Shown: in pieces, positions 1-64,000 of the stretch
Layout: each line of letters starts with the position of its first letter
Numbering within the stretch: position 1 is the first letter of the stretch
Origin: an uncultured archaeon
GTDB taxonomy: Archaea > Aenigmatarchaeota > Aenigmatarchaeia > GW2011-AR5
DNA length: 64,000 nt
NCBI GenBank assembly: GCA_964373255.1
Contig: CAYJTG010000005.1
Span: 10,638 to 74,637 of the forward strand
Direction of reading: 5' to 3'
Notes under the pieces: model-generated
The model's database searches: none
The model's input: only the letters and a program-made list of their open reading frames with translations
What the model was told of the DNA's origin: nothing
Made by a program: the position numbers and the translations under genes

Positions 1-645
1 CTGGCCGTCAAACACTGCATGGACCACGGATGGGACACCACGCTTATAGCTGTGCAGCCGCGAAGCGCAGAGGCGTACATATGGCACTACCCTGCAGTGT
101 GGATGACAAAGCTCTCAGCCGAAGCGATGAATTTGCCCATAATCCAGGCGCAGACAGACGAGATAGGAAGCCAGGAAGAAGTCCTATGCCTTAATGATGT
201 TTTTTCTAAGAACAAGTTTGACGCCGTTGTCCTGGGCGGCGTTGGGCTTCAGGAGACGCAGATCAGAGAGGTCAAAAAAATAGCGGACAAATTCGGTATG
301 AAGACAATTGTGCCGTACACGAACCTGACGTCAGAGCAATTACTGAAAGAAGAAATTGATTCGGGCCTCGATATATTGCTTACAGAGGCGGCAGCGGGCG
401 GGCTCACAAAGGATTTAATCGGTATGCAGATCAACAATAATTTTCTTCTTATCAAGCAATTAAGCGAGAAACACGGCTTTGACGTACTCGGCGAAGGCGG
501 GTCGTACAATACATTCGTTACAGACGCTCCTTTCTTCAAAAAGCGAATAGATATTCTGGACTACGATACTCTTTGGGACGATGCTACAAGAAGCGGATAC
601 ATGGATGTACACTCTGCTAAGCTTGTAGAGAAGATTCAAAAATAA
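1..645 (+). CDS. Diphthine-ammonia ligase-like PP-loop ATPase (MJ0570/Dph6 family), 5'-truncated by window edge
   Basis: Frame 1 is open from base 1 (LAVKHCMDH...). C-terminal block GEGGSYNTFVTDAPFFKKRID resembles the GEGGEYE..D.P.F motif of the MJ0570/Dph6 family. dph5 lies 5.5 kb downstream. Confidence 0.5.
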   Translation: MAVKHCMDHGWDTTLIAVQPRSAEAYIWHYPAVWMTKLSAEAMNLPIIQAQTDEIGSQEEVLCLNDVFSKNKFDAVVLGGVGLQETQIREVKKIADKFGMKTIVPYTNLTSEQLLKEEIDSGLDILLTEAAAGGLTKDLIGMQINNNFLLIKQLSEKHGFDVLGEGGSYNTFVTDAPFFKKRIDILDYDTLWDDATRSGYMDVHSAKLVEKIQK

Positions 646-685
646 AATGAGAAAATAGCAATGGACCAGCAATCCACCTATTCGC

Positions 686-1243
686 CTATTTCGCCTTTAG
701 CGTCTTCAGTGTCGCCTCTAATTTTTTCACAGCCTTCTTCACGGCGTCCAGCGACTTGGCGCCTGCGCAGACCGCACGGCCGGAAGAGAAAAGCAAGAAG
801 GCGACCTTGGGCTCGTATATCCTGTAGACAAGGCCGGGAAACTGCTCTGGTTCATACTCACTGTTCTCCAGTTGAAATGCTAATTGGTCTAAATTGAGCT
901 CGTGGCCAAGATTTATGGCGACGACAATATTTTCTATCTTTACCTTGAGGTTGTTTTCGTTGAATCTTATTCCTATCTTCTTTATCTTTCCGACCGTTAT
1001 CTTCAACGCCAGTTTTGCAGCCGTCGTGCTGCGCGCGCCAACGCATATTATTTTTCCTGACCTGAAGATGAGTGTAGCAACCTTTGGCTCGTCCAATCGA
1101 AAAACAAGGCCTGGAAACTGCTCGGGCTCGTATTCGCTCGCTTCTAGAACTGTCAGCAGTTTGTCGAGCGATATTATTTTTTTGATGTCCGTAGAAGCAA
1201 CAACGTTCTCAACCTTTATTTTTTCGACCATCTTATCCACCAA
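686..1243 (-). CDS. tbp: TATA-box binding protein
   Basis: Two direct ~90-aa TBP repeats, each with ...SEYEPEQFPGLV(F/Y)R..PKVA.L.F.SG(K/R)..C.GA.S. 185 aa; TTG start in the ORF track. Confidence 0.9.
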   Translation of the reverse strand: MVDKMVEKIKVENVVASTDIKKIISLDKLLTVLEASEYEPEQFPGLVFRLDEPKVATLIFRSGKIICVGARSTTAAKLALKITVGKIKKIGIRFNENNLKVKIENIVVAINLGHELNLDQLAFQLENSEYEPEQFPGLVYRIYEPKVAFLLFSSGRAVCAGAKSLDAVKKAVKKLEATLKTLKAK

Positions 1244-1268
1244 AAATCTTTTTTATTTGCAGAAGATT

Positions 1269-1278
1269 ATTTATATAA
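1269..1278. promoter_or_regulatory. TATA-like box (atttatataa) in the divergent tbp / yjbQ intergenic region
   Basis: AT-rich TATA-like octamer about 20-25 bp upstream of the first ATG (1302) of the downstream gene. It is the only strong TATA-like motif in the 49-bp divergent spacer. Confidence 0.3.
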
Positions 1279-1301
1279 GGAAGGCTTAAATAGTGATTGA
1301 T

Positions 1302-1697
1302 ATGCTTTACAGAAATATTATCGAACTTGAGACAGAGCCTGAAAAATTATACGACATCACAAGCAGGGTGAAGTCTATTCTGACTGAGTCCAAGATAGCC
1401 AACGGCGTATGCTACGTCTTTCTCCAGGCGACCACCGCCGGTCTGATGGTCAACGAGAACAACAAGATGCTTTTCGAGGACTTCAGGCGCGTCTTCGATG
1501 ACGTTGCGCCGCACACAAGATTGTACCAGCACCCCGACAATGCGGCGTCGCACATAAAGGCTTCCATGCTCTCGCAACACCTGACACTGCCGGTCGCCAA
1601 CAGTCAACTGCTTCTGGGCAAATGGCAGAGCATTTTGTTATGGGAATTCGACGTGCGCGACCGCAAAAGAACTGTAATCGTCACGGTCGGCTACTGA
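1302..1697 (+). CDS. YjbQ/UPF0047 family protein (secondary thiamine-phosphate synthase-like)
   Basis: UPF0047 signature region: GVCYVFLQATTAGLMVNEN...HIKASMLSQHLTLPV...GKWQSILLWEFD. Track ORF 1293 uses GTG; first ATG is at 1302. Confidence 0.7.
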   Translation: MLYRNIIELETEPEKLYDITSRVKSILTESKIANGVCYVFLQATTAGLMVNENNKMLFEDFRRVFDDVAPHTRLYQHPDNAASHIKASMLSQHLTLPVANSQLLLGKWQSILLWEFDVRDRKRTVIVTVGY

Positions 1698-1740
1698 AGC
1701 AATGCGAAACGTTTTTAGAGTTTCATGACAACTAATTTCT

Positions 1741-2124
1741 ATGCTTTTCAACAATATAAATCACGTAGCAATAATTTGTTCTGATTTTGAAAAATCGAAG
1801 GATTTTTATGTAAATAAATTAGGGTTGAAAATTATCGATGAAATAATTCATCCTATCAGAAAAACAAAAGTGCTTTATCTGGACGCTAATAATGCCGTAA
1901 TAGAGCTGTTTCATTTTCACGATCCGCCAAAACGGTTGGAGTGGCCGGAAGCAGCCGGATTAAGGCATCTGGCATTCGAAGTCGATAATTTTGATGAAAC
2001 AATAAATAAACTCAGTAAACTCGGTATTACAACAGAAAACATACGGGTAGATTCAAGAACAGGCAAACGGCTGACGTTCTTTAAAGACCCGGACAACCTG
2101 CCTATAGAAATAGATGAAATATAA
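1741..2124 (+). CDS. VOC/glyoxalase-bleomycin resistance family protein
   Basis: Starts INHVAIICSDFEKSKDFYVNKLGL, typical of the VOC superfamily N-terminal beta-alpha-beta module. 127 aa. Confidence 0.6.
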   Translation: MLFNNINHVAIICSDFEKSKDFYVNKLGLKIIDEIIHPIRKTKVLYLDANNAVIELFHFHDPPKRLEWPEAAGLRHLAFEVDNFDETINKLSKLGITTENIRVDSRTGKRLTFFKDPDNLPIEIDEI

Positions 2125-2196
2125 ATAAAATGTTCCACACGAAGCGCAGGAAACGATGGAGTATATTATTAAAAGTCTTCTTCTTTATTAGGAATC

Positions 2197-4176
2197 ATGG
2201 ACGCGGTTGACAGGCTGGATGAATTCATACGCGAATATTATCATTCTGATTTAATCAAGGCACTAAAGGAAGACCGCGCCTTGACCGTAGACTTTTCTAT
2301 GATTGACAGGTTTGACCCAATTATAGCCGACCAGTTGCTGGAGGACCCGGATGCTATAATAAAAATATTTGACGAGGCAGCAGAGAGGATCTCTAATGAA
2401 AAGATCCATGTAAGAATAAGGAACCTGCCCCAGAGCAGGATGATAAGAATAAGGAACCTGCGGTCCAAGCATATCAGAAAATTTATGACGGTCGACGCGA
2501 TTATAAAAGCTGCTTCCGAGGTAAAGCCGCAGATATACGAGGTCGTGTTTGAGTGCCCGGAATGCAGTGCAAAGATTTCTGTTCCTCAGGAGACAAACAT
2601 CGTCCAGAAACCGCTCCAGTGCGACTGCGGCCGCCGCGGCGATTTCAAAACTCTCAAAAAAAGCATGTACGACATAAGGTGGCTTACCGCCGTTGAGCCG
2701 TTCGAAATAACAACAGGCGAGCAGCCGGGACAGATATCTATTTTGCTTAAGGAAGACCTCACGACACCAAGGATGCAGAAGAAAACCGATCCTGGCAGCA
2801 AGCTGAAGTTCACAGGCATTCTGAAGGAATTGCCGAAGCGTATAAAGGGAAAATTGTCCACAAAAATGGATATGTATATTGAGGCCAACCACGTGGAGTC
2901 GAGCGACATCGAATTCGAGGAACTGGATATAACGCCTGAGGATGAAAAACTCATAAAGGATCTTGCGAATGACCCAGCTGTCTACGATAGGCTGATCGCA
3001 TCGATAGCGCCCGGAATCTTCGGGTTTGAGGAAATAAAGGAGTCCATTATGCTCCAGCTCTTTGGCGGCGTTGCTCACGTCTTGCCAGACGGCTCTCGCA
3101 TCAGGGGCAACATACATATATTGCTGACAGGGGATCCTGGAATTGGAAAAAGCGTTCTGCTGAAATTGGTTTCTTCTCTCGTTCCTCGGGGCCGCTATGT
3201 TTCCGGGTCAGGTGTCTCGGGTGCAGGACTTACGGCCACAGTGGTAAAAAATGAGGCCATAGGCGGATGGGTCCTTGAAGCAGGAGCCCTGATACTGTGC
3301 AACAAAGGGCTTATTGCCATAGACGAGTTCGACAAGATGAGCAGGGACGACCAGATTGCAATGCACGAAGCGACAAGCATCGAGACGGTCAGCATTGCAA
3401 AAGCCTCTATCGTGGCCACGCTCCCGGCACAGACAGCCGTGCTCGCGGGCGCGAACCCGAAGTTCGGACGTTTTGATCCGTACGTCCCTATCGCACAGCA
3501 GATAGACATACCAGAAACTCTGTTGTCAAGGTTTGATCTGAAATTCGCCCTTCGTGACATTCCCGACAGGACAAAAGACGAAAAGCTGGCGTCGCATATA
3601 GTCGCGTCAAGGGCATCGCCTGAATTTGCCGAGCCGCCCATTGGCACGAATCTGCTGAGAAAATATATCGCCTACACAAAAAAGATAACGGACATCGAAC
3701 TCACGCCAGACGTCGCAAACATGATAAAAAATTTCTACGTTGACATGAGAAACCAGTATTCTGGCGAGGAGGTACAGACGGTGAGCATAACGCTGAGACA
3801 GTACGAAGCATTAATAAGATTAGCAGAGGCGTCGGCAAAGATAAGGCTTGACACAAAGGTACGCATCACAGACGCGGAGCGCGCTATAAAGCTTATGAAA
3901 GCAACGCTCTACCAGCTTGGCTACGACGTCGAATCAGGCCGCATAGACATAGACAGGGTCGAGGGCGGAGTGCCGGCAACAAAGAGGAGGAAGATATTCA
4001 TCGTGCTCGACATACTTGAAAGGCTGCAGAAGGAGGTCGGAAAAGAGGTCTCGATAGAAGACCTGAAGGCAGAGGCTGAGAGCGAGGGCATCGAAGACGC
4101 TCAGGATATTATTGACAACCTGACACGGGAAGGGACAATCTTCCAGCCGCGATCCGGCTTTGTGAGAAAGGTTTAA
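2197..4176 (+). CDS. mcm: MCM replicative helicase
   Basis: Zn finger CPECSAKI...CDCG, Walker A GDPGIGKS, Walker B IDEFDKM, arginine finger SRFDL, and C-terminal winged helix. 659 aa. Confidence 0.9.
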   Translation: MDAVDRLDEFIREYYHSDLIKALKEDRALTVDFSMIDRFDPIIADQLLEDPDAIIKIFDEAAERISNEKIHVRIRNLPQSRMIRIRNLRSKHIRKFMTVDAIIKAASEVKPQIYEVVFECPECSAKISVPQETNIVQKPLQCDCGRRGDFKTLKKSMYDIRWLTAVEPFEITTGEQPGQISILLKEDLTTPRMQKKTDPGSKLKFTGILKELPKRIKGKLSTKMDMYIEANHVESSDIEFEELDITPEDEKLIKDLANDPAVYDRLIASIAPGIFGFEEIKESIMLQLFGGVAHVLPDGSRIRGNIHILLTGDPGIGKSVLLKLVSSLVPRGRYVSGSGVSGAGLTATVVKNEAIGGWVLEAGALILCNKGLIAIDEFDKMSRDDQIAMHEATSIETVSIAKASIVATLPAQTAVLAGANPKFGRFDPYVPIAQQIDIPETLLSRFDLKFALRDIPDRTKDEKLASHIVASRASPEFAEPPIGTNLLRKYIAYTKKITDIELTPDVANMIKNFYVDMRNQYSGEEVQTVSITLRQYEALIRLAEASAKIRLDTKVRITDAERAIKLMKATLYQLGYDVESGRIDIDRVEGGVPATKRRKIFIVLDILERLQKEVGKEVSIEDLKAEAESEGIEDAQDIIDNLTREGTIFQPRSGFVRKV

Positions 4177-4201
4177 AATAATCTACAAACAAGAAATAAT
4201 A

Positions 4202-4963
4202 TTGAAAATAAAGGGATCGGTAATGGAGAAGAAAAGACTGACGGCAATAAAATCAGACGTAAAGTCGATAACGAAGGGAAAATACGTGCAGCAGGAAGGG
4301 TTCAACCCGAATTACACCCTTACAGACACAGGGATGAGGCTATCCAGGGTTCGGGTTCTTGCAACGGTTGTTGACAAGTTCTTGTCTGAAAGCGGAAAAT
4401 TTGCAGCCGTCACGCTGGACGACGGAACAGACACCATACGAGCAAAGGTCTTCAACGCCGTGTCCATGTTTGAAAATCTTAACGTCGGCGACACGACCGA
4501 CGTCATAGCAAGGGTGAAAGAATACAACAACGAAATTTATATCGTGCCTGAAATGATAACAAAAATCGAGGACCCTAATTTTGAGACGCTGAGAAAGCTG
4601 GAAATTATGCGCCAGGAAAAGATTATGCAGAAGAAGCGCGAAGTAGTGATTTCATATAAGAACCAGACAGCCGACGCATCGGAACTTTCTCGTTTATTAA
4701 AAGAGCGGGAAAATATCGATGAAGAGGACGTAGAGGCTATACTGCATTCGCATACCATCGAGAAAAAGCCCGCTGAAGAGTCCGATAACAAGGAAGCCGT
4801 GCTTGACATGATAGCAAAGCTCGACACGGGGCCTGGGTGTGATTACTCAGAGCTCCTCGAAGCGTCTAAGTTGCCCGAAGAGGTCATCGATTCTATAGTC
4901 AACGAGCTCCTGTCAGACGGCGTGTGCTTTGAACCCAAGCCCGGAAAGATAAAGAAGCTGTAA
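4202..4963 (+). CDS. OB-fold nucleic-acid-binding protein with C-terminal winged helix (RPA2/RPA32-like), immediately downstream of mcm
   Basis: Central region RVRVLATVVDKFLSESGKFAAVTLDDGTDTIRAKVF...YIVPEMI has an OB-fold pattern. Acidic linker, then C-terminal KLDTGPGCDYSELLEASKLPEEVIDSIVNELLSDGVCFEP, a winged-helix-like segment. Confidence 0.35.
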   Translation: MKIKGSVMEKKRLTAIKSDVKSITKGKYVQQEGFNPNYTLTDTGMRLSRVRVLATVVDKFLSESGKFAAVTLDDGTDTIRAKVFNAVSMFENLNVGDTTDVIARVKEYNNEIYIVPEMITKIEDPNFETLRKLEIMRQEKIMQKKREVVISYKNQTADASELSRLLKERENIDEEDVEAILHSHTIEKKPAEESDNKEAVLDMIAKLDTGPGCDYSELLEASKLPEEVIDSIVNELLSDGVCFEPKPGKIKKL

Positions 4964-4989
4964 GAAATGTCAAAGCGATAGTAATGATA

Positions 4990-5535
4990 TCAATCCTTTC
5001 TTTTCTTCCTGAATTTTATTTCTTTTATTGATTTCACGCCTGATTTCTGCGGCTCTTCTATCACTAAATATTCTTCTAGCAGCTTTTTTTCTTCCTTAGC
5101 GCGGTCTCTCGACAAAAGATCGTTCTTTATACGCGGTTTCTGTACAGACCCTTCTTTCTCTTTCTGTGCAGGCGTCTCCTTCTGCGCAGCATTCGGTTTT
5201 TCCGTTTTTGGCGCTGTTTTGAATTCTGGTATAACCTTTTTTGCGGCCTTTTTACCGTACTTCACTATCGTGTAGGCAGACTTTATGACGAGATAGCCAA
5301 AATACGCTATCAACCCCAGGACGATAAACGACGTTATGGCGTTTGCATCGGCTGGCACTGATAATCCAAGAACACGGCTGCCTATTATGGGAAACAACAC
5401 GGCGGCGACTATTATGTATATTGCATTCATCACAATTTTCATGACCTGCTTTATCGCCAGAACAAAGAGAATGAAAATTATAAGCAGAAGAATGCCCTGG
5501 TTGCTTAGCAGCGGGTACAAAGATTCGAGCGCCAT
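4990..5535 (-). CDS. Membrane protein (3 predicted TM helices) with Lys-rich C-terminal tail, unknown function
   Basis: Hydrophobic N-terminal half (LLLIIFILFVLAI..., IYIIVAAVLFPII..., FIVLGLIAYFGYLVI) followed by a KKxxK-rich hydrophilic tail. Confidence 0.3.
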   Translation of the reverse strand: MALESLYPLLSNQGILLLIIFILFVLAIKQVMKIVMNAIYIIVAAVLFPIIGSRVLGLSVPADANAITSFIVLGLIAYFGYLVIKSAYTIVKYGKKAAKKVIPEFKTAPKTEKPNAAQKETPAQKEKEGSVQKPRIKNDLLSRDRAKEEKKLLEEYLVIEEPQKSGVKSIKEIKFRKKRKD

Positions 5536-5685
5536 AGTAGATCAAGATAGATTTGTGTTCGCCCGCTTATATAGTGAAACCAGAATTAGGAGTCCAAGAA
5601 AATTATATGCTGATTGTTTTCTTGGGCGACTATAAATGCTTTTATATCCTTCTGTTACATTATTTTCTCTAAAGGTGTAAAATAA

Positions 5686-5865
5686 TGTCAAAAGTTCAAG
5701 TCCTCAGAGGTGTCCTGAAAACATTCTGGTGGATGACAATGGAAGACTGGCAGCAGTTAGACCGCAAATTCTACAGGATCGTTTTCGGCGCAGCCGGGTT
5801 TATTGTAGTGGCCTTATTCTGGTTCTATTTCCTCAGGAACGTTTTTCCGTATCCGTTCTAAGGAA
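5686..5865 (+). CDS. Small membrane protein (59 aa), below the ORF-track cutoff
   Basis: ATG at 5686 (MSKVQVLRGVLKTFWWMTMEDWQQLDRKFYRIVFGAAGFIVVALFWFYFLRNVFPYPF) with one TM segment. Coding status uncertain. Confidence 0.2.
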
Positions 5866-5883
5866 TAAATATTATTTTTGAAT

Positions 5884-6168
5884 TCATTCTTTCTCTGTCT
5901 CGATAATTCCCGCGTGCTCTAGCGTCTCGAGAATGCCCCATGCATAAACCACGGCTTCAAACGCCCTCACGAGGTCTTTTTTGTCGAGAAAGTGACTTGT
6001 GTCCGATATGTAGGCGTCAAGATTTTTTAGTATAGATTCTTTTTCCTTATCGGCTAAATTAATGCAGACTCTTTTTGCTTTGATATCTTTCAGCATCTTT
6101 TTCGTTTGTCTTAGCAATTCATCAGCAATTTGAAGCTGCTTCGCAGCTTCTGTTTTCTTTATTTCCAT
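5884..6168 (-). CDS. Small conserved alpha-helical archaeal protein (DUF357-like?), overlaps the dph5 start by 10 nt
   Basis: 94 aa; charged helical N-terminus; conserved-looking C-terminus ...AFEAVVYAWGILETLEHAGII. Same strand as dph5 and co-oriented with it. Confidence 0.3.
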   Translation of the reverse strand: MEIKKTEAAKQLQIADELLRQTKKMLKDIKAKRVCINLADKEKESILKNLDAYISDTSHFLDKKDLVRAFEAVVYAWGILETLEHAGIIETEKE

Positions 6169-6890
6169 AGTTCCAGCGCCTCCTCTTCCTTGAAATTAAG
6201 CTCGCCAGGTACAATTATGGCCGCCGGCACTTTGTCCAGTTCTTTTCTGTTTGCCAAATCTTTCATTTTCCCGTACCTTATTGCGCCCCTGTCGCTTCCG
6301 AGCCGGCAGCACGCAATTATTTTTTCGCTATCAGAGAAGCCGGACCTCACCATATTTTCTATGGCGTCTTTTATTTTCATGTATTTATTTTCAGATCTGT
6401 TGACGTCTAACAATACAAGGGTATGGAGCCCGCGGCTCTTGTTCTGCCTGATGACATCGTAGGGGCTCTTTGGGTCAAAATTCTTCTGTGGAAACACCAG
6501 CGTGGTTGAGCGGCCGAACTTGTACAGCTGAAGCCCTGTTTCTGCTATAGCCGTGTATACGCTGGCCGCGTGGATTATGCTTATCCTTATGCATTTTCGC
6601 CTCGCCTCCATGACAAGCTCGATATGCGTCGTCGCAGAGAGCGGGTCGCCCGGTATAAGCAAAGCCACCTTCTTGTTTTTTGCACTATTGAGCACGGAAT
6701 TGTTCTCAACAGATTCCCGTTCCATCAGTATTATTTTCTTTCCTATGATTTTCTCCAGTCTTTTCAGGTCGCCGTGCCACACGTTAGTGTACATCTCCGC
6801 GTAAACGCTGTGGCACTTTTTTAGCGTCTCTATAGAATTTAGCGACAAATCCTTTTCGTCGTTCAGGCCAAGGCCTATGAGGTAAAGCAT
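6159..6890 (-). CDS. dph5: Diphthine synthase (Dph5), tetrapyrrole-methylase fold
   Basis: N-terminal MLYLIGLGLNDEKDLSLNSIETLKKCHSVYAE and GDPLSATTH motifs are typical of archaeal Dph5. 243 aa. Confidence 0.85.
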   Translation of the reverse strand: MLYLIGLGLNDEKDLSLNSIETLKKCHSVYAEMYTNVWHGDLKRLEKIIGKKIILMERESVENNSVLNSAKNKKVALLIPGDPLSATTHIELVMEARRKCIRISIIHAASVYTAIAETGLQLYKFGRSTTLVFPQKNFDPKSPYDVIRQNKSRGLHTLVLLDVNRSENKYMKIKDAIENMVRSGFSDSEKIIACCRLGSDRGAIRYGKMKDLANRKELDKVPAAIIVPGELNFKEEEALELWK

Positions 6891-6942
6891 AGATCATGTA
6901 TGGAGAAAACGCATTTAAAAAGACTTTTGTTTTAGTTAGCTC

Positions 6943-7866
6943 ATGGAAATAGAAACATTACGTGAAACAAAAGAAAGATTGATCATTCCACCTGTTAGTT
7001 CTATTTATCCAGCACTAGGCGTGGCTTACGAGAATGGAGGCTATGAAATAAATCACGCAGGCCTACTTGTAAGGACAGGCAAACATTATTATTATTCTAA
7101 AGCCGAAATCCCTGCGGGATTTCGCATGACAACGGCTGGCGAAGAGCTTGCAATCCAGATTCCATACGAAATAGTTGCAAAGATTCTTGAAAGAACTGAC
7201 GTAAAGGACGTATTGGCAGCCAAGAGCTATACTGATATCAAACAGATTCTTGAATCTTACGCAAAAACCACATCAGAAAAGTCCGCCATTCAATATGTCT
7301 TTGATGCGGAGTCGGAATCAATCCAGCAAACAATTGACGAAAAAGATAAATTGATCATAGACCCGAGAAAAGCCAAGGTCTTTGACGACCTTTTCGCAAG
7401 AGGACCTGACGAAATATACATGTGGCAGTGGACAGAAACGGGACTTCGAGTGCCAAAAGGAAGGGAAGCAGGCAAATACGAAACAGATGCCCAAGGCAGA
7501 AAGTATTGGGCCAGAATAGTTCTTGACGGCGATAAGGAAATCGGAGAAATTTTTGTTCCAGAAGGCGACAGTAGATTAGTTGCTGAATGGGACGAAGTTT
7601 TCGGTGTCCCACGAGTTACAATAGAAAACATGGGCTTTCCACACAAGCCTTATACTACTCACTTTTGGTTTAATGCGACTCCCAACTTAGACAGCACATC
7701 AGGACATTATGACGTTGCCGTCGAGCGCTGGGGCTACTGGCATCGCGATGTCGACGGGGGGTGCCTCGGCGTCGGGGCGAGCTACTGGCGCCTGACTGCG
7801 GGTTCGGCCGACGGCTTCCGCCTCGTTCGGGGGTCGCTACCTGAAATCATTAAAAAAGCAGCTTAA
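6943..7866 (+). CDS. Hypothetical protein with a GC-rich, Gly/Arg/Trp-rich C-terminal segment
   Basis: 307-aa ORF with no recognised motifs. Last ~45 codons (7720-7850) are ~68% GC against ~42% for the window. Confidence 0.3.
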   Translation: MEIETLRETKERLIIPPVSSIYPALGVAYENGGYEINHAGLLVRTGKHYYYSKAEIPAGFRMTTAGEELAIQIPYEIVAKILERTDVKDVLAAKSYTDIKQILESYAKTTSEKSAIQYVFDAESESIQQTIDEKDKLIIDPRKAKVFDDLFARGPDEIYMWQWTETGLRVPKGREAGKYETDAQGRKYWARIVLDGDKEIGEIFVPEGDSRLVAEWDEVFGVPRVTIENMGFPHKPYTTHFWFNATPNLDSTSGHYDVAVERWGYWHRDVDGGCLGVGASYWRLTAGSADGFRLVRGSLPEIIKKAA

Positions 7867-7880
7867 CTTTATCTTCAATA

Positions 7881-8147
7881 TTACGGGCTCTTATATTTCT
7901 CCTGCGACCTCTTTGAAAGGTAGACCGGAATAAGGAGCAGAACAAGAAATGCGAGCCCTATGGATAGCACGCCGGAAAGTGTCGTCAGCGCAGGCGTGAT
8001 GTCCGTGCCTACAACAAGGCCCGCCTGCGGAACGTTGAGTATGTAGTTCTTCACTACGTATACCAGAAGGTTTATGCCAATAATTAAAATTATCAGGGTT
8101 ACGATAAGCCTCTTCACATCTTTTGCCGACATGATTAAACATTGCAT
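7881..8147 (-). CDS. Small membrane protein (2 TM), unknown
   Basis: 88 aa; two long hydrophobic stretches (LIVTLIILIIGINLLVYVV; LSIGLAFLVLLLIPVYL). Confidence 0.25.
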   Translation of the reverse strand: MQCLIMSAKDVKRLIVTLIILIIGINLLVYVVKNYILNVPQAGLVVGTDITPALTTLSGVLSIGLAFLVLLLIPVYLSKRSQEKYKSP

Positions 8148-8185
8148 TCTTGTGTTTTTATAATGTTTTATGATATAGTATTTTT

Positions 8186-9505
8186 ATGGAATACGAAAAA
8201 AGCGGCTATGAAAAGGAAGGCGACTTCTCGGTCGACGCGTCAAAAGTAGAAACGCCCTACAGGGCGTGGAGCATAAGCACGGGAGGAAGTATTTTATCGT
8301 CGCCTTCTATTGTTGACGGCATGATTGTCTTTGGCTCTAACGATACATACGTCTATGCGCTTGACCTCGAAGGAAATAAATTATGGAGCTATAAAACAAA
8401 CGATATTGTATTCTCCTCGCCGACAGCTTGTGGTGACACAATAGTCGTAGGGTCCTCCGACCAGCACCTCTACGCATTTTCCAGAAATGGCGATCTGAGG
8501 TGGAAATTCCTTACAGGCTCAAAGGTATGGTCGACGCCTCTTGTAGTTGATGGCGTTGTGTATATAGGATCCAACAACGGCATATTTCACGCGCTTTCAC
8601 TGGAAGACGGGAAAGAGCTGTGGAGATTTCATGCTTCTAATCAGGAATTTTTCATGTCGGCTTCCGCGGTCAACGATTCTATAATTTTTGGCAATATGAG
8701 CGGTCTTGTATACTGCGTTTCTTCTGATGGACGTCTCCTGTGGAAACTGCAGTGCGGTGAGCATACAACACAGACGCCTCTTGTGGTCAATAAAGATTGG
8801 GAAGAAATAGGCGGCTTCCATAAAAGGTCTTTTTATAGCATGCCACGCGATAACAAATCTCGGATCGTTATAGGTTCTGGGGACGGCTACATGAGATGCC
8901 TGGATGTAGAAGACGGAGCCTTGCTGTGGAAATTCTTTGCAAACAGCCTGAGCATTTCGTCGCCCGCTATTCAAGACAAAACAATATGCTTTGGCTCTCA
9001 CGATGGCAGATTATATTTGATTGATACAGACGGTCATATAAAATGGAAATTTCAGACAGGCAACAGAGTGGTCTCTTCGCCGCTTTTTCACGATGATACG
9101 GTCTATTTCGGCTCATCAGACAACAACGCTTATGCACTATCGCACGATGGCGAATTGTTGTGGCGCTTCCTTACCGACGGAGAAATCGTTTCATCACCCG
9201 TTGTTCACAAGGACGTTATTTATTTCGGCTCGTGGGACGGGCATCTCTATGCTTTATCCATCAAAGACTGCACGCTTCTCTGGAAATTCCGTACAGCGCT
9301 CGGCTTCCCGTCTTACATTAAAAAACCGACTATGACAGAAGAGAAGAAACAGGCAATGAATTTTATTGATACAGGAACAACGAAAGGCTACAATGTAAAA
9401 AGCTCAAATTATTCCCTGCTTACTGGAGAAATGACCAATGCGTTTTACACATCAAGCCCTATTTATAAGCGCAAGTCGCCTTACGATATTGGCGAGAAAT
9501 ATTAA
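8186..9505 (+). CDS. PQQ-like beta-propeller repeat protein
   Basis: At least 8 repeats of the pattern G.VY.GS.DG.L.A.....G...W.F.T (e.g. DTVYFGSSDNNAYALSHDGELLWRF). 439 aa; no obvious signal peptide. Confidence 0.7.
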   Translation: MEYEKSGYEKEGDFSVDASKVETPYRAWSISTGGSILSSPSIVDGMIVFGSNDTYVYALDLEGNKLWSYKTNDIVFSSPTACGDTIVVGSSDQHLYAFSRNGDLRWKFLTGSKVWSTPLVVDGVVYIGSNNGIFHALSLEDGKELWRFHASNQEFFMSASAVNDSIIFGNMSGLVYCVSSDGRLLWKLQCGEHTTQTPLVVNKDWEEIGGFHKRSFYSMPRDNKSRIVIGSGDGYMRCLDVEDGALLWKFFANSLSISSPAIQDKTICFGSHDGRLYLIDTDGHIKWKFQTGNRVVSSPLFHDDTVYFGSSDNNAYALSHDGELLWRFLTDGEIVSSPVVHKDVIYFGSWDGHLYALSIKDCTLLWKFRTALGFPSYIKKPTMTEEKKQAMNFIDTGTTKGYNVKSSNYSLLTGEMTNAFYTSSPIYKRKSPYDIGEKY

Positions 9506-10209
9506 TCTTCCAGTATAGATTTCTCATACTTCTTTGTAAGCATCTTCTTTATCTTCTTCGCAAGTATATCCCCTATTCCATCAACGCGCTGCAAATCTTC
9601 TTCTGTAGCTGTGAAAATCTTCTCCGGTGTTCCAAAATGCTTCAGCAGTTTCTTCGACTTCTCATTGCTTATTTTGGGCAGGCCAGCTATTAAATATTCC
9701 TGTAGTTCGTTCATCGACCTTGTTTTTTTCTTGCCCCTTATCGCTACAGATTTTTTGTTGTCCAGCTGCTCTCTCTTAGCAATAGAAAAAAGCATCTCTG
9801 CCGTTTCCAGCTGATTTCTTGTCCATAAAATAGGTATTGAAAAATCTACAGCTATTGCCGCCAGCGCACCCCTTATCGCGTTAGGATGTATTTTTCTGTC
9901 TTCGTAGAAAAGCGTGTCACCCTCAATTATTATTAATGGATTCTTGAAATTGCTCTTAAGTTCTTTTATTTGATTGAACAGCCTGCCGTCTATCAGGCTC
10001 TGAAGAAAATCATTCGTTGTCTTCCTCTCCGCGCATACACGCTTGCTGAGAAGGTAGTCGCCGACGGGCAGATTTATTTCCTCAAGCGCACATTTTTTGC
10101 GAAGTATATGAGGAATCCTGCTGCTTGCTTCTCTTATGTCGGTGTAGATTTTCACTTCACTTTCTTGCATGATAAAATTTATGGAAGAATGAATTAAAAG
10201 GCAGTGCAA
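9502..10209 (-). CDS. XPF/Hef-type ERCC4 nuclease with C-terminal (HhH)2 domain, as a stand-alone gene
   Basis: ERCC4 motif LSKRVCAERKTTNDFLQSL..GRLFNQ (ERK...D) and C-terminal LIAGLPKISNEKSKKLLKHFGTPEKIFTATEEDLQRVDGIGDILAKKI, a helix-hairpin-helix pair. Confidence 0.8.
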   Translation of the reverse strand: MHCLLIHSSINFIMQESEVKIYTDIREASSRIPHILRKKCALEEINLPVGDYLLSKRVCAERKTTNDFLQSLIDGRLFNQIKELKSNFKNPLIIIEGDTLFYEDRKIHPNAIRGALAAIAVDFSIPILWTRNQLETAEMLFSIAKREQLDNKKSVAIRGKKKTRSMNELQEYLIAGLPKISNEKSKKLLKHFGTPEKIFTATEEDLQRVDGIGDILAKKIKKMLTKKYEKSILED

Positions 10210-10287
10210 TTAGTGCGGGCTGAAAATAAGCAGTAAAGACCCGAATTTATACAAAGTTATAAATAGAAAGCAAAAGATAATATCTTT

Positions 10288-10563
10288 ATGAAATTGAAAG
10301 AATTTTTTAAACCATCTTTAAGAAAAATAATTTTAGCTGTTGTTTTGTTTTTAGTAATTGGTTTTTTTGCAGGTTTAGGAATAGCCGACGTTTCATTGTA
10401 CGGATTGCCCTTAGTATATTACGAAGGAGGTCATATGCCATGCCCCCCCGATGCAGTTAATTGCAGCAGAAATACAACTATCTTTTTTGAAAATTTAATT
10501 ATTGATATAATTTTTTGGTATTTGATAGCCTGCCTAATTGTTTATTTTCATAGAAAAAGGTGA
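10288..10563 (+). CDS. Small membrane protein between the Hef nuclease and helicase genes (doubtful)
   Basis: 91 aa; hydrophobic segments at both ends. It fills the 338-bp gap on the opposite strand and may be spurious. Confidence 0.2.
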   Translation: MKLKEFFKPSLRKIILAVVLFLVIGFFAGLGIADVSLYGLPLVYYEGGHMPCPPDAVNCSRNTTIFFENLIIDIIFWYLIACLIVYFHRKR

Positions 10564-12200
10564 ATAAATGAATTAGTTTCCGGGTACTTTTTCCCGAAAT
10601 CTTCAAGATTTTTCTGCGCATCAGTGTATGGTTCTGTTTTTCCTGTATTTTTGTTCTGCCCCCTCTTCATATCGTACAAAATCTTTTTCATCTTGTTTTC
10701 CTTGTGGTGCGCGACCCAGTGATAAGCCTCGTCGCGCGTGTTTTTCGCGATCAGGACGATGACGCGCCCGCTGCGGGTTCTTGCTGTGCGGCCGGCGCGC
10801 TGTATTTTTCTTATGGCCGAGGGCACGGGCTCGTAGAAAATTACCACGTCTGTTTCCACAACGTCTAATCCTTCCTCTGCGACCTGGCTTGCGCACAGGA
10901 TATTGTAGAACCCCAGCTTGAACTCATTCAGGATCTGCACCTGTTCCTTCTGGCTTAACCCAGAGCCCTTTTTCTTTGCCTGGCCGATGAATTCTATAGG
11001 CGCAGCGTGCCTGACGTTTTTCAGCATGTCATGGATCTTTCTTATCGTCGACCTGTACTGTGCAAATATTATTATGCGCGATTCTTTGTTCTTTTGCAGT
11101 TCCGCTTCTACTATCGACCGCAATTTTTCTATTTTGGGATGTTCTTTTCCTTCACCGACAAGCTCATCGGTAAGGCGGACGGCGTTCTGAAAATTTACGT
11201 CTTTTAGCAACCGCGCAACTGCCTTGCTTCCGTCGTTTTTCAAATCCTCAAGGTAACCGGCAAGAGAATAAAGGCACTGCGTTTCCAGCAGCAACAGTGC
11301 GTGGTCGACCTTTATGATTTCAGCTATTATCGACATGGCCATAAACCCGTAGCCGGTCTTCTTTCTTGCCAGTTCTTGCTGGAGTTTTATCAGCTGCGAT
11401 TTTGTTGTATAAGGAGAGTGTATAATTTTATAATCGAGCAGCCTTTTCACACCCTTGTTTTTACATTCCTCGAGATATTTTTTTATCGATTTTAGCTCTG
11501 TCGGCAGTTCTACTTCTACCCATTCTTGCGCAACGCTTTGCACGTATGGTCTGACGTCGCTGTCGTCACGCGTCTTTATCTCCACGTTGTCGATGAATAA
11601 TTTGTTCCTGATCTCATCGATCTTGTATCTGTGGCTCCCTGGCGATGCGGTCAGTGCGAGTATCAACGGATTTTTTGAGCTGCCGATATACCGCTTTGCA
11701 ATATAAATGTACGCATAATTTCCCACGCAGCGATGGGCTTCGTCAAATATGCACAGTGAAAAATCCGTCAAGTTAAGCACGCCGCGCTTCACGTCGTTGC
11801 CGATCGTCTGTGGCGTCGAAAAAATTATGTCAGCGCTTGTGTATAGCTTTATCCTGTCGTTTGGATCATCTTCACCCGTGACCACCTGTAGTTCAACGCC
11901 GAGCTTCAGGCATTTTTCGAACGTCGTCTTGTGCTGGTTTACCAACGGCCTGGTCGGCGCGAGGAAAAGTATTTTACCGTCCGGATATTTCTGCAGCCTG
12001 TCCACCGCAACGAGCGCGGCTATGCTCGTTTTTCCAAGTCCTGTAGGCAGAACGCACAATGTATTGCCGCGAACAGCTGTTTTCACTACACTGTCCTGAT
12101 AGTCTCTTTGCTCTATCGTATTCGGATTTATCCACGGATTATTGACGTAGGCAGGCATGTTATAGAAATTGCCCCCAAAGTTAAAAAGCGCATTGTTCAC
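10548..12200 (-). CDS. Hef-type DEAH-box helicase (SF2; FANCM/Hef family), helicase part only
   Basis: Walker A LPTGLGKT, DEAH box IFDEAHRCVGNYAY, motif III LTASPG, motif VI QRAGRTAR. 550 aa. Lies directly upstream of the separate ERCC4 nuclease gene. Confidence 0.8.
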   Translation of the reverse strand: MNNALFNFGGNFYNMPAYVNNPWINPNTIEQRDYQDSVVKTAVRGNTLCVLPTGLGKTSIAALVAVDRLQKYPDGKILFLAPTRPLVNQHKTTFEKCLKLGVELQVVTGEDDPNDRIKLYTSADIIFSTPQTIGNDVKRGVLNLTDFSLCIFDEAHRCVGNYAYIYIAKRYIGSSKNPLILALTASPGSHRYKIDEIRNKLFIDNVEIKTRDDSDVRPYVQSVAQEWVEVELPTELKSIKKYLEECKNKGVKRLLDYKIIHSPYTTKSQLIKLQQELARKKTGYGFMAMSIIAEIIKVDHALLLLETQCLYSLAGYLEDLKNDGSKAVARLLKDVNFQNAVRLTDELVGEGKEHPKIEKLRSIVEAELQKNKESRIIIFAQYRSTIRKIHDMLKNVRHAAPIEFIGQAKKKGSGLSQKEQVQILNEFKLGFYNILCASQVAEEGLDVVETDVVIFYEPVPSAIRKIQRAGRTARTRSGRVIVLIAKNTRDEAYHWVAHHKENKMKKILYDMKRGQNKNTGKTEPYTDAQKNLEDFGKKYPETNSFIHLFL

Positions 12201-12667
12201 TGATTTGCTGTGGTATCTATTGTATTTTTGCCGTCGCTATATTCTGGTTGATCAAGGTGCGTTTCCTCGACGGAAGTAGAAGATTTAAGATCTCTTTTTA
12301 GGATTAGGTCTTCTTCCGGAAATTGAAATATCGGTCTTATACCTGTTAGCGCCCCCTTGTATAAGGATTTATTTAGACTTTTCCAATCGCCACTACAGTA
12401 CCAAACACCTGAGTGATGTTGATGACCATTTTTTCTTGGCTGGTGAACAACATCCTTATGGTTGTTTGGTAGAAAGCCATAAACTACAGGTACCTTTGGT
12501 TCATATCTTATAATGAGAGGGTTGCTGCATCTAGGACACAAATATAGGTTTGTATAGATTTCCTTCCCTTCTTCTAAGACCCTTACAGATTTGCCCATTG
12601 GAGTTAACTCATTAGTAGATACTTTGTGACCTCCATATAGGCACTTTATAATTCCATGATTAGCCAT
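12197..12667 (-). CDS. Hypothetical Cys/His-rich protein (possible Zn-binding), AT-rich codon usage
   Basis: 156 aa with CPRCSNP, HQHHSGVWYCSGDW. Overlaps the helicase start by 4 nt. Composition is visibly more AT-rich than the neighbours. Confidence 0.3.
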   Translation of the reverse strand: MANHGIIKCLYGGHKVSTNELTPMGKSVRVLEEGKEIYTNLYLCPRCSNPLIIRYEPKVPVVYGFLPNNHKDVVHQPRKNGHQHHSGVWYCSGDWKSLNKSLYKGALTGIRPIFQFPEEDLILKRDLKSSTSVEETHLDQPEYSDGKNTIDTTANQ

Positions 12668-12734
12668 AACTTTAATTATAAAAGATGTTTTTATAAAGCA
12701 GCATTTTTTATACTATATCGTACAAATTTACATT

Positions 12735-14114
12735 ATGCAGGAAATACTCGACAGGGTCCTTAATAAAATCAAACCGCTGAAAAAGGAGGATGAGCGCGTC
12801 AGGAGGTTTGTGTCAGACACCATAAGGGTTTCAAAGACCGTTTCTGGGCTGGACTGCGTCGTTGTCGGATCTATAGGCAAATTCACATGGCTCAGCAACG
12901 ACCACGACGTGGACGTATTCATGATATTTCCAAAGGAGACAAAACGGGAAGAGCTCGAGGAAAAAGGGCTCGAATACGGGAAAAAGATTGTCGAGCACCT
13001 GAAGGGAAAATCAAAGATAAAATATGCAGAGCACCCGTACACGCATGCTGTGATCAAGGGCTTTGACGTCGACATCGTGCCCTGCTACCGCATACATAAA
13101 GGCGAGCACATACAGTCAGCCGTTGACCGGTCGCCACTCCACCTGAATTATATTCTTGAGCACCTTTCGCCACGAATGCAGGACGAGGTGCGATTGCTCA
13201 AGCAGTTCTGCAAGGCCCAGGGCATCTACGGCTCTGACGCCAAGCACCTTGGCTTCTCGGGCTACATCTGCGAGCTGCTTATAATATATTACCAGTCATT
13301 TGAAGCAGCAGTTAAGGCAGCCTCGTTATGGCAGGCGCCGCAGATCGTCGACGTGCTTGGATTTACGGACAAGTCAAAATTTCCTGACCAGCCGTTGATA
13401 GTCGTGGATCCAGTCGACAAGGACAGGAACGCGGCGGCTGTCGTCAATGCAGAAAATTTCGCGAAGTTCGTGTCTGCGTGCAAAGCGTTTGTCGAGAAGC
13501 CCAGCATAAATTTTTTCAATGCAATTCCGATAACACCGTTAACGGCAAAACAAATTAAGTACATGCCCAGCAGGGGAACAAGATTTATCGCCATAAAGAT
13601 GACCGCGCCCGACGTCATCGATGACGTCCTGTATCCGCAGCTCAGGAAAGCGCTGAAACGAATATCAAACCTGATGCACCACAACGAATTCTCTGCGTTG
13701 CGTGGCTATGAGTTTGTGAGCACCAAAAACAAGAATGTGTTCCTTATATTTGAGCTGGAGGTCTTCGAGCTCCCGCCCGTCGACAACATGGAAGGCCCAC
13801 CTATATTTTCAAAGACACACACGCAAGAATTTCTTTCCAAGTATCGCGGCAGGTCATTTCTCTACCTGTCCGGCAACAAGTGGGTCGCCGAGGTTAAGCG
13901 CGAGCATAAAACACCTTTGGAACTGTTGGAGAAGTTTTTGAGGCGCGAAAAGGAAAAATTGATCGCAGACGGCATTCCTACTTATATCGCAGAAGTCATT
14001 GCCAAGTGCACGATCCTCGAACAGGAGAAGTTTTTCGACTATGTAAAATCCGATAGGTATTTGTCTGATTTTCTCAGGGAGAAGTATTTTGTCGATCTGG
14101 GAAAAGGGATGTAA
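12735..14114 (+). CDS. cca: CCA-adding enzyme (archaeal class I tRNA nucleotidyltransferase)
   Basis: Pol-beta-like N-terminus GSIGKFTWLSNDHDVDVFMIF (the archaeal CCA GS...D.D motif); 459 aa, typical of archaeal CCA. Confidence 0.85.
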   Translation: MQEILDRVLNKIKPLKKEDERVRRFVSDTIRVSKTVSGLDCVVVGSIGKFTWLSNDHDVDVFMIFPKETKREELEEKGLEYGKKIVEHLKGKSKIKYAEHPYTHAVIKGFDVDIVPCYRIHKGEHIQSAVDRSPLHLNYILEHLSPRMQDEVRLLKQFCKAQGIYGSDAKHLGFSGYICELLIIYYQSFEAAVKAASLWQAPQIVDVLGFTDKSKFPDQPLIVVDPVDKDRNAAAVVNAENFAKFVSACKAFVEKPSINFFNAIPITPLTAKQIKYMPSRGTRFIAIKMTAPDVIDDVLYPQLRKALKRISNLMHHNEFSALRGYEFVSTKNKNVFLIFELEVFELPPVDNMEGPPIFSKTHTQEFLSKYRGRSFLYLSGNKWVAEVKREHKTPLELLEKFLRREKEKLIADGIPTYIAEVIAKCTILEQEKFFDYVKSDRYLSDFLREKYFVDLGKGM

Positions 14115-14183
14115 ATAGAATCAAGTTTGTGTTACAATATAAAATGCATAAGATTTCTGGAAAAGAAACTAAGAAAATAAATC

Positions 14184-14537
14184 TTACTCTGCCACGGCTT
14201 CCCTGTGGATTCGTGCTGCAGGCGGCGTTACAACAAGCCAGTCGTCGCTTATGCCTGCTATGTCGCCGTTTATCGCCATGCACGTTCTCTTTATTTTTTC
14301 AACGGCGCGCTTTAGTTCTTCTGCGTCCTTCTGCCTGAGCTGCTTCATGCTCACGAGCATTATTGACCCTTCTCTCAGCTTTCGCTGTATGCGCTCTGAG
14401 TCCGTGTACGTGTCCAGGCGTTCAACCTGTACAGAGAGCCGGCTTTCTTGTCGTGCTTCTTCCACAGGCTCGAGCTCCATGTACTCGTCAGAAGACCTGA
14501 ACTTGCTCATAATGTCTTTTATTGCCATAATATTCAC
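14184..14537 (-). CDS. SepF-like (DUF552) cell-division protein
   Basis: C-terminal SIMLVSMKQLRQKDAEELKRAVEKIKRTCMAINGDIAGISDDWLVVTPPAARI resembles the SepF core. 117 aa. Confidence 0.45.
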   Translation of the reverse strand: MNIMAIKDIMSKFRSSDEYMELEPVEEARQESRLSVQVERLDTYTDSERIQRKLREGSIMLVSMKQLRQKDAEELKRAVEKIKRTCMAINGDIAGISDDWLVVTPPAARIHREAVAE

Positions 14538-14675
14538 CTCATCTTACTTGGTTCACTATAAATGCCATCTTCTCTTGTTTACATAAGCGCCTGGAAGTAT
14601 ATAAAAACTTCTGTTTCACAGCCGATAGAATGAGGAATTTTTCGTAATTACGCAGATATTACAGGCGTAATTATA

Positions 14676-14960
14676 CTACTTCTTATTATGCATGACTTCT
14701 AGAAGAGAAACGATGTTCCAGATCTGCGTTCTCGTGTAGATAGGGATGTTAGTGTCGTTGGAAACCTCGTCGAGTATAGAAACAGCGCTGTTTATCCGCA
14801 CGGCCAGGTCTTCTTTCTGGTTGTTAAGGTGATTTTTTGCCTCCACGATCATGTTCCTTATGTTCCTCGGTACTGTCCTGTCGTCGTTGATCTCATCTAG
14901 GAGCTTGTTTATCTCTGACATATCCATATTAAACACCCCAGCATAAGTCCCGGTCTGCAT
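14676..14960 (-). CDS. UPF0147 family small archaeal protein
   Basis: 94 aa; ...LLDEINDDRTVPRNIRNMIVEAKNHL...AVRINSAVSILDEVSNDTNIPIYTRTQIWNIVSLLE matches the UPF0147 pattern (..VPRNIR......A.SILDE.S.DPN.P...RT.IW). Confidence 0.5.
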   Translation of the reverse strand: MQTGTYAGVFNMDMSEINKLLDEINDDRTVPRNIRNMIVEAKNHLNNQKEDLAVRINSAVSILDEVSNDTNIPIYTRTQIWNIVSLLEVMHNKK

Positions 14961-14992
14961 AAATATTACCGCCTGTTTATTGCTATGAATAT

Positions 14993-15361
14993 TTATCCAC
15001 CCTCGCCAATCTGCTGGTCTTCAGGCATGAGTTCCTTGAACTTGTCCTGTGCTTCCTTTATCCTTTCCTTGATCTTCTTTTCCTGCCTGTCCAGTGTCTG
15101 CAGCTTGAGGTCTATGTCCTCGGCGTTCTGTTTCAGTTCGGCTGTGAGCTGCGCCTTCTCAGTCTTGATCAGTATAGAACCGACAGCCTTGTAGACGTCA
15201 TCGTCTGCCTTCTCTAAATCCTCCAAAGCCTTCTCTATTTCTTTTTTTTGCACGAGCATCGTTTGCTTCTGGATGAGTATGGACTGCATCTGCTGGTTTT
15301 GCAGCTGCAACTGTCCGACAACCTGCTCAAGATCTTTTTTTTCTGCTGGCATAATTATCAC
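14993..15361 (-). CDS. pfdB: Prefoldin beta subunit
   Basis: 122 aa; coiled coil - short beta hairpin (DDDVYKAVGSILIK) - coiled coil. Q/E/K-rich heptads. Confidence 0.7.
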   Translation of the reverse strand: MIIMPAEKKDLEQVVGQLQLQNQQMQSILIQKQTMLVQKKEIEKALEDLEKADDDVYKAVGSILIKTEKAQLTAELKQNAEDIDLKLQTLDRQEKKIKERIKEAQDKFKELMPEDQQIGEGG

Positions 15362-15618
15362 ACAACTTCAGGCGAGGGCACCTCAGCCTGCGGTATGAAA
15401 CCGTCACCCCTCGCCACAAAAAAATACTGTCTGTTTTTTTGGTCAGTTGCATATTCTTTGACAAGTTCTATTTTGTCAGGACCAAAAGCGACAACACACC
15501 CATCCTGAACAATGACATAATTTGTACCGTATTTTTTTAAAGCACCACACTCAAGCAGGACATAATATTTATTTACCTCATCCACGAAACCCTGCGGAAG
15601 CATCAGATCGTGATGCAT
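15358..15618 (-). CDS. Hypothetical protein in the rpoP-pfdB gene string
   Basis: 86 aa, same strand, 4-nt overlap with pfdB. No recognised motif. Confidence 0.3.
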   Translation of the reverse strand: MHHDLMLPQGFVDEVNKYYVLLECGALKKYGTNYVIVQDGCVVAFGPDKIELVKEYATDQKNRQYFFVARGDGFIPQAEVPSPEVV

Positions 15619-15622
15619 AGGA

Positions 15623-15751
15623 TCATCTCGCCTTGACCGTCTTTTTGAATGGTATGCGCGCCTTTGCCAGTATCCTGAACCCGCAGAACGGGCACCTCAC
15701 GCGGTCTTCCATCTCGAACTCTTTCCGGCATTTGACGCAAACATAAGACAT
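15623..15751 (-). CDS. rpoP: DNA-directed RNA polymerase subunit P (Rpo12/RpoP), 42 aa, not in ORF track
   Basis: Hand translation: MSYVCVKCRKEFEMEDRVRCPFCGFRILAKARIPFKKTVKAR. CxxC...CxxC zinc ribbon of the right size and arrangement for Rpo12/Rpc10. Confidence 0.65.
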   Translation of the reverse strand: MSYVCVKCRKEFEMEDRVRCPFCGFRILAKARIPFKKTVKAR

Positions 15752-15761
15752 AACTATCCCT

Positions 15762-16046
15762 CTACATTAAGGAAACGAACAGATAGAAGTTGCAAAGCAA
15801 CTTCAGTTTGCTTTTCCTTATAATCTAGACTTATTATGAAGCAAGTAAATAACCTGAATATTATAACTTGCTTCATTTACATGGAGAATCGAAGATTCTC
15901 CTGTACAATTTCGAATTCCAGGAATTCGAATTGTAATTGAAAATCTGAAGGATTTTCAAATTACAGGTGAAGCGTAGCTTCACCATGTATAGCAAACAAG
16001 AAATATAATATCTGATTCTTTTCTTGTTTAGCTATAATCCCTTCCT
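15762..16046. mobile_element. Composite element in the L37ae-rpoP spacer: family-H element interrupted by a full-length (~203 bp) XY-type hairpin element
   Basis: H left part ctacattaaggaaa...tctagactta (15762-15833), XY insert ttatgaagcaag...gtttagctata (15834-16036), H right end atcccttcct (16037-16046). XY carries 5 hairpin modules. Confidence 0.6.
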
Positions 16047-16068
16047 AAAAGATTTCCAATATATAGAT

Positions 16069-16260
16069 TTATAACCCGAACTCGAATGCACCCGATGCAA
16101 ACTTCACGCTGCACTTTCTGCACCGCCAAACGCCGTTGGACAGTCTTTTCACGGATTTGCGGGAGCACGCAGGGCATTTGTAGAGCTTCGTGGACTTCTT
16201 TCTTGATTCCTCGACAGCCTTTCTTATCCTTTTGCCGTAGCCAACGACCATAATAATCAA
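16069..16260 (-). CDS. rpl37ae: Ribosomal protein L37ae
   Basis: C4 zinc ribbon YKCPACSRKSVKRLSNGVWRCRKCSVKFASGAF matches L37ae (..C..C......R...GIW.C..C......GA). Confidence 0.8.
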   Translation of the reverse strand: MIIMVVGYGKRIRKAVEESRKKSTKLYKCPACSRKSVKRLSNGVWRCRKCSVKFASGAFEFGL

Positions 16261-16307
16261 CCTATTATTTTTGATGATAAAGCTTAAAAGCGGAATGAAA
16301 AGAAAAT

Positions 16308-18173
16308 TTATCTCAGCCTTATCGTTTCCAGGTTCTTTGGAGCTATTGATTCGACCCTGAATTCAGAGTGGATTGCCCTTGCAAAGTCGACGCACCTCGA
16401 GTTCTCGCAGTGGTTGACGATGATCTTTTTTGGCTTGTTCGGGAGGCTGCGTATGTAGTTCATCAGCTGTCTCTGGTCGCTGTGGCCGCCCAGTCCCTTT
16501 GTAGTCTGGACGTCTAGTTTTAGATTTAGCATCTTGCCGTCGTCCATGTGGATCTCTTTCCACCCCTTTTGGATGCGGCGGCCGGGCGTCCCCTCGGCCT
16601 GGTAGCCGACGAACAGAAGCATATTCTTTGGGTCGTCTGAAAAATTCTTCAGGTACTCGATTGCAGGCCCGCCCATGAGCATGCCAGACGTCGAAAGAAC
16701 TATGCAGGGCCCTGTAGAGTTGAATACCTGTTCTCTTTCTTTCTGCGAGCCTATGCCCTTCAGCCGCGGGTCCGTGAAAGGGTTCCTGCTCTTGTGCAGG
16801 ATCTGGTTTTGTATCTGGGATGCTAGGAATTCGGGATAAGCCGTGTGGATAGCCGTTGCGTCCCAGAGCATGCCGTCCAGGTACATGGGCACATCGATAT
16901 CTGTGTCTGTAAGAATTGTTATAATATCCTGGCTTCTCCCGACAGCAAAGCACGGTATAAGGACGCGGCCGCCTCTTGCTATGGCTATCTTGACGAAGTC
17001 GACAAGCATTTTTGCCCCTTCTTTGTGGGGCGGAAGCACATTTTCTGCGCCCCCGTACGTGCCTTCAATTATTACGGCCTCGACGCGCGCGAAATCCGAT
17101 GAGGTCTTCTCGAAAAGCTTTGTGCTCTCGTACTTGATGTCGCCGGTATATAGAATATTGTATAAGCCGTCGCCGATGTGTATGTGCACAACAGAAGACC
17201 CGAGGATGTGGCCGGCGTTGTTGAGCGTAATCCTCATGTCAGGCGTTATGTCCGATACCTCGCCGTAGTCCAGGGCTATGCAGTGCTTTATGGCTTCTTC
17301 TATCCCTTTCGACGTGTAAGCCGCTTTTTTGTTCTCGCGCTGGCATATCTGCAGATAATCCAATTGAAGCAGCGCCGAAAGATCCCGCGTGGGGCGCGTG
17401 CAGTACAACGGTCCACGATAGCCATATTCGTACAGATAAGGAACTAAGCCTGAATGGTCCGTGTGTGCATGGGAAAGAATTATTGCGTCCAGGTCCTGTA
17501 TGCGGAACTCAGGCGCGTCCAGGTATGGAAACGGGTTGGACGCCGTTGCAGCAACAGACATTCCGCAGTCCAGCAGGATCTTGCTCTGCGGCGTCTGAAG
17601 AAAAATGCACGACCGGCCGACCTCGCGGAATGAGCCAAGGCTTGTAAGCCTGATCCAGTCGACGTCCTTGGAGGGCGAGTATATCTTTTCGCCGAGCTGG
17701 TTGAGGAATTTTTTTCTGTAGCCCGCCTCTTGGTGCCTCATTTTTCTGATGGCCCGTATGATTTCCGAGTCAATGACAGGCGCGCGCTTTATTTCCGGCG
17801 TCCATAATGTTTTTTCCTTTATAGTCAAAAGGGTTTCTCCGCTCTTCCCGATCACGAGGCCCGGCTTTTCAGCATGAATCACAACACGTGAAAACTCCGG
17901 TTCAAAATAGATGTCCTTGATGCCAGCCTCGGCAGGAACAACTTTTTTTATCAGCTCTTTTGCCTTCTCTTCGCTGATGATTATGGACGGGTCCGCACGC
18001 ACCTCTATCCTTTTCTTGATTTTATTGACGATGCTCTTTATGAGGTCCGTTGACGTGTCAAAAAATTCCTTGTTTTTTGTATAGAGGATGATCTCGCTGC
18101 CCTCGTAGCTTATGTCAGATACCTTTGCATCCTTCGGGATGTCTGCTTTTATTATCTCGCTTATAGAACTCAT
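16308..18173 (-). CDS. aCPSF1 (KH + metallo-beta-lactamase + beta-CASP ribonuclease)
   Basis: N-terminal KH domains; HxHxDH motif ILSHAHTDHSG; beta-CASP region. 621 aa, typical of archaeal CPSF1. Confidence 0.85.
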   Translation of the reverse strand: MSSISEIIKADIPKDAKVSDISYEGSEIILYTKNKEFFDTSTDLIKSIVNKIKKRIEVRADPSIIISEEKAKELIKKVVPAEAGIKDIYFEPEFSRVVIHAEKPGLVIGKSGETLLTIKEKTLWTPEIKRAPVIDSEIIRAIRKMRHQEAGYRKKFLNQLGEKIYSPSKDVDWIRLTSLGSFREVGRSCIFLQTPQSKILLDCGMSVAATASNPFPYLDAPEFRIQDLDAIILSHAHTDHSGLVPYLYEYGYRGPLYCTRPTRDLSALLQLDYLQICQRENKKAAYTSKGIEEAIKHCIALDYGEVSDITPDMRITLNNAGHILGSSVVHIHIGDGLYNILYTGDIKYESTKLFEKTSSDFARVEAVIIEGTYGGAENVLPPHKEGAKMLVDFVKIAIARGGRVLIPCFAVGRSQDIITILTDTDIDVPMYLDGMLWDATAIHTAYPEFLASQIQNQILHKSRNPFTDPRLKGIGSQKEREQVFNSTGPCIVLSTSGMLMGGPAIEYLKNFSDDPKNMLLFVGYQAEGTPGRRIQKGWKEIHMDDGKMLNLKLDVQTTKGLGGHSDQRQLMNYIRSLPNKPKKIIVNHCENSRCVDFARAIHSEFRVESIAPKNLETIRLR

Positions 18174-18248
18174 TTTAGCACCTTAAACCAAATTTTGAGA
18201 AGAAATCTCAGATAAGTATCAGAAAGTATAGGCATCAAAGAAATATTA

Positions 18249-18884
18249 TTATTTTGTCATTTCCTTTATTTTTTCCTGTGGGATAGATTCCATGCCCGCT
18301 TTGTCGATAGCAACAACAACTATATCGCGGCCACCGGAAAATACGTCCCTTTCCCTGGCAGATTTTATGGCGCGTGCAGCGAGCTTTATCGCGTCTTCCC
18401 TGGTAAGGTTGTCCCTGTAGCTGTCCTCAAGGACGCCGAACGCGATAGGCGATCCAGAGCCCGTAGCGGTAAATTTGTCCTCTTCCTCCATCCCTCCGAC
18501 CGCGTCTATGCTGTAGACGTGGCCTCCTGTCTTGTCAACGCCGCCGATAATGAGCATTGCCATATAAGGATAGTACCTGTTGCCTGACAGTATGTTCGCC
18601 AGCAGATGAGAAGCCGCCTTGACCGTAAACTCCGTGTTTCGCGTGAGCTTGTAAAGATTTATTTCTGCCTTCAGTATCCTTATCAGGGCCTGCGTGTCGC
18701 CTGCCCCGCCTGCTGTAGTAACAGCTATCTTGTCGTCAACTGAGTATATTTTCTGGCTTGTTTTTGACGCCACAAGCCACCCCATGGTCGACTTTGATTC
18801 GCTAGCCAGAATGACGCCGTCCTTGTACAACAAGCCTACTGTCGTTGTGCCGGTCAATAATTTTTCCTGCTGCTGCATGTACAA
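18249..18884 (-). CDS. psmB: Proteasome beta subunit (with propeptide)
   Basis: Short propeptide then GTTTVGL (catalytic Thr1 after processing); rest conserved Ntn-hydrolase. 211 aa. Confidence 0.9.
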   Translation of the reverse strand: MYMQQQEKLLTGTTTVGLLYKDGVILASESKSTMGWLVASKTSQKIYSVDDKIAVTTAGGAGDTQALIRILKAEINLYKLTRNTEFTVKAASHLLANILSGNRYYPYMAMLIIGGVDKTGGHVYSIDAVGGMEEEDKFTATGSGSPIAFGVLEDSYRDNLTREDAIKLAARAIKSARERDVFSGGRDIVVVAIDKAGMESIPQEKIKEMTK

Positions 18885-18998
18885 ACACCGTGTAATTTAT
18901 TGTCCTAGAATTTGCCTGATAAATATATTGCGATTAAGTATTTAAGCGTTCTTCGTGGCGAGTTTTACAATCTTGTTCGCATAAAATCTTTTGTTCCG

Positions 18999-19129
18999 GC
19001 TCTGTTGAAAACCTATGAAAAAGCATCGACGTAGACCCTTACGTCTTATCGACGTAAGGGTCAGCTAGAGCTATCATCGAGAGATGATAGCTCTCACGTC
19101 GATGCTTTTATTGAGCATTTCAACAGAGC
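18999..19129. mobile_element. Family-A MITE-like palindromic element, copy A1 (131 bp)
   Basis: Terminal inverted repeat gctctgttgaaa / tttcaacagagc, enclosing inverted repeat aaagcatcgacgt / acgtcgatgcttt, two perfect 12-bp hairpins (gacccttacgtc-ttatc-gacgtaagggtc; agagctatcatc-gaga-gatgatagctct). Confidence 0.75.
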
Positions 19130-19271
19130 CTTTGTTCCATAATTCTAGCACAAATTTCACATATACTGTTTCCACATTTGCCATTCATAGCTTTAGCCGC
19201 AATAAAAAGATTATTCGGATGTATATCTGCATTTCCAGCTATAGAAATAATTAAATTTTTTTTATTCATAA

Positions 19272-19760
19272 TTACCCGCAGTAACCGTAGCCGCCTTCGC
19301 TAAAGCACCCATAAGGGCATCTGCCTATAACGGTGTTTAACCTGCCGAGAGTATCGCAGTAATACTCAAGTACGTAGTCGGAATCGATGCACGAGTCCGG
19401 GGCTGTTATTTCCTTTCCGTTTTGCACGTACGACACATAGCCCTTTGAATAAGGATCGTTGCTTTCAAGATAGTTGTCACAGCCCACTGTATTTGTAATG
19501 TAGCTTCTGACGACCTCAAATTTCTTGGTCTCTGGCTCGTCAGCAACGGCGTACCCAGTCGCACTCAATTTAAAAGAAAACTGTGACGCTATGGCTATCA
19601 GCTCGAACACGATCACGGCTGAAACAGCCAGGATCGCAAGATGCGAGCGGTCTCTCGATGACGGCCAGCGATTGGAGTACGATCGTGTTCTGGATCTTCT
19701 TACTGTTCTGGCGGCTCTTCTCGCTCTTGTACTTGTCCTTTTCTTCACGAAAAACACCAT
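19272..19760 (-). CDS. Membrane-anchored Cys-rich protein (Arg-rich cytoplasmic N-terminus, 1 TM, extracytoplasmic Cys-rich domain)
   Basis: RTSTRARRAARTVRRSRTR... then LAILAVSAVIVFELIAIA, then 8 Cys ending CPYGCFSEGGYGYCG. Confidence 0.3.
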   Translation of the reverse strand: MVFFVKKRTSTRARRAARTVRRSRTRSYSNRWPSSRDRSHLAILAVSAVIVFELIAIASQFSFKLSATGYAVADEPETKKFEVVRSYITNTVGCDNYLESNDPYSKGYVSYVQNGKEITAPDSCIDSDYVLEYYCDTLGRLNTVIGRCPYGCFSEGGYGYCG

Positions 19761-19898
19761 AGGTAAACACCCTTCTATTGAAACTTGGTCAAGGCTATTT
19801 AAATAATTTTTCGGACGTTGGTTAATAGGTTATTTTCGAATCTTTTGAACGATTCGGAAAGAAATTCCCAAGGCGTGATTATAAAATGGGGATTTCAT

Positions 19899-21347
19899 TC
19901 AGTACGCCTTCGCGACATAAACGACGTGCTTTGCGGGCTTGTCGCAGTAGACACAATCAGAAAACGTTTTCTCGCCCTTTTTGTACAGCGTCCCCCTTAT
20001 CTCCCATCCTTGCGTGTCCGCTTTCAGATTCTTCTCACACTTGTCAGAGCCGCACCAGTTCGTTCGTATGATACCGCCTTTCCTTGTTGCATTCTTGAGT
20101 TCGTTGAGCGTTTTTGTATCTCTTATGTTTTCATTGAGGAATTTTCTTGATTTTTCATGCATCTCATTCTGAATTGTATTAAGTATGTCAATAACAGAAT
20201 TTAATTTTTCTATTTTTATCTTTATTTTTGTGCCGTCGTTTCGCTTCACGCATGTCAATTCTTTATTTTCAACGTCCTTCGGGCCGATCTCTATCCTCAG
20301 CGGCACGCCTTTCAGCTCCCACTCGTTGAACTTGAAGCCCGCTGAATAATTGCGGTCGTCTAAGTGAGTCCTGACGCCTGATTTTTCTAATTTATCAAGC
20401 GTATTCTTTGCGTTGTCGATCACCAATTTTTCCTTTCCCTTAAACAATATAGGAATGATCACGACCTGTACAGGCGCAAGCCTTGGTGGAAGGACCGCTC
20501 CTTTATCATCGCCGTGGTGCATTATCAGTATCCCTAACTGCCTTGTCGATATGCCCCACGACGTCTGCCACACGTGCTGCTTCTTGTCGTCTTTGTCAAG
20601 AAACTGAATGTTAAATGACTTTGCAAAATTCTGGCCTAACATGTGCGTTCCAGGACCCTGTGCGATTTTTCCGTCCTGCAAGAGCGTGTCGTAGACAACA
20701 GAAAAATCTGCGCCTGCAAACGTGTCGGACTGCGGCCTTACTAAGATCAGAGGCTCGATGGCAAGGTCCTTGTATATTTCTCCATACATCTGCACGGCGT
20801 GGTCGATCATCTTCTCGGCGTCCTCTTTTGTGGCGTGGGCCGTGTGACCCTCTTGCCATAGGAATTCACGGCTTCGCAGAAACGGCTTCGTGCCTTTTGT
20901 ATCAAAGCGGACGACGTTGCACCACTGGTTGATCTTGAATGGCAGGTCCTTGTAAGAGCGAATCCACAGCGAGAACATATAATACATTATCGTTTCTGAT
21001 GTAGGGCGAATCGCATATCTTTCTTCTAATTTCTCGCCGCCCGCCTCTGTCACAATCATCGTTTCCGCCTTAAAGCCTGCAAAGTGCTCCTCTTCTTTTT
21101 TCAGTAGCCTTTCTGGTATGAGCAGAGGAAAATAGCAGTTTTTAACGTCATGTTCTTTTATCAGAGCATCAAAATTTTTTTGTATTATTTCCCAGACGGC
21201 GTAGCCCCACGGAAGAATGACGTCAAAGCCCTTCACCGGACTTCTTTGATCTATGAAATTCCCTTTGCGCACTACTTCCAGATACCAGCGGCTGAAGTCA
21301 TCACCGCGCTTTGCGGTTAATCCAAGTTCTTCTGACATGATTATCAC
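19899..21347 (-). CDS. proS: Prolyl-tRNA synthetase (archaeal/eukaryotic-type class II)
   Basis: 482 aa; class II core with C-terminal Zn-binding extension (CVYCDKPAKHVVYVAKAY); N-terminal FSRWYLEVVRKGNFIDQRSPVKGFDVILPWGYAVWE typical of archaeal ProRS. Confidence 0.9.
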   Translation of the reverse strand: MIIMSEELGLTAKRGDDFSRWYLEVVRKGNFIDQRSPVKGFDVILPWGYAVWEIIQKNFDALIKEHDVKNCYFPLLIPERLLKKEEEHFAGFKAETMIVTEAGGEKLEERYAIRPTSETIMYYMFSLWIRSYKDLPFKINQWCNVVRFDTKGTKPFLRSREFLWQEGHTAHATKEDAEKMIDHAVQMYGEIYKDLAIEPLILVRPQSDTFAGADFSVVYDTLLQDGKIAQGPGTHMLGQNFAKSFNIQFLDKDDKKQHVWQTSWGISTRQLGILIMHHGDDKGAVLPPRLAPVQVVIIPILFKGKEKLVIDNAKNTLDKLEKSGVRTHLDDRNYSAGFKFNEWELKGVPLRIEIGPKDVENKELTCVKRNDGTKIKIKIEKLNSVIDILNTIQNEMHEKSRKFLNENIRDTKTLNELKNATRKGGIIRTNWCGSDKCEKNLKADTQGWEIRGTLYKKGEKTFSDCVYCDKPAKHVVYVAKAY

Positions 21348-21421
21348 TTAAAGTATAACATAACAGTTCTTACTTTATTTTTGATTGTATCGATAAATAA
21401 AGCTGATTTGTAGAAATAATC

Positions 21422-21712
21422 TTAATTTATCCCAAGCATTACCTTGATCTCTTGTGAGGGTTTCCATTGCGGTAAAAAAACAATTTGTATTGATACGTCT
21501 TTTACGCCTTCTATCCGTTTCAGTTTTTCCTTTATGGTCTCGATGAGCACAGGGCCATAAGGACAAGCAGGCGTGGTAAATGTCATTTTTATATTTACCT
21601 TGTCCGTATCGATGTCAATGCCGTAAATAAGCTCCAGCGTCCACACGTCTATATTAATCTCTGGGTCCATGCACTCTTTCAGGACATCTATTACCTGTTG
21701 CATCGTTGTCAT
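21422..21712 (-). CDS. DUF59/MIP18-family Fe-S assembly protein
   Basis: 96 aa; VIDVLKECMDPEINIDVWTLELIYGIDI...VNIKMTFTTPACPYGPVLIETIKEKL matches the DUF59 (PaaD-like) core. Confidence 0.6.
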   Translation of the reverse strand: MTTMQQVIDVLKECMDPEINIDVWTLELIYGIDIDTDKVNIKMTFTTPACPYGPVLIETIKEKLKRIEGVKDVSIQIVFLPQWKPSQEIKVMLGIN

Positions 21713-21752
21713 GATATAACACTAGATAGCAATTCTTATATGATTATTTGAA

Positions 21753-22061
21753 TGGGCTTGGCAGGATTTGAACCTGCGTCACAAGCTCCCAATGAGCATC
21801 AAATTATAGCTCTACAAGGAAAGAAACAAGATACAAGAAAGAACGAAGTTCTTTCTGTACAGCAAGAGCAAAGCTCTTGCTTGTATTACTTCCTTGTGAG
21901 CTATATGTGAAACCGGAAAAACATGTCCGGATTCTTTTCTGGTTTCACTATAAGCTCGGATCATAGTCGTATGAGATGCGAAGCATCTCTATGCTCTAAC
22001 CAAATTGTCCCACCTTCCGCTTTGATGCAGCTTTCTGGAAAGGTGCCTAGACTACAAGCCC
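21753..22061 (-). tRNA. tRNA-like gene with about 235 nt of structured intervening sequence (candidate multi-intron tRNA; anticodon not resolved, loop ATTGGGA suggests Pro/UGG)
   Basis: Minus strand: 5' GGGCTTG-TA-GTCTAGG... and 3' ...GTGAC-GCAGG-TTCAAAT-CCTGC-CAAGCCC-A. 7-bp acceptor helix, canonical T arm, discriminator A. Interior has several perfect hairpins. Confidence 0.5.
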
Positions 22062-22123
22062 TATAGGGATAATGGGTAAAAAGAATTATTAAAAGGCTCT
22101 CTCACAACTAGAACAGTGGTTTA

Positions 22124-22249
22124 ATGGTGAAAAAGAAAACAAAGAAATCCAACAAGAAGGCTGCTATGTGCGCCTGCGGCTGCAAAATGTCTATTAAGAA
22201 TTGCAAATGCTGCGGCATGGGTGGAAAGAAAACCTGTAAGTGCTGCTGA
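22124..22249 (+). CDS. Small Lys/Cys-rich peptide, 41 aa (9 Cys; metallothionein-like or RiPP-precursor-like), not in ORF track
   Basis: Hand translation: MVKKKTKKSNKKAAMCACGCKMSIKNCKCCGMGGKKTCKCC. Paralogue of the peptide at 24375-24527. Confidence 0.45.
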   Translation: MVKKKTKKSNKKAAMCACGCKMSIKNCKCCGMGGKKTCKCC

Positions 22250-22262
22250 GCCTATCATTCAA

Positions 22263-22514
22263 TTAGAGCCGCATCGATTTATTTATCAGGTTATATTTTT
22301 GACTCTTTGATAGTTTCTTGAACGCCACTTCTGCCCTAAGCGCTTCGCCCTTCGTTTCGTGCGCCCAGTATGCAATAATTTCGACCGGAAGCCTGCTTCT
22401 AGTATATTTTGAGGCTTTTCCTTCATTGTGTAGCTTCAGTCTTCTCTTCAAGTTATTGGTATAACCTGTGTAAAATGATCCGTCCTTGCACTTCAAGACG
22501 TATACGTAGAACAT
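22263..22514 (-). CDS. GIY-YIG nuclease family protein (UPF0213-like)
   Basis: MFYVYVLKCKDGSFYTGYTNNLKRRLKLHNEG matches the GIY..YIG..N...R...H motif. Track ORF (to 22553) extends into MITE copy A4, so the internal Met at 22514 is taken as start. Confidence 0.65.
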   Translation of the reverse strand: MFYVYVLKCKDGSFYTGYTNNLKRRLKLHNEGKASKYTRSRLPVEIIAYWAHETKGEALRAEVAFKKLSKSQKYNLINKSMRL

Positions 22515-22524
22515 AAAATTACCT

Positions 22525-22655
22525 GCTCTGTAGAAATGCTCGATAAAGAGCATCGACGTAGACCTATACGTCTCTTGACGTATAGGTCAGCTAGAGATAT
22601 CATCGATAGATGATATCTCTCACGTCGATGCTCTTGCATAGGTTTTCTACAGAGC
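22525..22655. mobile_element. Family-A MITE-like element, diverged copy A4
   Basis: Same architecture as A1. Both internal hairpins carry compensatory substitutions that keep perfect pairing. Confidence 0.65.
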
Positions 22656-22707
22656 AAAATTACCTAATTATATACTATATATTCGGAAAGGATTAAGTCT
22701 GATTTCT

Positions 22708-22815
22708 CAGGAAGGGATTAAGTCTAGACACACAGAAAGCAAAGCTTTCTGGTGCACCAAAGAACCTTTGGTTCTTTGCGTGTTATAAGGGAAACCCAGG
22801 TTTCCCTTAATGTAG
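22708..22815 (-). repeat. Family-H hairpin-string element, copy H3 (reverse orientation)
   Basis: Reverse complement of the 51654-51761 element: cattaagggaaacccaggtttccctta / aaagaaccaaaggttcttt / cagaaagctttgctttctg / tctagacttaatcccttcctg. Confidence 0.6.
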
Positions 22816-22817
22816 AG

Positions 22818-23029
22818 TGGGCTCGCCCGGAATTTCACCGAAGCAGCATAATACTGCGATAGCCACCTAAGGATGGTAATGCCTTAGGAAGGATATCCTT
22901 CCTCGGCTTTGAACCGGGGTCTCATGCTTTTCAGTTTCTTTACTTGATTTTTCTGACTTTCTTGATTAAACTTCTTTTCAAAAGAAGTTTACCCTAAGCA
23001 CGGATCCTAACCAAACTAGACTACGAGCC
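22818..23029 (-). tRNA. Second tRNA-like gene with ~140 nt structured interior; 3' T-arm non-canonical (uncertain)
   Basis: Minus strand 5' GGGCTCG-TA-GTCTAGTTTGGTTAGGATCC... and 3' ...CGAGCCC-A (7-bp acceptor complement 212 nt apart). 5' 15 nt nearly identical to the 21753-22061 gene. Internal CCCGG-TTCAAAG-CCGAG T-arm-like segment. Interior has perfect hairpins (aaacttctttt-gaaa-agaagttt; gaaggatatccttc). Confidence 0.3.
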
Positions 23030-23069
23030 CATAAATTCTACATAGTTTATTAGATTTTTAAGGGGGTGA

Positions 23070-23212
23070 GACACTGTCAACTTAAGGGGTACATAATGGA
23101 ATCGAAGATTCCACTTGTACAGGTGAAGCTTTGCTTCACCATGTATTAGCTATCGCTAATACCCCAGAAAAGGCTGTTGCCTATAGGCAACAGCCGTTAA
23201 GTTGACAGTGCC
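23070..23212. mobile_element. Family-Z TIR element, copy Z1 (internal module replaced)
   Basis: TIRs cactgtcaacttaag / cttaagttgacagtg; internal ggctgttgcc-tatag-gcaacagcc hairpin. Central segment carries the ggaatcgaagattcc and caggtgaagctttgcttcacc modules seen at 15880-16000. Confidence 0.6.
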
Positions 23213-23217
23213 ATGGA

Positions 23218-24123
23218 GTGAACGTTATTAAAGTTCCGGTACAATTTCTAGAGATGCCTATTCCAAAAGGTTTTGATGACCTCGTTAAATTAGCCGTGAA
23301 GGACAGGCCGGAGAAGCCAAAAACCATCGAGGAAGTATGGGATAAATTTCTTTTTGTTGTTTTCATGGGCGGAAAGCGGTCAGAGCCTGAAATACAGTTT
23401 ATTACAACCATGCTCAAGGCAAAGAAACTTGTCCAGTTTGACTATGTCCTGAAGACAGACGGCGACGACTGGCGCGAAGCCGTTGAAGCAGTGCTCAACG
23501 ACCGATTGAAGAGAATGCAGGACGAGGACCTTAAGGTAGCGCTAAAAGAATTCCAAAAAGAGATATTTAGGATAAGCGCTTCAATCAAGGGGGGTGCACG
23601 ATTTTTAAAAAACATGACACCTGACGGACTCGCCGAGGCGCTCAGCAACAAAGAAAAGACTTGGGAATTCATCGAAAACCTGGCCAACAACCAGGACGTT
23701 TCCAACATAAAGTATACAAAGATAATCATTTGGCTGCATTCCATAGGCTACGGCTATGATTTTTGCCCGCCGAGCTGGCAAACAAAAAAATTCATCAATA
23801 CCGAGGTCGGGCCGTATTACAACTTCTACGAGGACGATAAGTATTTCATGAAAAAAGCCGAGGAGTTTTCTGAAGACGTCAAGAAAAAGGTCAAAGGCGC
23901 AACAGCCCGAGACGTGTCTGCGGCAATTTATTATTATATGGTATTAAAAAATTCTCTCCCCACGCGTTCTCCAATAAAGAAAAGATGTACGGCGGCGGTC
24001 ATAGTCCGGTTCCTTAAGAAAAAGAAGCTTTCACTTAAAGACATTTCTGCCGCTCTTGTCGATTTTGACGGCAGAGAGAGGATTATGAAAACATTTTTTG
24101 AATTTTTGAATAAGACAAAATAA
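23218..24123 (+). CDS. Hypothetical protein, 301 aa
   Basis: Long ORF with reasonable codon usage; no motif recognised. Confidence 0.3.
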   Translation: MNVIKVPVQFLEMPIPKGFDDLVKLAVKDRPEKPKTIEEVWDKFLFVVFMGGKRSEPEIQFITTMLKAKKLVQFDYVLKTDGDDWREAVEAVLNDRLKRMQDEDLKVALKEFQKEIFRISASIKGGARFLKNMTPDGLAEALSNKEKTWEFIENLANNQDVSNIKYTKIIIWLHSIGYGYDFCPPSWQTKKFINTEVGPYYNFYEDDKYFMKKAEEFSEDVKKKVKGATARDVSAAIYYYMVLKNSLPTRSPIKKRCTAAVIVRFLKKKKLSLKDISAALVDFDGRERIMKTFFEFLNKTK

Positions 24124-24217
24124 GTATAATCAGTATTGGGCATTCGTCTTGCACAGAAGCAATTGCGTACAAATAGCTACGAGCCCAGCAATTTCTATAA
24201 TGATTTATTATGCATTT

Positions 24218-24372
24218 AAATCTAAGAATTCCACTGTTTTGAAATCTTGCATTCCACCTATCTATTGATGGGTGGTGGAATACGGGATGTAAGAACCACT
24301 GTAATACGTGGCATTGACCAATTTCAAGATGCCACTGGTCTTTGACCAGTGGTTCTTCACATTGGTGGTATT
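24218..24372. repeat. Left copy of the aaatctaagaattccactgtttt...ggatgtaaga.ccactgt direct repeat, with CCACTG boxes
   Basis: Shares about 60 bp in two blocks with 25371-25480, same orientation. Contains aaccactgt and the palindrome ccactggtc-tttg-accagtgg. Confidence 0.55.
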
Positions 24373-24374
24373 GA

Positions 24375-24527
24375 ATGGCAAAAAAGAAGATGGCGAAGAA
24401 AAAATCATCCAGAAAAATGAAAAAATCTAGCAAATCCGCTGCAATGTGTTCGTGCAATTGCGGCATGAGCACGAAAGACTGTGGTTGTTGTGGTAAGGGC
24501 GGCATGCGTACCTGCAGTTGTTGCTGA
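24375..24527 (+). CDS. Small Lys/Cys-rich peptide, 50 aa (paralogue of 22124-22249), not in ORF track
   Basis: Hand translation: MAKKKMAKKKSSRKMKKSSKSAAMCSCNCGMSTKDCGCCGKGGMRTCSCC. Core aligns residue-for-residue with the 41-aa peptide (AAMC.C.C.MS.K.C.CCG.GG..TC.CC). Confidence 0.45.
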   Translation: MAKKKMAKKKSSRKMKKSSKSAAMCSCNCGMSTKDCGCCGKGGMRTCSCC

Positions 24528-24636
24528 TTATTAAGGATGTGTAAATGGGGCGAATTTTTATTAGGCAGAAAAACGCATTTTTGGCCCGAACATATTTATT
24601 TATGTTTATAGTATCACAGTAGAAAGCAGTGGTCTC

Positions 24637-24870
24637 ATGATAGTAAAAATATACACGACAAATCACTGCCCGTACTGCAAGATGGCAAAAGAATTCTTCA
24701 AAATGCACAACGTGAAGTACGACGAAATAAACGTCGAGGAAGACGCAAAGGCGGCAGAGGAAATGATAGAAAAGTCCGGCCAGATGGGCGTTCCTGTAAT
24801 AGAAATAGACGGGAAACTGATCGTAGGTTTTGACAAGCGCGCGATAGAGAGTGCGCTAAAAATAAAGTGA
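24637..24870 (+). CDS. Glutaredoxin-like protein (NrdH/Grx family, CPYC active site)
   Basis: MIVKIYTTNHCPYCKMAKEFF...GQMGVPVIEIDGKLIVGFD is a thioredoxin-fold glutaredoxin. 77 aa. Lies 0.9 kb upstream of nrdR. Confidence 0.7.
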   Translation: MIVKIYTTNHCPYCKMAKEFFKMHNVKYDEINVEEDAKAAEEMIEKSGQMGVPVIEIDGKLIVGFDKRAIESALKIK

Positions 24871-24904
24871 AATCCTGATTTCTCATTTTTTTGTATATTA
24901 GTTA

Positions 24905-25345
24905 TTAATCGCCTACAGGATCTTTTTTATACAACCATGTGTTTCTTTTTTCTGGATGCTTGAAAAAGTGCTTATGCATATAATCCTTCATATAGTCATC
25001 TGTTTTGTATACAAGTTTTGCGTATTTGTTTATACCATCAACTTGTATTTTGCTTGTGCGCGTAAAACGCCCTGCCCTGAATTTCTTAATAGCATGCCGC
25101 ACATCTATATAATTAATACCGCTAGTGTTGTATTGTCTTATAACAGCATTGAGAATAGAAAATGGAGCATCATAAATATTGTTTTCCTGATATAATTCTC
25201 TAATTTCTTCTGCCAAATCTTTAACAAGCTGCGGTTGTTTAGTAGAATCGATAACATGATTCAGTGCGCCCTCGATTATTGTAATGTCTGTTTTGGAATC
25301 TTTTGAAGGGAATTGTGCTTCTATAAGAAATTCTTTGAATCTCAT
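24905..25345 (-). CDS. Hypothetical protein, 146 aa
   Basis: No recognised motifs. Lies between the two direct repeats. Confidence 0.3.
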   Translation of the reverse strand: MRFKEFLIEAQFPSKDSKTDITIIEGALNHVIDSTKQPQLVKDLAEEIRELYQENNIYDAPFSILNAVIRQYNTSGINYIDVRHAIKKFRAGRFTRTSKIQVDGINKYAKLVYKTDDYMKDYMHKHFFKHPEKRNTWLYKKDPVGD

Positions 25346-25370
25346 AGAAATAGCATAAATGAAATGTTTT

Positions 25371-25501
25371 TAAATCTAAGAATTCCACTGTTTTCAAACA
25401 ATGATAGGGTGGAATTCTGGATGTAAGAGCCACTGTCTTTATACAGTGCTTTACCACTGTTTTGTAATTTTTGCCACTGTTATCTCGCAAAAATCACACT
25501 G
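25371..25501. promoter_or_regulatory. Array of five CCACTGT / CACTGT boxes immediately upstream of nrdR (right copy of the direct repeat)
   Basis: CCACTGT at 25384, 25429, 25453, 25473 and cactgt at 25496, spaced ~45, 24, 20, 22 bp. The second forms the palindrome cactgt-ctttat-acagtg. nrdR ATG at 25639. Confidence 0.45.
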
Positions 25502-25638
25502 TCACGACAAAGTCATTTCACTTTTTCAGTTTAGATATTGCAAAGAAGAAAAGCATATTTAAGACAAAATCTCCTATATATTGTAGATTTTCAGGTTTAA
25601 CATACAATGGGTTGTGGGTGTGGATCGAGGTTTCTTCT

Positions 25639-26079
25639 ATGAATTGCGTATTCTGCGGACATGAGACTAAGGTCATGGACAAAAGAACTAATGATGAAAC
25701 TACTCGCCGCAGAAGAGAGTGCCTAAAATGCGAAAAAAGATTTACAACCTATGAGCGCGCGGATATAAGCCTGAGCGTAGTAAAAAAAGACACCCGCCGC
25801 GAGCCTTTTTCCCGCGAAAAAATCCTTGCAGGAATGTTGAGGGCGTGTGAAAAGCGACCTGTGAGCAAACAGCAGATCGAAGAGACCGTTGACAAAATAG
25901 AAAACGAGCTCCGAAAAATAAGTGACGAAGTGCCAAGCAAGAAGATAGGCGAGCTCGTGATGAAGCACCTCAGAAGATTGGACAAGGTTGCCTACATTCG
26001 TTTTGCTTCTGTCTACAGAAGCTTTGACGACATAAATTTGTTCGAGCAAGAGGTGAAGTTGCTGAAGAAGGTTGCGTAA
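25639..26079 (+). CDS. nrdR: NrdR transcriptional repressor (Zn ribbon + ATP cone)
   Basis: MNCVFCGHETKVMDKRTNDETTRRRRECLKCEKRFTTYER (C4 zinc ribbon at the extreme N-terminus) then an ATP-cone domain (VVKKDTRREPFSREKILAGM...). 147 aa; in-frame ATG inside the longer track ORF. Confidence 0.75.
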   Translation: MNCVFCGHETKVMDKRTNDETTRRRRECLKCEKRFTTYERADISLSVVKKDTRREPFSREKILAGMLRACEKRPVSKQQIEETVDKIENELRKISDEVPSKKIGELVMKHLRRLDKVAYIRFASVYRSFDDINLFEQEVKLLKKVA

Positions 26080-26121
26080 ATAATTAAATAAATTAAATAT
26101 TTGATTTTGGGAGGTAGTTGC

Positions 26122-29100
26122 ATGGCAAAAATAACAAAAGTTCGAAAAAGAGACGGAAGAATTGTAAATTTTGGCAAAGACAAGATAACAAACGCTATAT
26201 TCAAGGCCGTCCAGGCAGTAGGCGGGTCTGACAAAACTATAGCAGAAAGCCTTGCAAATCAGGTCATGGAAATTCTGGAAAAGAATATGCCACCGGGCGC
26301 TATTCCAAACATAGAGGATATACAGGATATTGTCGAGAGGGTTCTGATAGAATCCGGCCATGCAAAGACAGCAAAGGCCTACATACTTTACAGGAATGAG
26401 CACGCCAGAGTAAGGGAAGAGCAGAAAAGAATATTAGGCGGCAAAACAACAAAGCTCCCCTTCAGCATGAATGCCCTGCAGGTTCTTGCAAAGCGCTACC
26501 TTGTAAGAAACAGGGACGGTAATGTTATTGAATCGCCTGATGATATGTTCGAGAGGGTTGCTGATTCTTTGGCAAGCGTGGAGTACGAGTATGGAAAAAC
26601 AAACGAGGAAGTCGAAAAATTTTCCCAGCAGTTCAATGAAATCATGGCAAGTTTTGAGTTCATACCAGCTGGGCGCACAATGACAAACGCGGGCTCGCCG
26701 ACCCCTATAGTGCCTAATTGCATAGTCCTTCATATTGGCGACAACATGGATAACATATTTCAGACACTTAAAGAAGCCTCGCTTCTTCAGCAGGCAGGCT
26801 CTGGGTTGGGATTTCCGTTCCACCTGCTAAGGCCGGCCGGCACCGTTGCAAAGCGCTCCCGTGGGGTAGCCTCCGGTCCGGTCTCTTTCCTGCGCGTTTA
26901 CAATAATGCATTCGGCGTGATAAAACAGCAAAACAGGCACGGCGCGAACATGGGCGTTATGCGCGTCGACCATCCGGATATACTTGAATTCATACACGCA
27001 AAGGACGTCGAGGGCGAGATAAGGAACTTCAACATCTCCGTTGCAATTACAGATGAATTCATGCAGAAGGCACGCGACAACGATTCAACGCCTTGGATAT
27101 GCGAGTGGAACGGCGAAAAGATGAAGCCAAGGCGCGTTTACAGGGATTCAAACGGCATTGTTCTCGACATCAAGGAGGAGACAATGACGGCAAAAGAAAT
27201 CTTCATGGAAATTGTGTCGTCGGCATGGCAGACCGGCGAACCTGGAATAATCTTCATCGACAAAATAAATGATACAAATCCGTTGCCCGGTCTTGGTCGA
27301 ATAGAGGCGTGTAATCCTTGTGTGACCGGCGATACATTAGTAAGCACGGAACACGGAATGATGAAAATATCTGATTTGGCAGAGAAACATGGAAAAGGTG
27401 GCGTATCTGTAATTTGTGACAATAGGATGCCTATAACAATATATGAATCTGATGGAACCAAAGTCCTGATATACAAAGGCACAAAAGGCACACAAATCAA
27501 TAACGTGAGTGCTGCATGGAAATCTGGCTTCAAAGATGTATTGAAAATTGAAACAGAATCGGGGTACGAGCTTGAAGCCACAGCAGATCATAAGATAATG
27601 ACAACAAAAGGATGGATAGATGTCGAAAACCTTACAAAAGAACACGAAATTCTTATTCAATCAGGAGAAGGAAGATTCTCTGTAAACAACCAAATTCCAT
27701 TTGAAGTGCAGAATGAATTTATTGGAGAAAATGGCAGAACTTATAAATATAATTTTCCTCGTCAATGGAACAGGGAATTGGGGCAACTTCTTGGCTGGAT
27801 CGTAGGTGATGGCTGGATAAGAGACAAGGAAAAGGAGTGCGATAAAGAAATAATGACACATATAAAGTCGATAGGAAACATGATTTATGGCTCTGAAAAA
27901 CGAGAAATTGAAAGAATAAGAAATACACACCATCTCAATTATGGTTCACGACGCTTTGTAGAATACCTTATGAAGCTTGGGCTCAAGACAACAGGCGCAG
28001 AAAATAAAGAAGTACCAAAGAGCATTTTCACAGCACCAAAAGACGCTGTATCAGGCTTCCTTCAAGGTTTGTTTTCATCAGATGGCACAGTAATGCTAGA
28101 CGAAAAACATGGCAACTATTATATAAGATTGACAACGAAATCGATAAAACTTGCAAAACAGGTTCAGACACTTCTTCTGAACTTCGGAATTAAGTCAAGA
28201 ATATACGACAGGAGCAGGCCGCCAAAAAAGAACCTATTTACGTATGAAACAAAATCAGGAGAAAAAAGAACTTATGCATCTGACGGAATTCTGTTTGAAG
28301 TGCATGTACATGGCGATACAATAATAAAATTTAATGAACAAATAGGATTTCTATGCAGTAAAAATAAAGAGAAAATAGAAAAGATACTGAAAAAGAATCT
28401 AAGAGACGATAAATTTACAGACAAAGTAAAATATGTCGAGTACATTGGCAAGAAAGATGTCTACGATCTCACAGAACCAGCGACGCACTCTTTCATAGCA
28501 AATGGTATTGTGGTATCAAATTGTGGTGAGCAATTTCTCCACGACGGCGATGTCTGCAATCTTGGTTCGATAAATCTGGAAAAATTTGTAAAAGATGGCA
28601 AAATAGATTTTGATCGATTAAGGCATGTCACACGTTTAGCTGTGCGTATGCTTGACAACGTTGTCGATATCACAGCAGCGCCTGCCGACCGTGTCAATCA
28701 CATGTTCCGCGCAAACCGCAGGGTCGGTTTGGGCATAATGGGCTTTGCGGATATGCTCTATCAACTGAAGATAGGTTATAATGCAGAAGAGGGCGCAAAG
28801 ACAGCAGAAAAGGTCATGAACTGCATTCAAGAATCTGCCCACCAAATGTCGCAAGAGCTTGCTGAGGAGAAAGGCGTGTTTCCAAACTGGGAGAAGAGCG
28901 TATTTGCAAAGAAAGGTATAAAGATGCGAAACGCCGCGCTCACAAACATCGCCCCGACAGGAACTATATCCATGGTCTTCGACGTTTCCGGGGGCGTAGA
29001 ACCTTATTTTGCCTTGGCTTACCACTACCAGGGAATTCTGGGGGGCGCAACCCAGCTCTACTACGTCAACAAGCACCTGAGAAAGACACTGGAAGAGTAT

Positions 29101-29589
29101 GGTTTATACAACGATGTAATAATGAAGCGCATATTTGAGGAAGGAACGCTGCAGCGTATAGAAGAAATCCCTGATGATTTGAAGCGTGTGTTTGTCACGG
29201 CCATGGATATTTCATCCGACGACCACATACGGGTGCAGGCGGCTTTCCAGAAATACGTTGACAACAGCATATCAAAGACGTGCAACTTCCCTGAGGACGC
29301 TACAAAAGAGGACGTCTTTCAGGGATATCTGCTCGCCTGGCAGCTCGGCTGCAAGAGCTGCACCGTGTACAGAAACAACTCACGCAGGCTGCAAGTGCTG
29401 AATCTTAACAAGCAGAAACAGGAGGAAGTTCAGGAAGAGGAGTACGAGCCGCAGCAGCAGAAGATAGCGGTCGCAGCCACAAACGGTTCTACACATTACA
29501 CGACGTGTCCAGAGTGTGACACCGTGCTGGAGCAAAAAGAAGGGTGTTCTTCTTGCCCTCAGTGCGGCTGGGGATTGTGCAGCGTGTAA
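26122..29589 (+). CDS. nrdJ: Class II (B12-dependent) ribonucleotide reductase NrdJ, with N-terminal ATP cone, one intein, and C-terminal Zn ribbon
   Basis: ATP cone [21 protein letters not shown]. Catalytic motif NP|CGEQ split by the intein. C-terminal CPECD...CPQCG. GGAGGT 7 nt upstream of ATG 26122. Extein ~760 aa. Confidence 0.85.
27319..28521 (+). mobile_element. Intein (401 aa) with LAGLIDADG homing-endonuclease domain, inserted before the catalytic Cys of the RNR NPCGE motif
   Basis: N-extein ...EACNP | [11 protein letters not shown] (Cys1, block A) ... [11 protein letters not shown] and [12 protein letters not shown] (two LAGLIDADG-type motifs) ... IANGIVVSN | CGEQF (terminal Asn, +1 Cys). 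Confidence 0.8.
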
Positions 29590-29621
29590 GAATAAAGTGA
29601 AAATTTGCTCTTTGATTAATT

Positions 29622-30317
29622 ATGAACCTCCAAAACAAAACAGCTATCGTCACAGGCGGCTCGCGCGGAATAGGTCGTTCTACTGCCTTAGCTTTAGCAA
29701 ATCATGGCTGCAACGTGATTATCTGCAGCAAAAACGAAAATAATCTACTAAAGTCAGAAAAGGAATTAAAAACAATAAACGAAAAGAATTCAGCATATGT
29801 TTGTGATTTATCAAATATTAGCGACATCAAGAAATTTGCTGATACGATTAAAAAGAAATTTCATTCTATTGATATAATTGTCAACAACGCAGGCGTTGCC
29901 TACTATAAAGATTTGTCAAACAACAGCGAATCAGAGATAAATGAAACTATAGATGTAAATATACGCGGACTCATTCTAATGACAAAGTACATAATGCCAA
30001 TTATGAACAAGAATGGTATTATAATAAATATTTCTTCTGGCGCAGGCAAAAGCGGTTATGGTGGCCTTGCTGTCTATTGCGCATCTAAGTTTGCAGTCCT
30101 TGGATTTACAGAATCGTTAGCGCAAGAAGTAAAGCAAAAAGTTGTTGCTGTCTGCCCTGGCGGTGTGGATACTGATATGTATACGAGCATGTCAAGTCGG
30201 CGCCCGTCTTTGAAGCCTGAGCACATAGCTGCAAAGATTCTTGAGATTTGCACAGAGCCCCACAAATTCATATCAGGCTCTGCTGTTGAAGTCTACCATT
30301 TGACAGATGCGTTGTAG
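29622..30317 (+). CDS. Short-chain dehydrogenase/reductase (SDR)
   Basis: TGGSRGIGRSTALALA (TGxxxGxG), NNAG, catalytic S...Y...K (SSGAGKSGYGGLAVYCASK). Confidence 0.75.
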   Translation: MNLQNKTAIVTGGSRGIGRSTALALANHGCNVIICSKNENNLLKSEKELKTINEKNSAYVCDLSNISDIKKFADTIKKKFHSIDIIVNNAGVAYYKDLSNNSESEINETIDVNIRGLILMTKYIMPIMNKNGIIINISSGAGKSGYGGLAVYCASKFAVLGFTESLAQEVKQKVVAVCPGGVDTDMYTSMSSRRPSLKPEHIAAKILEICTEPHKFISGSAVEVYHLTDAL

Positions 30318-30356
30318 TGAATCAACAAAAGGAAGTTCAAATTTTTTAAGAACTAA

Positions 30357-30761
30357 TTATATTTTCCCTTTAAAATATTTATTAAAATTAGAAATAGTAT
30401 TGTGCAGCCATTTGACACTTTCCTCTGCCTTGTCTATTTCCATCCATTCATATTCTGTGTGTTCTTTGCTCAATTTTATTTGCTTTGATAACGGTCTGCA
30501 TAAAAATATTATCATCGTGATTCTTTGTCCGTCGTCCCTTGTAAAATGCTGGACTTCGATTGGTGCAACTACATCGATGTCTATGCCAACTTCCTCCTTT
30601 ATCTCTCTTTTAATGCCGTCAAAAGGATTTTCGCCTGCATCAAGTCGCCCGCCAGGTATGTCCCACTGGCTTGGTCGATGAACGTCGTCTGGCCTTCTTT
30701 TAATGATGAGAAGTTTTTCATCGTCGACAATGAATGATTTGACAGCTACAGCAAAATCCAT
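30357..30761 (-). CDS. Nudix hydrolase
   Basis: Nudix box GGRLDAGENPFDGIKREIKEEVGI (G.5E.7REUXEEXGU). Confidence 0.7.
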   Translation of the reverse strand: MDFAVAVKSFIVDDEKLLIIKRRPDDVHRPSQWDIPGGRLDAGENPFDGIKREIKEEVGIDIDVVAPIEVQHFTRDDGQRITMIIFLCRPLSKQIKLSKEHTEYEWMEIDKAEESVKWLHNTISNFNKYFKGKI

Positions 30762-30811
30762 TCTAATAAATTAAAAACAACGCATAAATACTTTCGATTC
30801 AATATTTAGTT

Positions 30812-31336
30812 ATGATCAAAAAAATCTGGACAGGCGACTCCGGAATAACAAAGCTGTGTTGCGAGGAGACCACAAAAGATTCGCTTCTTGTCGATGCATA
30901 CGGTGACGTAGACGAGCTTAATTCTTACTTGGGTCTTGTGCGCGCCCGTCTGGATGACAAAGAAATTGATGCTATTTTAAAAATGATTCAGAACGACCTT
31001 TTCATAATAGGCTCTGATCTTGCAAAGGCGCCCAAAAGCCAGAAGAGCCAGCTTACCGAAGAACACGTTAAAAAATTAGAAGAAACAGTGCACGAAATAC
31101 AAAAACAATTACCGCCATTAAATAAGTTTATCCTGCCGTCGGGTACGCCCGCTTCTGCCCTGCTCCATATCGCCCGTTCTGTCTGCCGCCGCGCAGAGAG
31201 GAAAGTATTTTTTGTGAAGCGGCATGAAATCGTCAATGAAGAGATCCCACGATACCTCAACCGCCTCTCAACGCTATTATTTGATCTTGCGCGTCTTACC
31301 AATAAAAGAGCAGGAATAAAGGAAGACGAATGGTAA
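30812..31336 (+). CDS. PduO-type ATP:cob(I)alamin adenosyltransferase
   Basis: DDKEIDAILKMIQNDLFIIGSDLA and C-terminal FILPSGTPASALLHIARSVCRRAER match PduO/MMAB family conserved blocks. 174 aa. Confidence 0.6.
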   Translation: MIKKIWTGDSGITKLCCEETTKDSLLVDAYGDVDELNSYLGLVRARLDDKEIDAILKMIQNDLFIIGSDLAKAPKSQKSQLTEEHVKKLEETVHEIQKQLPPLNKFILPSGTPASALLHIARSVCRRAERKVFFVKRHEIVNEEIPRYLNRLSTLLFDLARLTNKRAGIKEDEW

Positions 31337-31343
31337 GATAAAC

Positions 31344-31616
31344 ATGGAAATAAAGCACGCGGGCCACAGATTTTTTGTTGAAGTAGAAGGAAAGACAGCT
31401 TCTTTGGATTATGCGCTGGAGAACGGCAAAATGAATATAACACATACTTATACGCCGTCTGAGCTTCGCGGGCGAGGAATTGCTGAACAGATCACATTGG
31501 CAGCATTTGAATACGCAAAGAAAAATAATTTCAGGGTTGTGCCTTCTTGCTCTTACGTTCGCGACGCTTTTCTTTCACGACACCCAGAATTTCATGACAT
31601 TGTTGACGTATCGTAA
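31344..31616 (+). CDS. Small GNAT-fold acetyltransferase (YjdJ-type)
   Basis: 90 aa; ...GRGIAEQITLAAFEYAKKNNFRVVPSCSYV matches the short GNAT_acetyltran C-terminal motif. Confidence 0.45.
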   Translation: MEIKHAGHRFFVEVEGKTASLDYALENGKMNITHTYTPSELRGRGIAEQITLAAFEYAKKNNFRVVPSCSYVRDAFLSRHPEFHDIVDVS

Positions 31617-31679
31617 TTTGCCTGTGATTGATTTTTTGGTGCGTTCGGCTTTAAATTAATTATTTGCTTATCAAATACC

Positions 31680-33155
31680 ATGGTTTATCTTCATCCTTCT
31701 CTCAAGGGCAAGGAATTTGATTTTAATGGCATAATCATGGTGCCTCATAACCTGCCGGATTTTCCGCGCAGTGCTGTTGATCTCAGTTCTTACGTAACAA
31801 GAAACATAAAAGTGCATGTTCCGTTTCTTGGTGCGGCCATGGACTCTGTTACTGAATACAAACTGGCAATAATGCTGGAACTTAATGGCGGCATCGGTGT
31901 GATACACTATAATTTCCCTACAGTTGACGACCAGATAGAGCAGCTCAAAAGGGTAAAAAATTACAAGGCTGCCTATGTCAAGAATCCTGTATGTCTACGG
32001 CCTGATAATGCTGTAGCAGATGTTTACAAGATAAATGAAAAATATGGTTTTTACAGCGTGCCAATAACAGAAGACGGCACACCAAATAGTCGTCTTCTTG
32101 GATTTGTGAGTAGACGCGACGTGAGATACAAAGATGATAAATCATTAAAGCTCAACGATGTTATGACACCAAGAGAAAAATTGTATACAGCACATAGAAG
32201 AGATACAATGGACAAGAATGATATAAAGGCTGCAAACGCAGAAATTAAGAAACATAATTTAGATACGTTAATTGTCATAGATGACGAAGACAGGCCGTGC
32301 GCGCTTGTTACAGACCGTGATTTGAGATTGCACGAGCAGTATCCGCTTGCGAGTGTTGATGAGAACAAGCAGCTGTACGGAGTTATCGCCATACGTGGCA
32401 CATGGCACGATCCCAAAAAAAGAGAAATTGAAGCAGAGAGGATAGACAAAGCTGTCCAAGCAGGCGCAAATTGTCTGGTGGTAGATCAGGGCATTACTTT
32501 CAGATCACAGATCGATATGGCGAAGTACATAAAGGAACATTATTCCGATGTGGAGGTTGGTGTAGGCAATGTCGCATGCGGTGACATGATAAAGGAACTA
32601 CTTGAGAACGCAGGCAAATATATAGACATGACGAAAGGCGGTGTTGGCCCTGGAGGCGCATGCATAACGCAACAGGATTTGGGTGTGGGTAGGGATCAGC
32701 CTTCTACAACGTACGAGTGTGTGGAAACGCTAAAACAGCTTAGAAAGAAACATGGTAACATACCGTACATAGCAGACGGCGGAACAAAATCAGCAGCTGA
32801 CATAAACAAATTGTTTGCGCTTGGCGCTGACGGTGTCATGATGGGACAATTGTTTGCAGCGTACGATGAATCGGCTGCAGAGAAAAAGCTGATCAATGGT
32901 AGCTGGAAAAAGATATACAGAGGTATGGGTTCTATTGAGGCTATGGAAGCAGGGGGCGCAATACGGTATGATATTGGTGATGAGAAAATCAGGGTCCCGG
33001 AAGGCATTGTAAAACAGCTAGAGCCGCTCGGACCTGGCGAACCTTTTTTGCAAATGCTGATAGAATCTGTGAAGCAGAGTATGTGCAGGCAGGGCTTCAG
33101 AAATATAAAAGAACTGCAGAATGATGCCTGGATTTATCCTTATTCTGGTCGATAA
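31680..33155 (+). CDS. guaB: IMP dehydrogenase
   Basis: N-terminal TRNIKVHVPFLGAAMDSVTE, CBS-pair insert, catalytic loop region GVGPGGACITQQ, C-terminal barrel. 491 aa. Confidence 0.8.
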   Translation: MVYLHPSLKGKEFDFNGIIMVPHNLPDFPRSAVDLSSYVTRNIKVHVPFLGAAMDSVTEYKLAIMLELNGGIGVIHYNFPTVDDQIEQLKRVKNYKAAYVKNPVCLRPDNAVADVYKINEKYGFYSVPITEDGTPNSRLLGFVSRRDVRYKDDKSLKLNDVMTPREKLYTAHRRDTMDKNDIKAANAEIKKHNLDTLIVIDDEDRPCALVTDRDLRLHEQYPLASVDENKQLYGVIAIRGTWHDPKKREIEAERIDKAVQAGANCLVVDQGITFRSQIDMAKYIKEHYSDVEVGVGNVACGDMIKELLENAGKYIDMTKGGVGPGGACITQQDLGVGRDQPSTTYECVETLKQLRKKHGNIPYIADGGTKSAADINKLFALGADGVMMGQLFAAYDESAAEKKLINGSWKKIYRGMGSIEAMEAGGAIRYDIGDEKIRVPEGIVKQLEPLGPGEPFLQMLIESVKQSMCRQGFRNIKELQNDAWIYPYSGR

Positions 33156-33157
33156 AA

Positions 33158-34546
33158 ATGTCAGTGGACGTAGTTGTGGGAATGCAGTGGGGTGACGAGG
33201 GCAAGGGAAAGATAATTCACTACCTTGTGCCTAAGCATGGCATTGATATCATAGCACGGTACCAGGGCGGCCCAAATGCCGGACACACAATAGTTCCTGA
33301 CGGGAAAGCAATGGTGCTTCATTCCATACCCTCCGGAATCGTCTACGAAGATAAAATAAATATAATAGGGAACGGCTGTGTTGTGAATCTGCAAAAACTC
33401 AACGAAGAGATAGAGATGCTCCACAGCAGGCACTATAGTACGGATAATCTTTATGTCTCTCATGGCGCGCACATAATAATGCCGTATCATATTGCTATGG
33501 ACATCGCAAATGAAATAAAGTCCGGTGGTGAGATTGGCTCGACGCAAAACGGCATAACACCTGCGTACGTCGACAAATATGCAAGGCGCGGCATAGCTGT
33601 CCGCGACTTCAGAGACCCTGAGGTCGTAAGGAAAAAGATAACGAAGAACATGGAGCGCGATGAGGTTTTGGAAGCCCTCGAGCTCTCTGATATGCCAGCA
33701 AATCCAGAAGAATGCGTCGAACAGCAGGTCGCACTTTTTGAGAAGGCGCGCCAAAATTTAAAGACCGTGAACCTTCCTTACTTCTATCAAAAGCTGGCGC
33801 AGAAAAGCGGAAAAGAGATTAGAATGTTGGCCGAAGGCGCCCAGGGATTTCTGCTTAGCATCGACCATGGTACGTACCCATTCTTGACATCTTCAAACAC
33901 GGAAGCCTCAGGGGTATACGTAGGTTTGAGCCTTCCGCCAAACACCCCGGTCAAAGATATTATTGGTGTGATGAAGGCTTACAATACCCGTGTTGGAAAA
34001 GGCCCGTTCCCTACAGAATTGGGCACAGAGCAGGACGCCAATAATAAGTACGATATTGGCAGTGAAGCATTTAACAATCTTTGCTCAAGAATCAAGCGTG
34101 GCGTAGCTTCTGATGTTGATATAGGCCACTACCTCAGGACCGTAGGGCACGAAAGAGGCTCAACAACAGGCAGGCCAAGAAGGACAGGCTGGCACGATTT
34201 CTTCGCCGATGAATACGCAGTGCTTGTTAACGGGATAACAAAAATAGCAATGACGAAGCTTGATGTATTGGACGAACTGCCAGAAATAAAATTCTCTATA
34301 GGTTACAATCTGCATGGTCGCTTGGACGAATTTCCTTCTGCAGAAGAGCTTGCGCTCTGTGCGCCTGTTTATGACAGCAGGCCTGGTTGGATGTCCGCTA
34401 CGTCAGATAAAAGAAAGTACGATGATCTGCCCATAAATGCTAGAGACTATGTGCATACAGCTTCCGATATTCTGAAAAGGCCGGTGAGCATAATTTCCGT
34501 GGGCCCGCGCGAAGAGGAAACAATAATAAATAGCAGGAATATATAA
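33158..34546 (+). CDS. purA: Adenylosuccinate synthetase
   Basis: P-loop QWGDEGKGK, GGPNAGHT, and the remaining PurA blocks. 462 aa. Confidence 0.9.
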   Translation: MSVDVVVGMQWGDEGKGKIIHYLVPKHGIDIIARYQGGPNAGHTIVPDGKAMVLHSIPSGIVYEDKINIIGNGCVVNLQKLNEEIEMLHSRHYSTDNLYVSHGAHIIMPYHIAMDIANEIKSGGEIGSTQNGITPAYVDKYARRGIAVRDFRDPEVVRKKITKNMERDEVLEALELSDMPANPEECVEQQVALFEKARQNLKTVNLPYFYQKLAQKSGKEIRMLAEGAQGFLLSIDHGTYPFLTSSNTEASGVYVGLSLPPNTPVKDIIGVMKAYNTRVGKGPFPTELGTEQDANNKYDIGSEAFNNLCSRIKRGVASDVDIGHYLRTVGHERGSTTGRPRRTGWHDFFADEYAVLVNGITKIAMTKLDVLDELPEIKFSIGYNLHGRLDEFPSAEELALCAPVYDSRPGWMSATSDKRKYDDLPINARDYVHTASDILKRPVSIISVGPREEETIINSRNI

Positions 34547-34551
34547 TTATC

Positions 34552-34971
34552 ATGCAAACCATCGGAAATAAGCATATCCTGGCGTTCGAAATTATCGTAA
34601 TACTTTCTATAGCGGTCTTCGCTTTCAGTGAAATAAGGCAAGACAGCATAACAGGCCTTTACGCCGGCTCTTACACCGGGGACCTGAGCGTCAGTACAGA
34701 TAAGTTGCTGTATTCTCATGAAGGCTTTGTCGTGATCAAGGCGTCGCTAGCTATAGGCACGCTTCCTGTTTCTGACGCAGACATATCAGTAAATATAGTC
34801 AAGCCCGACGGGACGGTTTTTTCACAAAACCTGAAAACAGATTCCGGCGGGAATGCAAAATACGTTTATCTACTGGCTGCAGGGGAGAAACCCGGCGTAT
34901 ACGCGGTGATCGCTACTTCTTCTAGAACCGGAAAGACAGCAACTGCAAAAACTACATTCAGGTTAGCATAG
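34552..34971 (+). CDS. Secreted or membrane-anchored hypothetical protein (Ig-like beta-rich?)
   Basis: N-terminal hydrophobic segment ILAFEIIVILSIAVFAF; rest beta-rich with no motif. Confidence 0.3.
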   Translation: MQTIGNKHILAFEIIVILSIAVFAFSEIRQDSITGLYAGSYTGDLSVSTDKLLYSHEGFVVIKASLAIGTLPVSDADISVNIVKPDGTVFSQNLKTDSGGNAKYVYLLAAGEKPGVYAVIATSSRTGKTATAKTTFRLA

Positions 34972-34980
34972 TTACATAGT

Positions 34981-35167
34981 GCTCTGTAGAAAACCTATGC
35001 AAGAGCATCGACGTGAGAGCTATTATCTTCTAAGATAACAAAGTTATCTTGAAGATTCAGGTTGACTTTGTCAACCATGAATCTGTCGATAATAGCTCTA
35101 GCTGACCTATACGTCAAGAGACGTATAGGTCTACGTCGATGCTCTTTATCGTGCATTTCTACAGAGC
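34981..35167. mobile_element. Family-A MITE-like element, copy A5 with inverted core plus a 70-bp insert
   Basis: Same TIRs and cgtcgatgc inverted repeats as A1. Internal hairpin pair is in reverse-complement order relative to A1/A2/A3. Also carries an extra insert ttctaagataacaaagttatcttgaa... Confidence 0.65.
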
Positions 35168-35220
35168 TTTACATAGGAAATCTCATCAACTTTTTATAAA
35201 AGGCACTACAATAGATTTCT

Positions 35221-35847
35221 ATGATGATCACAAAGTTTATGATAATACCACTGGTACTGCTGGTCGCACTTGCCGCGCTTCTTGCTGGTAACCCTTCTGT
35301 TGCAGGGTTTTTTGAAACTTTGAAGGATAAGTTTTTCTCTATTTCAGAGGTTGGTTTACACAACAAAAACATTGAGTTTTCTGCTGTGTTTGATAGCTAT
35401 GAAAAAACAGATTTCGATGCTGTGGACCCGCTGAATATCACTGTTGTCGGTGTGACGAATGTCACGCTTACAAATGGCAATATTAACACCAAACAGACGC
35501 TCGTGATAAAAAATTACATGGGCACAGGTACCGTATCTGATAAATTTTTTCTCAACGGATCATTTGATCAGCTGATCGTTCAGGACGTATTCATCGGCAG
35601 GGATAAAATATTCATCGAGTCTGATTTCTCCGTTTTGGAAATAGAAAATTTGCACCTCAGACTAATAAATATGTCAAGTGCAGCAGGAACCCTGAATCTC
35701 ACTAACAGTTCCACGCAATTCGCGGGCTCCATAGAGATAAAGGAGCTGTCTGGAACGTTCGTTTTCAAGAAAGAGCCCAGGTCACTATCAATCACAGGCA
35801 CCGCCCAAAAGATATCTGTACCGGATGTGGGAATAGATATCGGATAA
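35221..35847 (+). CDS. Secreted hypothetical protein (N-terminal signal/TM)
   Basis: MMITKFMIIPLVLLVALAALLAGNPSVAG is signal-peptide-like; remainder Thr/Asn-rich beta-type sequence. Confidence 0.3.
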   Translation: MMITKFMIIPLVLLVALAALLAGNPSVAGFFETLKDKFFSISEVGLHNKNIEFSAVFDSYEKTDFDAVDPLNITVVGVTNVTLTNGNINTKQTLVIKNYMGTGTVSDKFFLNGSFDQLIVQDVFIGRDKIFIESDFSVLEIENLHLRLINMSSAAGTLNLTNSSTQFAGSIEIKELSGTFVFKKEPRSLSITGTAQKISVPDVGIDIG

Positions 35848-35857
35848 ATACGCAAAA

Positions 35858-36697
35858 TCACTCGAACGTATTTTTTACGGCACTGTAGATGACAGACGAT
35901 CCTATACCAAAATATGCGAGCGATTTCAGAAAGTAGTCGATATTTCCAGGGCTTTTCTTGACAAGGCCAAGCATGTTCCTGCTCAATACCCTTTTCGGCA
36001 GCGAATAGTGCTTGTTTATGTATTCCATCACGAAAGGATAGGACATCTGCAGCCTTGTTACCGACCATCTCATGAGAACATTCGCTGGTATATATTTTGT
36101 GCGGATTTCCACGTTTCCTTTTTTTATGGCCGAAAGTATTTCGTCCTCGGTGTCTGCGTCTATTTCATTTATGCCGTGCCCAAGCATCTCTATGCAGTGG
36201 GCGTCGCTGCCCGCAACCTGGGGCTTTTTGTGCAGCAGTGCGAATTTCTTCGCCCTTCTGTTTGTTAGCCTTTCCATGTTTATGGCGTTGAAAACTTCTA
36301 CGGCGTCTGTTAACCTGGCAAGTTCTCTTATGCCGTCATTTTTTATGTCAAAGGGGTGGTCACCTATGGCTATGCCTCCAAGGCCGTGGACTTTGTCTAT
36401 CGATTCTTCAACAGACATGCCTGGCTGGACGTGTTCATCGATACCTATTGCAAGCATGTGGCCACTGTAGGTTGTTACCTCTTCGCCCGGTATAACTACT
36501 ATACCATATTTTTTAGCGTATTTTTTCGCTTCCAGTGCACCCTTTATATTATCGTGGTCGGTTATTGCTATAGCACCCAGTCCTATCTTCTTCGCATGCC
36601 TGACCATCTCTTCCGGTGTGTGAAGCCCTTCTACAGGCACTTTCGTACCCTTAGAATAGTTTGTATGCGTATGAAGTTCAACAAGCATAGAAATCAA
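35858..36697 (-). CDS. PHP-domain phosphoesterase
   Basis: LHTHTNYS...GAIAITDHD...HPFD metal-binding motifs of the PHP family. 279 aa. Confidence 0.7.
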   Translation of the reverse strand: MISMLVELHTHTNYSKGTKVPVEGLHTPEEMVRHAKKIGLGAIAITDHDNIKGALEAKKYAKKYGIVVIPGEEVTTYSGHMLAIGIDEHVQPGMSVEESIDKVHGLGGIAIGDHPFDIKNDGIRELARLTDAVEVFNAINMERLTNRRAKKFALLHKKPQVAGSDAHCIEMLGHGINEIDADTEDEILSAIKKGNVEIRTKYIPANVLMRWSVTRLQMSYPFVMEYINKHYSLPKRVLSRNMLGLVKKSPGNIDYFLKSLAYFGIGSSVIYSAVKNTFE

Positions 36698-36747
36698 TGT
36701 TTCTTAGGTTTGATAAATATATATACAGCCTAATAGACAAAGAGCCG

Positions 36748-37548
36748 CTATTTTGTGTGTATCTCTACTATATCTCTGTCCATCAGCTTATAATCCAGCC
36801 CAGCCTGTATAATCCTGCCGCCTCTGAATATGCGCGCGAAGCGAAAATTTTTCACAAAATCCTTGTGTATGCGTTGCGCGAAGTCTTTTACCAGCGAATT
36901 AATCGGCAGCGCCATCGGGGTATTTATTCTCCCCTTTTTTGTGTAGACAATTATCAATCCAAGGTTGTGCCATATCTTCTCTCTTATCAGTTCTGCCGGT
37001 TCTTCAAACGGATTGGCGAACGTATATTTCGTGCGTATGAAACTATCCGAGAGGAATTTCTTTAAGTCGTCTTCCTCCTTTTCGTGCCTCGCAATTAAGA
37101 CAATCAGGTCCGACGTTCTTGCGACGCTCACGAACTGCGACTCAAACGTTGACGGAATTTCTATCAGTTGTATCTTGACGCCATTATAATCCATCATGCC
37201 AACTTCTGGTTTTGTTGTTGTATACGGGTGATAGGCGATATCAGGGTTCGCGTCTGTGAGCTTGCTGAGAATGTAGCTTTTTCCAGAATTTGTAAACCCT
37301 ATAAAGCAGACCTGCGCTTCCCCTTCCTTTTGCAGCGCAAAGGTTCGGCCGCCCTTTTTTCTACCCGCAGATTCTTTCTTCAGCTTAGACAATCGTGATT
37401 TCAGTTGCGCGAGCATGTTCTCGCTGCCGTGGTGCCTCGGCATCAGGCGAATCATCTCTTCCAATGCCACTATTTTATCTTCTTTTGTCTTTGCCGATCT
37501 GAACTTTTCCTCGGCCCTGAAGTACTCGGGCGGCGCGTTGACAGGCAT
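36748..37548 (-). CDS. DRG/Obg-family GTPase (short form) with C-terminal TGS-like segment
   Basis: N-terminal KNKATEHHLG-like helix (HHGSENMLAQLKSRLSKLKKE), G1 GFTNSGKS, C-terminal RDIVEI. 266 aa, shorter than typical DRG. Confidence 0.5.
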   Translation of the reverse strand: MPVNAPPEYFRAEEKFRSAKTKEDKIVALEEMIRLMPRHHGSENMLAQLKSRLSKLKKESAGRKKGGRTFALQKEGEAQVCFIGFTNSGKSYILSKLTDANPDIAYHPYTTTKPEVGMMDYNGVKIQLIEIPSTFESQFVSVARTSDLIVLIARHEKEEDDLKKFLSDSFIRTKYTFANPFEEPAELIREKIWHNLGLIIVYTKKGRINTPMALPINSLVKDFAQRIHKDFVKNFRFARIFRGGRIIQAGLDYKLMDRDIVEIHTK

Positions 37549-37767
37549 AATTAAAGATACACGAAAAAGAATTAAAGATGCTAGTTTTTCCAGTATCTTA
37601 TTACATTAAACTTATTGTATCTGTTTAGCTCCTAAGGTAACTCACTAGTGTATCAAAGACATTTAATCCTTGCAGACTCCACGTGGCAAAACAGCTCATT
37701 ACGACTTCGTGGACCTTGGCTCCTTCCAAGCTTCTCAGACCTCCCATGGTTTTCCTTTCTGCCTTAA

Positions 37768-38088
37768 TTATTGTTTCTGCCTTAATTGCAATTCTTTGAT
37801 AATTTTGCCTTGAATTTCTGGATCACGCAATTCGTCAAGTTCAATTTCGTAGACTGGTTGATACCTCCTGCCATCTGTACCAATAATCTTGAATTTTGGA
37901 CCCCAAATTCTCGTATGCCAATATTCTAAAATTGATTTTGGTGTATCTGAACTATCTAAATAAACCTCGTAAGGTTCAAATCCTAGTTTTCTAACTACCG
38001 TATCGATTCTATATAATGGTGTGTTAGCTTGTGTTTTGTATTTTGTCATATTGGGTTGTATTTCGTATTCCATAATTTTTCCCCCCAT
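37768..38088 (-). CDS. Hypothetical protein (AT-rich islet)
   Basis: 106 aa; ~33% GC coding sequence; no motif. Confidence 0.3.
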   Translation of the reverse strand: MGGKIMEYEIQPNMTKYKTQANTPLYRIDTVVRKLGFEPYEVYLDSSDTPKSILEYWHTRIWGPKFKIIGTDGRRYQPVYEIELDELRDPEIQGKIIKELQLRQKQ

Positions 38089-38117
38089 ACAGTTCCAATC
38101 TGGAAATTTTGCACTCT

Positions 38118-38555
38118 CTAACTGTATGATGCAATACCCCTCGAGCGTATATTATATAAAAGAGGAAATGTTCTCCTCTGGTAAATAAATGTGTAACCGT
38201 TAGCTTGTATTAAATCGAGATACCCATCTATCGCTGCACTTATTGCCCTCCTTATTGTATTGCCATTGTTTAATTTTGGTGTAAATGTCTTTATTTGTTC
38301 TTCAATCGAAATTGACTCAAACTCGCTTTTTCGGATGTATTCTTCACTTCTAGGATCTTCTAATCCAGGCCATAGATGTAACTTAGGAAGACCTTTAAAT
38401 TGAGGTGTTACATGTTTTTTCCATTCAAGGTATATTTTTCCAATACCCGGAACTCTTTTTTCCATTCCGTCAATGAACTTCTCATATTCCTTGCTGTTAA
38501 ATCCGGGGCTAAAAATATACCCGCACAGAGCGCCATAATTCCATCTTTCTATCAT
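38118..38555 (-). CDS. Hypothetical protein (AT-rich islet)
   Basis: 145 aa; 4-nt overlap with the upstream gene (operon-like); no motif. Confidence 0.3.
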   Translation of the reverse strand: MIERWNYGALCGYIFSPGFNSKEYEKFIDGMEKRVPGIGKIYLEWKKHVTPQFKGLPKLHLWPGLEDPRSEEYIRKSEFESISIEEQIKTFTPKLNNGNTIRRAISAAIDGYLDLIQANGYTFIYQRRTFPLLYNIRSRGIASYS

Positions 38556-39067
38556 TTTTGGTCGACTCCGTTTGATTTTTTTGTTTTTATGGTGGAGAAT
38601 TCAGCATCATATGTTTTGTCATCACAAACTATTCGAGCAACCGTATCATATGTTATTGTATTGCCTGTTATCCATCTATCTATAAAAATATAATTAATTC
38701 GGCCATCAATGAATTTTTTCCCTCGACTATTATCCACGTTAACCCAGATTGCGGATCTATTGTCTATTCCTCTGGCTTTTATCTCTGGACTAAGAACCTC
38801 GTATATTTGAGAATTCCACCCTTTAACTTGTAGTCTAGTCGTGGGGTCCAACCTATAATCTGATACAAGTTTACCCTCTAAAGTATCGCCATTTGAAGAT
38901 ATGAATCTTGTAATTGGAATATTCTGCTCTATTGTTTGCTGTTTGCTTTTTTCTTTATTTTCACTATCACCCGTATATTGTTTAATTAAGTATCCTCCCA
39001 CTAGTAATGCAAGTGAAAGTGCAGTCATATAAGGTAATTTTTTAATTCCTTTCATTTTAACACCCAT
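38552..39067 (-). CDS. Secreted hypothetical protein (signal peptide) (AT-rich islet)
   Basis: N-terminal KKLPYMTALSLALLVGGYLIKQ signal-like segment. 171 aa. Confidence 0.3.
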   Translation of the reverse strand: MGVKMKGIKKLPYMTALSLALLVGGYLIKQYTGDSENKEKSKQQTIEQNIPITRFISSNGDTLEGKLVSDYRLDPTTRLQVKGWNSQIYEVLSPEIKARGIDNRSAIWVNVDNSRGKKFIDGRINYIFIDRWITGNTITYDTVARIVCDDKTYDAEFSTIKTKKSNGVDQK

Positions 39068-39120
39068 ATTAAAGTTAACTACTAAACAGATACAAGTAAC
39101 CTAGTCTTTAAATATATTAT

Positions 39121-39912
39121 GTGGTTGCTATAGATACCACATATTTAAGGCTTACGAACCAGATAATTTTCATGAAGACAGAAAACGAGGAAATTTTGCA
39201 GATGCTGGATTTAACAGAGATCGAGAGTAAGACTTATCTGACATTGCTAGATATAGGAACGTCTAAAGCAGGTACTATAAGCAATCGCGCGCATATTCAT
39301 AGAAGAAATACTTATGACGCTCTGGAAAATTTATTACAGAAGGGGCTTGTCACGTCATTTGTTTCTAACAATCAAAAATTTTGGGCTGCTGTAAACCCAA
39401 AGAAATTATACCTCTTATTAAAAGAAAAAGAATACGCCATATCGAAAATAATGCCAGAGTTAATTTCTAACTTCAATTCCAATAAAGGCAAACAAATTGT
39501 AGAAGTATTTGAAGGTCTTGGGGGTATGAAAACATTTTTTGATGACATGGCTAACTCAAAGAAGGATGTGTACATGCTTTTTGCTACGGGGAGAGCTTAT
39601 TTGAGAATGAAATTGTACATGGAAAGCTGGGATAAAAGAATAAACAATTCAGGAATTAAAGTTAGAGTTCTTTTAAATTCGGATGCAATCAAAGAACCTT
39701 ATCAAAATTATAAATATGGTGAAATTAAAATTTTGCAGAATACATTTTCACCTACGCAGATATTCATTTATGGCAATAAAACAGCTATTGCCATATGGTC
39801 GGATGAACCGATAGCTGCCTTAATTACAAGCAATGAAATTACTAAAGGATTTAAAAAATATTTCGGTTTTCTTTGGAAATTTGGCAAAAGAGTTCATTAT
39901 AATAAAATCTAA
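39121..39912 (+). CDS. TrmB-family transcriptional regulator (wHTH + C-terminal TrmB domain)
   Basis: N-terminal LTEIESKTYLTLLDIGTSKAGTISNRAHIHRRNTYDALENLLQKGLV is TrmB-type wHTH. Paralogue of 57093-57911. Confidence 0.6.
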   Translation: MVAIDTTYLRLTNQIIFMKTENEEILQMLDLTEIESKTYLTLLDIGTSKAGTISNRAHIHRRNTYDALENLLQKGLVTSFVSNNQKFWAAVNPKKLYLLLKEKEYAISKIMPELISNFNSNKGKQIVEVFEGLGGMKTFFDDMANSKKDVYMLFATGRAYLRMKLYMESWDKRINNSGIKVRVLLNSDAIKEPYQNYKYGEIKILQNTFSPTQIFIYGNKTAIAIWSDEPIAALITSNEITKGFKKYFGFLWKFGKRVHYNKI

Positions 39913-40097
39913 GGAGATACAGGCATAGTCATGCAAGGAAATAATCAGTATATAATTATACCCTTGCTGACTATATGTGAAACCAGTCATAGCATGTCCA
40001 GATTATTTACTGGTTTCACTATAAACCGCATTACAAACATCTTTATACAACATAGTTCTAACTTCTAACAGAAAACGATAAAAAATTATGAAAATGA

Positions 40098-40721
40098 CTA
40101 TCCGGCTTTAATTACTATCAGTTCTTCCCAGGGTATCTTTTTTCTTTTTATCGCGTCTGCTTTCATACCAACTTCTGAAAATAAGTCGATAACTTCTTTC
40201 TCTCCTGTCAGTGAAGAAATAATTATCAGCACGTTTCCGTTTTTTTTGAGGTAATCCTTGGCCTGTGAAACAAACAGTTCAATTATTTCCCTACCGGATG
40301 ACCCACCGCTGTAAATTATGTCGTTTGGATCGTCCCCTATCGGCAGGTACGGCGGATTGAAAACGATGAGGTCAAACGTGCCCCTCACGTTTTCAAACAT
40401 ATCAGAAACAAATGCCTTTACCACAACATTGTTCTTTGCTGCATTTTGATTTGTCGCTTCCACAGCAGCTGGATTTATGTCCACGGCAGAAACCAGAGCG
40501 CCTGATTTTGCCATAATTATGGACAGCAAGCCGGAGCCGCATCCGACTTCAAGAGCGTTTCTGTTTTTTAGGGCTATATTTTCCAGTGCTTCTGCCAATA
40601 ATTCTGAATCTTCCCTTGGATAGTAGACGTTGTCTGGCACGTCTAATTCCATGTCTTTGTAGAAGAATTTCATGGAATAACTAACAAAGAGAAAGATTAA
40701 AAATGAAGAAACAATCATCAT
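40098..40721 (-). CDS. HemK/PrmC-family protein-(glutamine-N5) methyltransferase (Mtq2-like)
   Basis: SAM motif LEVGCGSGLLS; catalytic NPPY (VFNPPYLP). Probable true start at the internal Met (40673). Confidence 0.75.
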   Translation of the reverse strand: MMIVSSFLIFLFVSYSMKFFYKDMELDVPDNVYYPREDSELLAEALENIALKNRNALEVGCGSGLLSIIMAKSGALVSAVDINPAAVEATNQNAAKNNVVVKAFVSDMFENVRGTFDLIVFNPPYLPIGDDPNDIIYSGGSSGREIIELFVSQAKDYLKKNGNVLIIISSLTGEKEVIDLFSEVGMKADAIKRKKIPWEELIVIKAG

Positions 40722-40788
40722 AAAGAAATATTACAGAGAACAGCTTCAATAATAAAGGTATTTGAAGTTGTTTAACTATAATTAATCA

Positions 40789-42447
40789 ATGGTTGATTCT
40801 GTTGACAATATTGTGCGAAAATACACCCTCGTAAATGCCACCGAGCACGAGGGCAACGCGCAGCCGAAAAGCGTTCTTGGGAAGATCCTCGGAGAATACC
40901 CAGAGCTCAGGACGCAGATATTTGAGCTCAGGACAAAGATAGAGAATGCGGTCCATGAAATTAACAAGCTCGGTCTTGTGCGGCAAAAGAAGGAGCTGGA
41001 GGAATTAGGCGGCTACGCGCCTCAGGCAAGGATAGAAAAGAAGGGGCTTCCTGAATTGGAGCGCGGTCGTGAGAAGTTTGTTGTCAGGTTCGCACCAAAC
41101 CCAGACGGCGCATTGCATATAGGCAACGCACGGCCCGCTATTCTGTCCGATGAGTATGCAAAAAAATACCACGGAAAATTCATCCTGCGCTTTGACGATA
41201 CAGACCCAAAGGTAAAGACAGCTGAAAAAAAATTCTACAAATGGATACGGGAAGACCTCAAGTGGCTGAAGATTCGCGTTAACCAGGAGATAATTGCATC
41301 AAAGCGCCTGAAGTTATATTATAGCATAGCCCAAAAGCTTATTCAGGTCAAAGGCGCGTACGTCTGCACGTGCAATCCTGATAGCTGGAAAAAAATGAGA
41401 GACCACGAAAGGGCGTGCCAGTGCAGAAACCTCGACTTCAAAATTCAAATGAAGCGCTGGAAAGCAATGTTAAAGCATAAATACAAGGAAGGCCAGGCCG
41501 TGCTTCGCGTCAAGACGGACATGGATGCAAAGAACCCCGCCGTAAGAGACTGGCCCGCTTTCCGCATTGTCGACAAACCAGACCATCCGCTGCAGAAAAA
41601 AGCAAAGCTCTGGCCGCTCTATAATTTTGCATCAGCCGTTGACGACCACCTGACAGGCGTTACGCATATATTTCGCGGGCAAGAACATTCAACAAATGAA
41701 GTGAAACAGCGGTACTTCTACCAGCATATGAAGTGGAATTATCCCGTTGTCGTGACACTGGGAAGATTCTCGCTGTCGGGCATGGTATTGAGCAAGAGCC
41801 AAATAAAAGAGGGCATCGAAAAACACAGATTCAGGGACTGGGATGACGTAAGGGTTGGAACTCTGCGAGCTTTGCGCCGCCGTGGGTTTCAGTCAGAATC
41901 TATCAGGCAGATTATTGTTGATATAGGGCCGAAGCCGTCGGACATCACGATTTCTTTTGAAAATCTTTCAGCCTATAATCGCAAAATCATTGATAGAAGT
42001 GCCAATCGCTATTTCTTTGTGGCAAACCCGAAGAAGATAGAGATAAAGGGCATGAAGATCAAGAAAGCACGAATACCGCTGCACCCCGATGATAAAAGGC
42101 GCGGATACAGGAGTTTCTACCTTACATCAACATTTTTTATAGATGAAAAGGATTTTGTCGCATACAAGGGCGTTGAAATAAGGTTGAAGGAGCTCTGCAA
42201 CGTTAAGCTTGATGACCGGAGCGAATTCACCGGTGCACAACTCAAGGCAACGCCAAAAATACAGTGGGTGCCCGCAAAGCACTGCATTGTACGTGTAGTA
42301 ATGCCAAACAAGGAGATCAAGGGCTACGGGGAAATAAACCTGCTCAAAACAAGGACCGGTGATATTGTCCAGTTCGAGCGCTTTGGATTCGTGCGCATCG
42401 AGAAGATCCAGGGCAAGAATGTCGTCGCAGTTTTCGGGCACGAGTGA
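40789..42447 (+). CDS. gltX: Glutamyl-tRNA synthetase (archaeal non-discriminating type)
   Basis: HIGH motif ALHIGNARP and KMSKS-like VLSKSQ; archaeal-type C-terminal anticodon-binding domain. 552 aa. Confidence 0.9.
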   Translation: MVDSVDNIVRKYTLVNATEHEGNAQPKSVLGKILGEYPELRTQIFELRTKIENAVHEINKLGLVRQKKELEELGGYAPQARIEKKGLPELERGREKFVVRFAPNPDGALHIGNARPAILSDEYAKKYHGKFILRFDDTDPKVKTAEKKFYKWIREDLKWLKIRVNQEIIASKRLKLYYSIAQKLIQVKGAYVCTCNPDSWKKMRDHERACQCRNLDFKIQMKRWKAMLKHKYKEGQAVLRVKTDMDAKNPAVRDWPAFRIVDKPDHPLQKKAKLWPLYNFASAVDDHLTGVTHIFRGQEHSTNEVKQRYFYQHMKWNYPVVVTLGRFSLSGMVLSKSQIKEGIEKHRFRDWDDVRVGTLRALRRRGFQSESIRQIIVDIGPKPSDITISFENLSAYNRKIIDRSANRYFFVANPKKIEIKGMKIKKARIPLHPDDKRRGYRSFYLTSTFFIDEKDFVAYKGVEIRLKELCNVKLDDRSEFTGAQLKATPKIQWVPAKHCIVRVVMPNKEIKGYGEINLLKTRTGDIVQFERFGFVRIEKIQGKNVVAVFGHE

Positions 42448-42448
42448 A

Positions 42449-42616
42449 ACTACATTAAGGGAAAAGAACAGATAGAAGTTGCTTCGCAACTTCAGTTTGT
42501 CTTTCCCTTAAAATGCTCAAAGAACCGAAGGTTCTTTGACATCTGCAAAGAAGCATAGCTTCTTTGAGATTCCGAAAAGCTTTGCTTTCTGAGCATCTAG
42601 ACTTAATCCTTTCCTG
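42449..42616 (+). repeat. Family-H hairpin-string element, copy H1, abutting the gltX stop codon
   Basis: ctacattaagggaaa[...gaagttgc-ttcg-gcaacttc...]tttccctta / aaagaaccgaaggttcttt / ...tctagacttaatcctttcctg. Confidence 0.6.
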
Positions 42617-42794
42617 AATATTTTCTCATAAACTTCCCTATAATCAGCAGATCTTCACCTTTTGCAAAATGGCTTTTCAGTTTTCCTTCTTTGAAATCTC
42701 CATATTCCTTGAAAAACGGAAAATATTGTAGAAATAGAATAGTAATTACAAATAGTACAAAATATTCTTATACTACCTAAAACCAGTATTAATC

Positions 42795-43667
42795 ATGTCG
42801 GTCGAACTAGGCATTCTCTTCGCATTAGCAGCCCTGATTTTCTGGGGTTTCGGCGATTTTCTTATTCAGAGATCAACAAGAAAATTCGGAGACTGGGAAA
42901 CATTATTTATTATTACAACATTTGGTGCAGTCATCCTAACGCCGTTTGTTTACAACGACCCGCAATTTGCACTTTTGTTCGACGACAAAACATTTCTTAT
43001 GTTCATAGGTATATCTGTAGTTCTCCTGATCGCAGCCATTCTGGATTTCGAAGCACTCAAAAAAGGCAAGATCGCGGTTGTCGAACCTATTTATGCCCTT
43101 GAGGTCCCGATATCCGCTATTTTAGCACTTATGATAATTAACGAGTCGATAGAATTTCTGCAGATAATTGTCCTATCGATACTTGTAATAGGCTTGATCA
43201 TGATTTCGCTGAAGTCCCATCATTTTTCAAGGAGGGCATGGGTCGAGAAAGGTGTTGTTCTTGCGGTCATCGCCACAATTTTTATGGGTTCTGTTAATTT
43301 CCTTATAGGGTTTGCGTCAAGGATCACAAATCCGCTTTTGGCCAACTGGTTTGTTGACGTGTTTCTGGCGGTAATCAGCCTGTTTTACATCATGTCGAAT
43401 AAAAGATTCTCTAAACTGTTGAGCGATTTCAAAGGCAACAAACAACTCATCCTGGCTGTAAGTACTTTTGACAATCTCGCCTGGATTGCCTTCGCAATTG
43501 CGACGACCTTTATACCGATTGTAATTGCACTCGGATTTTCAGAAAGTTATATAGCGCTTGCTGCCCTTCTCGGCTTCTTAATAAACAAGGAGAGGCTTAT
43601 GAAGCATCAAAAAATCGGCCTTGTTATCGTACTATTAAGTGCTTCTGCCCTCGCACTTATAATATGA
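42795..43667 (+). CDS. EamA/DMT-superfamily transporter (10 TM)
   Basis: Two EamA-like halves of 5 hydrophobic helices each. 290 aa. Confidence 0.6.
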   Translation: MSVELGILFALAALIFWGFGDFLIQRSTRKFGDWETLFIITTFGAVILTPFVYNDPQFALLFDDKTFLMFIGISVVLLIAAILDFEALKKGKIAVVEPIYALEVPISAILALMIINESIEFLQIIVLSILVIGLIMISLKSHHFSRRAWVEKGVVLAVIATIFMGSVNFLIGFASRITNPLLANWFVDVFLAVISLFYIMSNKRFSKLLSDFKGNKQLILAVSTFDNLAWIAFAIATTFIPIVIALGFSESYIALAALLGFLINKERLMKHQKIGLVIVLLSASALALII

Positions 43668-43727
43668 TCCAAATAAATAATCAGGATACTAAATTTGGAT
43701 CACAGTAGTTCATTAATAATGACAATC

Positions 43728-44108
43728 ATGAAAAAAATCGTCCTCACAGGCGGAAAGTTCAACAGGATCCATCCCGGCCATACCTGGCTGCTGAAAAAAG
43801 CGAAGAAACTTGGATACCTTGTAGTCGTTATTGCAAATGATACCCATAATAAAAGGCGTTATGCCGTTTCTGCTGCAGTAAGGAAGAGAAATTTGCAGAA
43901 GTTAAAAATCGCGGACAAGGTTGTTATAGGTGATCCTAAAAGATTCTCAAAAGTTGTCAATCAATTTCATCCTGATGTTATTGTCCTCGGATACGACCAG
44001 AAGCTGCCTGACAAGGAAACGAAAGAGACCGTGAGGAAGATGAAGATAAAAATTATTAAGTTCAGGAAATACGGGAATTATAAAACGAGAAAACTAGCAT
44101 TAAGCTAA
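43728..44108 (+). CDS. FAD synthase RibL-like cytidylyltransferase-fold nucleotidyltransferase
   Basis: VLTGGKFNRIHPGH ((T/H)xGH motif) and IVLGYDQ block resemble archaeal RibL. Start moved to the internal ATG at 43728. Confidence 0.55.
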   Translation: MKKIVLTGGKFNRIHPGHTWLLKKAKKLGYLVVVIANDTHNKRRYAVSAAVRKRNLQKLKIADKVVIGDPKRFSKVVNQFHPDVIVLGYDQKLPDKETKETVRKMKIKIIKFRKYGNYKTRKLALS

Positions 44109-44121
44109 TTTTAATTCATTT

Positions 44122-44718
44122 TCATAATTCATTTATCTTCTTCTCAGAAATAGGGCCTTTCCTCAGGATTTTTTTATCTAAGACGTCGTAAACAGTCGAT
44201 GGCTTTCGTTTTGCTAAATTGCCCCCGTCTATTATCAGATCGATTTTGTGGCTGAATATCCTTATAACATCCTTTATTTTATACAAATCGCCTTCGCCTG
44301 ATATGTTTGCAGACGTCGTTGTTATCGGCTTGCCGAATTTTCTTATTAATGACAGAACAAATTTATGATCCGGGATCCTGAAGCCTATTTTCTTAGTAGG
44401 TTTGGCCTTGCTTTCTACTATCAGCGTAAGCGGTCCTGGCAAGAACGCTTTTGCAAGTTTTTCAGCGTCTTTTGTTATTACAAGATATTTCTTTGCCATT
44501 TTCAAGTCAGAAAAGGCGACCGATATCTTTTTTGACTTGCTTCTCTTCTTTATTGCTATGATTTTTTTTACCGCCCTGTCATTTGTGGCATCTGCGCCTA
44601 GGCCGTAGCTGGTTTCTGTCGGATAAACAATAATACTGCCACTAGTAAGAGCAGATATTGCGCGTTCGATGGCTTTTTTGTTTGTCACTTTTATTATTTC
44701 TGTCATCTTTAACACCAT
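44122..44718 (-). CDS. Sua5/YrdC/TsaC L-threonylcarbamoyladenylate synthase (YrdC domain only)
   Basis: IIVYPTETSYGLGADATN...RIFSHKIDLIIDGG; full YrdC-domain conservation. 198 aa. Confidence 0.8.
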   Translation of the reverse strand: MVLKMTEIIKVTNKKAIERAISALTSGSIIVYPTETSYGLGADATNDRAVKKIIAIKKRSKSKKISVAFSDLKMAKKYLVITKDAEKLAKAFLPGPLTLIVESKAKPTKKIGFRIPDHKFVLSLIRKFGKPITTTSANISGEGDLYKIKDVIRIFSHKIDLIIDGGNLAKRKPSTVYDVLDKKILRKGPISEKKINEL

Positions 44719-44782
44719 AGTATGATCATTTATGATAATTAGTTATGTGTTGAAGAGAAATGCATGCGATTACAAGCGCATT

Positions 44783-45823
44783 TCATTTTTTCACCTTTTC
44801 CAGATTAGTCAAGCGCAAACCGACAAGACGTATTTTCTTCTTTGAGTTCTGAAAGTGTGATAACAAATCATCAGCAGCATTTTTAACGTCGTCTATCGTT
44901 ATGTCACTGTTTTTTAACGATTTCTGTTTTGTGTGCGTTTCAAAATCCCCGAACCTTATCTTCAGCACAACTGTTTTGAATGTGTAGCCAGCGTTTGTTG
45001 CTGTTTCATATATTTCTTTTGCTGTATCATCTAAGACGACCTTTATTAAATTAAAATCGCCTGTATCCTTTTCAAAAGTAACCTCTCTGCCGATTGACTT
45101 GCTCTCCACGTGCTCAACAATATCGCTGTTGTCAATGCCATGAGCGTAGTGGTACATTACCAGTCCGGATTTGCCAAATATTTCCTTCAGCCTGTTCTGG
45201 TCGTAATTAGCAATATCGCCTATTGTTTTTATTCCTATGCTATTCAAAACAGCTTCTGTTTTTGGGCCGACCCCGTATAGCTTTCTTGCAGATAGCGGAT
45301 GAAGAAAATCTTCTACGTCTTCTGGTCTTACGACAGTAAGACCGTCTGGCTTTTTGAAGTCGCTTGCAATTTTCGCAATCAATTTATTGGGGCCTACGCC
45401 TATGGAACACGTAAGCCGCTCTTTTTGTAGGATTTCTTTTTTTATTTTCTTCGCCAGCAGCTCTGCGTCTTCATAGGTTCTTACTTTTTTTGGTATCAGA
45501 AACGCCTCGTCTATTCCTGCCAATTGAAATTTTTCTGCATATTTTTTGGCAATATTCATGACACCTTCAGAGACCCTCCAGTAGAGCTCGAAATTTACGG
45601 GAAGAAATACCGCTTGAGGGCACAGTCTGTATGCCTTTGAAATCGGCATACCTGAACGCACACCAAATTCTCTGGCCCTGTAATTGCACGTCGAAACAAC
45701 CCCGCGGCCTTTTCCTTGCTTCGGGTCTGCTCCCACGACAACAGGCTTGCTCTTTATTTCCGGTCTTTCTCGCTCTTCAACAGCCGAGAAGAAGGCGTCC
45801 ATGTCAATGTGAAAGACTATCAT
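44783..45823 (-). CDS. dinB: Y-family DNA polymerase IV (DinB/Dpo4)
   Basis: MIVFHIDMDAFFSAVEER...SIDEAFLD-like motifs (GIDEAFL), little-finger domain. 346 aa. Confidence 0.85.
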   Translation of the reverse strand: MIVFHIDMDAFFSAVEERERPEIKSKPVVVGADPKQGKGRGVVSTCNYRAREFGVRSGMPISKAYRLCPQAVFLPVNFELYWRVSEGVMNIAKKYAEKFQLAGIDEAFLIPKKVRTYEDAELLAKKIKKEILQKERLTCSIGVGPNKLIAKIASDFKKPDGLTVVRPEDVEDFLHPLSARKLYGVGPKTEAVLNSIGIKTIGDIANYDQNRLKEIFGKSGLVMYHYAHGIDNSDIVEHVESKSIGREVTFEKDTGDFNLIKVVLDDTAKEIYETATNAGYTFKTVVLKIRFGDFETHTKQKSLKNSDITIDDVKNAADDLLSHFQNSKKKIRLVGLRLTNLEKVKK

Positions 45824-45861
45824 AAAGTTAAGATAAGAAGGAAATTATTAAAAATCAGCTA

Positions 45862-46161
45862 TTAGGACACTTTTGTAATCACTATGTCATTAGAGTGCTT
45901 TAGTCTTATTTTTTCCTCATCAACATCTGACATAGATCTGTTTAAAGTTATGCGTATTTTTTTACTAGAATTGTTATGGCTTGTAATAGGATAAACCAAA
46001 TGAACGTGATACCCTTGTTCTTTAATCGTACTTAATAAAAAATCAGGGTCGTACCCATTATTTAATTGGAATATATATACTGGTTTACCTTTGTATACGC
46101 GCTCGTCAAGTGTTGTACGCATTGCAAAAAGGGTCCATAGCAGTTCAGAAGTATAGCCCAT
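45862..46161 (-). CDS. Hypothetical protein, 99 aa
   Basis: No motif recognised. Confidence 0.25.
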   Translation of the reverse strand: MGYTSELLWTLFAMRTTLDERVYKGKPVYIFQLNNGYDPDFLLSTIKEQGYHVHLVYPITSHNNSSKKIRITLNRSMSDVDEEKIRLKHSNDIVITKVS

Positions 46162-46192
46162 TAAATTCTGATGATTTCTATCTTTTTAAGCC

Positions 46193-46606
46193 TTACCTAT
46201 ATTTGCAGGGATCAGCAAAGTAGTTTATCTCTGCGCACTTGTTGCCGCTGCACGCGTATCTTTTGTACGATGACCCGTCTGGGCATTTGCCTGTTTGACA
46301 ATGAGAATCGTCATAACATTCGACCGTCGAGCCGGAAAGCCCGTCTTGCTGTTCTGCGCCACAGACCCAGCCGCACCTTTTCTGCTCGCACACCCAGTTG
46401 CCTGTACAGAGTATGTGGACAAGGTCTTGATTTTCACAGTCTTGGGGAACGTTGCAAAAGCCTATATTTGTATCATTTTTTGTATTATTTGACGTATAGT
46501 TCTTTTTTGCTGAAAGGTCTTTGTAGATATTGACAGAAGCAAAAGCAACGATCAAAAGCACTATTATAACTATATACAAAATCATCTTGCCATCAAATAG
46601 GCTCAT
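46193..46606 (-). CDS. Membrane-anchored Cys-rich protein (1 TM + 14-Cys ectodomain)
   Basis: ILYIVIIVLLIVAFASV TM helix then CNVPQDCENQD...CTGNWVCEQKRCGWVCG...CQTGKCPDG. Same architecture as 19272-19760. Confidence 0.3.
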   Translation of the reverse strand: MSLFDGKMILYIVIIVLLIVAFASVNIYKDLSAKKNYTSNNTKNDTNIGFCNVPQDCENQDLVHILCTGNWVCEQKRCGWVCGAEQQDGLSGSTVECYDDSHCQTGKCPDGSSYKRYACSGNKCAEINYFADPCKYR

Positions 46607-46650
46607 GATTGTGATGTGTAAACCAAATCTTAAATACGTAAAAAACTAGA

Positions 46651-46846
46651 GCACTGTCAACTTATTATGAAGCAAGTAAATAATCTGGATATTATAGCAA
46701 ACAAGAAATATAATACCTGATTCTTTTCTTGTTTAGCTATAAGGGTGGTTAGCCATTGCTAACCACCCAGAAAAGGCTGTTGCCAAAGCAGATAGACGCA
46801 CTTTAGTGCGTCAGTTTGTTTCAACAGCCGCTAAGTTGACAGTGCC
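46651..46846. mobile_element. Family-Z TIR element, copy Z2, with two nested insertions
   Basis: TIRs gcactgtcaactta / taagttgacagtgcc. A 79-bp XY-type element (ttatgaagcaagtaaataatctg...gtttagctata) inserted after caactta. A second hairpin module (agatagacgcactttagtgcgtcagtttgtttc) lies inside the ggctgttgcc...aacagcc loop. Confidence 0.6.
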
Positions 46847-46850
46847 AAAA

Positions 46851-47852
46851 TTAGAGCCACACTACTTCCACGTCATCAACACGCCATTTCGGGTTGAAGT
46901 CTATCTTCTTTGTTATTTTTTGCCCTGCGTTATGGGCAAGCCATCCGGCTATTGCTATCATACTTCCGTTGTCACCCGAATATTCCAAGGGGCATGCAAA
47001 AAGCTTCGCACTTCTTTCTTCGCACATTATGTTGAGCATTTCTGTCAGACGTTTGGATGCAGCAACGCCGCCTGTTGTCAGCACCTCTGTTTTTCCTGTA
47101 TGTGCAAGCGCTCGTTCTGTTACTTCTGTCAGCATCGCGTAGCAAGTCTCCTGAAATGAGAAGCATAGGTCAGCAAGCAACCCTGAGCGCTGTTTTTCTG
47201 TTTTTACATTACTATTTTCCCACTTCTGCACAGCAGCCGTGAGTATGCCTGAAAATGAGAGGTCCATGCCCTTTACAACGTAAGGCAGCTCGATATAATT
47301 CCCGCCTTGTGACAGTTGTTCCATCAGCGGTCCGCCGAAGCCCGGATTTCCTGTAACCTCGCGCATAAATGTGTCAATGGCATTGCCGATCGCTATGTCT
47401 TCTGTTTCCCCAAAAACGCGGTAGCGTTTTTGGGCGTAGCCAATTATTTGCGTGTTGCCTCCTGATACATAAATGACGATAGGGTCTTTGCATTTCGTAA
47501 GAAAGCGGCCTATTTCTATGTGCGCCACAGGATGATTTACGGCAACGACGGGCTTGTTTGTTTCCTTTGAAATTTGTGAAGCAAATTCTGCGCCGATTTT
47601 CAGACACGGCGGCATACCAGGCCCTGCTGAGTAAGAAATCAAGTCGATGTCACTAAGCGCAAGGCTTGTTTGCCCTAGCGCTTTGCTCAATACATCATCC
47701 TTTACTTTTTCATGGTGGTTCTTTGCCTCTATCGGGTGTATGCCGCCTTTCTCAGGCTTGTATACGTCGCGCACGTCTGCCAGAATTTTTTCCCCGTCGA
47801 ATATGCCTATGCCAAACGTATGGGCGGTGCATTCTATTCCGAGCGATATCAT
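46851..47852 (-). CDS. kae1: Kae1 (tRNA t6A37 threonylcarbamoyltransferase), stand-alone without Bud32 fusion
   Basis: MISLGIECTAHTFGIGI... with conserved HxxxH-type metal site (HPIEAKNHH) and the Kae1/TsaD ASKH fold. 333 aa. Confidence 0.9.
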   Translation of the reverse strand: MISLGIECTAHTFGIGIFDGEKILADVRDVYKPEKGGIHPIEAKNHHEKVKDDVLSKALGQTSLALSDIDLISYSAGPGMPPCLKIGAEFASQISKETNKPVVAVNHPVAHIEIGRFLTKCKDPIVIYVSGGNTQIIGYAQKRYRVFGETEDIAIGNAIDTFMREVTGNPGFGGPLMEQLSQGGNYIELPYVVKGMDLSFSGILTAAVQKWENSNVKTEKQRSGLLADLCFSFQETCYAMLTEVTERALAHTGKTEVLTTGGVAASKRLTEMLNIMCEERSAKLFACPLEYSGDNGSMIAIAGWLAHNAGQKITKKIDFNPKWRVDDVEVVWL

Positions 47853-47876
47853 ACGTAAGTAGTTGTAGAAAAAGTA

Positions 47877-48614
47877 TTAATTGATGAACTCTAAAATCTT
47901 ATTCATATCCTTTTCATTTACAAGGAATAGACGTCCTCTATTTTTCATATTTTTGAGAGTTTTGTCAGTAAAGACTTCTGCATTTGTTATTTCATTGGGG
48001 CAAAATAGAATGCCCGTTCCAACGCGTTTCAATATAGGCAGGTCTGTCAGTCCGTCGCCAATATATGTTATATCTTTTGCTGTCACGTTGTACAATTTCT
48101 CTATTTTCTTCAGCACGCCGACTTTCTCTGTTCTTACAGAATCGCCGTTTATCTCTCCCGTCAGAAAGCCGTCTTTTACGCCGAACCGAGACGCATAGAT
48201 ATGATCGATATAGCCTTCAATTTTGTTTTTTCTGAGAAATTTCTTTATTAAGCTTTTATCATTTATGCTGACGATGACAATCTTGTACCCCATCTTCTTC
48301 AGCTTTATTATCGCATTTTTTGTGTTTTTGTTCAATCCCATAAACATGCCCATTTTCTCAACGTATTCGTAGGGCACGCCTTTCGACAACTTCATTAGTT
48401 TTTTTACGTCCCTGAAAAATTTTTTCGGGTGCCTGTTGTCCTCAAGAATTTGAATCCCGTACTTGAGCTCTTTGAATTTGTTTCCAAAGACATTAGAAAA
48501 TTTTCTGAGCGTGCTCCTGTTTGTCAGGACGTCGTCAAAATCAAAGCATACAACTTTCATAGGATAAGTATTGGTAGTACGATTATAAATTGGTTGGGTC
48601 GATCTAATGTGCAC
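47877..48614 (-). CDS. HAD-superfamily phosphatase (phosphoserine-phosphatase-like)
   Basis: Motif I VVCFDFDDVLT, motif II S, motif III K...GDGLTD. 245 aa. Confidence 0.6.
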   Translation of the reverse strand: MHIRSTQPIYNRTTNTYPMKVVCFDFDDVLTNRSTLRKFSNVFGNKFKELKYGIQILEDNRHPKKFFRDVKKLMKLSKGVPYEYVEKMGMFMGLNKNTKNAIIKLKKMGYKIVIVSINDKSLIKKFLRKNKIEGYIDHIYASRFGVKDGFLTGEINGDSVRTEKVGVLKKIEKLYNVTAKDITYIGDGLTDLPILKRVGTGILFCPNEITNAEVFTDKTLKNMKNRGRLFLVNEKDMNKILEFIN

Positions 48615-48634
48615 AAGGAATGTATCTTCTATTA

Positions 48635-48889
48635 TTATTTTTGTATCTGCGCGTAGCCGCAGCGGCCACAGTATTTTCTGTTCTTGTACTGCGCGATGAA
48701 CGTGCCTGCACCACAGCGCGGGCAGTTTTCATTCTTTCTTACGGCTTTGCCGCCTTCTATCTTGTACAATTTCCAGACCTGTACCTTGGCGTGTTTTTTC
48801 TTTGACTTTGGCCTCTCTTTCTGTGATTTTTTCTCCTTCTTTTTCTCCTCTTTCACGGGCTCTGGTGGTTGCTCTTGCGGTCTTGGCAT
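48635..48889 (-). CDS. rps27ae: Ribosomal protein S27ae (S31e)
   Basis: C4 zinc ribbon CPRCGAGTFIAQYKNRKYCGRCGY after a Lys-rich N-terminus. 84 aa. Confidence 0.8.
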   Translation of the reverse strand: MPRPQEQPPEPVKEEKKKEKKSQKERPKSKKKHAKVQVWKLYKIEGGKAVRKNENCPRCGAGTFIAQYKNRKYCGRCGYAQIQK

Positions 48890-48910
48890 GATTATAAACC
48901 TCTTACTTTG

Positions 48911-49041
48911 GCTCTGTTGAAAACCTATGAAAAAGCATCGACGTAGACCCTTACGTCTTATCGACGTAAGGGTCAGCTAGAGCTATTGTCAAAAGACAAT
49001 AGCTCTCACGTCGATGCTTTTATTGAGCATTTCAACAGAGC
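48911..49041. mobile_element. Family-A MITE-like element, copy A2, filling the S24e-S27ae spacer
   Basis: Identical TIRs and outer stems to A1. Second hairpin carries compensatory change (ctattgtc-aaaa-gacaatag versus ctatcatc-gaga-gatgatag). Confidence 0.75.
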
Positions 49042-49043
49042 TC

Positions 49044-49358
49044 CTACTTTCCTTCTTTTCCTTTGCTATCTTTGGTCTGCTCTTCTGCCGGAACTTCTGG
49101 TTTTTCTTCTTTCTTAGACAGGTCTTTTGCCTTCTTTTCATCCCATATAAAAACGTGTGCGGTTGCTTTGGGCATGCCATTTTCTGGCATTATGTCGTAG
49201 ACTTCTATGTGCTCGACTTCTTTGCCTATCTCTTTGGCTAATAATTGCTGCAGCGCAGCTTTTTGTGGCGTAGGTTCTTCTGGATTTTCTATGCCTACGA
49301 CTAGCTCTTTTCTTTTCATGAACGGGTTATATTTTTCCTTTGCGATTTCTGTTTTCAT
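49044..49358 (-). CDS. rps24e: Ribosomal protein S24e
   Basis: NPFMKRKELVVGIENPEEPTP...EHIEVYDIMPENGMPKATAHVFIWDEKKA matches the S24e family; acidic/Lys-rich tail. Confidence 0.8.
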   Translation of the reverse strand: MKTEIAKEKYNPFMKRKELVVGIENPEEPTPQKAALQQLLAKEIGKEVEHIEVYDIMPENGMPKATAHVFIWDEKKAKDLSKKEEKPEVPAEEQTKDSKGKEGK

Positions 49359-49452
49359 AATTGATTCATTAATAATAATGACAAAGCTTTAAAAACGAAT
49401 TGAAGAAATCGGTAATAATCATATATATATCCCGGTAAACAAATTTTACAAC

Positions 49453-50781
49453 ATGGCAAAGGTCCGCATTACGCATGTAATTCTTTCGTTTCTTGTCGCT
49501 GCTATCGCATACCTGATCCCTTTTGGCTTGGAAGAGGGCGCGCACAGTATGCTATTCGTTATGGTATTCGTTGCAGCGCTATGGATCAGCGAGTCTGCAC
49601 CGCTTTACGCAACAGCCATTTTTGCCGCGTTTCTGATTATAACGATTGTCGGGCTTAAGCCTAATGACGTTTTTCCGCAGTATTTTGACCCGCTTATAGT
49701 TCTGCTCCTCGGCGGGTTTGTCATTGCTGTTGCCATCAACAAATACGGATTGGATGAGTACATTGCATACAAGATTATTGCCAAGACCGGGACAGGTTCA
49801 CGGATGATTGTTCTCGGCCTTATGATAACAGCCACGTTCTTATCAATGTGGATCAGCAACTCTGCGACAGCAGCGATAATCATGCCTATCGCACTTGTAG
49901 TACTTGCAAAGAACAGGGTAAAAGCCGGAAAGTCAAATTTTGGCAAGGCGTGCGTCCTCGCTGTCGGCTATGGTGCGACTATCGGCGGGATCGGAACAAT
50001 AATCGGCAGCACGCCAAACATAATAGCAGCAAAATTCCTTCATGACCGAGGCGTAGAATTCGGATTTTATGAGTGGCTCTACAGGGGATTTCCATTCATG
50101 ATTATTCTTATGCTTGTTGGCTGGTTAGTTCTTATCACATTGTACAAGCCTGAAAAAAAAGAAATAATAACAATAAGAAAAACCCAGAATATGACCCGCG
50201 ATCAAAAGAAGGTCCTTGCAATATTTGTTTTGACAGTATTTTTATGGATTACAGAAAATTTCCATGGTCTAAGCAACAGCACCGTTTCGCTTGTGCCGAT
50301 AATTCTTTACTACTTTTCCGGATTGTTGGTCACGGAAGATTTTCTGAAGATCGACTGGCCAACGCTCATTCTTGTTGGCGGCGGCCTTGCTCTTGGATTT
50401 GGGATACATGCAACCGCCCTGGACAGCAACATGGCCGCAGTTTTGTCAAATGCTGTTTTTGGTCAGGGCGTACTTGCACTGTTTATCATTCTTGGTATTT
50501 CAGGCGTGTTGATGACGATATTTATCAGCAATACGACAGCTGCAGCCGTATACCTGCCGATAGTTGTCGCGCTTGCTTCGTCGTTCGGAACAGGGATTAC
50601 AAACGTTGTTGTAGTGGCTGCAATTGGTGTGTCGCTTGATTTCATATTTCCGTTCGGGACGCCGCCTACCGCCATAGCATACGACACAAAATTTGTCAAT
50701 ACAAAAGATATAGCAAAAGCAGGAATAATTATATCAGCGATAGGTGTGGTTCTGCTCGCATTGATAGGAATGGTATGGTAG
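49453..50781 (+). CDS. Anion permease of the ArsB/NhaD/CitMHS (IT) superfamily
   Basis: 442 aa; ~12 TM; internal two-fold repeat. Motifs such as SNSATAAIMPI / SNTTAAAVYLPI are typical of DASS/ArsB-like transporters. Confidence 0.65.
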   Translation: MAKVRITHVILSFLVAAIAYLIPFGLEEGAHSMLFVMVFVAALWISESAPLYATAIFAAFLIITIVGLKPNDVFPQYFDPLIVLLLGGFVIAVAINKYGLDEYIAYKIIAKTGTGSRMIVLGLMITATFLSMWISNSATAAIIMPIALVVLAKNRVKAGKSNFGKACVLAVGYGATIGGIGTIIGSTPNIIAAKFLHDRGVEFGFYEWLYRGFPFMIILMLVGWLVLITLYKPEKKEIITIRKTQNMTRDQKKVLAIFVLTVFLWITENFHGLSNSTVSLVPIILYYFSGLLVTEDFLKIDWPTLILVGGGLALGFGIHATALDSNMAAVLSNAVFGQGVLALFIILGISGVLMTIFISNTTAAAVYLPIVVALASSFGTGITNVVVVAAIGVSLDFIFPFGTPPTAIAYDTKFVNTKDIAKAGIIISAIGVVLLALIGMVW

Positions 50782-50796
50782 TTTCGTTGTAATATG

Positions 50797-50976
50797 TCAC
50801 ACCTTTATCGCGTACTTTCCAGGCGCAGTTATTCCAAGCTTTTTCGCGACTTCTGATTCTGTATCAAATATTACAACTACGCCCTGAAAGCTGCTCGTTG
50901 TGTTTGTGGATTTGCACACGGGGCATACGTTTCCCTTTGTTATTATCGCCTTGCAGTCCTTGCACGCTTTTTTCAT
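50797..50976 (-). CDS. spt4: Spt4 / RNA polymerase subunit E'' (59 aa), not in ORF track
   Basis: Hand translation: MKKACKDCKAIITKGNVCPVCKSTNTTSSFQGVVVIFDTESEVAKKLGITAPGKYAIKV. C4 Zn ribbon plus GKYAI(K/R)V C-terminus are Spt4 hallmarks. Confidence 0.75.
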   Translation of the reverse strand: MKKACKDCKAIITKGNVCPVCKSTNTTSSFQGVVVIFDTESEVAKKLGITAPGKYAIKV

Positions 50977-51087
50977 AATACATCCCTTTTCTTAAGACTG
51001 ATAGACGCATCGAAGATGCGTCAGTTTGTTTAAGGTCTGTATCAATCCCAAAAGAACATGGGATCTTTCAGACCTTCAATTTCAATA

Positions 51088-51642
51088 TTACCTTTCCCTC
51101 TTCTTCTTTTTTTTATCCTTCTCTATCCAGTCCAGCGACCCAAGCAGCGGCTGCCTCATTGTAAGCGATATCTTGCTCCGGCCCTTTCCCAGAGAGACGC
51201 CAACAATGCGCGCCCTCACGAGGTCGCCCTCTTTCAGTCTGTATCCTGATTTCTTTCCTGTGAATATGGAATTTTTTGCATCGTAAGCAATCTTGTCGTC
51301 CATTATCTGGCTTACATGGATCAGCGCGTCCAGCGGCCCGACTCTTGTGAATGCGCCAAATTCCGTGATATCGACTACCTCGCCAAGTACAATCTCGTTG
51401 AGTTCAGGTCTGTAGGCGAGTATCTTGAATTCGACAGGATAATAAATTGCGCCATCCTCGGGAATTATTTTTCCCTCACCGACCTTAAGAACTTCGGTCA
51501 CCGCCAGAAAAACTCCTACGTCAGGATTCAGTTTTCCCTCGATCTGCTCCTGAAGAGATTCTTTGACAGACTGCCCCAATTCAAGGTCAAACTTCGTCGG
51601 CGGCACGCGCACTTCGTCCTTAACCGTCAGTATTTTGAACAT
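51088..51642 (-). CDS. rpoE: RNA polymerase subunit E' (Rpo7/RpoE), S1 domain
   Basis: MFKILTVKDEVRVPP...N-terminal domain then S1 fold (GEVVDITEFGAFTRVGPLDALIHVSQI). 184 aa with Lys-rich tail. Confidence 0.8.
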   Translation of the reverse strand: MFKILTVKDEVRVPPTKFDLELGQSVKESLQEQIEGKLNPDVGVFLAVTEVLKVGEGKIIPEDGAIYYPVEFKILAYRPELNEIVLGEVVDITEFGAFTRVGPLDALIHVSQIMDDKIAYDAKNSIFTGKKSGYRLKEGDLVRARIVGVSLGKGRSKISLTMRQPLLGSLDWIEKDKKKKKRER

Positions 51643-51653
51643 TCTAAATCACT

Positions 51654-51761
51654 CTACATTAAGGGAAACCCAGGTTTCCCTTATAACACGCAAAGAACCA
51701 AAGGTTCTTTGGTGCACCAGAAAGCTTTGCTTTCTGTGTGTCTAGACTTAATCCCTTCCTG
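51654..51761 (+). repeat. Family-H hairpin-string element, copy H2, immediately upstream of rpoE
   Basis: cattaagggaaacccaggtttccctta / aaagaaccaaaggttcttt / cagaaagctttgctttctg / tctagacttaatcccttcctg. Confidence 0.6.
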
Positions 51762-52016
51762 AAATTTTTGCTTAAGCTTTTTTAAAAAAGCTTACTAGAC
51801 TTGCCTTCCCTCACTTGCCTGTTTGTTCTCATGAGTAGTTAGAAATTTTAAAATCATGAAGAACATATCTTTCTTGAGAGTAAGAGGTTTTAAAGCTTTC
51901 TTTCATCGGTATTGAAAAATTAACATTCCACCATTTTTCTACAGTATCTCCGAAAGTTGGATTACTGCCTCTTTGCAGTAATCCTCTACCGAGGTATATG
52001 CCACAAGGCGTATACC

Positions 52017-52307
52017 TCACTTTCGGAGATACTCTTCTATGTAGAACAGTACTTTGTTGGGATCGACAGGCCCATAGGACATTTTGTGCTTGTGATTTTC
52101 AAAGACCGATAACATGTAATCCCCCGGTTTGATACTTTGCACTATATCTGTTCTTTCTTTAGGGACAAATATGCCATTGAATTCATCGTGGCAAACAATT
52201 TCATAACAACCAGGAAAATCAGAAGGTTCTTCTATGTGTGATACTTTCCTGACTCTAGTATGAAGACCATTTTCAATAAGCTTGTCTGTAGTTTGAACCT
52301 GTAGCAT
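52017..52307 (-). CDS. Hypothetical protein, 96 aa
   Basis: No motif. Confidence 0.25.
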   Translation of the reverse strand: MLQVQTTDKLIENGLHTRVRKVSHIEEPSDFPGCYEIVCHDEFNGIFVPKERTDIVQSIKPGDYMLSVFENHKHKMSYGPVDPNKVLFYIEEYLRK

Positions 52308-52546
52308 CGAATAAACCCGATTCCAACTATCATAGAAAACTTTTTAAAGACGTTTCTGTTTTTTGTTCTGTATGTTAAGTTAATGTGATCCAAATAAATA
52401 ATCGTGATACTAAATTTGGATCACAGTACATAGCGAAACAAAGTTTCGCTTGTACAGGTAAAGCTTTGCTTTACCATGTACTGTGCACAAGGAATGTAAT
52501 ATACCGATTCATTCCTTGTAGCACATTAAAAGAAAACAGAGCCCGT

Positions 52547-54595
52547 CTAGATAAACAGCGGTGCCAGAACTAATGTGATAGTCGCCAAAAGTTTTATCAA
52601 TACGTGGAGAGATGGGCCGGCCGTGTCCTTTAAAGGGTCGCCGACCGTGTCGCCGACAACAGCCGCCTTGTGCGCTTCGCTTCCCTTGCCGCCAAGGGCG
52701 CCTGCCTCTATGAATTTCTTGGCATTGTCCCAGGCTCCGCCGCCATTGTTCATCACGATTGCAAGCAGTACGCCCGCTATCGTGCCCACCATCAGCAACG
52801 CCGCGACAGCTTCCGCTTTCAGCACGACACCAACGACTATAGGGAATACAATCACAAGAACGCCGGGAAGAATCATGTTTTTTAGCGCGCCCTTTGCCGT
52901 TATGTCAACGCATATAGCATAGTTGGGCTTTTTCTTGCCCGACATTATGGCCTTGTCCTTGAACTGCCTTCTCACCTCTTCTATAATATAAGATGCAGTT
53001 TTTCCTACAGCCCTTATTGCTAATGAACTAAACAAAAACACCAGCATAGCGCCGAGCATTGCGCCTATGAAGACAGGCACCTTTGCTATGTCGACAACCG
53101 CAAACGTCTTGCCCGTCAGTACTGCTATCTCGTCCATGTAAGCCGCGAAAAGCAGGAACGCCGCCAGTGCCGCCGAGCCTATCGCATAGCCTTTTGTAAG
53201 CGCCTTTGTTGTGTTGCCTACGGCATCCAGTCTGTCTGTATTTTTTCTTATCGACGCAGGCGCGTTTGACATCTCAACAATGCCGCCGGCGTTGTCTGTT
53301 ATAGGGCCAAACGTGTCCATGGAAAGTATGTAGGCAGCGGTTGCGAGCATACCCATGGTTGCTATCGCCGTTCCATAAAGTCCGCCGTTAGGCACGCCGG
53401 ACATTATTCCAAAATTGTAAGACAAAAATAATGCGCCTGAAATAACTAAGACGGGCAACGCCGTATTTTCCAGCGCCACAGAGAACCCTGTTATTATATT
53501 TGTAGCAGGACCCGTCTTCGACGCGTCTACGATGCTCTTTACAGGCCTGTACCTGTATTCTGTATAGTACTGTGTGATGAAAACAAATAGCACGCTCATT
53601 ACCAGACCTACAAGGCCTGCGTAGAAGAACCATATATTGTTAAGCATGCTCATCGTTGCGTAGTAGAACATTATCGCCGCCAGTATAGTTGTTATGTAAT
53701 ACCCGCGGTTAAGCGCCTTCATAGGGTCCTCGTCGCCACGCGCCTTTGCAAAAATTATTCCGACTATTGATGCAATCAGACCAAAAGATCTAGCAACTAA
53801 TGGAAATAGTATACCATTAACGCCGAAGACAGGATAGAGCGCAACGCCGAGTATCATCGCACCTATATTTTCGGCGGCTGTGCTCTCAAACAGGTCCGCA
53901 CCACGGCCCGCACAGTCGCCAACGTTGTCGCCCACAAGGTCGGCAATAACAGCAGGATTTCTTGGGTCGTCTTCTGGTATCCCCTTTTCCACCTTCCCGA
54001 CGAGATCTGCACCAACGTCAGCGGCCTTTGTGTAAATACCGCCGCCCAGCTGTGCAAACAGCGCTACAAACGACGCCCCGAACGCGTAGCCGACAATCAT
54101 GAATGGCGTTTTTTGCGGATCAGCTCCAAATGCATAGTAAACGCCCGCGACGCCAATAAGAGAAAGCGCAACGACAAATATGCCCGAAACAGCCCCGCCA
54201 AGCATGGCAATTCTCATCGCCCTCGCCGTCGAATGCTGGGCAGCCGCCGCGGTCCTGATGTTTGAGCGCACAGAGATAGACATCCCTATTATCCCTGCGA
54301 TGGCTGAGCAAAGTGCGCCAAGAAGAAAGGCTACGGATGTATGTGTAGCGTAGTCCCATTTGCCTACATAAGAATAGACACCAAAAATTATTGCAGCTGT
54401 TATGACAGACAGTATTCCTATTGTTTTGTATTGTCGCTTGATGAAGGCCTCCGCGCCCTCGCGTATGTGATCTGATATTTCCTGCATCTTTGCGCTGCCC
54501 TTGTCCTGCTTCAGAACGTACCACGCAAAGCAGACAGCAACAATTATAGAAATTAAGCTTATCCCAAAGACGATTTCAAGCAACACGACCACCAT
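52547..54595 (-). CDS. hppA: Membrane-bound proton/sodium-translocating pyrophosphatase
   Basis: GGGIYTKAADVGADLVGKVE, DNVGDNVGD, ~16 TM. 682 aa, canonical H+-PPase. Confidence 0.9.
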   Translation of the reverse strand: MVVVLLEIVFGISLISIIVAVCFAWYVLKQDKGSAKMQEISDHIREGAEAFIKRQYKTIGILSVITAAIIFGVYSYVGKWDYATHTSVAFLLGALCSAIAGIIGMSISVRSNIRTAAAAQHSTARAMRIAMLGGAVSGIFVVALSLIGVAGVYYAFGADPQKTPFMIVGYAFGASFVALFAQLGGGIYTKAADVGADLVGKVEKGIPEDDPRNPAVIADLVGDNVGDCAGRGADLFESTAAENIGAMILGVALYPVFGVNGILFPLVARSFGLIASIVGIIFAKARGDEDPMKALNRGYYITTILAAIMFYYATMSMLNNIWFFYAGLVGLVMSVLFVFITQYYTEYRYRPVKSIVDASKTGPATNIITGFSVALENTALPVLVISGALFLSYNFGIMSGVPNGGLYGTAIATMGMLATAAYILSMDTFGPITDNAGGIVEMSNAPASIRKNTDRLDAVGNTTKALTKGYAIGSAALAAFLLFAAYMDEIAVLTGKTFAVVDIAKVPVFIGAMLGAMLVFLFSSLAIRAVGKTASYIIEEVRRQFKDKAIMSGKKKPNYAICVDITAKGALKNMILPGVLVIVFPIVVGVVLKAEAVAALLMVGTIAGVLLAIVMNNGGGAWDNAKKFIEAGALGGKGSEAHKAAVVGDTVGDPLKDTAGPSLHVLIKLLATITLVLAPLFI

Positions 54596-54601
54596 TCAAT
54601 T

Positions 54602-54961
54602 CTATTCTTCCGTAAGATACCTTTTTTGTTTTAATCTTATAATTCTGATGCCGTTCTTTTTTAAAGCTTTAATAAGCGCCTTGTCGTTAGTTCCGACGAT
54701 GCACTTTTCTTTCATGGCATAATTTAAAATTGCCTTGTCGGCTCTTTCTTCGGAGTTTATTATTTCAATCTTATTTTGTTCTATCAGTCTTAGCGCTATT
54801 TTTGCAGATACCGAATCCTTGCCTTTCTGCCTGCCTATTTTCTTCAGCTCATCAACGCACGAAGACAAGGTGCAGACCTCATGGTATTTCAGGTACTCAA
54901 AAATATCGATGCCAAACTGGTTCGGCAGCATGAGAAAATTCGTGTCAAGAAGGGCTTTCAT
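54602..54961 (-). CDS. PIN-domain protein (small VapC/Fcf1-like nuclease)
   Basis: MKALLDTNFLM (D near the N-terminus)...CIVGTNDKAL (T.D) pattern of PIN domains. 119 aa. Confidence 0.5.
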   Translation of the reverse strand: MKALLDTNFLMLPNQFGIDIFEYLKYHEVCTLSSCVDELKKIGRQKGKDSVSAKIALRLIEQNKIEIINSEERADKAILNYAMKEKCIVGTNDKALIKALKKNGIRIIRLKQKRYLTEE

Positions 54962-55078
54962 AGTAAGAAATTGTAAGCAGCGAATTTAAATTCGACAATC
55001 TTTTTGGTAAATCTGCCATTTCTTCTAGGAGTGTTTGCATGTTTCAGGTTTTAAATATCTAATTTTCATAGGATTGCC

Positions 55079-55510
55079 ATGAATTACTGGACAAATGCAT
55101 TGTTCTCGGGATTAATTCTGCTGAACGGCTGCAGCCTTTTCAGGTATTTCACGGATGAGAGCATAGACCTGAAACCTAAAGAAATATTATACGTCGACGT
55201 CGACGGCGATTACAAGTCCGACCTACGCGTGGTAGGCTTTGATAGCAACCACGATGAAAAAACAGAATCAGTCTGCTACTTCCCTATAATGAAAGAAGAC
55301 GGGGTCGAAGGGGAAATATCCCTTAATTTGCCTATATTCATCAAAGACCTTGACAAAGACGGCTACGTGACGCGAGTACGCATGCTTGACACCGATTCCA
55401 AATCAATCAGATACGTAGAAATAGGGGAAATTACGCTGGACATAATGAGAAACTGGTACCCGGAAGTACTCAGTACAAATCAATGCGAAATAAAAGATGA
55501 AATAAAGTAA
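55079..55510 (+). CDS. Putative lipoprotein, unknown function
   Basis: N-terminal ALFSGLILLNGCSLF has a lipobox-like LNGC. 143 aa. Confidence 0.3.
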   Translation: MNYWTNALFSGLILLNGCSLFRYFTDESIDLKPKEILYVDVDGDYKSDLRVVGFDSNHDEKTESVCYFPIMKEDGVEGEISLNLPIFIKDLDKDGYVTRVRMLDTDSKSIRYVEIGEITLDIMRNWYPEVLSTNQCEIKDEIK

Positions 55511-55554
55511 AAAAATAAGAAATCACAAATTCTGTTGAATAATTTTTCTGCGTT

Positions 55555-55977
55555 TTAATCTTCGTCGCTTTCTTTTTCTGATCCTTCTGAAGAATCTTCT
55601 TCCTGAGTCTCTTCTGATTCAGAGCTCGATTCTTTCTGCTCTGCCTCTTCTGTCTGTTCTGATGCGCCAACCTTGTCGGCTATAGCGAACTTGTTTGCAA
55701 CTTCTCTTATCCTTATTCTGCACTGTTCGCCCTTCTTTCCGCCGTTGACGAAGACGACAAAATTTTCAACCTTCGTTATTCCGTCGCCTTTCGAACCGAT
55801 GTCTGTTATGGTTACGTCGTACTCTTCTCCTATTTTTATGGGCTTTGGCCTGTCAAATCTGTCATGCCCGAATCCGCCGCCTCCACCGCCGTAGCCACCG
55901 CCTCCACCGCCGTAGCCACCGCCGCCTCCACCGCCGCGACGATCTCTTCCGAATCCGCCTCTTCCTCTTCTTTCCAT
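55555..55977 (-). CDS. TRAM-domain protein with N-terminal RGG/GGY low-complexity region and acidic C-terminal tail
   Basis: MERRGRGGFGRDRRGGGGGGGYGGGGGGYGGGGGGFG. TRAM-like beta barrel (KIGEEYDVTITDIGSKGDGITKVENFVVFVNGGKKGEQCRIRIREVANKFAIA). E/S/D-rich tail. Confidence 0.6.
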   Translation of the reverse strand: MERRGRGGFGRDRRGGGGGGGYGGGGGGYGGGGGGFGHDRFDRPKPIKIGEEYDVTITDIGSKGDGITKVENFVVFVNGGKKGEQCRIRIREVANKFAIADKVGASEQTEEAEQKESSSESEETQEEDSSEGSEKESDED

Positions 55978-56263
55978 TCTTCAACACCTTCTATTTTTTA
56001 TTAGGGCGATACATAAGTCGGTCTAGTTGTTTGTTGATTGAGCAAAGACCGTCTTTCGTATTCAATACCCCTTTATATTTTCGTTAGAAACAGGACCTCA
56101 ATGAAGCTCTAGTAAAAGCGAAAAATCGCCCCGACTTCTTAACTAAAGCCAAAAACCCTGAATTCCGGGTTCCTTCTGCCTTACTTCCCTTCACTTACTT
56201 CCTTTCCCTAACAGTACTAATTATTGATAAAAGATAAGTATTTAAAAAGGATAAATCGGAGGG

Positions 56264-56351
56264 GCACTGTCAACTTAAGGGTGGTTAGCTGTTGCTAACC
56301 ACCCAGAAAAGGCTGTTGCCGATAGGCAACAGCCGTTAAGTTGACAGTGCC
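56264..56351. mobile_element. Family-Z TIR element, compact canonical copy Z3 (88 bp)
   Basis: ggcactgtcaacttaag / gggtggttagc-tgtt-gctaaccaccc / agaaaa / ggctgttgcc-gatag-gcaacagcc / gttaagttgacagtgcc. Two perfect hairpins inside perfect 16-bp TIRs. Confidence 0.7.
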
Positions 56352-56422
56352 ATCGGAGGCAAACTTGTTTTTACTTGTCTTTTCTTGAGAATTTCTTACT
56401 TGATTTTCTTTCTTAAAGAAAA

Positions 56423-57058
56423 TCACTTGAAAATCTCGCCCGTTTCCTCGCTCCACCAGACAAGATCTAAGTGAGCAAATGGTATCCCAATGGAATTTGC
56501 AAATTCCTTCATCTTCTGCTCGATTTCTAAATATTTCTTTTCTGTCAACGATTTTGGGATTTCTAAAATAACGCCATATTTTACCAGGTTTTTCAATATG
56601 TGGCGGTCTAAAATGGCAATGTCATCGCCAAATCCCACATTCCTCAGAAAATGGCTCGCCTCTTTCATGCCAATACCTTTGACATTCTTAATCAGCCATT
56701 CTCGTAGGGCAAATACGTTAGGCAGGGCGTTCATTTTGTCTTTTACTTTCAATTCGTCATTATTCGTGAACAATTGCCTTGCCCGTTCCAGATATTTAGA
56801 CTTGTTTTCATTGAACCTCACAGACGCCATCCATTTCTTCATTTCATTTGATGAGCCGTTATACAATAATCCAGTTTCCTTCAATTTCTCGATCGTGCGC
56901 CAGCACGACTTTGCCTTGCTCTGCGGCGTCAGCAGGCAAAAACAGAGCTCGCCAAATACGTGCCTGTCGTCCTGCTGAAAATTATCGCGGAAATCTTCGA
57001 GGCGGGCTTCTATCGCCTGTTTTTTTTGTTCATATTTCTGTTTTAATTCGGATATCAT
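56423..57058 (-). CDS. 8-oxoguanine DNA glycosylase/AP lyase, archaeal Ogg2-like (HhH-GPD)
   Basis: HhH-GPD motif VKGIGMKEASHFLRNVGFGDDIAILDRHI (helix-hairpin-helix, Gly-rich loop, catalytic Asp). 211 aa. Confidence 0.6.
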   Translation of the reverse strand: MISELKQKYEQKKQAIEARLEDFRDNFQQDDRHVFGELCFCLLTPQSKAKSCWRTIEKLKETGLLYNGSSNEMKKWMASVRFNENKSKYLERARQLFTNNDELKVKDKMNALPNVFALREWLIKNVKGIGMKEASHFLRNVGFGDDIAILDRHILKNLVKYGVILEIPKSLTEKKYLEIEQKMKEFANSIGIPFAHLDLVWWSEETGEIFK

Positions 57059-57092
57059 GTTATTGAATTAGAATGAAAATATTAAAGATAAT

Positions 57093-57911
57093 TCAATCGT
57101 TCTTTGTAGAAGCAATCTTCCATAGATGTTCAAAATGATTTCTGTACGTATCGGCAATTTTCTTGTTCTGTATCATTATCGCAGTTGGAGGAGTATCCCA
57201 TGAAACAACGACAATTTTATCGCCATATACGAATGTATTTGTTGGATTGAATTCATCACCATCAAGAAATCTGTATGTAGTTGTTGATGCAGTTTTTTTA
57301 TCAAACAAGAATATACGTTTCTTTTTGATTGTTATTACACGTTCTCGGATATTATTATGCTTCAAATTTCTGAAGTGCTGTTTCATAAATAATTGAAGAT
57401 TTTCATTGTATTTTTCGTCGTCTATCCCTGTTATAAGGACTTCTTTTTTTGTTTTTACTATATCTTTCAGAAAATACTTTATACCCTCGATGCTTTTGAA
57501 AACTTCGACCCTTGTATCTTCTCTGGGTAGCTTTGTCATAGCTTCCAATTCAGGCAATATTTTTTCAATTTCATTCTCTTGAAATTCCAATTCTTTCTTT
57601 TTCTCTTCTAGATAATGTTTTATTTTAACTGGCGGAGTCGCTTGAAAATATTTTTTGGCATCTTTGTATATGTGTGTAACAAGGCCTTTTTTCATTAACT
57701 GTTCCAATTTATCATAAACATGTACACGGTATATACCTGTTTTCTGGCCTATTTCGTACGCTGTAATAGGACCGGATTTCAACAAAATTATGTATACGTT
57801 GACCTCATTTTCTGTGAGTCCTATTTTTTTCAATATTGATGTTTCCATAGTTATTACTCTATCACTATTGCTTAAATATCTATATATTTTCGTACTATAA
57901 TAGTACGACAT
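57093..57911 (-). CDS. TrmB-family transcriptional regulator (paralogue of 39121-39912)
   Basis: LTENEVNVYIILLKSGPITAYEIGQKTGIYRVHVYDKLEQLMKKGLV wHTH; C-terminal block aligns with the 39121 protein. Confidence 0.6.
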   Translation of the reverse strand: MSYYYSTKIYRYLSNSDRVITMETSILKKIGLTENEVNVYIILLKSGPITAYEIGQKTGIYRVHVYDKLEQLMKKGLVTHIYKDAKKYFQATPPVKIKHYLEEKKKELEFQENEIEKILPELEAMTKLPREDTRVEVFKSIEGIKYFLKDIVKTKKEVLITGIDDEKYNENLQLFMKQHFRNLKHNNIRERVITIKKKRIFLFDKKTASTTTYRFLDGDEFNPTNTFVYGDKIVVVSWDTPPTAIMIQNKKIADTYRNHFEHLWKIASTKND

Positions 57912-57950
57912 AATTCTAAATATTAATTATTACTATATAGTTATAATTAA

Positions 57951-58757
57951 ATGGAGTGTGTTAAAATGAGCTCATACGGAGAAATGATAGAGTCTCTTAA
58001 GAAAAGTATGGTGGATGATCATATAGCTGTCAATAGGTCGAGAAATCCTGTATATGGTAAACTTGGGAATATAGGCAAAGGCAGACTTTCGTATGTGATT
58101 ACACAGTACACAATATTTCCAAGGAATATTGTTTCTTATCTAGAAAATGTGCGGGAAGAGATGAAAGAATTTGATGATGTGTACGATGAGTTAGAAAGGA
58201 ATATAAAAGAGGAGAAAGGAAGCGCGACAAAAGACATCAAGCACTACGATATACTGACACAAGGAATTAAAGACGAGTTTGGGTTAGATATAACCATTAT
58301 TTGTCCAACGCCTACTACTGCTACATTCGATATGGGAATGTACGAGGCAACTTTCATGTCTGATGATAAATATGCTATAATGGGAGCAACATATGCCATG
58401 GAAGCGACAGCTGTACCAGAGTTGGAAATAGTAAAAGAATTGACAAATGAGCTTTCACGACTTTTCTATAAAAGAGGGATTTTCAGCGAAACACTGAAAG
58501 GGTTTTTTGATATACATATAAACGATCTCGAAATTGGTCATGAGAACGGCTTGAGGGATGCTTGTGAAAAATATGTAAATGATGAGAAAACGCAGGAAAG
58601 CTTCGTGAATGGATTCAATCTTGTTATGAACACAATGGATAAGTGGTGGGCTGGGTTGAATAGAGAATCTGAGATGTTTGGAAAAAATTTCAAGAACATC
58701 TATAAAAAAATGCGACAAAAAAGATCAAAAAACGCGATTTTCTGTGAATTTTCATGA
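57951..58757 (+). CDS. TenA/PqqC-like (haem-oxygenase-fold) protein
   Basis: All-helical 268-aa protein with E...H / Y...E spacing reminiscent of TenA/PqqC. Weak call. Confidence 0.3.
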   Translation: MECVKMSSYGEMIESLKKSMVDDHIAVNRSRNPVYGKLGNIGKGRLSYVITQYTIFPRNIVSYLENVREEMKEFDDVYDELERNIKEEKGSATKDIKHYDILTQGIKDEFGLDITIICPTPTTATFDMGMYEATFMSDDKYAIMGATYAMEATAVPELEIVKELTNELSRLFYKRGIFSETLKGFFDIHINDLEIGHENGLRDACEKYVNDEKTQESFVNGFNLVMNTMDKWWAGLNRESEMFGKNFKNIYKKMRQKRSKNAIFCEFS

Positions 58758-59056
58758 AATTGCTGCGAAAGCTCGTCACAATAGTTCAAAAAGAAGAGAG
58801 TTATATAGATGATATTAAGAATTTTGTGCCACAAGATGAAGTTTATAGATTAGAAGACGAACAAAAAATAAGAATACATCAACATTTCTATAAAATAGAC
58901 CCAGAAATTTATTGTACAGGGCCAGTTTTAGGAAGAACAATAGGACAAATAATTGATGATAATGAACTCTGGCCAGAAAATTCTCCTGACGAAGACGTGT
59001 GCGGAATTTACAAACTGATAATAATTAATAATGAAAACGACAATAGTTCATCATGA
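58754..59056 (+). CDS. Hypothetical protein, 100 aa (overlaps both neighbours by 4 nt)
   Basis: Translationally coupled between the TenA-like and Nnr2 genes; no motif. Confidence 0.25.
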   Translation: MKLLRKLVTIVQKEESYIDDIKNFVPQDEVYRLEDEQKIRIHQHFYKIDPEIYCTGPVLGRTIGQIIDDNELWPENSPDEDVCGIYKLIIINNENDNSSS

Positions 59057-59880
59057 TATCAAAATCCATCCTGAAGAAGATATACAGACCCCGGCCAGCC
59101 TGGTCACGCAAGGGCGATTTCGGCAGATTATTGGTCGTCGGCGGCTCTGCGCTCTACAGTGGCTCGCCAATATTTAACGCATTGGCTGCTTACCGAAGCG
59201 GATGCGATCTTGTAAAGATAATCGCTCCGGAGAAGACAGCTTACAGCATTAGATCTTATTCTCCTGACCTCATTGCTTATCCTTTGAAAGGAGAATACCT
59301 AAATAAGAAACATATTAATCAAATCCTCTCTGAACAAAAGAATTCGGATGCAATGGTCATAGGCGGCGGACTATCGAGAGAAAAGGCGACGCTTGGTGCG
59401 GTTCGTGCGATAATCAAGAAAACAAGGATTCCAGCTGTTGTCGATGCAGATGCATTGCACGCAGTAAATTTCCGCTTGCGGAGCAATTTTGTTCTAACGC
59501 CGCATTCTTATGAATTCTACAGGTTAAGCGGGAAAAGAGTATACGCAGATCTGAGAGAGCGGTCTCGTGCAGCAGGAGAATTGGCAAAAAAACTTGGCTG
59601 CACAATACTTCTAAAAGGCCATATAGATATTATAACTGACGGCAGTAAAACAGCAATAAATAAGACGGGCAGCCCATTCATGACAAAGGGCGGTTTCGGT
59701 GACACGCTGGCAGGCGTATGCGGCGCATTGCTAGCGCGCGGCGTGAATACATTCGACGCAGCGTGCGCAGCCGCATATATTAATGGCCGCGCCGGCGATT
59801 TGGCTGCACAGAAATATGGCGAGGGCGTGCTTGCTTCTGACTTGATAAATGAAATACATAATGTGATAAAGGAAAAATAG
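59053..59880 (+). CDS. ADP-dependent NAD(P)H-hydrate dehydratase (YjeF C-terminal domain, Nnr2)
   Basis: KGDFGRLLVVGGSALYSGSPIFNALAAYRSGCDLV...MVIGGGLS...LLKGH.DIITDG...FMTKGGFGDTLAG matches YjeF_C. Confidence 0.7.
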   Translation: MISKSILKKIYRPRPAWSRKGDFGRLLVVGGSALYSGSPIFNALAAYRSGCDLVKIIAPEKTAYSIRSYSPDLIAYPLKGEYLNKKHINQILSEQKNSDAMVIGGGLSREKATLGAVRAIIKKTRIPAVVDADALHAVNFRLRSNFVLTPHSYEFYRLSGKRVYADLRERSRAAGELAKKLGCTILLKGHIDIITDGSKTAINKTGSPFMTKGGFGDTLAGVCGALLARGVNTFDAACAAAYINGRAGDLAAQKYGEGVLASDLINEIHNVIKEK

Positions 59881-60014
59881 GCAAAAACTTCATATTTAAA
59901 CTTTTCCATGGCAATTGTAAAGTGTATTAAGGATGGCAGGTTTGAAAGTAAGGCAAGAAAAATCTAACTTGATTCCTTTGTGATTTTATATTAGTAATTT
60001 TTGAGGATATTTTC

Positions 60015-61193
60015 ATGACGTTTTTGAATCAGATCGGGGACGGCGGCGGAATTCTAGGCACGCTTATATGGTTCGTTCTATTCTTTGTGCTCATATTTCT
60101 CTATCCGCGCCTTATGCTATCGCAGCTTATCTACAAGATAGAGCAGTCGGCCGTAAAGATGGAAAACATGTCGAAGGCATCGATAAAAATGGTCGCAAAG
60201 AAGGTCGACAAGAGCGCAGGAAAGGATCTGAAGACAAAGATCGAGGATTTCACTGATTTCTTTGTCGTTGAGCCATCTGCCATCGACCCGTACGGCCTGG
60301 TCAAGAAAGTCGACCAGACGATAAGAGGCATGGAGACAAGGTTCTCGGAATTCACAGACGAGATTTCAGGCAGCAAGAGCTATCAGGAGAAACAGCAAAT
60401 AAACTACAGTCTCCGCGCAGCTATCGGGCTCAGGATGATATCCAAGATCGTCCGCCATTATGTGGAGATCGCAAAGAAATTCAAGAACCTCCAGATCGCG
60501 ATGATACTTCAGATGCAGCTGCCTATTATAGAGAAGCTAGCCGAAGGCGAGCTGAAAGGCGCAGAAGCCTTCCTAAGTAATCTTCCAATCGGCGACTCAA
60601 TAGGACCATTAGTCGCCGCCTCGCTCGTCGATGACAGCAAAGAAATAGCTGAGGATATCATGATGGGCACTACGGAAATCGAAGGTCGGAAGTGCTTTGT
60701 TCTGAAAGCGAAGGGTCAGGGCCCGCACCTCGGGCGCGTTGACGAAGCCATAGTAAAAATAATGAAAAAGAACAGGATCGCCCGTGTTATCACCATAGAC
60801 GCAGCGCAGAAGCTCGAGGGTGAAAAGTCTGGGTCTGTAGCCGAGGGCGTCGGCTTTGCAATGGGCGGCATAGGACAGAGGGAGCTAATAGAAAACATGC
60901 TTATTCCAAGGCAAATACCGCTGGACAGCATTGTCGTGAAGGTCGGTATGACCGAAGCAATCGCCCCAATGAGAAAGGATATCTTTAACGGATTGCCAAA
61001 GGCGCAGGATTGCATCAAAAAAGCAGTGAAGCGCGCGAAGAAGGGGCAGAAAGTTATGATTATAGGCATCGGAAATTCCTCGGGCACAGGCGACAACAAG
61101 AAGTGCGTCGAGCCATTGGAAAAAATCGTCGAAAACATCGAGAAGAAGGCCAAGGAAGAAGAACTAAAGCAGAAAAAGAAGGGCTGGTTCTAG
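60015..61193 (+). CDS. Conserved archaeal membrane-anchored protein (DUF1512-like)
   Basis: N-terminal TM (ILGTLIWFVLFFVLIFLY), long soluble domain, Lys-rich tail. Assignment from memory of family architecture only. Confidence 0.3.
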   Translation: MTFLNQIGDGGGILGTLIWFVLFFVLIFLYPRLMLSQLIYKIEQSAVKMENMSKASIKMVAKKVDKSAGKDLKTKIEDFTDFFVVEPSAIDPYGLVKKVDQTIRGMETRFSEFTDEISGSKSYQEKQQINYSLRAAIGLRMISKIVRHYVEIAKKFKNLQIAMILQMQLPIIEKLAEGELKGAEAFLSNLPIGDSIGPLVAASLVDDSKEIAEDIMMGTTEIEGRKCFVLKAKGQGPHLGRVDEAIVKIMKKNRIARVITIDAAQKLEGEKSGSVAEGVGFAMGGIGQRELIENMLIPRQIPLDSIVVKVGMTEAIAPMRKDIFNGLPKAQDCIKKAVKRAKKGQKVMIIGIGNSSGTGDNKKCVEPLEKIVENIEKKAKEEELKQKKKGWF

Positions 61194-61379
61194 ACTTCTA
61201 TGTTAAATCGTTCTTTTAGAACATTTAGCAGCAAGTCAGGATTGGTCCAGAAACCTTTTGTATCATCTTCAATATCGTACTTCAAAAAGAAATAATCACA
61301 AGTCCCTTTCCAATAATCTCTAACATCAGCGTCTGATGACAAACCAATAACGACACTCTAAAGCAGCAGTTTCATTTAT

Positions 61380-61544
61380 CGCCTTATCATATCTTTCCAA
61401 GCCTACTTTTTTGCAAACTTTCTCTAGAAATTCCATGTGATCGTAATCATCTTCAACAAGAAGGACACTTAATTCAGAAGCTTTCATGGTCAAAAATATT
61501 AAGACAATCTATAAAAAGTAAATACAACAGACATTTATGCACCC
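61380..61544 (-). pseudogene. Possible remnant of a CheY-like receiver domain (54 codons), below ORF-track cutoff
   Basis: Hand translation: MKASELSVLLVEDDYDHMEFLEKVCKKVGLERYDKAINETAALECRYWFVIRR*. LLVEDD is the signature N-terminal acidic pocket of receiver domains; no C-terminal partner follows. Confidence 0.2.
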
Positions 61545-61722
61545 CAATCGTAATTTTCCCGTGGTTTTAGCAAACGCTTTAATAGTTTTGTAGGTTATTT
61601 TTTTGTTACTGGTCAAAAGATACAAAGAGATACATTTATAAAGTTTATGTACAATGAAAATGTAGACAAATTTCAAAAAAATCACGAAAAATAGGAAGGG
61701 ATTAAGTCTAGATTATAAGGGT

Positions 61723-62553
61723 GTGGATATGGTTGCAAGCAATAAGACACTGGATATGCTGAAAACAATCGGCTTGAATAAGTACGAACGCAATTTGTGG
61801 ACAGCGCTTCTTTCTAGAGGTGCGTCTACAGCCGGAGAATTAAGTGATATTTCCAACGTTCCTCGTTCTAGATGCTACGACGTGTTAGAGTCATTGGCAA
61901 CAAAAGGCTTCATTGTAATACAGCCTGGAAAGCCGATAAAATACGTTGCCATGAACCCTAAGGAGGCTTTGGAGCGCGTCAAAAAGAAGATTCGTGAAGA
62001 CGCGGTTGAGACAACGGAAAAGATCGAGCGATTCCTTAAGAGCGACTCGATAAGGGAGCTTGAAAGGCTGCACAAGGAAAATATGAAGGTCATGAACCCT
62101 GAGGACCTTACGGGCGCACTGAAGGGCAGGTACGCCATGCACCAGCAGGTTGAGACGATGCTGAAAAATGCAAAGAAATCCGTGAAGCTTCTTACCACAG
62201 ACCGCGGCCTGAAAGAATTGCTCGATACCCACGGTCCTTTGCTAAAGAGGGTTTCCAATTCTGGCGTGAAAATCCAGATCGCTGCGCCCGTCAGAAAGGA
62301 TGCATTAGATACTGTAAAAGAGCTGGCACAGTACGCGCAGGTAAGAAATATCAGTGATGTTGAGATGGTTGAAAAATTTGCAGGGCGACTTTTCGTTGTT
62401 GACGGCCAGGAATTCGTGCTTGGCCTGACAGACGACACAAAAATACACCCGACACAGGATGTGGCTTTGTGGACGCAGAGCTCGCACGCATCTTCTTCGG
62501 TTTTCGAGCCCATGTTTGAGCTCGTCTGGCATCATGCTAAGCCCGTTAAGTGA
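61723..62553 (+). CDS. TrmB-family transcriptional regulator (third copy)
   Basis: LNKYERNLWTALLSRGASTAGELSDISNVPRSRCYDVLESLATKGFI wHTH plus TrmB C-terminal domain. 276 aa. Confidence 0.6.
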   Translation: MDMVASNKTLDMLKTIGLNKYERNLWTALLSRGASTAGELSDISNVPRSRCYDVLESLATKGFIVIQPGKPIKYVAMNPKEALERVKKKIREDAVETTEKIERFLKSDSIRELERLHKENMKVMNPEDLTGALKGRYAMHQQVETMLKNAKKSVKLLTTDRGLKELLDTHGPLLKRVSNSGVKIQIAAPVRKDALDTVKELAQYAQVRNISDVEMVEKFAGRLFVVDGQEFVLGLTDDTKIHPTQDVALWTQSSHASSSVFEPMFELVWHHAKPVK

Positions 62554-62876
62554 TAAGTATGGATGGCGACGAAGTATATCTTTCTTCTCCTGAATCTAGT
62601 GTAGACCCAAGACTAATAAAATTAGATTTTCATAGAAGAATGAAAGCGTATCATGAAAGCAAACAATTTCCATTCGGTGAACTTAATAATGGTAATATAT
62701 TTTATGACGCTTTTCTTAATGATATGTTCCATTCCGTAGCTGCAGACTATCATGGCACCTTGCTTGGTTTTTATGCGTATCGTATGTTAAGGCGAAAATA
62801 TTCTATTGGAAAAATAATTAGAGAAGTACGAAATATGCAGCAGCAAGCCAAAAAAGAAAAAGCTGCAGCGTACTAA
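62550..62876 (+). CDS. Hypothetical protein, 108 aa
   Basis: 4-nt overlap with the preceding TrmB gene; no motif. Confidence 0.25.
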   Translation: MISMDGDEVYLSSPESSVDPRLIKLDFHRRMKAYHESKQFPFGELNNGNIFYDAFLNDMFHSVAADYHGTLLGFYAYRMLRRKYSIGKIIREVRNMQQQAKKEKAAAY

Positions 62877-62890
62877 AGTCCGCAGAGAAT

Positions 62891-63337
62891 TCATTTCTTC
62901 TTCATGGATTTTTCCCTTCGTAGTTTTTCTTCTGTCTCTGTTTCTACAATTTTCAGGGGGCCTAGAATTATAAGAATAATAAGCGTGGCGACTATGGCTG
63001 CATAATACAGGCCAACGCCTACAGCAACACCTACAGCCGCTATGACCCAGATCTCGGCCGCGGTTGTCAGGCCATGGATAGTGGTTTCTGATTTGAAGAT
63101 TATTCCTGCCGCAAGAAATCCTATTCCTGTAACAACGCCCCCCGCCAGCCGCAGCGGGTCAAAATCGCCAAACGCTATTGGTATCATGGTAAACAACGCC
63201 GCGCCCATGCACACAAGCGACTGTGTTCTTGTGCCGGCTGGATGGCCATGAAATTCCCTCTGAAATCCGACTACGCCGCCAAGGAATGCGGCTACTATGA
63301 GCTTTGTGATTATTTCTGTCTCTATCGGCGTGACCAT
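62891..63337 (-). CDS. MgtC/SapB-family membrane protein
   Basis: LIVAAFLGGVVGFQRE...TQSLVCMGAALF...GLTTAAEIW matches the MgtC N-terminal domain. 148 aa. Confidence 0.7.
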   Translation of the reverse strand: MVTPIETEIITKLIVAAFLGGVVGFQREFHGHPAGTRTQSLVCMGAALFTMIPIAFGDFDPLRLAGGVVTGIGFLAAGIIFKSETTIHGLTTAAEIWVIAAVGVAVGVGLYYAAIVATLIILIILGPLKIVETETEEKLRREKSMKKK

Positions 63338-63377
63338 AATTTTATATGGCGGATTGTGTTTATATTGGTTTTTATTA

Positions 63378-63509
63378 GCTCTGTTGAAAACCTATGAAAA
63401 AGCATCGACGTAGACCCTTACGTCTTATCTACGTAAGGGTCAGCTAGAGCTATCATCAACAGACGATAGCTCTCACGTCGATGCTTTTTGTTGAGCATTT
63501 CTACAGAGC
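63378..63509. mobile_element. Family-A MITE-like element, copy A3
   Basis: Near-identical to A1 over the first 75 bp; right hairpin variant (ctatcatc-aaca-gacgatag); right TIR tttctacagagc. Confidence 0.75.
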
Positions 63510-63540
63510 CTTTTTATTCTTTCTTCTGAATACGGATTCT

Positions 63541-64000
63541 ATGTCCTACGCAATTCTTGAGAAAAACTCGGCGGCGAAGCTTGCATCCGATGAAATAATC
63601 GCCGGCGTATTGAATGGAAGCATAAATAAAAATAATTTTGAATACGAAAAAATCCGCGTATCGAAGAAGTACGGCACCGGAAAAATAATAAAAAACGCCG
63701 AGGTCTTCCAGTTCGTCGAAGGATCTGATCCCAATCATGAATTTCTGAAGATTTTTCTCAAGACAAAGCCGGTAAGAACATCTTCCGGTGTGGCAAATAT
63801 TGCTGTCATGTGGCTTGACCATGCGCACAGGAGCCCTCACGATCCTGATAAATTTTACTCGTGCCCTGCTGCCTGCGTCTACTGCCCACAGGGAGGAGCG
63901 AAAGACGTCAACGGCGTTATTGTGCAGGTTCCAAAGAGCTACACCGGCTGCGAGCCCACAACCATGCGCGCTATCAGAAACAACTACGACCCGTTCCTTC
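63541..64000 (+). CDS. Elp3-like radical-SAM tRNA (c)m5U34-modification enzyme, 3'-truncated by window edge
   Basis: KPVRTSSGVANIAVMW...HRSPHDPDKFYSCPAACVYCPQG matches the Elp3 N-terminal block including CxxxCxxC radical-SAM motif. ORF open to the window end. Confidence 0.55.
   Translation, partial: MSYAILEKNSAAKLASDEIIAGVLNGSINKNNFEYEKIRVSKKYGTGKIIKNAEVFQFVEGSDPNHEFLKIFLKTKPVRTSSGVANIAVMWLDHAHRSPHDPDKFYSCPAACVYCPQGGAKDVNGVIVQVPKSYTGCEPTTMRAIRNNYDPFL

Follow-up and report, generated by a model that had tools for sequence, protein, structure and literature searches.

Metallothioneins have been described in eukaryotes and in some bacteria. In the vertebrate beta-domain (PF00131), nine Cys residues form M(II)3Cys9 or Cu(I)6Cys9 clusters. 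The fungal Cu(I)-thioneins (Saccharomyces CUP1 and the Neurospora crassa metallothionein) are very small, single-cluster peptides with CxC and CxCxC runs and Gly, Ser or Lys between the Cys residues; they are not known to carry a polybasic tail or to end in CxCC pairs, and their genes are copper-induced. Among prokaryotes, BmtA/SmtA (PF02069) and mycobacterial MymT are small, Cys-rich proteins that serve as cytoplasmic metal buffers. In SmtA, about 56 residues long, only 9 Cys are present, alongside His ligands and aromatic residues in a zinc-finger-like fold, and smtA is paired with the gene for the SmtB repressor. Bacterial metallothioneins are often overlooked by annotation. We know of no described archaeal metallothionein family, and our search of the literature returned neither an archaeal metallothionein nor a peptide of the kind considered here. 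A conserved archaeal candidate would, if true, fill this gap.

Here we analyse two genes for Cys-rich peptides, pepA and pepB, in a 64,000-nucleotide stretch of archaeal DNA (the window), together with their relatives elsewhere. As in the vertebrate beta-domain, nine Cys are packed into about 30 residues, with Lys-flanked CxC motifs, no aromatic residues or His and no hydrophobic core, and folding would be expected only around metal. Unlike that domain, to which they show no detectable sequence similarity, the peptides space their Cys as CxCxC-x6-CxCC-x7-CxCC; they also consist of a single domain, with no alpha-domain, and carry a poly-Lys N-terminal tail and two invariant Met. With the fungal Cu(I)-thioneins they share very small size, a presumed single cluster, CxC/CxCxC runs and Gly, Ser and Lys between the Cys. 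At its start, the CxCxC of the core resembles the CQCQC of CUP1, and this run together with the invariant Met recalls Cu(I)-thioneins; BLASTP against human MT2A and yeast CUP1, however, gave E values of 1.7-1.9 (1.7 for CUP1), which are not significant.

Like BmtA/SmtA and MymT, the peptides are prokaryotic, small and Cys-rich, but no ArsR/SmtB-type gene adjoins the peptide genes and no Pfam model matches them. The archaeal CPxCG zinc-finger micro-proteins (Haloferax) and small zinc ribosomal proteins are likewise shorter than 60 residues, basic, Cys-containing and often unannotated. The CPxCG-type micro-proteins, however, bind one Zn through two CxxC pairs, whereas the present peptides have no CxxC and more than twice as many Cys. 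A further analogy is to mammalian protamine P1 and to the polybasic-plus-terminal-Cys motifs of small GTPases, which also combine extreme basicity with Cys, as in the C-terminal CxCC of the peptides; there is no homology to either, and chromatin condensation and lipidation find no support here. If the peptides are metallothioneins, they would bear on soft-metal and thiol-stress handling in the reduced-genome DPANN archaea.

Two nine-Cys peptide genes and their relatives

The coordinates of both genes and of the features around them are collected in Table 1. The translations are MVKKKTKKSNKKAAMCACGCKMSIKNCKCCGMGGKKTCKCC for pepA and MAKKKMAKKKSSRKMKKSSKSAAMCSCNCGMSTKDCGCCGKGGMRTCSCC for pepB. 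Each peptide has nine Cys, and the 27-residue cores can be aligned without gaps to the consensus M-C-x-C-x-C-x-M-x2-K-x-C-x-C-C-G-x-G-G-x3-C-x-C-C-stop, with six residues between the third and fourth Cys. Both ORFs, their coordinates, translations and Cys counts, and the gap-free core alignment were re-derived exactly as an earlier, sequence-only reading of this DNA had given them. The window contains two matches to the core DNA pattern, against none in 100 dinucleotide-preserving shuffles, and a six-frame scan of the window held no third copy of the core.

Table 1. Positions of the peptide genes and of neighbouring features (window coordinates unless a locus is named)
Feature	Position	Strand	Description
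pepA	22124..22249	+	41 aa; poly-Lys tail (residues 1-14) and 27-aa nine-Cys core
pepB	24375..24527	+	50 aa; poly-Lys/Ser tail (residues 1-23) and 27-aa nine-Cys core
TGA stops	pepA 22247-22249; pepB 24525-24527; L014 1909-1911; L026 856-858		
Putative archaeal promoter of pepA	22078..22095	+	A-rich BRE-like stretch and TATA-like box TTATTAAAAG
SD-like GTGGT, pepA	22116..22120	+	3 nt before ATG; inside CAGTGG box
SD-like GGTGGT, pepB	24364..24369	+	5 nt before ATG
Candidate TATA-like box of pepB	24204..24221	+	TTTATTATGCATTTAAAT; in a direct repeat
Structured 5' region of pepB	24270..24374	+	perfect palindrome and outer stem pairing across SD region
Spurious antisense ORF	24083..24505	-	140 aa; called on Logan contigs; entered in protein collection instead of pepB
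tRNA-like genes	21752-22061, about 22820-23030, 24140-24191	-	very long or multiple introns at non-canonical positions
Nested perfect inverted repeats	22524-22656		arms of 13, 14, 12 and 12 nt; long stem with two inner hairpins
1.15-kb segment	23038-24193		flanked by direct repeats of tRNA 5' end and upstream spacer
Glutaredoxin	24637-24870	same as pepB	Pfam PF00462, E = 3.8e-22; 110 nt downstream of pepB

Relatives of the two genes were sought in one genome per prokaryotic species (GTDB set) with a DNA pattern for C-x-C-C-G-x-G-G-x3-C-x-C-C. This gave 49 matches, of which two proved to be clear homologues after translation; the other 47 were chance matches, mostly Cys/Gly-rich reading frames in bacterial DNA. 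One homologue lies in an Aenigmatarchaeota MAG from groundwater (locus L014, peptide MAKKKTKKTKKAGMCACDCGMSVKNCGCCGKGGKKSCKCC) and the other in an uncultured archaeon (locus L026, peptide MVAKKKASSRGKKSSKSSKKGMCKCGCGMLMKVCNCCGMGGKKVCTCC). The earlier reading had proposed a search for the core in related genomes as a check, and both of the homologues found here have a Cys spacing identical to that of pepA and pepB. The nearest relative of pepA is the L014 peptide (pN 0.14), and the four peptides fall into two subtypes, one with a short tail (pepA and L014) and one with a long tail (pepB and L026). The long tails have the motif KKK-SSR-KKSSKS in common, written in synonymously different codons. 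Each of the four genes keeps its poly-Lys tail in frame, and as the pepB and L026 tails also differ synonymously, the tail would be translated too.

An identical pepB was found on the independent Logan contigs L003 and L004; it is carried by contigs of the same organism (ERR4904390-92). The family comprises, so far, four sequences in three genomes, and pepA and pepB are paralogues in a small family as yet known only from Aenigmatarchaeota-like (DPANN) archaea. The window itself was placed among such archaea through the L014 homologue and through a gene order in common with L026. Two scans of viral contigs found no member. A metagenome scan whose nine-Cys pattern had five residues between the third and fourth Cys, one fewer than in the family, returned only (TGY)n microsatellites and has no bearing on how common the family is there. 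In a search of genome contigs for relatives, 139 stretches matched the pattern and none passed tblastn, a failure for which we suspect the combination of low-complexity masking and a short query.

All four peptides have masses of 4.1-5.3 kDa. Cys makes up 18-22% of the whole peptides and 33% of the core, compared with an average of 1.0% in the proteins of the window, and it occurs only in the CxCxC run and the two CxCC motifs, flanked by Lys. Phe, Trp, Tyr and His are absent from all four, none of the members has a CxxC pair, and inspection of the peptide sequences revealed no hydrophobic segment and no signal peptide. An AlphaFold2 model built on a two-sequence alignment was of low confidence (mean pLDDT 59, pTM 0.24). 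This is what would be expected of a peptide that folds only around metal, although the shallow alignment may itself be the cause.

In each of the four genes a TGA stop follows directly after the terminal CC. TGA accounts for 15 of the 52 stops (29%) among the long ORFs of the window, yet for all four in the peptide genes, and it has been kept although most synonymous sites of these genes are saturated. Selenocysteine, through UGA recoding past the terminal CC, was considered and rejected: the read-through sequence is not conserved, so read-through of the TGA seems unlikely.

Coding status and absence from protein catalogues

Comparison of the four genes shows a pattern of substitution that follows the reading frame. 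Across the core, invariant positions number 15 of 27 and consist of the nine Cys together with three Gly, two Met and one Lys; third codon positions vary in 23 of the 27 codons, and synonymous differences are seen in 11 of the 13 degenerate codons for invariant residues. Nei-Gojobori estimates of pN lie between 0.14 and 0.29, against pS values from 0.67 to above 1 (saturated). Purifying selection acts in the sense frame. The start, the SD site and the position of the stop are kept in all four genes, and the indels in the tails are in frame. Judged on these comparisons, pepA and pepB are very probably real, selected protein-coding genes, and we infer that they are translated in vivo. This is also where the earlier reading had placed them: its claim that the genes are real is upheld by the two homologues and by the estimates just given.

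The contrary position would be that there is no gene here, either because the antisense ORF is the real one or because the regions are non-coding spacer beside tRNA genes. Gene callers did prefer the 140-aa antisense ORF to pepB, the antisense frame that shares its third codon positions with the sense frame stays open at all four loci, and both profile searches of large protein collections came back empty. However, even the best antisense frame has only 8 of 26 columns invariant, and the antisense ORFs, at 36, 140, 56 and 104 aa, conserve neither their lengths nor their ends. A spacer or antisense origin also sits badly with the conserved sense start, SD site and stop, with the in-frame tail indels and with the synonymous differences between the pepB and L026 tails. 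We therefore regard it as highly improbable that these are not genes. Because the antisense frame is open at all of the loci, gene callers recorded the 140-aa ORF over pepB, and that record is an annotation error.

In a collection of 15 billion proteins none of the four peptides is present, and the 140-aa antisense ORF is (its sources being NCBI and Logan). Exact look-ups showed that pepA and pepB are not on record as called genes, nor are two versions of a neighbouring GIY-YIG protein. Word-indexed protein searches returned nothing for the 50-aa peptide and nothing for the four-member alignment, and an exhaustive hmmsearch of 1.84 billion representatives with a 30-position core profile gave no hit at E <= 0.001, which is a weak negative because so short a profile is underpowered at that database size. 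Antisense translations, used as queries to recover mis-called ORFs, also found no match. Neither Pfam (at E <= 1) nor NCBIfam (at E <= 10) gave a family match for the four peptides, and none came from PDB sequences, where no metallothionein appeared at E <= 10. The earlier description of such peptides as poorly catalogued thus holds for Pfam, NCBIfam, PDB sequences and two very large protein collections. With four genes missing from 15 billion proteins and a spurious antisense ORF included, the failure of annotation is systematic, and Cys-rich micro-proteins of this type may be under-counted generally.

A proposed metal-thiolate reading and the polybasic tail

The earlier reading had named a metallothionein-like metal buffer among its possibilities, and this is plausible. 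We tentatively favour, at a little under an even chance, the reading that pepA and pepB encode a single-cluster metal-thiolate (metallothionein-like) peptide with a polybasic tail, because the four members show every metallothionein feature that can be read from a sequence: their masses are below about 10 kDa, their Cys content lies within about 15-35%, and aromatic residues and His are absent. None of them matches a known metallothionein family (Pfam PF00131, PF02069, PF01439, PF11403 and others), so that the peptides, belonging to no known metallothionein sequence family, would be an independent invention.

We infer metal binding, its stoichiometry, the identity of the metal and the role of the tail from the peptide sequences. 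One polynuclear metal-thiolate cluster would be enclosed by the nine thiolates, possibly with help from the two invariant Met. If the nine-Cys beta-domain of mammals is a guide, such a cluster would take up about 3 Zn(II)/Cd(II) or 4-6 Cu(I). Such a peptide could act in the cytoplasm as a buffer or store of soft metals, or detoxify them, and might secondarily scavenge oxidants. The negative net charge of the cluster would be balanced by the Lys residues that flank the Cys, and the disordered polybasic tail (13-23 residues, mostly Lys/Ser) may tether the peptide to nucleic acids, ribosomes or anionic membranes.

The long poly-Lys tail can also be held against a metallothionein. We know of no metallothionein that has one, and its presence points instead to a partner such as a nucleic acid or a membrane. 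The peptides might accordingly be small basic nucleic-acid-binding or ribosome-associated proteins, in which the tail would bind RNA or DNA and the Cys module would either coordinate a structural zinc or link molecules to one another by disulfides or zinc, much as in protamines or in small ribosomal proteins that bind zinc. Their composition fits such a role, with a pI of 9.5-9.8, 12-14 Lys/Arg and at most one acidic residue in each of the four, and so does their setting: each of the four genes has a tRNA-like gene, or a fragment of one, at a distance of 60-190 nt and lies among housekeeping and translation neighbours (ProRS, the CCA-adding enzyme, FttA and the proteasome). A promoter-like motif with an SD site, found in three of the four genes, fits steady expression. 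The Cys arrangement does not fit, however, as two CxxC or CPxCG pairs, the hallmark of zinc ribbons and knuckles, are absent from every member, and nine Cys in 27 residues far exceed the need of one structural site. In addition, no ribosomal or DNA-binding family in Pfam or NCBIfam matches, and adjacency to a tRNA gene is no proof of interaction. We consider this function unlikely.

Returning to the metallothionein-like reading, a more far-reaching version of it is that the peptides would represent the first metallothionein family of Archaea, specific to one lineage (Aenigmatarchaeota/DPANN) and independently evolved, whose tail would place a metal store on nucleic acids, ribosomes or the membrane. 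We put this forward as a speculative proposal, well short of an even chance. Under this proposal, the family would have stayed invisible because gene callers skip its genes or call the open antisense frame.

Upstream signals and genomic setting

The promoter-like motif of pepA sits 29-46 nt 5' of the ATG. The motif AAAAA-AAT(T/C)TATTAAAAG(G/A)C is common to the pepA, L014 and L026 genes at an equal distance upstream, about 25-45 nt from the ATG, and is their putative promoter. For pepB the TATA-like candidate falls within a second copy of the 5' end of the tRNA-like gene at 23016-23060 and of its upstream spacer. SD-type sites are found ahead of all four genes: GTGAT at L014 and GGTGAT at L026, in addition to those of pepA and pepB (Table 1). 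Sites of the (G)GTGAT type, 4-7 nt before the ATG, occur in a minority of the genes of the window, including those for ProRS and glutaredoxin. For most of its long ORFs the ATG is preceded, at about 25 nt, by an AT-rich TATA-like box but by no SD site, and most window genes look leaderless.

CCACTG/CAGTGG boxes, to which the sequence-only reading had drawn attention, are indeed located upstream of both genes. The pepA copy (CAGTGG, 22114-22119) lies 5 nt ahead of the ATG and contains the SD site; the copies before pepB (24291-24296, 24332-24337 and 24347-24352) help to build a hairpin, a perfect 9-3-9 palindrome with the sequence CCACTGGTC-TTT-GACCAGTGG (24332-24352). Window-wide, the 7-mer CCACTGG is not enriched (5 found against 3.4 expected). 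The structured region ahead of pepB has a predicted folding energy of -39.3 kcal/mol (z = -3.55 against 200 shuffles, from a single sequence), and the predicted structure and its palindrome may be a regulatory leader or operator. No known RNA family was found by Rfam in 21700-24700, even at E <= 1.

The tRNA-like genes start with GGGCT(T/C)GTAGTCTAG, and the first two finish in a T-arm followed by ...GCCCA; they were missed by ARAGORN, even with its intron search, and by Rfam. The third is a 5' fragment only, possibly a duplication remnant or one half of a split tRNA. Their introns hold perfect hairpins of 9-12 bp (21836-21881, 22728-22781 and 22967-22991). About 60 nt separate pepA, and likewise the L026 gene, from the 5' end of a tRNA-like gene in divergent orientation. 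At L014 the peptide gene is about 125 nt downstream of a tRNA-like gene, and pepB is 183 nt from the duplicated 5' fragment.

The element of nested inverted repeats overlaps the annotated 5' end of a GIY-YIG ORF (22263-22553, minus strand), for which the internal MFYVYVLKC is the probable true start, as it is in L026. The 1.15-kb segment is bounded by a direct repeat, CTACGAGCCCA..AATT..TTTATTA, at 23021 and 24177. It contains a highly structured element of 140 nt (23072-23210) and a 301-aa ORF (23218-24123) with no Pfam or NCBIfam match. At L026, where the order is GIY-YIG, tRNA and peptide gene, the segment is missing, and it therefore has the look of an insertion or a duplication that separates the tRNA-like gene from pepB.

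The wider window is an ordinary archaeal chromosome segment, with SepF, prefoldin, FttA, proteasome, ProRS, CCA-adding enzyme, NrdR, an intein-containing ribonucleotide reductase and IMPDH. When ORFs of roughly 80 aa or more were scanned in the window from about 6.9 to 40 kb and at L014 and L026, no maturase, metal pump or transporter, metallochaperone or metal sensor was found near any of the four genes in these three genomic contexts. The only conserved neighbour is the tRNA-like gene with long introns, which is uninformative about metals.

The earlier reading had also suggested the precursor of a modified peptide, and the division into a Lys-rich leader and a Cys-rich core does give the peptides the two-part look of a RiPP precursor, the core recalling ranthipeptide or SCIFF-type substrates. 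This suggestion finds no maturase at any of the three loci: among the ORFs scanned within about 10 kb, none encodes a maturase of the radical-SAM, YcaO, lanthipeptide or any other kind, a protease or an exporter. NCBIfam, which includes SCIFF-type precursor models, gave no match at E <= 10, and it is the supposed leader that is variable and of low complexity, with conservation residing in the core. A RiPP origin is thus scarcely probable.

Thiol, redox or Fe-S proteins are encoded no more than 2.1 kb away in two of the three genomes: FeS_assembly_P and glutaredoxin in the window, Fe-S_biosyn and thioredoxin at L026. The peptides could on this basis be Fe-S cluster carriers or scaffolds that work with the nearby assembly proteins. 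The FeS_assembly_P (DUF59-type) gene is on the far side of the tRNA-like gene, its end about 410 nt upstream of pepA, and at L026 about 1.35 kb separate the Fe-S_biosyn (IscA/HesB-type) gene from the peptide gene. However, the association varies in distance and orientation and is missing from one genome of the three, the peptides have no ferredoxin-type CxxCxxCxxxC motif and no Pfam Fer4-type match, and to our knowledge no Fe-S scaffold is built of CxC/CC clusters. We regard this role as quite improbable.

The same neighbourhood could point to a thiol redox buffer or sacrificial antioxidant, recycled by glutaredoxin or thioredoxin and standing in for a low-molecular-weight thiol in a reduced-genome archaeon. 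A peptide with nine thiols in 4-5 kDa would suit this role; the glutaredoxin gene follows pepB on the same strand, as the earlier reading had pointed out, and a thioredoxin gene lies about 1.9 kb from the L026 gene. The clue is weakened by the position of the glutaredoxin, directly upstream of NrdR and ribonucleotide reductase. As the gene adjoins this pair and has its own AT-rich promoter-like stretch and SD site, with oligo-T runs between it and pepB, the protein is more simply the redoxin of the reductase, and NrdR and the reductase are its likelier partners. Moreover, no redoxin was present among the ORFs scanned in the 8 kb around the L014 gene, and the fixed Cys spacing and invariant G-x-G-G of the peptides suggest a defined cluster geometry and not simply generic thiols. 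A redox buffer therefore seems rather improbable. The stretch 24637-29589 encodes, in a row, the CPYC-type glutaredoxin, NrdR (TIGR00244, E = 1e-51) and a ribonucleotide reductase of 1162 aa that bears an intein; at L014, an archaeal helicase likewise holds an intein, with a LAGLIDADG domain.

Follow-up and report, generated by a model that had tools for sequence, protein, structure and literature searches.

A 213-nt locus on the minus strand of a 64-kb stretch of DNA (the window) reads, from its sequence, as a gene for tRNA-Pro(AGG) split into three exons by two archaeal bulge-helix-bulge (BHB) introns, and we judge it, with a probability of about 0.88, to be a functional, doubly interrupted tRNA gene of a DPANN archaeon. 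Excision of both introns (Table 1) leaves a 74-nt perfect cloverleaf that ARAGORN identifies as tRNA-Pro(AGG), and this product matches the spliced tRNA from L033, a related Aenigmatarchaeota contig, at 74 of 74 positions and that of the L029a tRNA-Pro(AGG) gene at 73 of 74. An earlier sequence-only reading of the locus as tRNA-derived is thereby borne out, and its alternative, that this is not a standard tRNA, falls away, the spliced product being a standard tRNA-Pro(AGG).

BHB tRNA genes with multiple introns have been amply documented in Crenarchaeota and Nanoarchaeota, and a doubly interrupted gene of this sort is a new member of an already known kind. What the locus adds is introns that turn over fast while the mature tRNA stays the same, homology between introns and tRNA trailers, and an archaeal proline anticodon with A at position 34. 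Both proline tRNAs of the region, which automatic annotation loses, are recovered here, and lost tRNA genes affect estimates of completeness and codon capacity for DPANN genomes.

Gene structure and predicted processing

Read on the minus strand from 23030, the 5′ part of the gene runs GGGCTCG-UA-GUCU-AGUUUGGUUA-GGAU-C-CGUGC-UUAGGG up to intron 1, continues as A-GCAUG-AGAC-CCCGG-UUCAAA up to intron 2 and closes with U-CCGGG-CGAGCCC-A (Table 1). Exon 1 ends with anticodon-loop nucleotides 32-37, including the anticodon AGG, and is identical to the exons of L033; exon 2 adds the anticodon stem 3′ strand, a 4-nt variable loop and the T stem 5′ strand between its first and last loop nucleotides; and exon 3 is identical in sequence in L029a and L033. 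CCA is absent from the encoded 3′ end. The earlier reading had set the extent at 22818-23029 (212 nt), of which the 3′ end stands and the 5′ end shifts by one nucleotide, and the 7-bp acceptor-like closure that it described is a perfect GGGCTCG/CGAGCCC stem, followed by A.

Table 1. Features of the window at and around the tRNA-Pro(AGG) gene.
Feature	Position	Strand	Length (nt)	Remarks
Archaeal-type prolyl-tRNA synthetase (ProRS)	19899-21335			
tRNA-Pro(UGG) gene, three introns	21753-22061	minus		ARAGORN accepts the spliced product
tRNA-Pro(UGG) intron at 33/34	21792-21951		160	Central helix 4/4
tRNA-Pro(UGG) intron at 22/23	21963-21995		33	Central helix 4/4
tRNA-Pro(UGG) intron at 15/16	22005-22046		42	Central helix 4/4
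GIY-YIG nuclease-family gene	22263-22514	minus		Between both tRNA-Pro genes; PF01541, E 7e-20
MITE	22525-22655	minus	131	12-bp terminal inverted repeats GCTCTGTAGAAA/TTTCTACAGAGC
3′ trailer block	22707-22817	minus		Directly abuts A73; 98% identical to 51652-51762
tRNA-Pro(AGG) gene	22818-23030	minus	213	Includes discriminator A73
Exon 3	22818-22831	minus	14	U60, 3′ strands of T and acceptor stems, A73
Intron 2	22832-22907	minus	76	T loop, position 59/60
Exon 2	22908-22928	minus	21	Nucleotide 38 to T-loop nucleotides 54-59
Intron 1	22929-22991	minus	63	Canonical Sprinzl position 37/38
Exon 1	22992-23030	minus	39	5′ strands of acceptor and anticodon stems, D arm
Putative archaeal TATA box TTAAAAAT	23054-23061	minus		−31 to −24 from tRNA nucleotide 1
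Composite hairpin element	23072-23210	minus		Just upstream of the tRNA-Pro(AGG) promoter

Intron 2 carries a strict hBHBh′ motif with an outer helix of 5 bp formed by the T stem, a central helix of 4 bp (UUCA/UGAA, 4/4) and an inner helix of 6 bp (CCGAGG/CUUCGG); its bulges, AA|G and AU|U, are 3 nt each, and three small hairpins lie inside the intron. This BHB motif is the strongest of the locus (a shuffle yields on average 0.15 motifs in which both flanking helices reach 4 bp), and its register exactly restores the T loop UUCAAAU. The sequence-only reading had noted that TTCGG-TGAAATT-CCGGG is not a canonical T loop and that a better T-arm-like segment, CCCGG-TTCAAAG-CCGAG, lies internally, and both segments are explained by this strict BHB intron inside the T loop. 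The one nearer the 3′ end joins the end of intron 2 (inner-helix CTTCGG, central-helix TGAA and the bulge AT|T) to the 3′ half of the T stem, and the internal one comprises the T stem 5′ half, T-loop nucleotides 54-59 and the first intron bases. An intron suspected 3′ of the T arm does therefore exist, but inside the T loop, and it is accompanied by a second one at 37/38.

That second insert, intron 1, has a relaxed BHB motif, with the central helix UUAG/CUGA (4/4) and, as outer helix, the 5-bp anticodon stem. Its 3′ bulge AA|A is canonical and adjoins the anticodon stem. The 5′ site GG|U has the central helix on one side and a 10-bp hairpin (AAACUUCUUU/AAGAAGUUU) on the other, and 33 nt of the opposite strand are unpaired, so that the form is relaxed and bulge-helix-loop-like. 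Such relaxed forms are substrates in archaea with broad-specificity endonucleases (PMC4090602). Since the inner helix of intron 1 is separated from the central helix, its removal would need an enzyme of that type.

The splice registers of the locus are unique, neighbouring registers yielding a different product, and that of intron 1 is the only one to regenerate the UUAGGGA anticodon loop of the uninterrupted orthologues. Across 15 tRNA-Pro introns of the clade, the mature-tRNA register gives a central helix of 4/4 in 12, 3/4 in two and 2/4 in one, and the alternative registers listed for them score 1-3; one register (L029a, 40/41) was assigned manually on the model of L022. Folded as a whole, the precursor has its predicted free-energy minimum (−71.6 kcal/mol) in a structure other than the BHB/cloverleaf conformer, which reaches −61.0 kcal/mol when enforced, and this modelled preference may count as a mild caveat on splicing. 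No box C/D motifs were seen by eye in the two introns.

Standard searches miss the gene. ARAGORN, by default and with -i0,300, returned no tRNA genes in the whole window, because two introns, one of them in the T loop, are beyond its handling. The Rfam model RF00005 gave no match to the unspliced locus, either at the gathering threshold (29 bits) or at E values up to 10, as expected with two large inserts; in the rest of the window, searches at E up to 10 returned a spurious 16.7-bit partial tRNA match at the neighbouring tRNA-Pro(UGG) gene and chance matches to plastid UTRs. A scan for T-arm motifs as signs of further hidden tRNAs left these two loci alone as convincing, a candidate at 37974 being coding.

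The identity elements recognised by archaeal ProRS are the anticodon NGG, G37, discriminator A73 and G1-G3:C70-C72. The spliced product has them, with the anticodon loop UUAGGGA and a proline assignment by ARAGORN; the tRNA-Pro alignment shows no variation at G1-G3, C70, C72 and A73, and eight of its nine sequences have C at position 71.

From these parts we infer transcription, cleavage, ligation and decoding as follows. An archaeal promoter, with its TATA-like box about 30 nt upstream (orthologues have A/T-rich TATA-like boxes too, about 25-35 nt upstream), would give a precursor 213 nt or more in length, in which the archaeal splicing endonuclease EndA would cut the 3-nt bulges of the BHB motifs around 37/38 and 59/60 and an RtcB-type ligase would join the three exons (39 + 21 + 14 nt). 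RNase P and RNase Z would trim the ends, CCA would be added, and the 74-nt tRNA would be charged by the ProRS encoded 1.5 kb away and would read CCU and perhaps other CCN codons.

Paralogue, orthologues and genomic context

The neighbouring tRNA-Pro(UGG) gene has three introns to the two of the AGG gene, in keeping with the description of both as full of structured inserts, and its last 108 nt are exactly repeated in two independent Logan contigs (L025, L026). A common 5′ end had been claimed for the two genes, with 13 of 15 nucleotides matching; the relation holds and the count is 14 of 15, between GGGCTCGTAGTCTAG in the AGG gene and GGGCTTGTAGTCTAG (22061-22047) in the UGG gene. By itself this match is not significant, as two or more matches arise in 14 of 100 shuffles, and it is accounted for by the two being paralogous tRNA-Pro genes.

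Orthologues of the AGG gene differ widely in their introns. Those of L005 and L021 have none, align with the spliced product of the window gene and reach 53.6 and 56.7 bits with RF00005, within the 53-58 bits seen for uninterrupted orthologues, and Rfam misses every interrupted one. L003 (= L023) has a single intron of 38 nt at 37/38, and L022 and L024 have a 30-nt intron at 40/41. L029a, which has the 3′ exon and trailer hairpin of the window, is interrupted at 17/17a, 40/41 and 59/60 and not at 37/38, and L033 is interrupted at 15/16, 22/23 and 37/38 with its T arm intact. The intron 2 segment is missing from L033, L003, L005, L021 and L022, and the same site is occupied in L029a and L029b. 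In all, tRNA-Pro introns of the clade lie at eight positions: 15/16, 17/17a, 20a/21, 22/23, 33/34, 37/38, 40/41 and 59/60. Around them the cloverleaf is 99.5% paired across nine tRNA-Pro sequences, and 13 of 21 pairs have changed on both sides, a result matched by none of 500 shuffles.

Comparison with orthologues had been proposed as the way to spot insertions, and it marks both window inserts as lineage-specific, since otherwise identical relatives lack them or are interrupted elsewhere. An ordinary tRNA relative with a different 3′ end had been named as evidence against a tRNA origin; the relatives, uninterrupted or differently interrupted, have the same 3′ end. A MAFFT alignment of the window, L029 and L033 across the locus was poor because their introns are at different places, and only its trailer and MITE parts were used.

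Synteny with the GIY-YIG gene, the second tRNA-Pro gene and ProRS is kept in relatives, the placement of the GIY-YIG gene being conserved in L003, L006, L021, L022, L029 and L033. Candidates set aside were two ProRS-anchored loci (L002, L007), which have other neighbours and no tRNA, and a bacterial sequence (P0035). The host is a DPANN archaeon, probably of the Aenigmatarchaeota: the neighbouring genes are archaeal and encode aCPSF1, a proteasome beta subunit, an FeS-assembly (DUF59) protein, the GIY-YIG protein, NrdR and a class II ribonucleotide reductase, the window ProRS is 69-75% identical to ProRS of DPANN metagenome-assembled genomes (MAGs) mostly labelled Aenigmatarchaeota, and GIY-YIG homologues bear the same label. 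Sequencing runs ERR4904391/2 and ERR3478686 contain the organism. Upstream of the locus, ORFs of 289, 146 and 140 aa had no Pfam, PHROGs or NCBIfam match. A decayed copy of about the first 20 tRNA nucleotides (GGGCTCGTAG-CTA-TTTG-T) lies 1.15 kb upstream on the same strand (24169-24186), with unannotated ORFs between it and the tRNA gene.

Repeats, rival explanations and the source of the introns

The window is repeat-rich, with 22 repeat intervals amounting to 1.9 kb. The repeat reported to abut the 3′ end of the locus is there, as the 3′ trailer block (Table 1); its hairpin UUAAGGGAAACC-UG-GGUUUCCCUUA (22786-22810) is conserved in L029 and L028, two extra hairpin modules of the block are missing from L029, and the block resembles the L029a trailer with a z of 17.9 (z values here and below compare Smith-Waterman scores with those of shuffles). 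The composite element upstream of the promoter has a 14-bp outer stem (CACTGTCAACTTAA/TTAAGTTGACAGTG) around four small hairpins, and parts of it recur at 56302-56353, at other places in the window and in L003. Between the GIY-YIG promoter region and start codon sits a genuine MITE, with four more copies in the window, terminal inverted repeats and a target-site duplication in the form of the flanking 10-bp direct repeat AGGTAATTTT (22656-22665 and 22515-22524); L029 has a single GGGTAATTTT where the MITE sits in the window.

The mobile hairpins described around the locus are thus real as flanking repeats and MITE, but the introns are not copies of them. BLAST searches with introns 1 and 2 against the window and all related loci gave only self matches and chance matches of 11-14 nt, from which it follows that they do not belong to the surrounding repeat families, and neither has terminal inverted repeats or a flanking target duplication. 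The idea that a dual-hairpin repeat is a BHB-bounded mobile intron was dropped after a strict BHB scan around its free-standing copies gave no consistent motif.

The chief rival to a working gene is a dead one, in which mobile MITE-like hairpin insertions are not removed and no functional tRNA is made. A repeat hotspot with a bona fide MITE and its target duplication 160 nt away speaks for such decay, the BHB motif of intron 1 is only relaxed, and the hairpin CTTCTTTTGAAAAGAAG of that intron belongs to a family found in trailers and other introns (z 6.4 and 7.3). Yet the inserts are both placed exactly in BHB register and lack every mark of the MITE, from inverted repeats and target duplication to other copies, and the exons are undamaged, with the 74/74 identity to L033 and intact covarying stems. 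Orthologues in several genomes, moreover, keep perfect exons despite introns at eight sites, a pattern difficult to account for unless the introns are spliced out, and we regard a dead gene as unlikely.

Two further possibilities bear on whether there is an intact gene here at all. The locus might be a tRNA-like remnant, marking the attachment site or boundary of an integrated element; the decayed 5′ copy upstream, with ORFs between, and duplicated tRNA 3′ ends in L006 and L005 would suit this, but it is the upstream fragment that is partial, while the locus has all the parts of a complete tRNA and no integrase was found adjacent to it. This makes a remnant very improbable. Still harder to credit is an assembly artefact, in which reads joined chimerically at repeated hairpins mimic an interrupted tRNA. 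Short-read Logan assemblies of the same organism do break in the flanking repeats, and none of their contigs spans the locus; against this, the intron sequences are unique, the exon-intron junctions are precise BHB motifs, in L029, an independent JGI contig, the orthologous gene is likewise interrupted at 59/60, and the 3′ part of the UGG gene is exactly reproduced in two independent assemblies.

For a functional gene with removable introns, the relatives offer clues to where such introns come from. The 17/17a intron of L029a resembles the spacer after the AGG gene of L003 (z 12.2), and the 15/16 intron of L033 resembles the same spacer up to the GIY-YIG start region (z 13.9). The 59/60 intron of L029b is like the trailers of L022 and L005 (z 11 and 10.6), opening with about 47 nt collinear with them, and the D-loop intron of L005 is like the trailers of L003 and L021 (z 8.2), with GCGCTGGCGGAAA in common. 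For the two introns of the locus the trailer and intron homology is weak (z 4.7-7.3): the intron 1 hairpin falls into the family named above, and the 3′ third of intron 2 weakly resembles the L029b T-loop intron (z 4.7). Duplicated tRNA 3′ ends are also present, as nucleotides 58-73 of the L006 tRNA-Pro(GGG) are duplicated 79 nt downstream with hairpin modules between, and L005 has an 8-nt duplication of the tRNA 3′ end.

These similarities suggest that introns are born by duplication and trailer capture, or else that a hairpin element targets both trailers and tRNA bodies. Under trailer capture, the tRNA 3′ segment may first be duplicated beyond the trailer, with L006 as a visible intermediate; the proximal copy may then be lost, so that the captured trailer turns into a BHB intron; and recombination between paralogues may spread the intron from one tRNA-Pro gene to the other. 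The T-loop intron of the locus may be a diverged product of this route. Precedents exist in intron transposition in Thermoproteales and in intron gain via mobile-element integration in Caldiarchaeum. A joint reading, in which introns were made from the genes' own trailer and spacer DNA and tRNA-Pro(GGG) was replaced by an A34 tRNA, is one that we put forward tentatively and with more doubt than confidence. The origin of archaeal tRNA introns is a long-standing question that these relatives make traceable here, because introns at eight sites around identical or near-identical mature tRNAs, some of them recognisable as trailer copies, turn the locus into a natural time series of intron birth, movement and loss.

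Comparison with known systems and the A34 anticodon

Multi-intron tRNA genes of Crenarchaeota were reportedly described by Sugahara and colleagues in 2007 and 2008 and by Marck and Grosjean in 2003. In Thermoproteales and other Crenarchaeota such genes have up to three introns, at sites including 22/23 and 59/60, with strict and relaxed (hBH, HBh′) motifs, and ordinary tRNA finders fail on them (PMC4090602). The locus resembles them in its multiple introns, its mixture of strict and relaxed motifs and its escape from such finders, but its host is a DPANN (Aenigmatarchaeota-like) rather than a TACK archaeon, its anticodon is AGG, and the intron complement differs between relatives with identical mature tRNA.

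Within the DPANN superphylum, to which the locus belongs, a marked rise in tRNA gene disruption, with many genes eluding prediction, and incomplete tRNA sets in need of manual curation have been described (PMC5829648), as have broad-specificity EndA enzymes, namely the epsilon2 form of ARMAN-2 and alpha4 enzymes with an L3 loop (PMC3239211, PMC5829648); Aenigmatarchaeota lie outside the genomes analysed in those studies. Our literature search on tRNA introns of Aenigmatarchaeota found no paper. Transposition of tRNA introns and their gain by mobile-element integration are also on record (Fujishima et al., 2010; Sugahara et al., 2012, PMC3293823). That system shares with ours related introns at different positions, nearby tRNA fragments or duplications and a fast turnover; here, however, the introns are related to 3′ trailers and spacers of the tRNA genes themselves, among them the GIY-YIG promoter region, and not to a recombinase-bearing element or to introns from other isoacceptors.

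An A34 wobble base is present in the window gene and in L003, L005, L021, L022, L024, L029 (both genes) and L033, and L006 has the anticodon GGG at the syntenic position. Eukaryotic tRNA-Pro(AGG) is read as IGG after deamination by ADAT; it has the same anticodon as our locus and likewise replaces the GGG isoacceptor, but the CDA-type deaminase motif expected of an ADAT-type counterpart (H/C-A-E...PCxxC) was not found in the window and the related loci scanned. A34 anticodons are unusual for Archaea (PMC8879553), which counts against the functional reading, and an A34 tRNA standing in for tRNA-Pro(GGG) throughout a clade may be unprecedented there and may be read as inosine. Its recurrence in several contigs challenges the rule that archaeal four-codon boxes use G34 only. 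Codon counts in the window favour CCU over CCC (128:55), and in the Thr, Ala, Gly and Val boxes C is at least as frequent as U.

Possible exchange between proline tRNA paralogs

The first locus encodes tRNA-Pro(UGG) and is interrupted by three bulge-helix-bulge (BHB) introns, at 15/16, 22/23 and 33/34. The introns at 15/16 and 22/23 share their sites with introns of the AGG gene on the related contig L033 and have similar ends, which suggests recombination between the two tRNA-Pro paralogs. Downstream of the GIY-YIG gene, a nuclease-family gene lying between both tRNA-Pro genes, the tRNA-Pro gene carries AGG in L029 and UGG in the window, L003 and L006; as the L029 copy and the upstream gene have the same anticodon arm, gene conversion between these paralogs is likewise suggested.

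The A34 anticodon (AGG) occurs in tRNA-Pro genes of the window and of at least seven related contigs (L003, L005, L021, L022, L024, L029 and L033), whereas the syntenic gene in L006 is GGG. In the codon usage of the window, CCU:CCC stands at 128:55 and the other four-codon boxes differ.

Positions of tRNA-Pro genes, repeats and neighbouring features in the window and on related contigs
Feature	Source	Position	Strand	Detail
tRNA-Pro(UGG), first locus	window	21753-22061	-
Anticodon AGG	window	22994-22996	-
Single-stranded part of intron 1 with tandem repeat, AGG gene	window	22929-22965	-
tRNA-Pro(AGG)	L003	5844-5957
tRNA-Pro(AGG)	L005	9818-9891
tRNA-Pro(AGG)	L021	397-470
tRNA-Pro(AGG) downstream of GIY-YIG	L029	~1797-1988
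tRNA-Pro(GGG) with repeated 3' end	L006	~3100-3312	-
AGG gene with repeated segment	L005	~9880-9950
Intron-trailer homology	L029	~1231-1413; ~1797-1988
Intron-trailer homology	L033	~1168-1390
Intron-trailer homology	L003	5957-6000
Intron-trailer homology	L022, L005			trailers
tRNA-Pro 5' fragment	window	24169-24186	-	GGGCTCGTAG-CTA-TTTGT
tRNA-Pro 5' fragment	L033	~1775-1790		GGGCTCGTCGTTTAG
tRNA-Pro 5' fragment	L028	~1775-1795		GGGCCCGTAGTCCAGCTTGG
Dual-hairpin repeats	window	21800-21957; 39923-40027; ~46700-46750	-
Dual-hairpin repeat	L005	12007-12135
Dual-hairpin repeats	L003	3670-3770; 17919-18027; 13764-13914
Dual-hairpin repeat	L035	~700-800
MITE	window	22525-22655		131 nt; direct repeats 22515-22524, 22656-22665
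Further MITE copies	window	18996-19133; 34980-35170; 48904-49041; 63375-63513
Three-hairpin block	window	22707-22817		111 nt
Three-hairpin block, second copy	window	51652-51762		98%
Ribonucleotide reductase ORF	window	26101-29589	+	1162 aa

Introns, trailers and tRNA fragments

Several tRNA-Pro introns are homologous to 3' trailers or spacers of tRNAs in other genomes (z 8-14), and this trailer or spacer DNA takes in the TATA-like stretch that precedes the GIY-YIG gene. The last 16 nt of the L006 tRNA-Pro(GGG) gene (positions 58-73) recur 79 nt downstream, with hairpin modules between, and GAACCCAT of the L005 AGG gene recurs about 52 nt downstream; these repeated 3' ends could be intermediates in the birth of a T-loop intron or footprints of integration. 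The single-stranded part of intron 1 of the window's AGG gene holds an imperfect tandem repeat (AATCAAGAAAG.. / AATCAAGTAAAG..), suggesting that this intron grew by slippage.

Isolated 5' fragments of tRNA-Pro stand alone in the window, L033 and L028, with no recognisable 3' part nearby, and could be split genes or what an integration or rearrangement left behind.

Hairpin repeats and mobile elements

A dual-hairpin repeat family, of the form TTATAG-GTGAAACC..GGTTTCAC-ATATAG-NNN-ACAAGGAAGTAATA..TTATTTCCTTGT-A-NNN-CTATAA, is conserved across several Aenigmatarchaeota genomes, and the 160-nt intron of the first locus consists largely of one such copy. The repeat matches no Rfam family; it has a fold z-score of -8.4 and shows covariation at the base of hairpin 2, and its free copies lack a BHB motif. 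Short-read assemblies of the same organism (L001, L025, L026 and L027, from Logan runs ERR3478686, ERR4904391 and ERR4904392) stop inside hairpin repeats, which are therefore multi-copy genome-wide and break up assemblies; such breaks may account for how seldom these tRNA genes turn up.

The miniature inverted-repeat transposable element (MITE), whose terminal inverted repeats are 12 bp long and which is flanked by a 10-bp target duplication, is inserted between the start codon of the GIY-YIG gene and its promoter region, a site free of the MITE in L029. The three-hairpin block adjoins the 3' end of the AGG gene, its first hairpin being a tRNA-Pro trailer hairpin conserved in L029 and L028, and its second copy lies upstream of an unrelated minus-strand gene.

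Elsewhere in the window, the ribonucleotide reductase ORF is preceded by an NrdR gene. Amid conserved reductase segments its translation contains an extra block that starts with C and ends ...VVSNC, and from this translation alone it looks as if the ORF harbours an intein.

Follow-up and report, generated by a model that had tools for sequence, protein, structure and literature searches.

The cluster of CCACTGT boxes found upstream of nrdR in the 64,000-nucleotide stretch of DNA analysed here (the window) is real and far beyond chance, but the nrdR operon appears to be under an ordinary NrdR operator that sits on a TATA promoter of the archaeal type and from which the CCACTGT array is distinct. 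The array is a genuine lineage-specific cis-element, in kind like known operator arrays or leader switches. We tentatively favor, with somewhat less than even confidence, the possibility that the CCACTGT heptamers are half-sites for a putative regulator other than NrdR, acting at TATA-proximal promoters of Cys-peptide genes, of a glutaredoxin gene and of a duplicated promoter-like module. If the boxes serve a second regulator as operators, or act through RNA pairing, they would constitute a small lineage-specific circuit that links two metallothionein-like Cys-rich peptides, a glutaredoxin and perhaps the region upstream of nrdR. To our knowledge, experimental work has established almost nothing on how genes are regulated in these organisms.

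The window is a piece of the chromosome of a DPANN archaeon, probably an Aenigmarchaeote. Its gene content includes TBP, MCM, FttA, a proteasome subunit, the CCA-adding enzyme, prefoldin and SepF; the NrdR protein is 60-66% identical to proteins from Woesearchaeota, Nanoarchaeota and Aenigmarchaeota MAGs, and the named homologues of ORF301, a conserved hypothetical protein, are all from Aenigmarchaeota. Judging from about 65 upstream regions, the mRNAs are mostly leaderless, with a TATA box of the TTTAAAWA type located 24-33 nt upstream of the ATG. One central TATA box appears to serve both genes of divergent pairs that are 40-67 nt apart, and the genes that do have leaders carry a GGAGGT or AGGTG ribosome-binding site. 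The features discussed below are collected in Table 1.

Table 1. Sites, repeats and genes in the region from Cys-peptide 1 to the ribonucleotide reductase (RNR) gene; positions are those of the window
Feature	Positions	Strand	Remarks
ACAGTGG	22113-22119	+	4 nt upstream of the Cys-peptide 1 ATG (22124); downstream of TATA-like AATTATTAAAAGG
Module copy 1	24210-24302	+	Upstream of Cys-peptide 2; D3 24210-24244, D6 24274-24302
Perfect hairpin CCACTGGTC-ttt-GACCAGTGG	24332-24352	+	Cys-peptide 2 leader
CAGTGG	24627-24632	+	4 nt upstream of the glutaredoxin ATG (24637); between TATA-like TTTATAGT and ATG
ORF146	24905-25345	-	Orphan, divergent from the array
Module copy 2	25364-25436	+	D3 25364-25398, TATA-like TTTAAATC 25369-25376, D6 25408-25436
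CCACTGT box 1	25385-25391	+	8 nt downstream of TATA-like TTTAAATC; in repeat block D3 copy 2
CCACTGT box 2	25430-25436	+	End of repeat block D6 copy 2
ACAGTG	25443-25448	+	Sole inverted copy in the array; pairing possible with box 2 or box 3
CCACTGT box 3	25454-25460	+	Repeat family D1
CCACTGT box 4	25474-25480	+	Loop of inverted repeat GTAATTTTTGC / GCAAAAATCAC (25464-25474 / 25487-25497)
CACTGT box 5	25497-25502	+	Opens non-coding block CACTGTCACGACAAAGTCATTTCACTTTTTCAG (25497-25529), kept in related loci L004/L090, L088 and L091
nrdR TATA-like box	25556-25563	+	TATTTAAG; assigned by analogy with relatives
NrdR box 1	25571-25586	+	CTCCTATATATTGTAG; 6/6 conserved positions (C4, A6, A8, T9, T11, G13)
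NrdR box 2	25602-25617	+	ATACAATGGGTTGTGG; 4/6 conserved positions (C4, A6, T11, G13); highest single-box score in the window
nrdR	25639-26079	+	Zn-ribbon plus ATP-cone; Pfam PF22811, PF03477
Class II RNR with intein	26122-29589	+	Downstream of nrdR

NrdR is present in 22% of archaeal genomes (PMC13584703). Its site consists of two partly palindromic 16-bp boxes with conserved C4, A6, A8, T9, T11 and G13, which are 15-16 bp apart and overlap the transcription start (PMC13584703, PMC9110341). A linker of 26-27 bp is also allowed, the distance between C and G is 8 nt, with 9 tolerated in one box only, and replacement of A8 and T9 was not critical in a mutational study (PMC13584703). The window was scanned with a weight matrix derived from 66 boxes, i.e., from 33 box pairs located upstream of archaeal nrdR genes, the window itself being left out of training. 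The best pair in the whole 64 kb, on the + strand, is the one formed by the NrdR boxes of Table 1 (linker 15 bp, 31 bp centre to centre), which scores 26.9 bits, while the next unrelated pair in the window reaches 5.2 bits; these two boxes are also the top two single boxes in the 64 kb. From C4 to G13, NrdR box 1 is 100% AT and NrdR box 2 is 62.5% AT. The pair begins 7 nt downstream of the TATA-like box (9 nt in the three nearest relatives) and ends 22 nt upstream of the nrdR ATG. Of the 42 other DPANN nrdR loci examined, 33 have the same layout, i.e., TATA, a 16-bp box, 15-16 nt, a second 16-bp box and ATG, with the box consensus ACACAATATATTGTGT.

The sites at 25571-25617 thus possess the conserved positions, the 15-16 bp linker and the location at an RNR promoter that characterize known NrdR boxes, and they can be considered an ordinary member of this class that overlaps the predicted start of the nrdR-nrdJ operon. 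By its sequence, the nrdR-class II RNR operon has its own predicted archaeal promoter with a canonical tandem NrdR operator directly downstream of TATA. NrdR box 1 would lie over the predicted transcription start and box 2 over the early transcribed region, an arrangement that would result in ordinary NrdR autoregulation. The DNA contacts of NrdR are made by Asp15, Arg17 and the RRRR motif in S. coelicolor numbering (PMC9110341). Both the D-x-R and the RRRR residues are kept in the window protein, which aligns to the E. coli NrdR structures with E = 1e-41, VMDKR standing opposite VIDSR; there is, therefore, no reason to expect that its specificity is altered.

The initial annotation had proposed that the CCACTGT boxes themselves may be NrdR operators and, as checks, a scan with a matrix built from these boxes and a comparison to the NrdR-box consensus. 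In the window, the scan with the NrdR matrix leads to the pair at 25571/25602, about 70 bp downstream of the array, and not to the array, which is close to nrdR and has a loose CAC...GTG likeness to NrdR boxes but scores negatively throughout: its best 16-mer (within 25385-25502) receives -4.1 bits with the archaeal matrix. The best overlaps with the array have 4 of the 6 conserved NrdR positions, a level that is shared with 854 sites in the window. In the CACTGT-N6-ACAGTG palindrome, 12 nt separate the inner C from the inner G, compared to 8 in NrdR boxes. No pair with a 15-16 bp (or 26-27 bp) linker passes inside the array, and no AT-rich centre with A6/T11 is present in it. While known NrdR boxes are AT-centred palindromes, the array is made of 7-bp direct repeats with a different arm spacing, and the idea that NrdR binds these boxes, to which we give next to no chance, is computationally refuted. 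It was further suggested that NrdR, or another regulator, ties the Cys-peptide and redoxin genes into one regulon. NrdR falls away as the common factor: nowhere else in the window, the regions upstream of the Cys-peptide and glutaredoxin genes included, does an NrdR pair exceed 5.2 bits. The other half of the suggestion is plausible; the intergenic copies of the CCACTGT motif are restricted to the regions upstream of those genes and of nrdR.

The array as such is borne out, and simulations and shuffles argue strongly against a chance origin. The 64-kb window contains 12 copies of CCACTGT when 3.8 +/- 1.9 are expected, a number reached in 0 of 100 shuffles, and six copies of CACTGT/ACAGTG are located within 120 bp, the largest cluster in 300 first-order Markov simulations being 3. 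The shorter CCACTG is intergenic in 10 of its 23 occurrences, though intergenic DNA makes up 17% of the window. All ten of these intergenic copies fall within a 3.4-kb locus (22.1-25.5 kb), where they occupy four adjacent intergenic regions, upstream of Cys-peptide 1, Cys-peptide 2, glutaredoxin and nrdR. Across related loci that total 977 kb, clusters of at least three copies occur only in contigs of the same organism. The boxes begin 1 nt further downstream than was first reported (Table 1). They lie 137-254 bp upstream of the nrdR ATG and approximately 50-170 bp upstream of the nrdR TATA, and their start-to-start spacings are 45, 24, 20 and 23 bp (22 for the last one if measured from the CACTGT core). 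A two-turn spacing, as originally described, is therefore merely approximate: three of the four intervals conform roughly and the interval between boxes 1 and 2 does not. By our own arithmetic, helical phase spreads over about 0.3 turn for boxes 2-5 and over 0.6 turn when box 1 is included. No tandem array was detected in the CCACTGT region by TRF at a minimum score of 30; the heptamer alone recurs, exact in four copies, with spacers that have no detectable similarity to each other. Such a pattern suggests that the boxes themselves may be under selection. Box 2 is the 5' arm of the CACTGT-N6-ACAGTG palindrome, and when the ACAGTG at 25443 is paired with box 3 instead, TTTTGTAATTTTT comes next.

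Boxes 1 and 2 are inside a split direct repeat, the other copy of which lies 1.15 kb further upstream and precedes Cys-peptide 2. It is composed of TTTAAATC-TAAGAATTCCACTGT plus GGATGTAAGArCCACTGT, and its two copies are approximately 90% identical. Its first block, D3, reads ATGnnTTTAAATCTAAGAATTCCACTGTTTTsAAA, that is, a TATA-like box, 8 nt and the heptamer (91% identity between 24210-24244 and 25364-25398), and the second block, D6, reads GGTGGAATnCnGGATGTAAGArCCACTGT (90% identity between 24274-24302 and 25408-25436). The mismatches between the copies are all outside TTTAAATC, TAAGA and CCACTGT. Copy 1 has an extra 20-nt hairpin between D3 and D6, and at the D3-D6 junction of copy 2 there is an inverted repeat, AGAATTCCAC/GTGGAATTCT (25379-25388 / 25409-25418). 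Past D6, the two loci have no detectable similarity and no repeat unit is found by TRF; the duplicated unit is therefore compact, and simple tandem copying does not account for boxes 3-5. Over 18 nt, however, box 3 and its flank are 89% identical to the 3' part of D3 copy 1 and may be a third partial copy. We infer that a promoter module of about 75-95 bp was duplicated and gave rise to part of the array. As to the concern, raised at the outset, that the motif may be merely part of a flanking direct repeat, it applies to two of the five boxes, and the repeat that holds them has a TATA box of its own.

The TATA-like box of the module, TTTAAATC, matches the TTTAAAWA boxes found 24-33 nt upstream of leaderless ATGs in the window; similarity to a BRE is weak. 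In an archaeal core promoter, TATA is located about 26 nt upstream of the start and the BRE is on the side that is transcribed. In copy 2, the centre of this box is 27-28 nt away from two ATGs, that of ORF146 on the - strand (25345) and that of a 53-codon ORF on the + strand (25401). In copy 1, a tRNA-like sequence on the - strand has its 5' end about 29 nt away from this box, and Cys-peptide 2 is 153 nt downstream. The array is identical in unitigs from three independent samples. All these unitigs end within the module (25371-25400), and a further end falls inside a different repeated element; the unitig ends hint at further module copies or strain variation.

Related sites upstream of Cys-peptide 2, glutaredoxin and Cys-peptide 1 had been noticed along with the array, and they are indeed present. 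At Cys-peptide 2, CCACTG occurs at 24231, 24296 and 24332 and, on the - strand, at 24347, and CAGTGG is 22 nt upstream of the ATG. The second palindrome, CCACTGGTCtttGACCAGTGG, exists too, at 24332-24352 rather than at 24338-24358; the 3' arm of this hairpin has an alternative partner, pairing at 11 of 11 positions, in AAGAACCACTG at 24291-24301. At Cys-peptide 1, the copy is on the opposite strand (CCACTG at 22114, -), and ACAGTGG spans positions -11 to -5 relative to the ATG. At glutaredoxin, CAGTGG similarly spans -10 to -5 (CCACTG at 24627, -). The Cys-peptide 1 and glutaredoxin copies are outside any detectable repeat. Orientation of the motif is not uniform: CCACTGT is in the sense direction after the module TATA box, and CAGTGG is in the sense direction at Cys-peptide 1, Cys-peptide 2 and glutaredoxin.

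Archaeal repressors that bind between TATA and the transcription start block the recruitment of polymerase. Box 1 and the glutaredoxin and Cys-peptide 1 boxes are placed between TATA and the start because TATA is found at -33 to -24 in this genome and divergent genes share bidirectional TATA boxes. The motif would thus occupy the same place in the modules (TTTAAATC-N8-CCACTGT, two copies), at glutaredoxin and at Cys-peptide 1. The putative regulator would be a lineage-specific DNA-binding protein with specificity for TAAGAACCACTGT, and the extended site would be TAAGAA(n0-2)CCACTGT-T. Boxes 2-5, which are 20-24 bp apart and lie downstream of the module TATA, would permit cooperative binding. 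The transcription starts used in this proposal are predicted ones and an effect on nrdR is conjectural. What speaks against operators is that helical phasing is approximate, that duplication alone accounts for two of the five boxes and that, given the stable hairpins possible on either strand, a mechanism at the RNA level would explain the array sequences equally well.

Known archaeal operators around TATA include the regularly spaced boxes of Lrp-family proteins and the sites of TrmB, MDR1 and Phr-type repressors between TATA and the start. The CCACTGT sites resemble them in lying, at four promoters, downstream of TATA and upstream of the predicted start, in having copies about two turns apart and in being limited to a few neighbouring, functionally related genes; they differ in their mixed half-site orientation, in a palindrome spacer of 3 or 6 nt and in the lack of conservation outside the lineage. 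The sole transcription-factor gene recognised in the window is of the TrmB family and is 14 kb away from the array. ORF146, the divergent neighbour of the array, was considered as a source of the regulator and set aside. Its ATG and the centre of the module TATA are 27 nt apart, as would fit a leaderless gene; it has no homologues by word-index search and no match in PDB, Pfam or PHROG, a search of 1.8 billion representatives returned one weak, uninformative match to a repeat protein, and the single-sequence AlphaFold model (pLDDT 44) is unusable.

In the RNA-level alternative, the module TATA would fire on the + strand and the transcribed CCACUG(U) would pair with CAGUGG(UU) just upstream of start codons; we consider it unlikely, though a serious contender. 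In cis, this would create a two-state switch in the 130-nt leader of Cys-peptide 2. In trans, a transcript of about 70 nt, running from approximately 25399 to the T-runs at 25457-25473, would act on the 5' ends of the Cys-peptide 1 and glutaredoxin messages. The Cys-peptide 2 leader (24243-24380) does fold with z = -4.9. Within it, AAGAACCACUG (24291-24301) is fully complementary over 11 nt to CAGUGGUUCUU (24347-24357), and this pairing and the local 9-bp hairpin (24332-24352) are in competition, the forced alternative being 2 kcal/mol less stable (-50.9 vs -52.9), i.e., two CCACUG segments compete for one CAGUGGUUCUU segment. The position of the inverted copies, 4 nt (Cys-peptide 1, glutaredoxin) or 22 nt (Cys-peptide 2) upstream of the ATG, agrees with such pairing, and, judged against the promoters of this genome, it is the + side of the module TATA that has the better BRE-like sequence (AAATGTT). 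On the nrdR side, ACAGTG-N6-CACTGT followed by TTTGTAATTT is listed as terminator-like in a scan for such sites; the number of terminator-like sites is, however, as expected (2 found vs 1.1), and archaeal termination needs no hairpins. From the predicted start, the + strand upstream of nrdR is not unusually structured (z = -1.4); when the intergenic regions are folded in full, the two strands do about equally well and give no strand signal. At the gathering threshold, the window has no Rfam 15 match, and the 21700-25700 region yields only chance-level matches at E <= 5. The pairing elements exist in only two copies and six-base stems are weak. Because most mRNAs here look leaderless, the Cys-peptide 1 and glutaredoxin targets may be absent from RNA altogether.

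An extended version of the RNA mechanism, which we deem improbable, is a small regulatory RNA system in which module copy 1 provides the switchable leader of Cys-peptide 2 and the nrdR-side copy gives rise to a short RNA with multiple CCACUGU seeds. The seeds would pair with CAGUGG(U) at the translation starts of the Cys-peptides and glutaredoxin. If true, expression of thiol/metal peptides would be coupled to the dNTP-synthesis operon independently of NrdR. Among known leader switches, attenuators and seed-repeat small RNAs, a parallel exists in the mutually exclusive, nearly isoenergetic CCACUG/CAGUGG pairings beside the ribosome-binding region of Cys-peptide 2, and in the hairpin followed by a T-run upstream of nrdR. 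Unlike in those systems, there is no Rfam match and the nrdR-side copy is not significantly structured on the + strand.

It is rather unlikely that the array has no dedicated function and was merely left behind as a promoter or dispersed-repeat module was copied locally, again and again, in a variable part of the chromosome that is flanked by tRNA genes. The presence of boxes 1 and 2 in a repeat of 90-91% identity and the resemblance of the box 3 flank to the 3' part of D3 would agree with this, as would the breaks of unitigs from three samples inside the module (25371-25400). There is no synteny with relatives from ORF301 to nrdR: the neighbours of ORF301 homologues are toxin-antitoxin, Fic and PIN genes, none of these homologues carries the CCACTGT motif nearby and, since their neighbourhoods differ, the ORF301-nrdR segment has to be regarded as a variable region. 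The array itself is not conserved in relatives. Neutral decay of duplicates would, however, hardly leave four exact heptamers with unrelated spacers. Besides, the motif is also found at Cys-peptide 1 and glutaredoxin, outside repeats, and the palindrome is partly conserved in the nearest relative, L004.

A small leaderless gene that happens to hold the boxes is a very improbable explanation. The candidate is the 53-codon ORF (ORF53, 25401-25562, +), which begins with MIGWNSGCKSHCLYTVLYHC. The distance of its ATG from the module TATA centre, 28 nt, is that seen in leaderless genes of this genome, its 55-nt divergent arrangement with ORF146 matches that of other divergent pairs, and boxes 2, 3 and 5 encode (S/Y)HC next to genes for Cys-rich peptides. 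Box 4 is, however, in another frame, and the stop codon overlaps the nrdR TATA. Copy 1 of the module has no ATG at this place and its D6 is read in a different frame, and in L004 the conserved block is closed by stops or out of frame. Since the frame is lost in copy 1 and in L004 and the ORF is called in no public assembly, we rate a real 53-aa Cys/His peptide low. Cys-peptide 2 is likewise not called as a gene in public assemblies, and no homologues of it were retrievable.

That the boxes are replication-origin repeats (ORB/mini-ORB) or initiator-bound iterons is hardly credible: like ORBs, they are clustered short CAGTGG repeats in AT-rich intergenic DNA, with direct copies about 22 bp apart and a change of GC skew sign near 22 kb, and CAGTGG is part of the Pyrococcus mini-ORB TTCCAGTGGAACT, but the TTCC and GAA cores, which are perfectly conserved within its 13-bp unit (PMC1904270), are combined in no box. 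Boxes 2-5 lack TTCC; both D3 copies have it, but with ACTGTTTT between it and GAA/CAA the spacing does not fit. The skew tracks gene orientation, a Pfam scan of about 48 ORFs (most ORFs of at least 90 aa) detected no orc1/cdc6, and MCM is 21 kb away. Two other candidates were set aside. In D6, the C/D-box-like spacings of 9 and 5 nt, checked manually, misfit the 12-nt guides of C/D-box small RNAs. A decayed paralogue of Cys-peptide 2 downstream of module copy 2 was likewise rejected, the local alignment being no better than with shuffles.

In relatives, CCACTG does not occur within 350 bp upstream of nrdR in any of the 32 archaeal loci from the genome collection or the 15 metagenomic loci. With the motif absent from approximately 45 other archaeal loci, comparative support is limited to one partial case. 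Scans of viral contigs for the conserved block and for the structured element returned no matches. A non-coding block, CAsTGTCACGnnAAAGTCATTTCACnTTT, is common to four lineages, that of the window and those of L004 (= L090), L088 and L091; it lies about 55 nt upstream of the nrdR TATA, and box 5 constitutes its first six bases. Just upstream of this block, L004 has an ACTGTT-cacta-AACAGT palindrome and, at the equivalent place, CAGTGTCACG; L088 has CACTT-ac-AAGTG at the equivalent place. By its sequence, ACTGTT-N5-AACAGT appears to be a partial counterpart of CACTGT-N6-ACAGTG. Given the palindromes of L004 and L088, it is possible that the palindrome is older than the array and that the window lineage added boxes to it.

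The CACTGT/ACAGTG hexamers of the array upstream of nrdR are not unique to it: identical hexamers form the ends of a structured element present in three copies (see the table). The element consists of a closing stem of 16 bp (GCACTGTCAACTTAAG / CTTAAGTTGACAGTGC) that encloses two hairpins, and its minimal copy has a fold energy of -68 kcal/mol (z = -12). The copies are distinguished by three compensatory base pairs within one hairpin and also by large insertions. Compared with two loci encoding ORF301 homologues (L168 and L169), the element is an insertion that separates the TATA box of ORF301 from its ATG. No match to the element was found in Rfam, nor in the viral contigs and related loci that were scanned. 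It could represent a new family of non-coding RNAs or a MITE-like element.

Logan unitigs of the same organism from three samples (L001-L003, L084-L087) end at one identical 30-mer (25371-25400) in the duplicated promoter-like module, and a further unitig end is located at 23185, within the structured element. This pattern suggests that there are more copies elsewhere in the genome, or that rearrangements take place at these repeats at the strain level.

Coordinates of the features described (positions in the window unless a locus is named)
Feature	Position	Strand	Remarks
Structured element, three copies	23070-23212, 46650-46856, 56263-56352	+	
Cys-peptide 1 / Cys-peptide 2 genes	22124-22249 / 24375-24527	+	paralogous, both Lys-rich / Cys-rich
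Cys-peptide 2 leader	24243-24380	+	
Interrupted tRNA genes	~22830-23031, ~21755-22062	-	several long introns
tRNA-5'-end-like sequence (GGGCTCGTAGCTA...)	24125-24193	-	directly left of module copy 1
ORF146	24905-25345	-	orphan
ORF301	23218-24123	+	well-conserved protein; called as 289 aa
Intergenic regions of divergent gene pairs	6890-6943, 12667-12735, 30761-30812, 39067-39121, 40721-40789, 57911-57951		
Conserved non-coding block	window 25497-25545; L004 1089-1135; L088 2040-2085; L091 1615-1660		four lineages

ORF301 has 87 homologues with identity down to 41%, those that are named coming from Aenigmarchaeota MAGs only, and it has neither a Pfam domain nor a relative in the PDB. When ORF146 was compared with 1.8 billion representatives, the sole match was to a repeat unit, 37 residues long, in a repeat protein of 877 aa; a model predicts, with very low confidence, an all-helical fold, and the position of the ORF146 start relative to the module TATA fits a leaderless gene.

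Cys-peptides 1 and 2 (41 and 50 aa) have in common the pattern AAMCxCxC..MSxKxCxCCGxGGxxTCxCC. They have no match in Pfam or PHROG and are absent from the gene calls of public assemblies, and no homologues could be retrieved. Upstream of each gene there is a tRNA-like 5' end on the minus strand, with which the gene shares a TATA. The Cys-peptide 2 leader (~130 nt) is unusually long for a mostly leaderless genome and strongly structured (z = -4.9), with two near-isoenergetic conformers predicted, the lowest-energy fold pairing the start of the ribosome-binding region.

In an example of the interrupted tRNA genes, the exon order is GGGCTCGTAGTCTAGTTTGGTTAGGATCCGTGCTTAGGGT - intron - AGCATGAGACCCCGGTTCAAAGCCG - intron - CCGGGCGAGCCCA. 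ARAGORN reports zero tRNAs over the full 64 kb and the Rfam tRNA model gives no match even at E <= 5. The CTACGAGCCC motif of the tRNA-5'-end-like sequence is present on both flanks of ORF301 in the window, in L168 and in L169; one possibility is that the sequence is a second tRNA gene that contains introns, is split or is truncated, another that it is the scar of an old integration.

The divergent gene pairs are separated by 39-67 nt, and one central TATA box, flanked on both sides by BRE-like AAAnGtC, appears to serve both genes of each pair. If so, the pairs would use compact promoters that work in both directions and give rise to leaderless mRNAs. The block conserved between the window and three loci with nrdR relatives (CAsTGTCACGnnAAAGTCATTTCACnTTTnTnAAATATATTC) precedes the nrdR TATA by ~30-55 nt and has a further TATA-like sequence within it. 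The block could act as a promoter, either upstream or divergent, or as the site of another factor.
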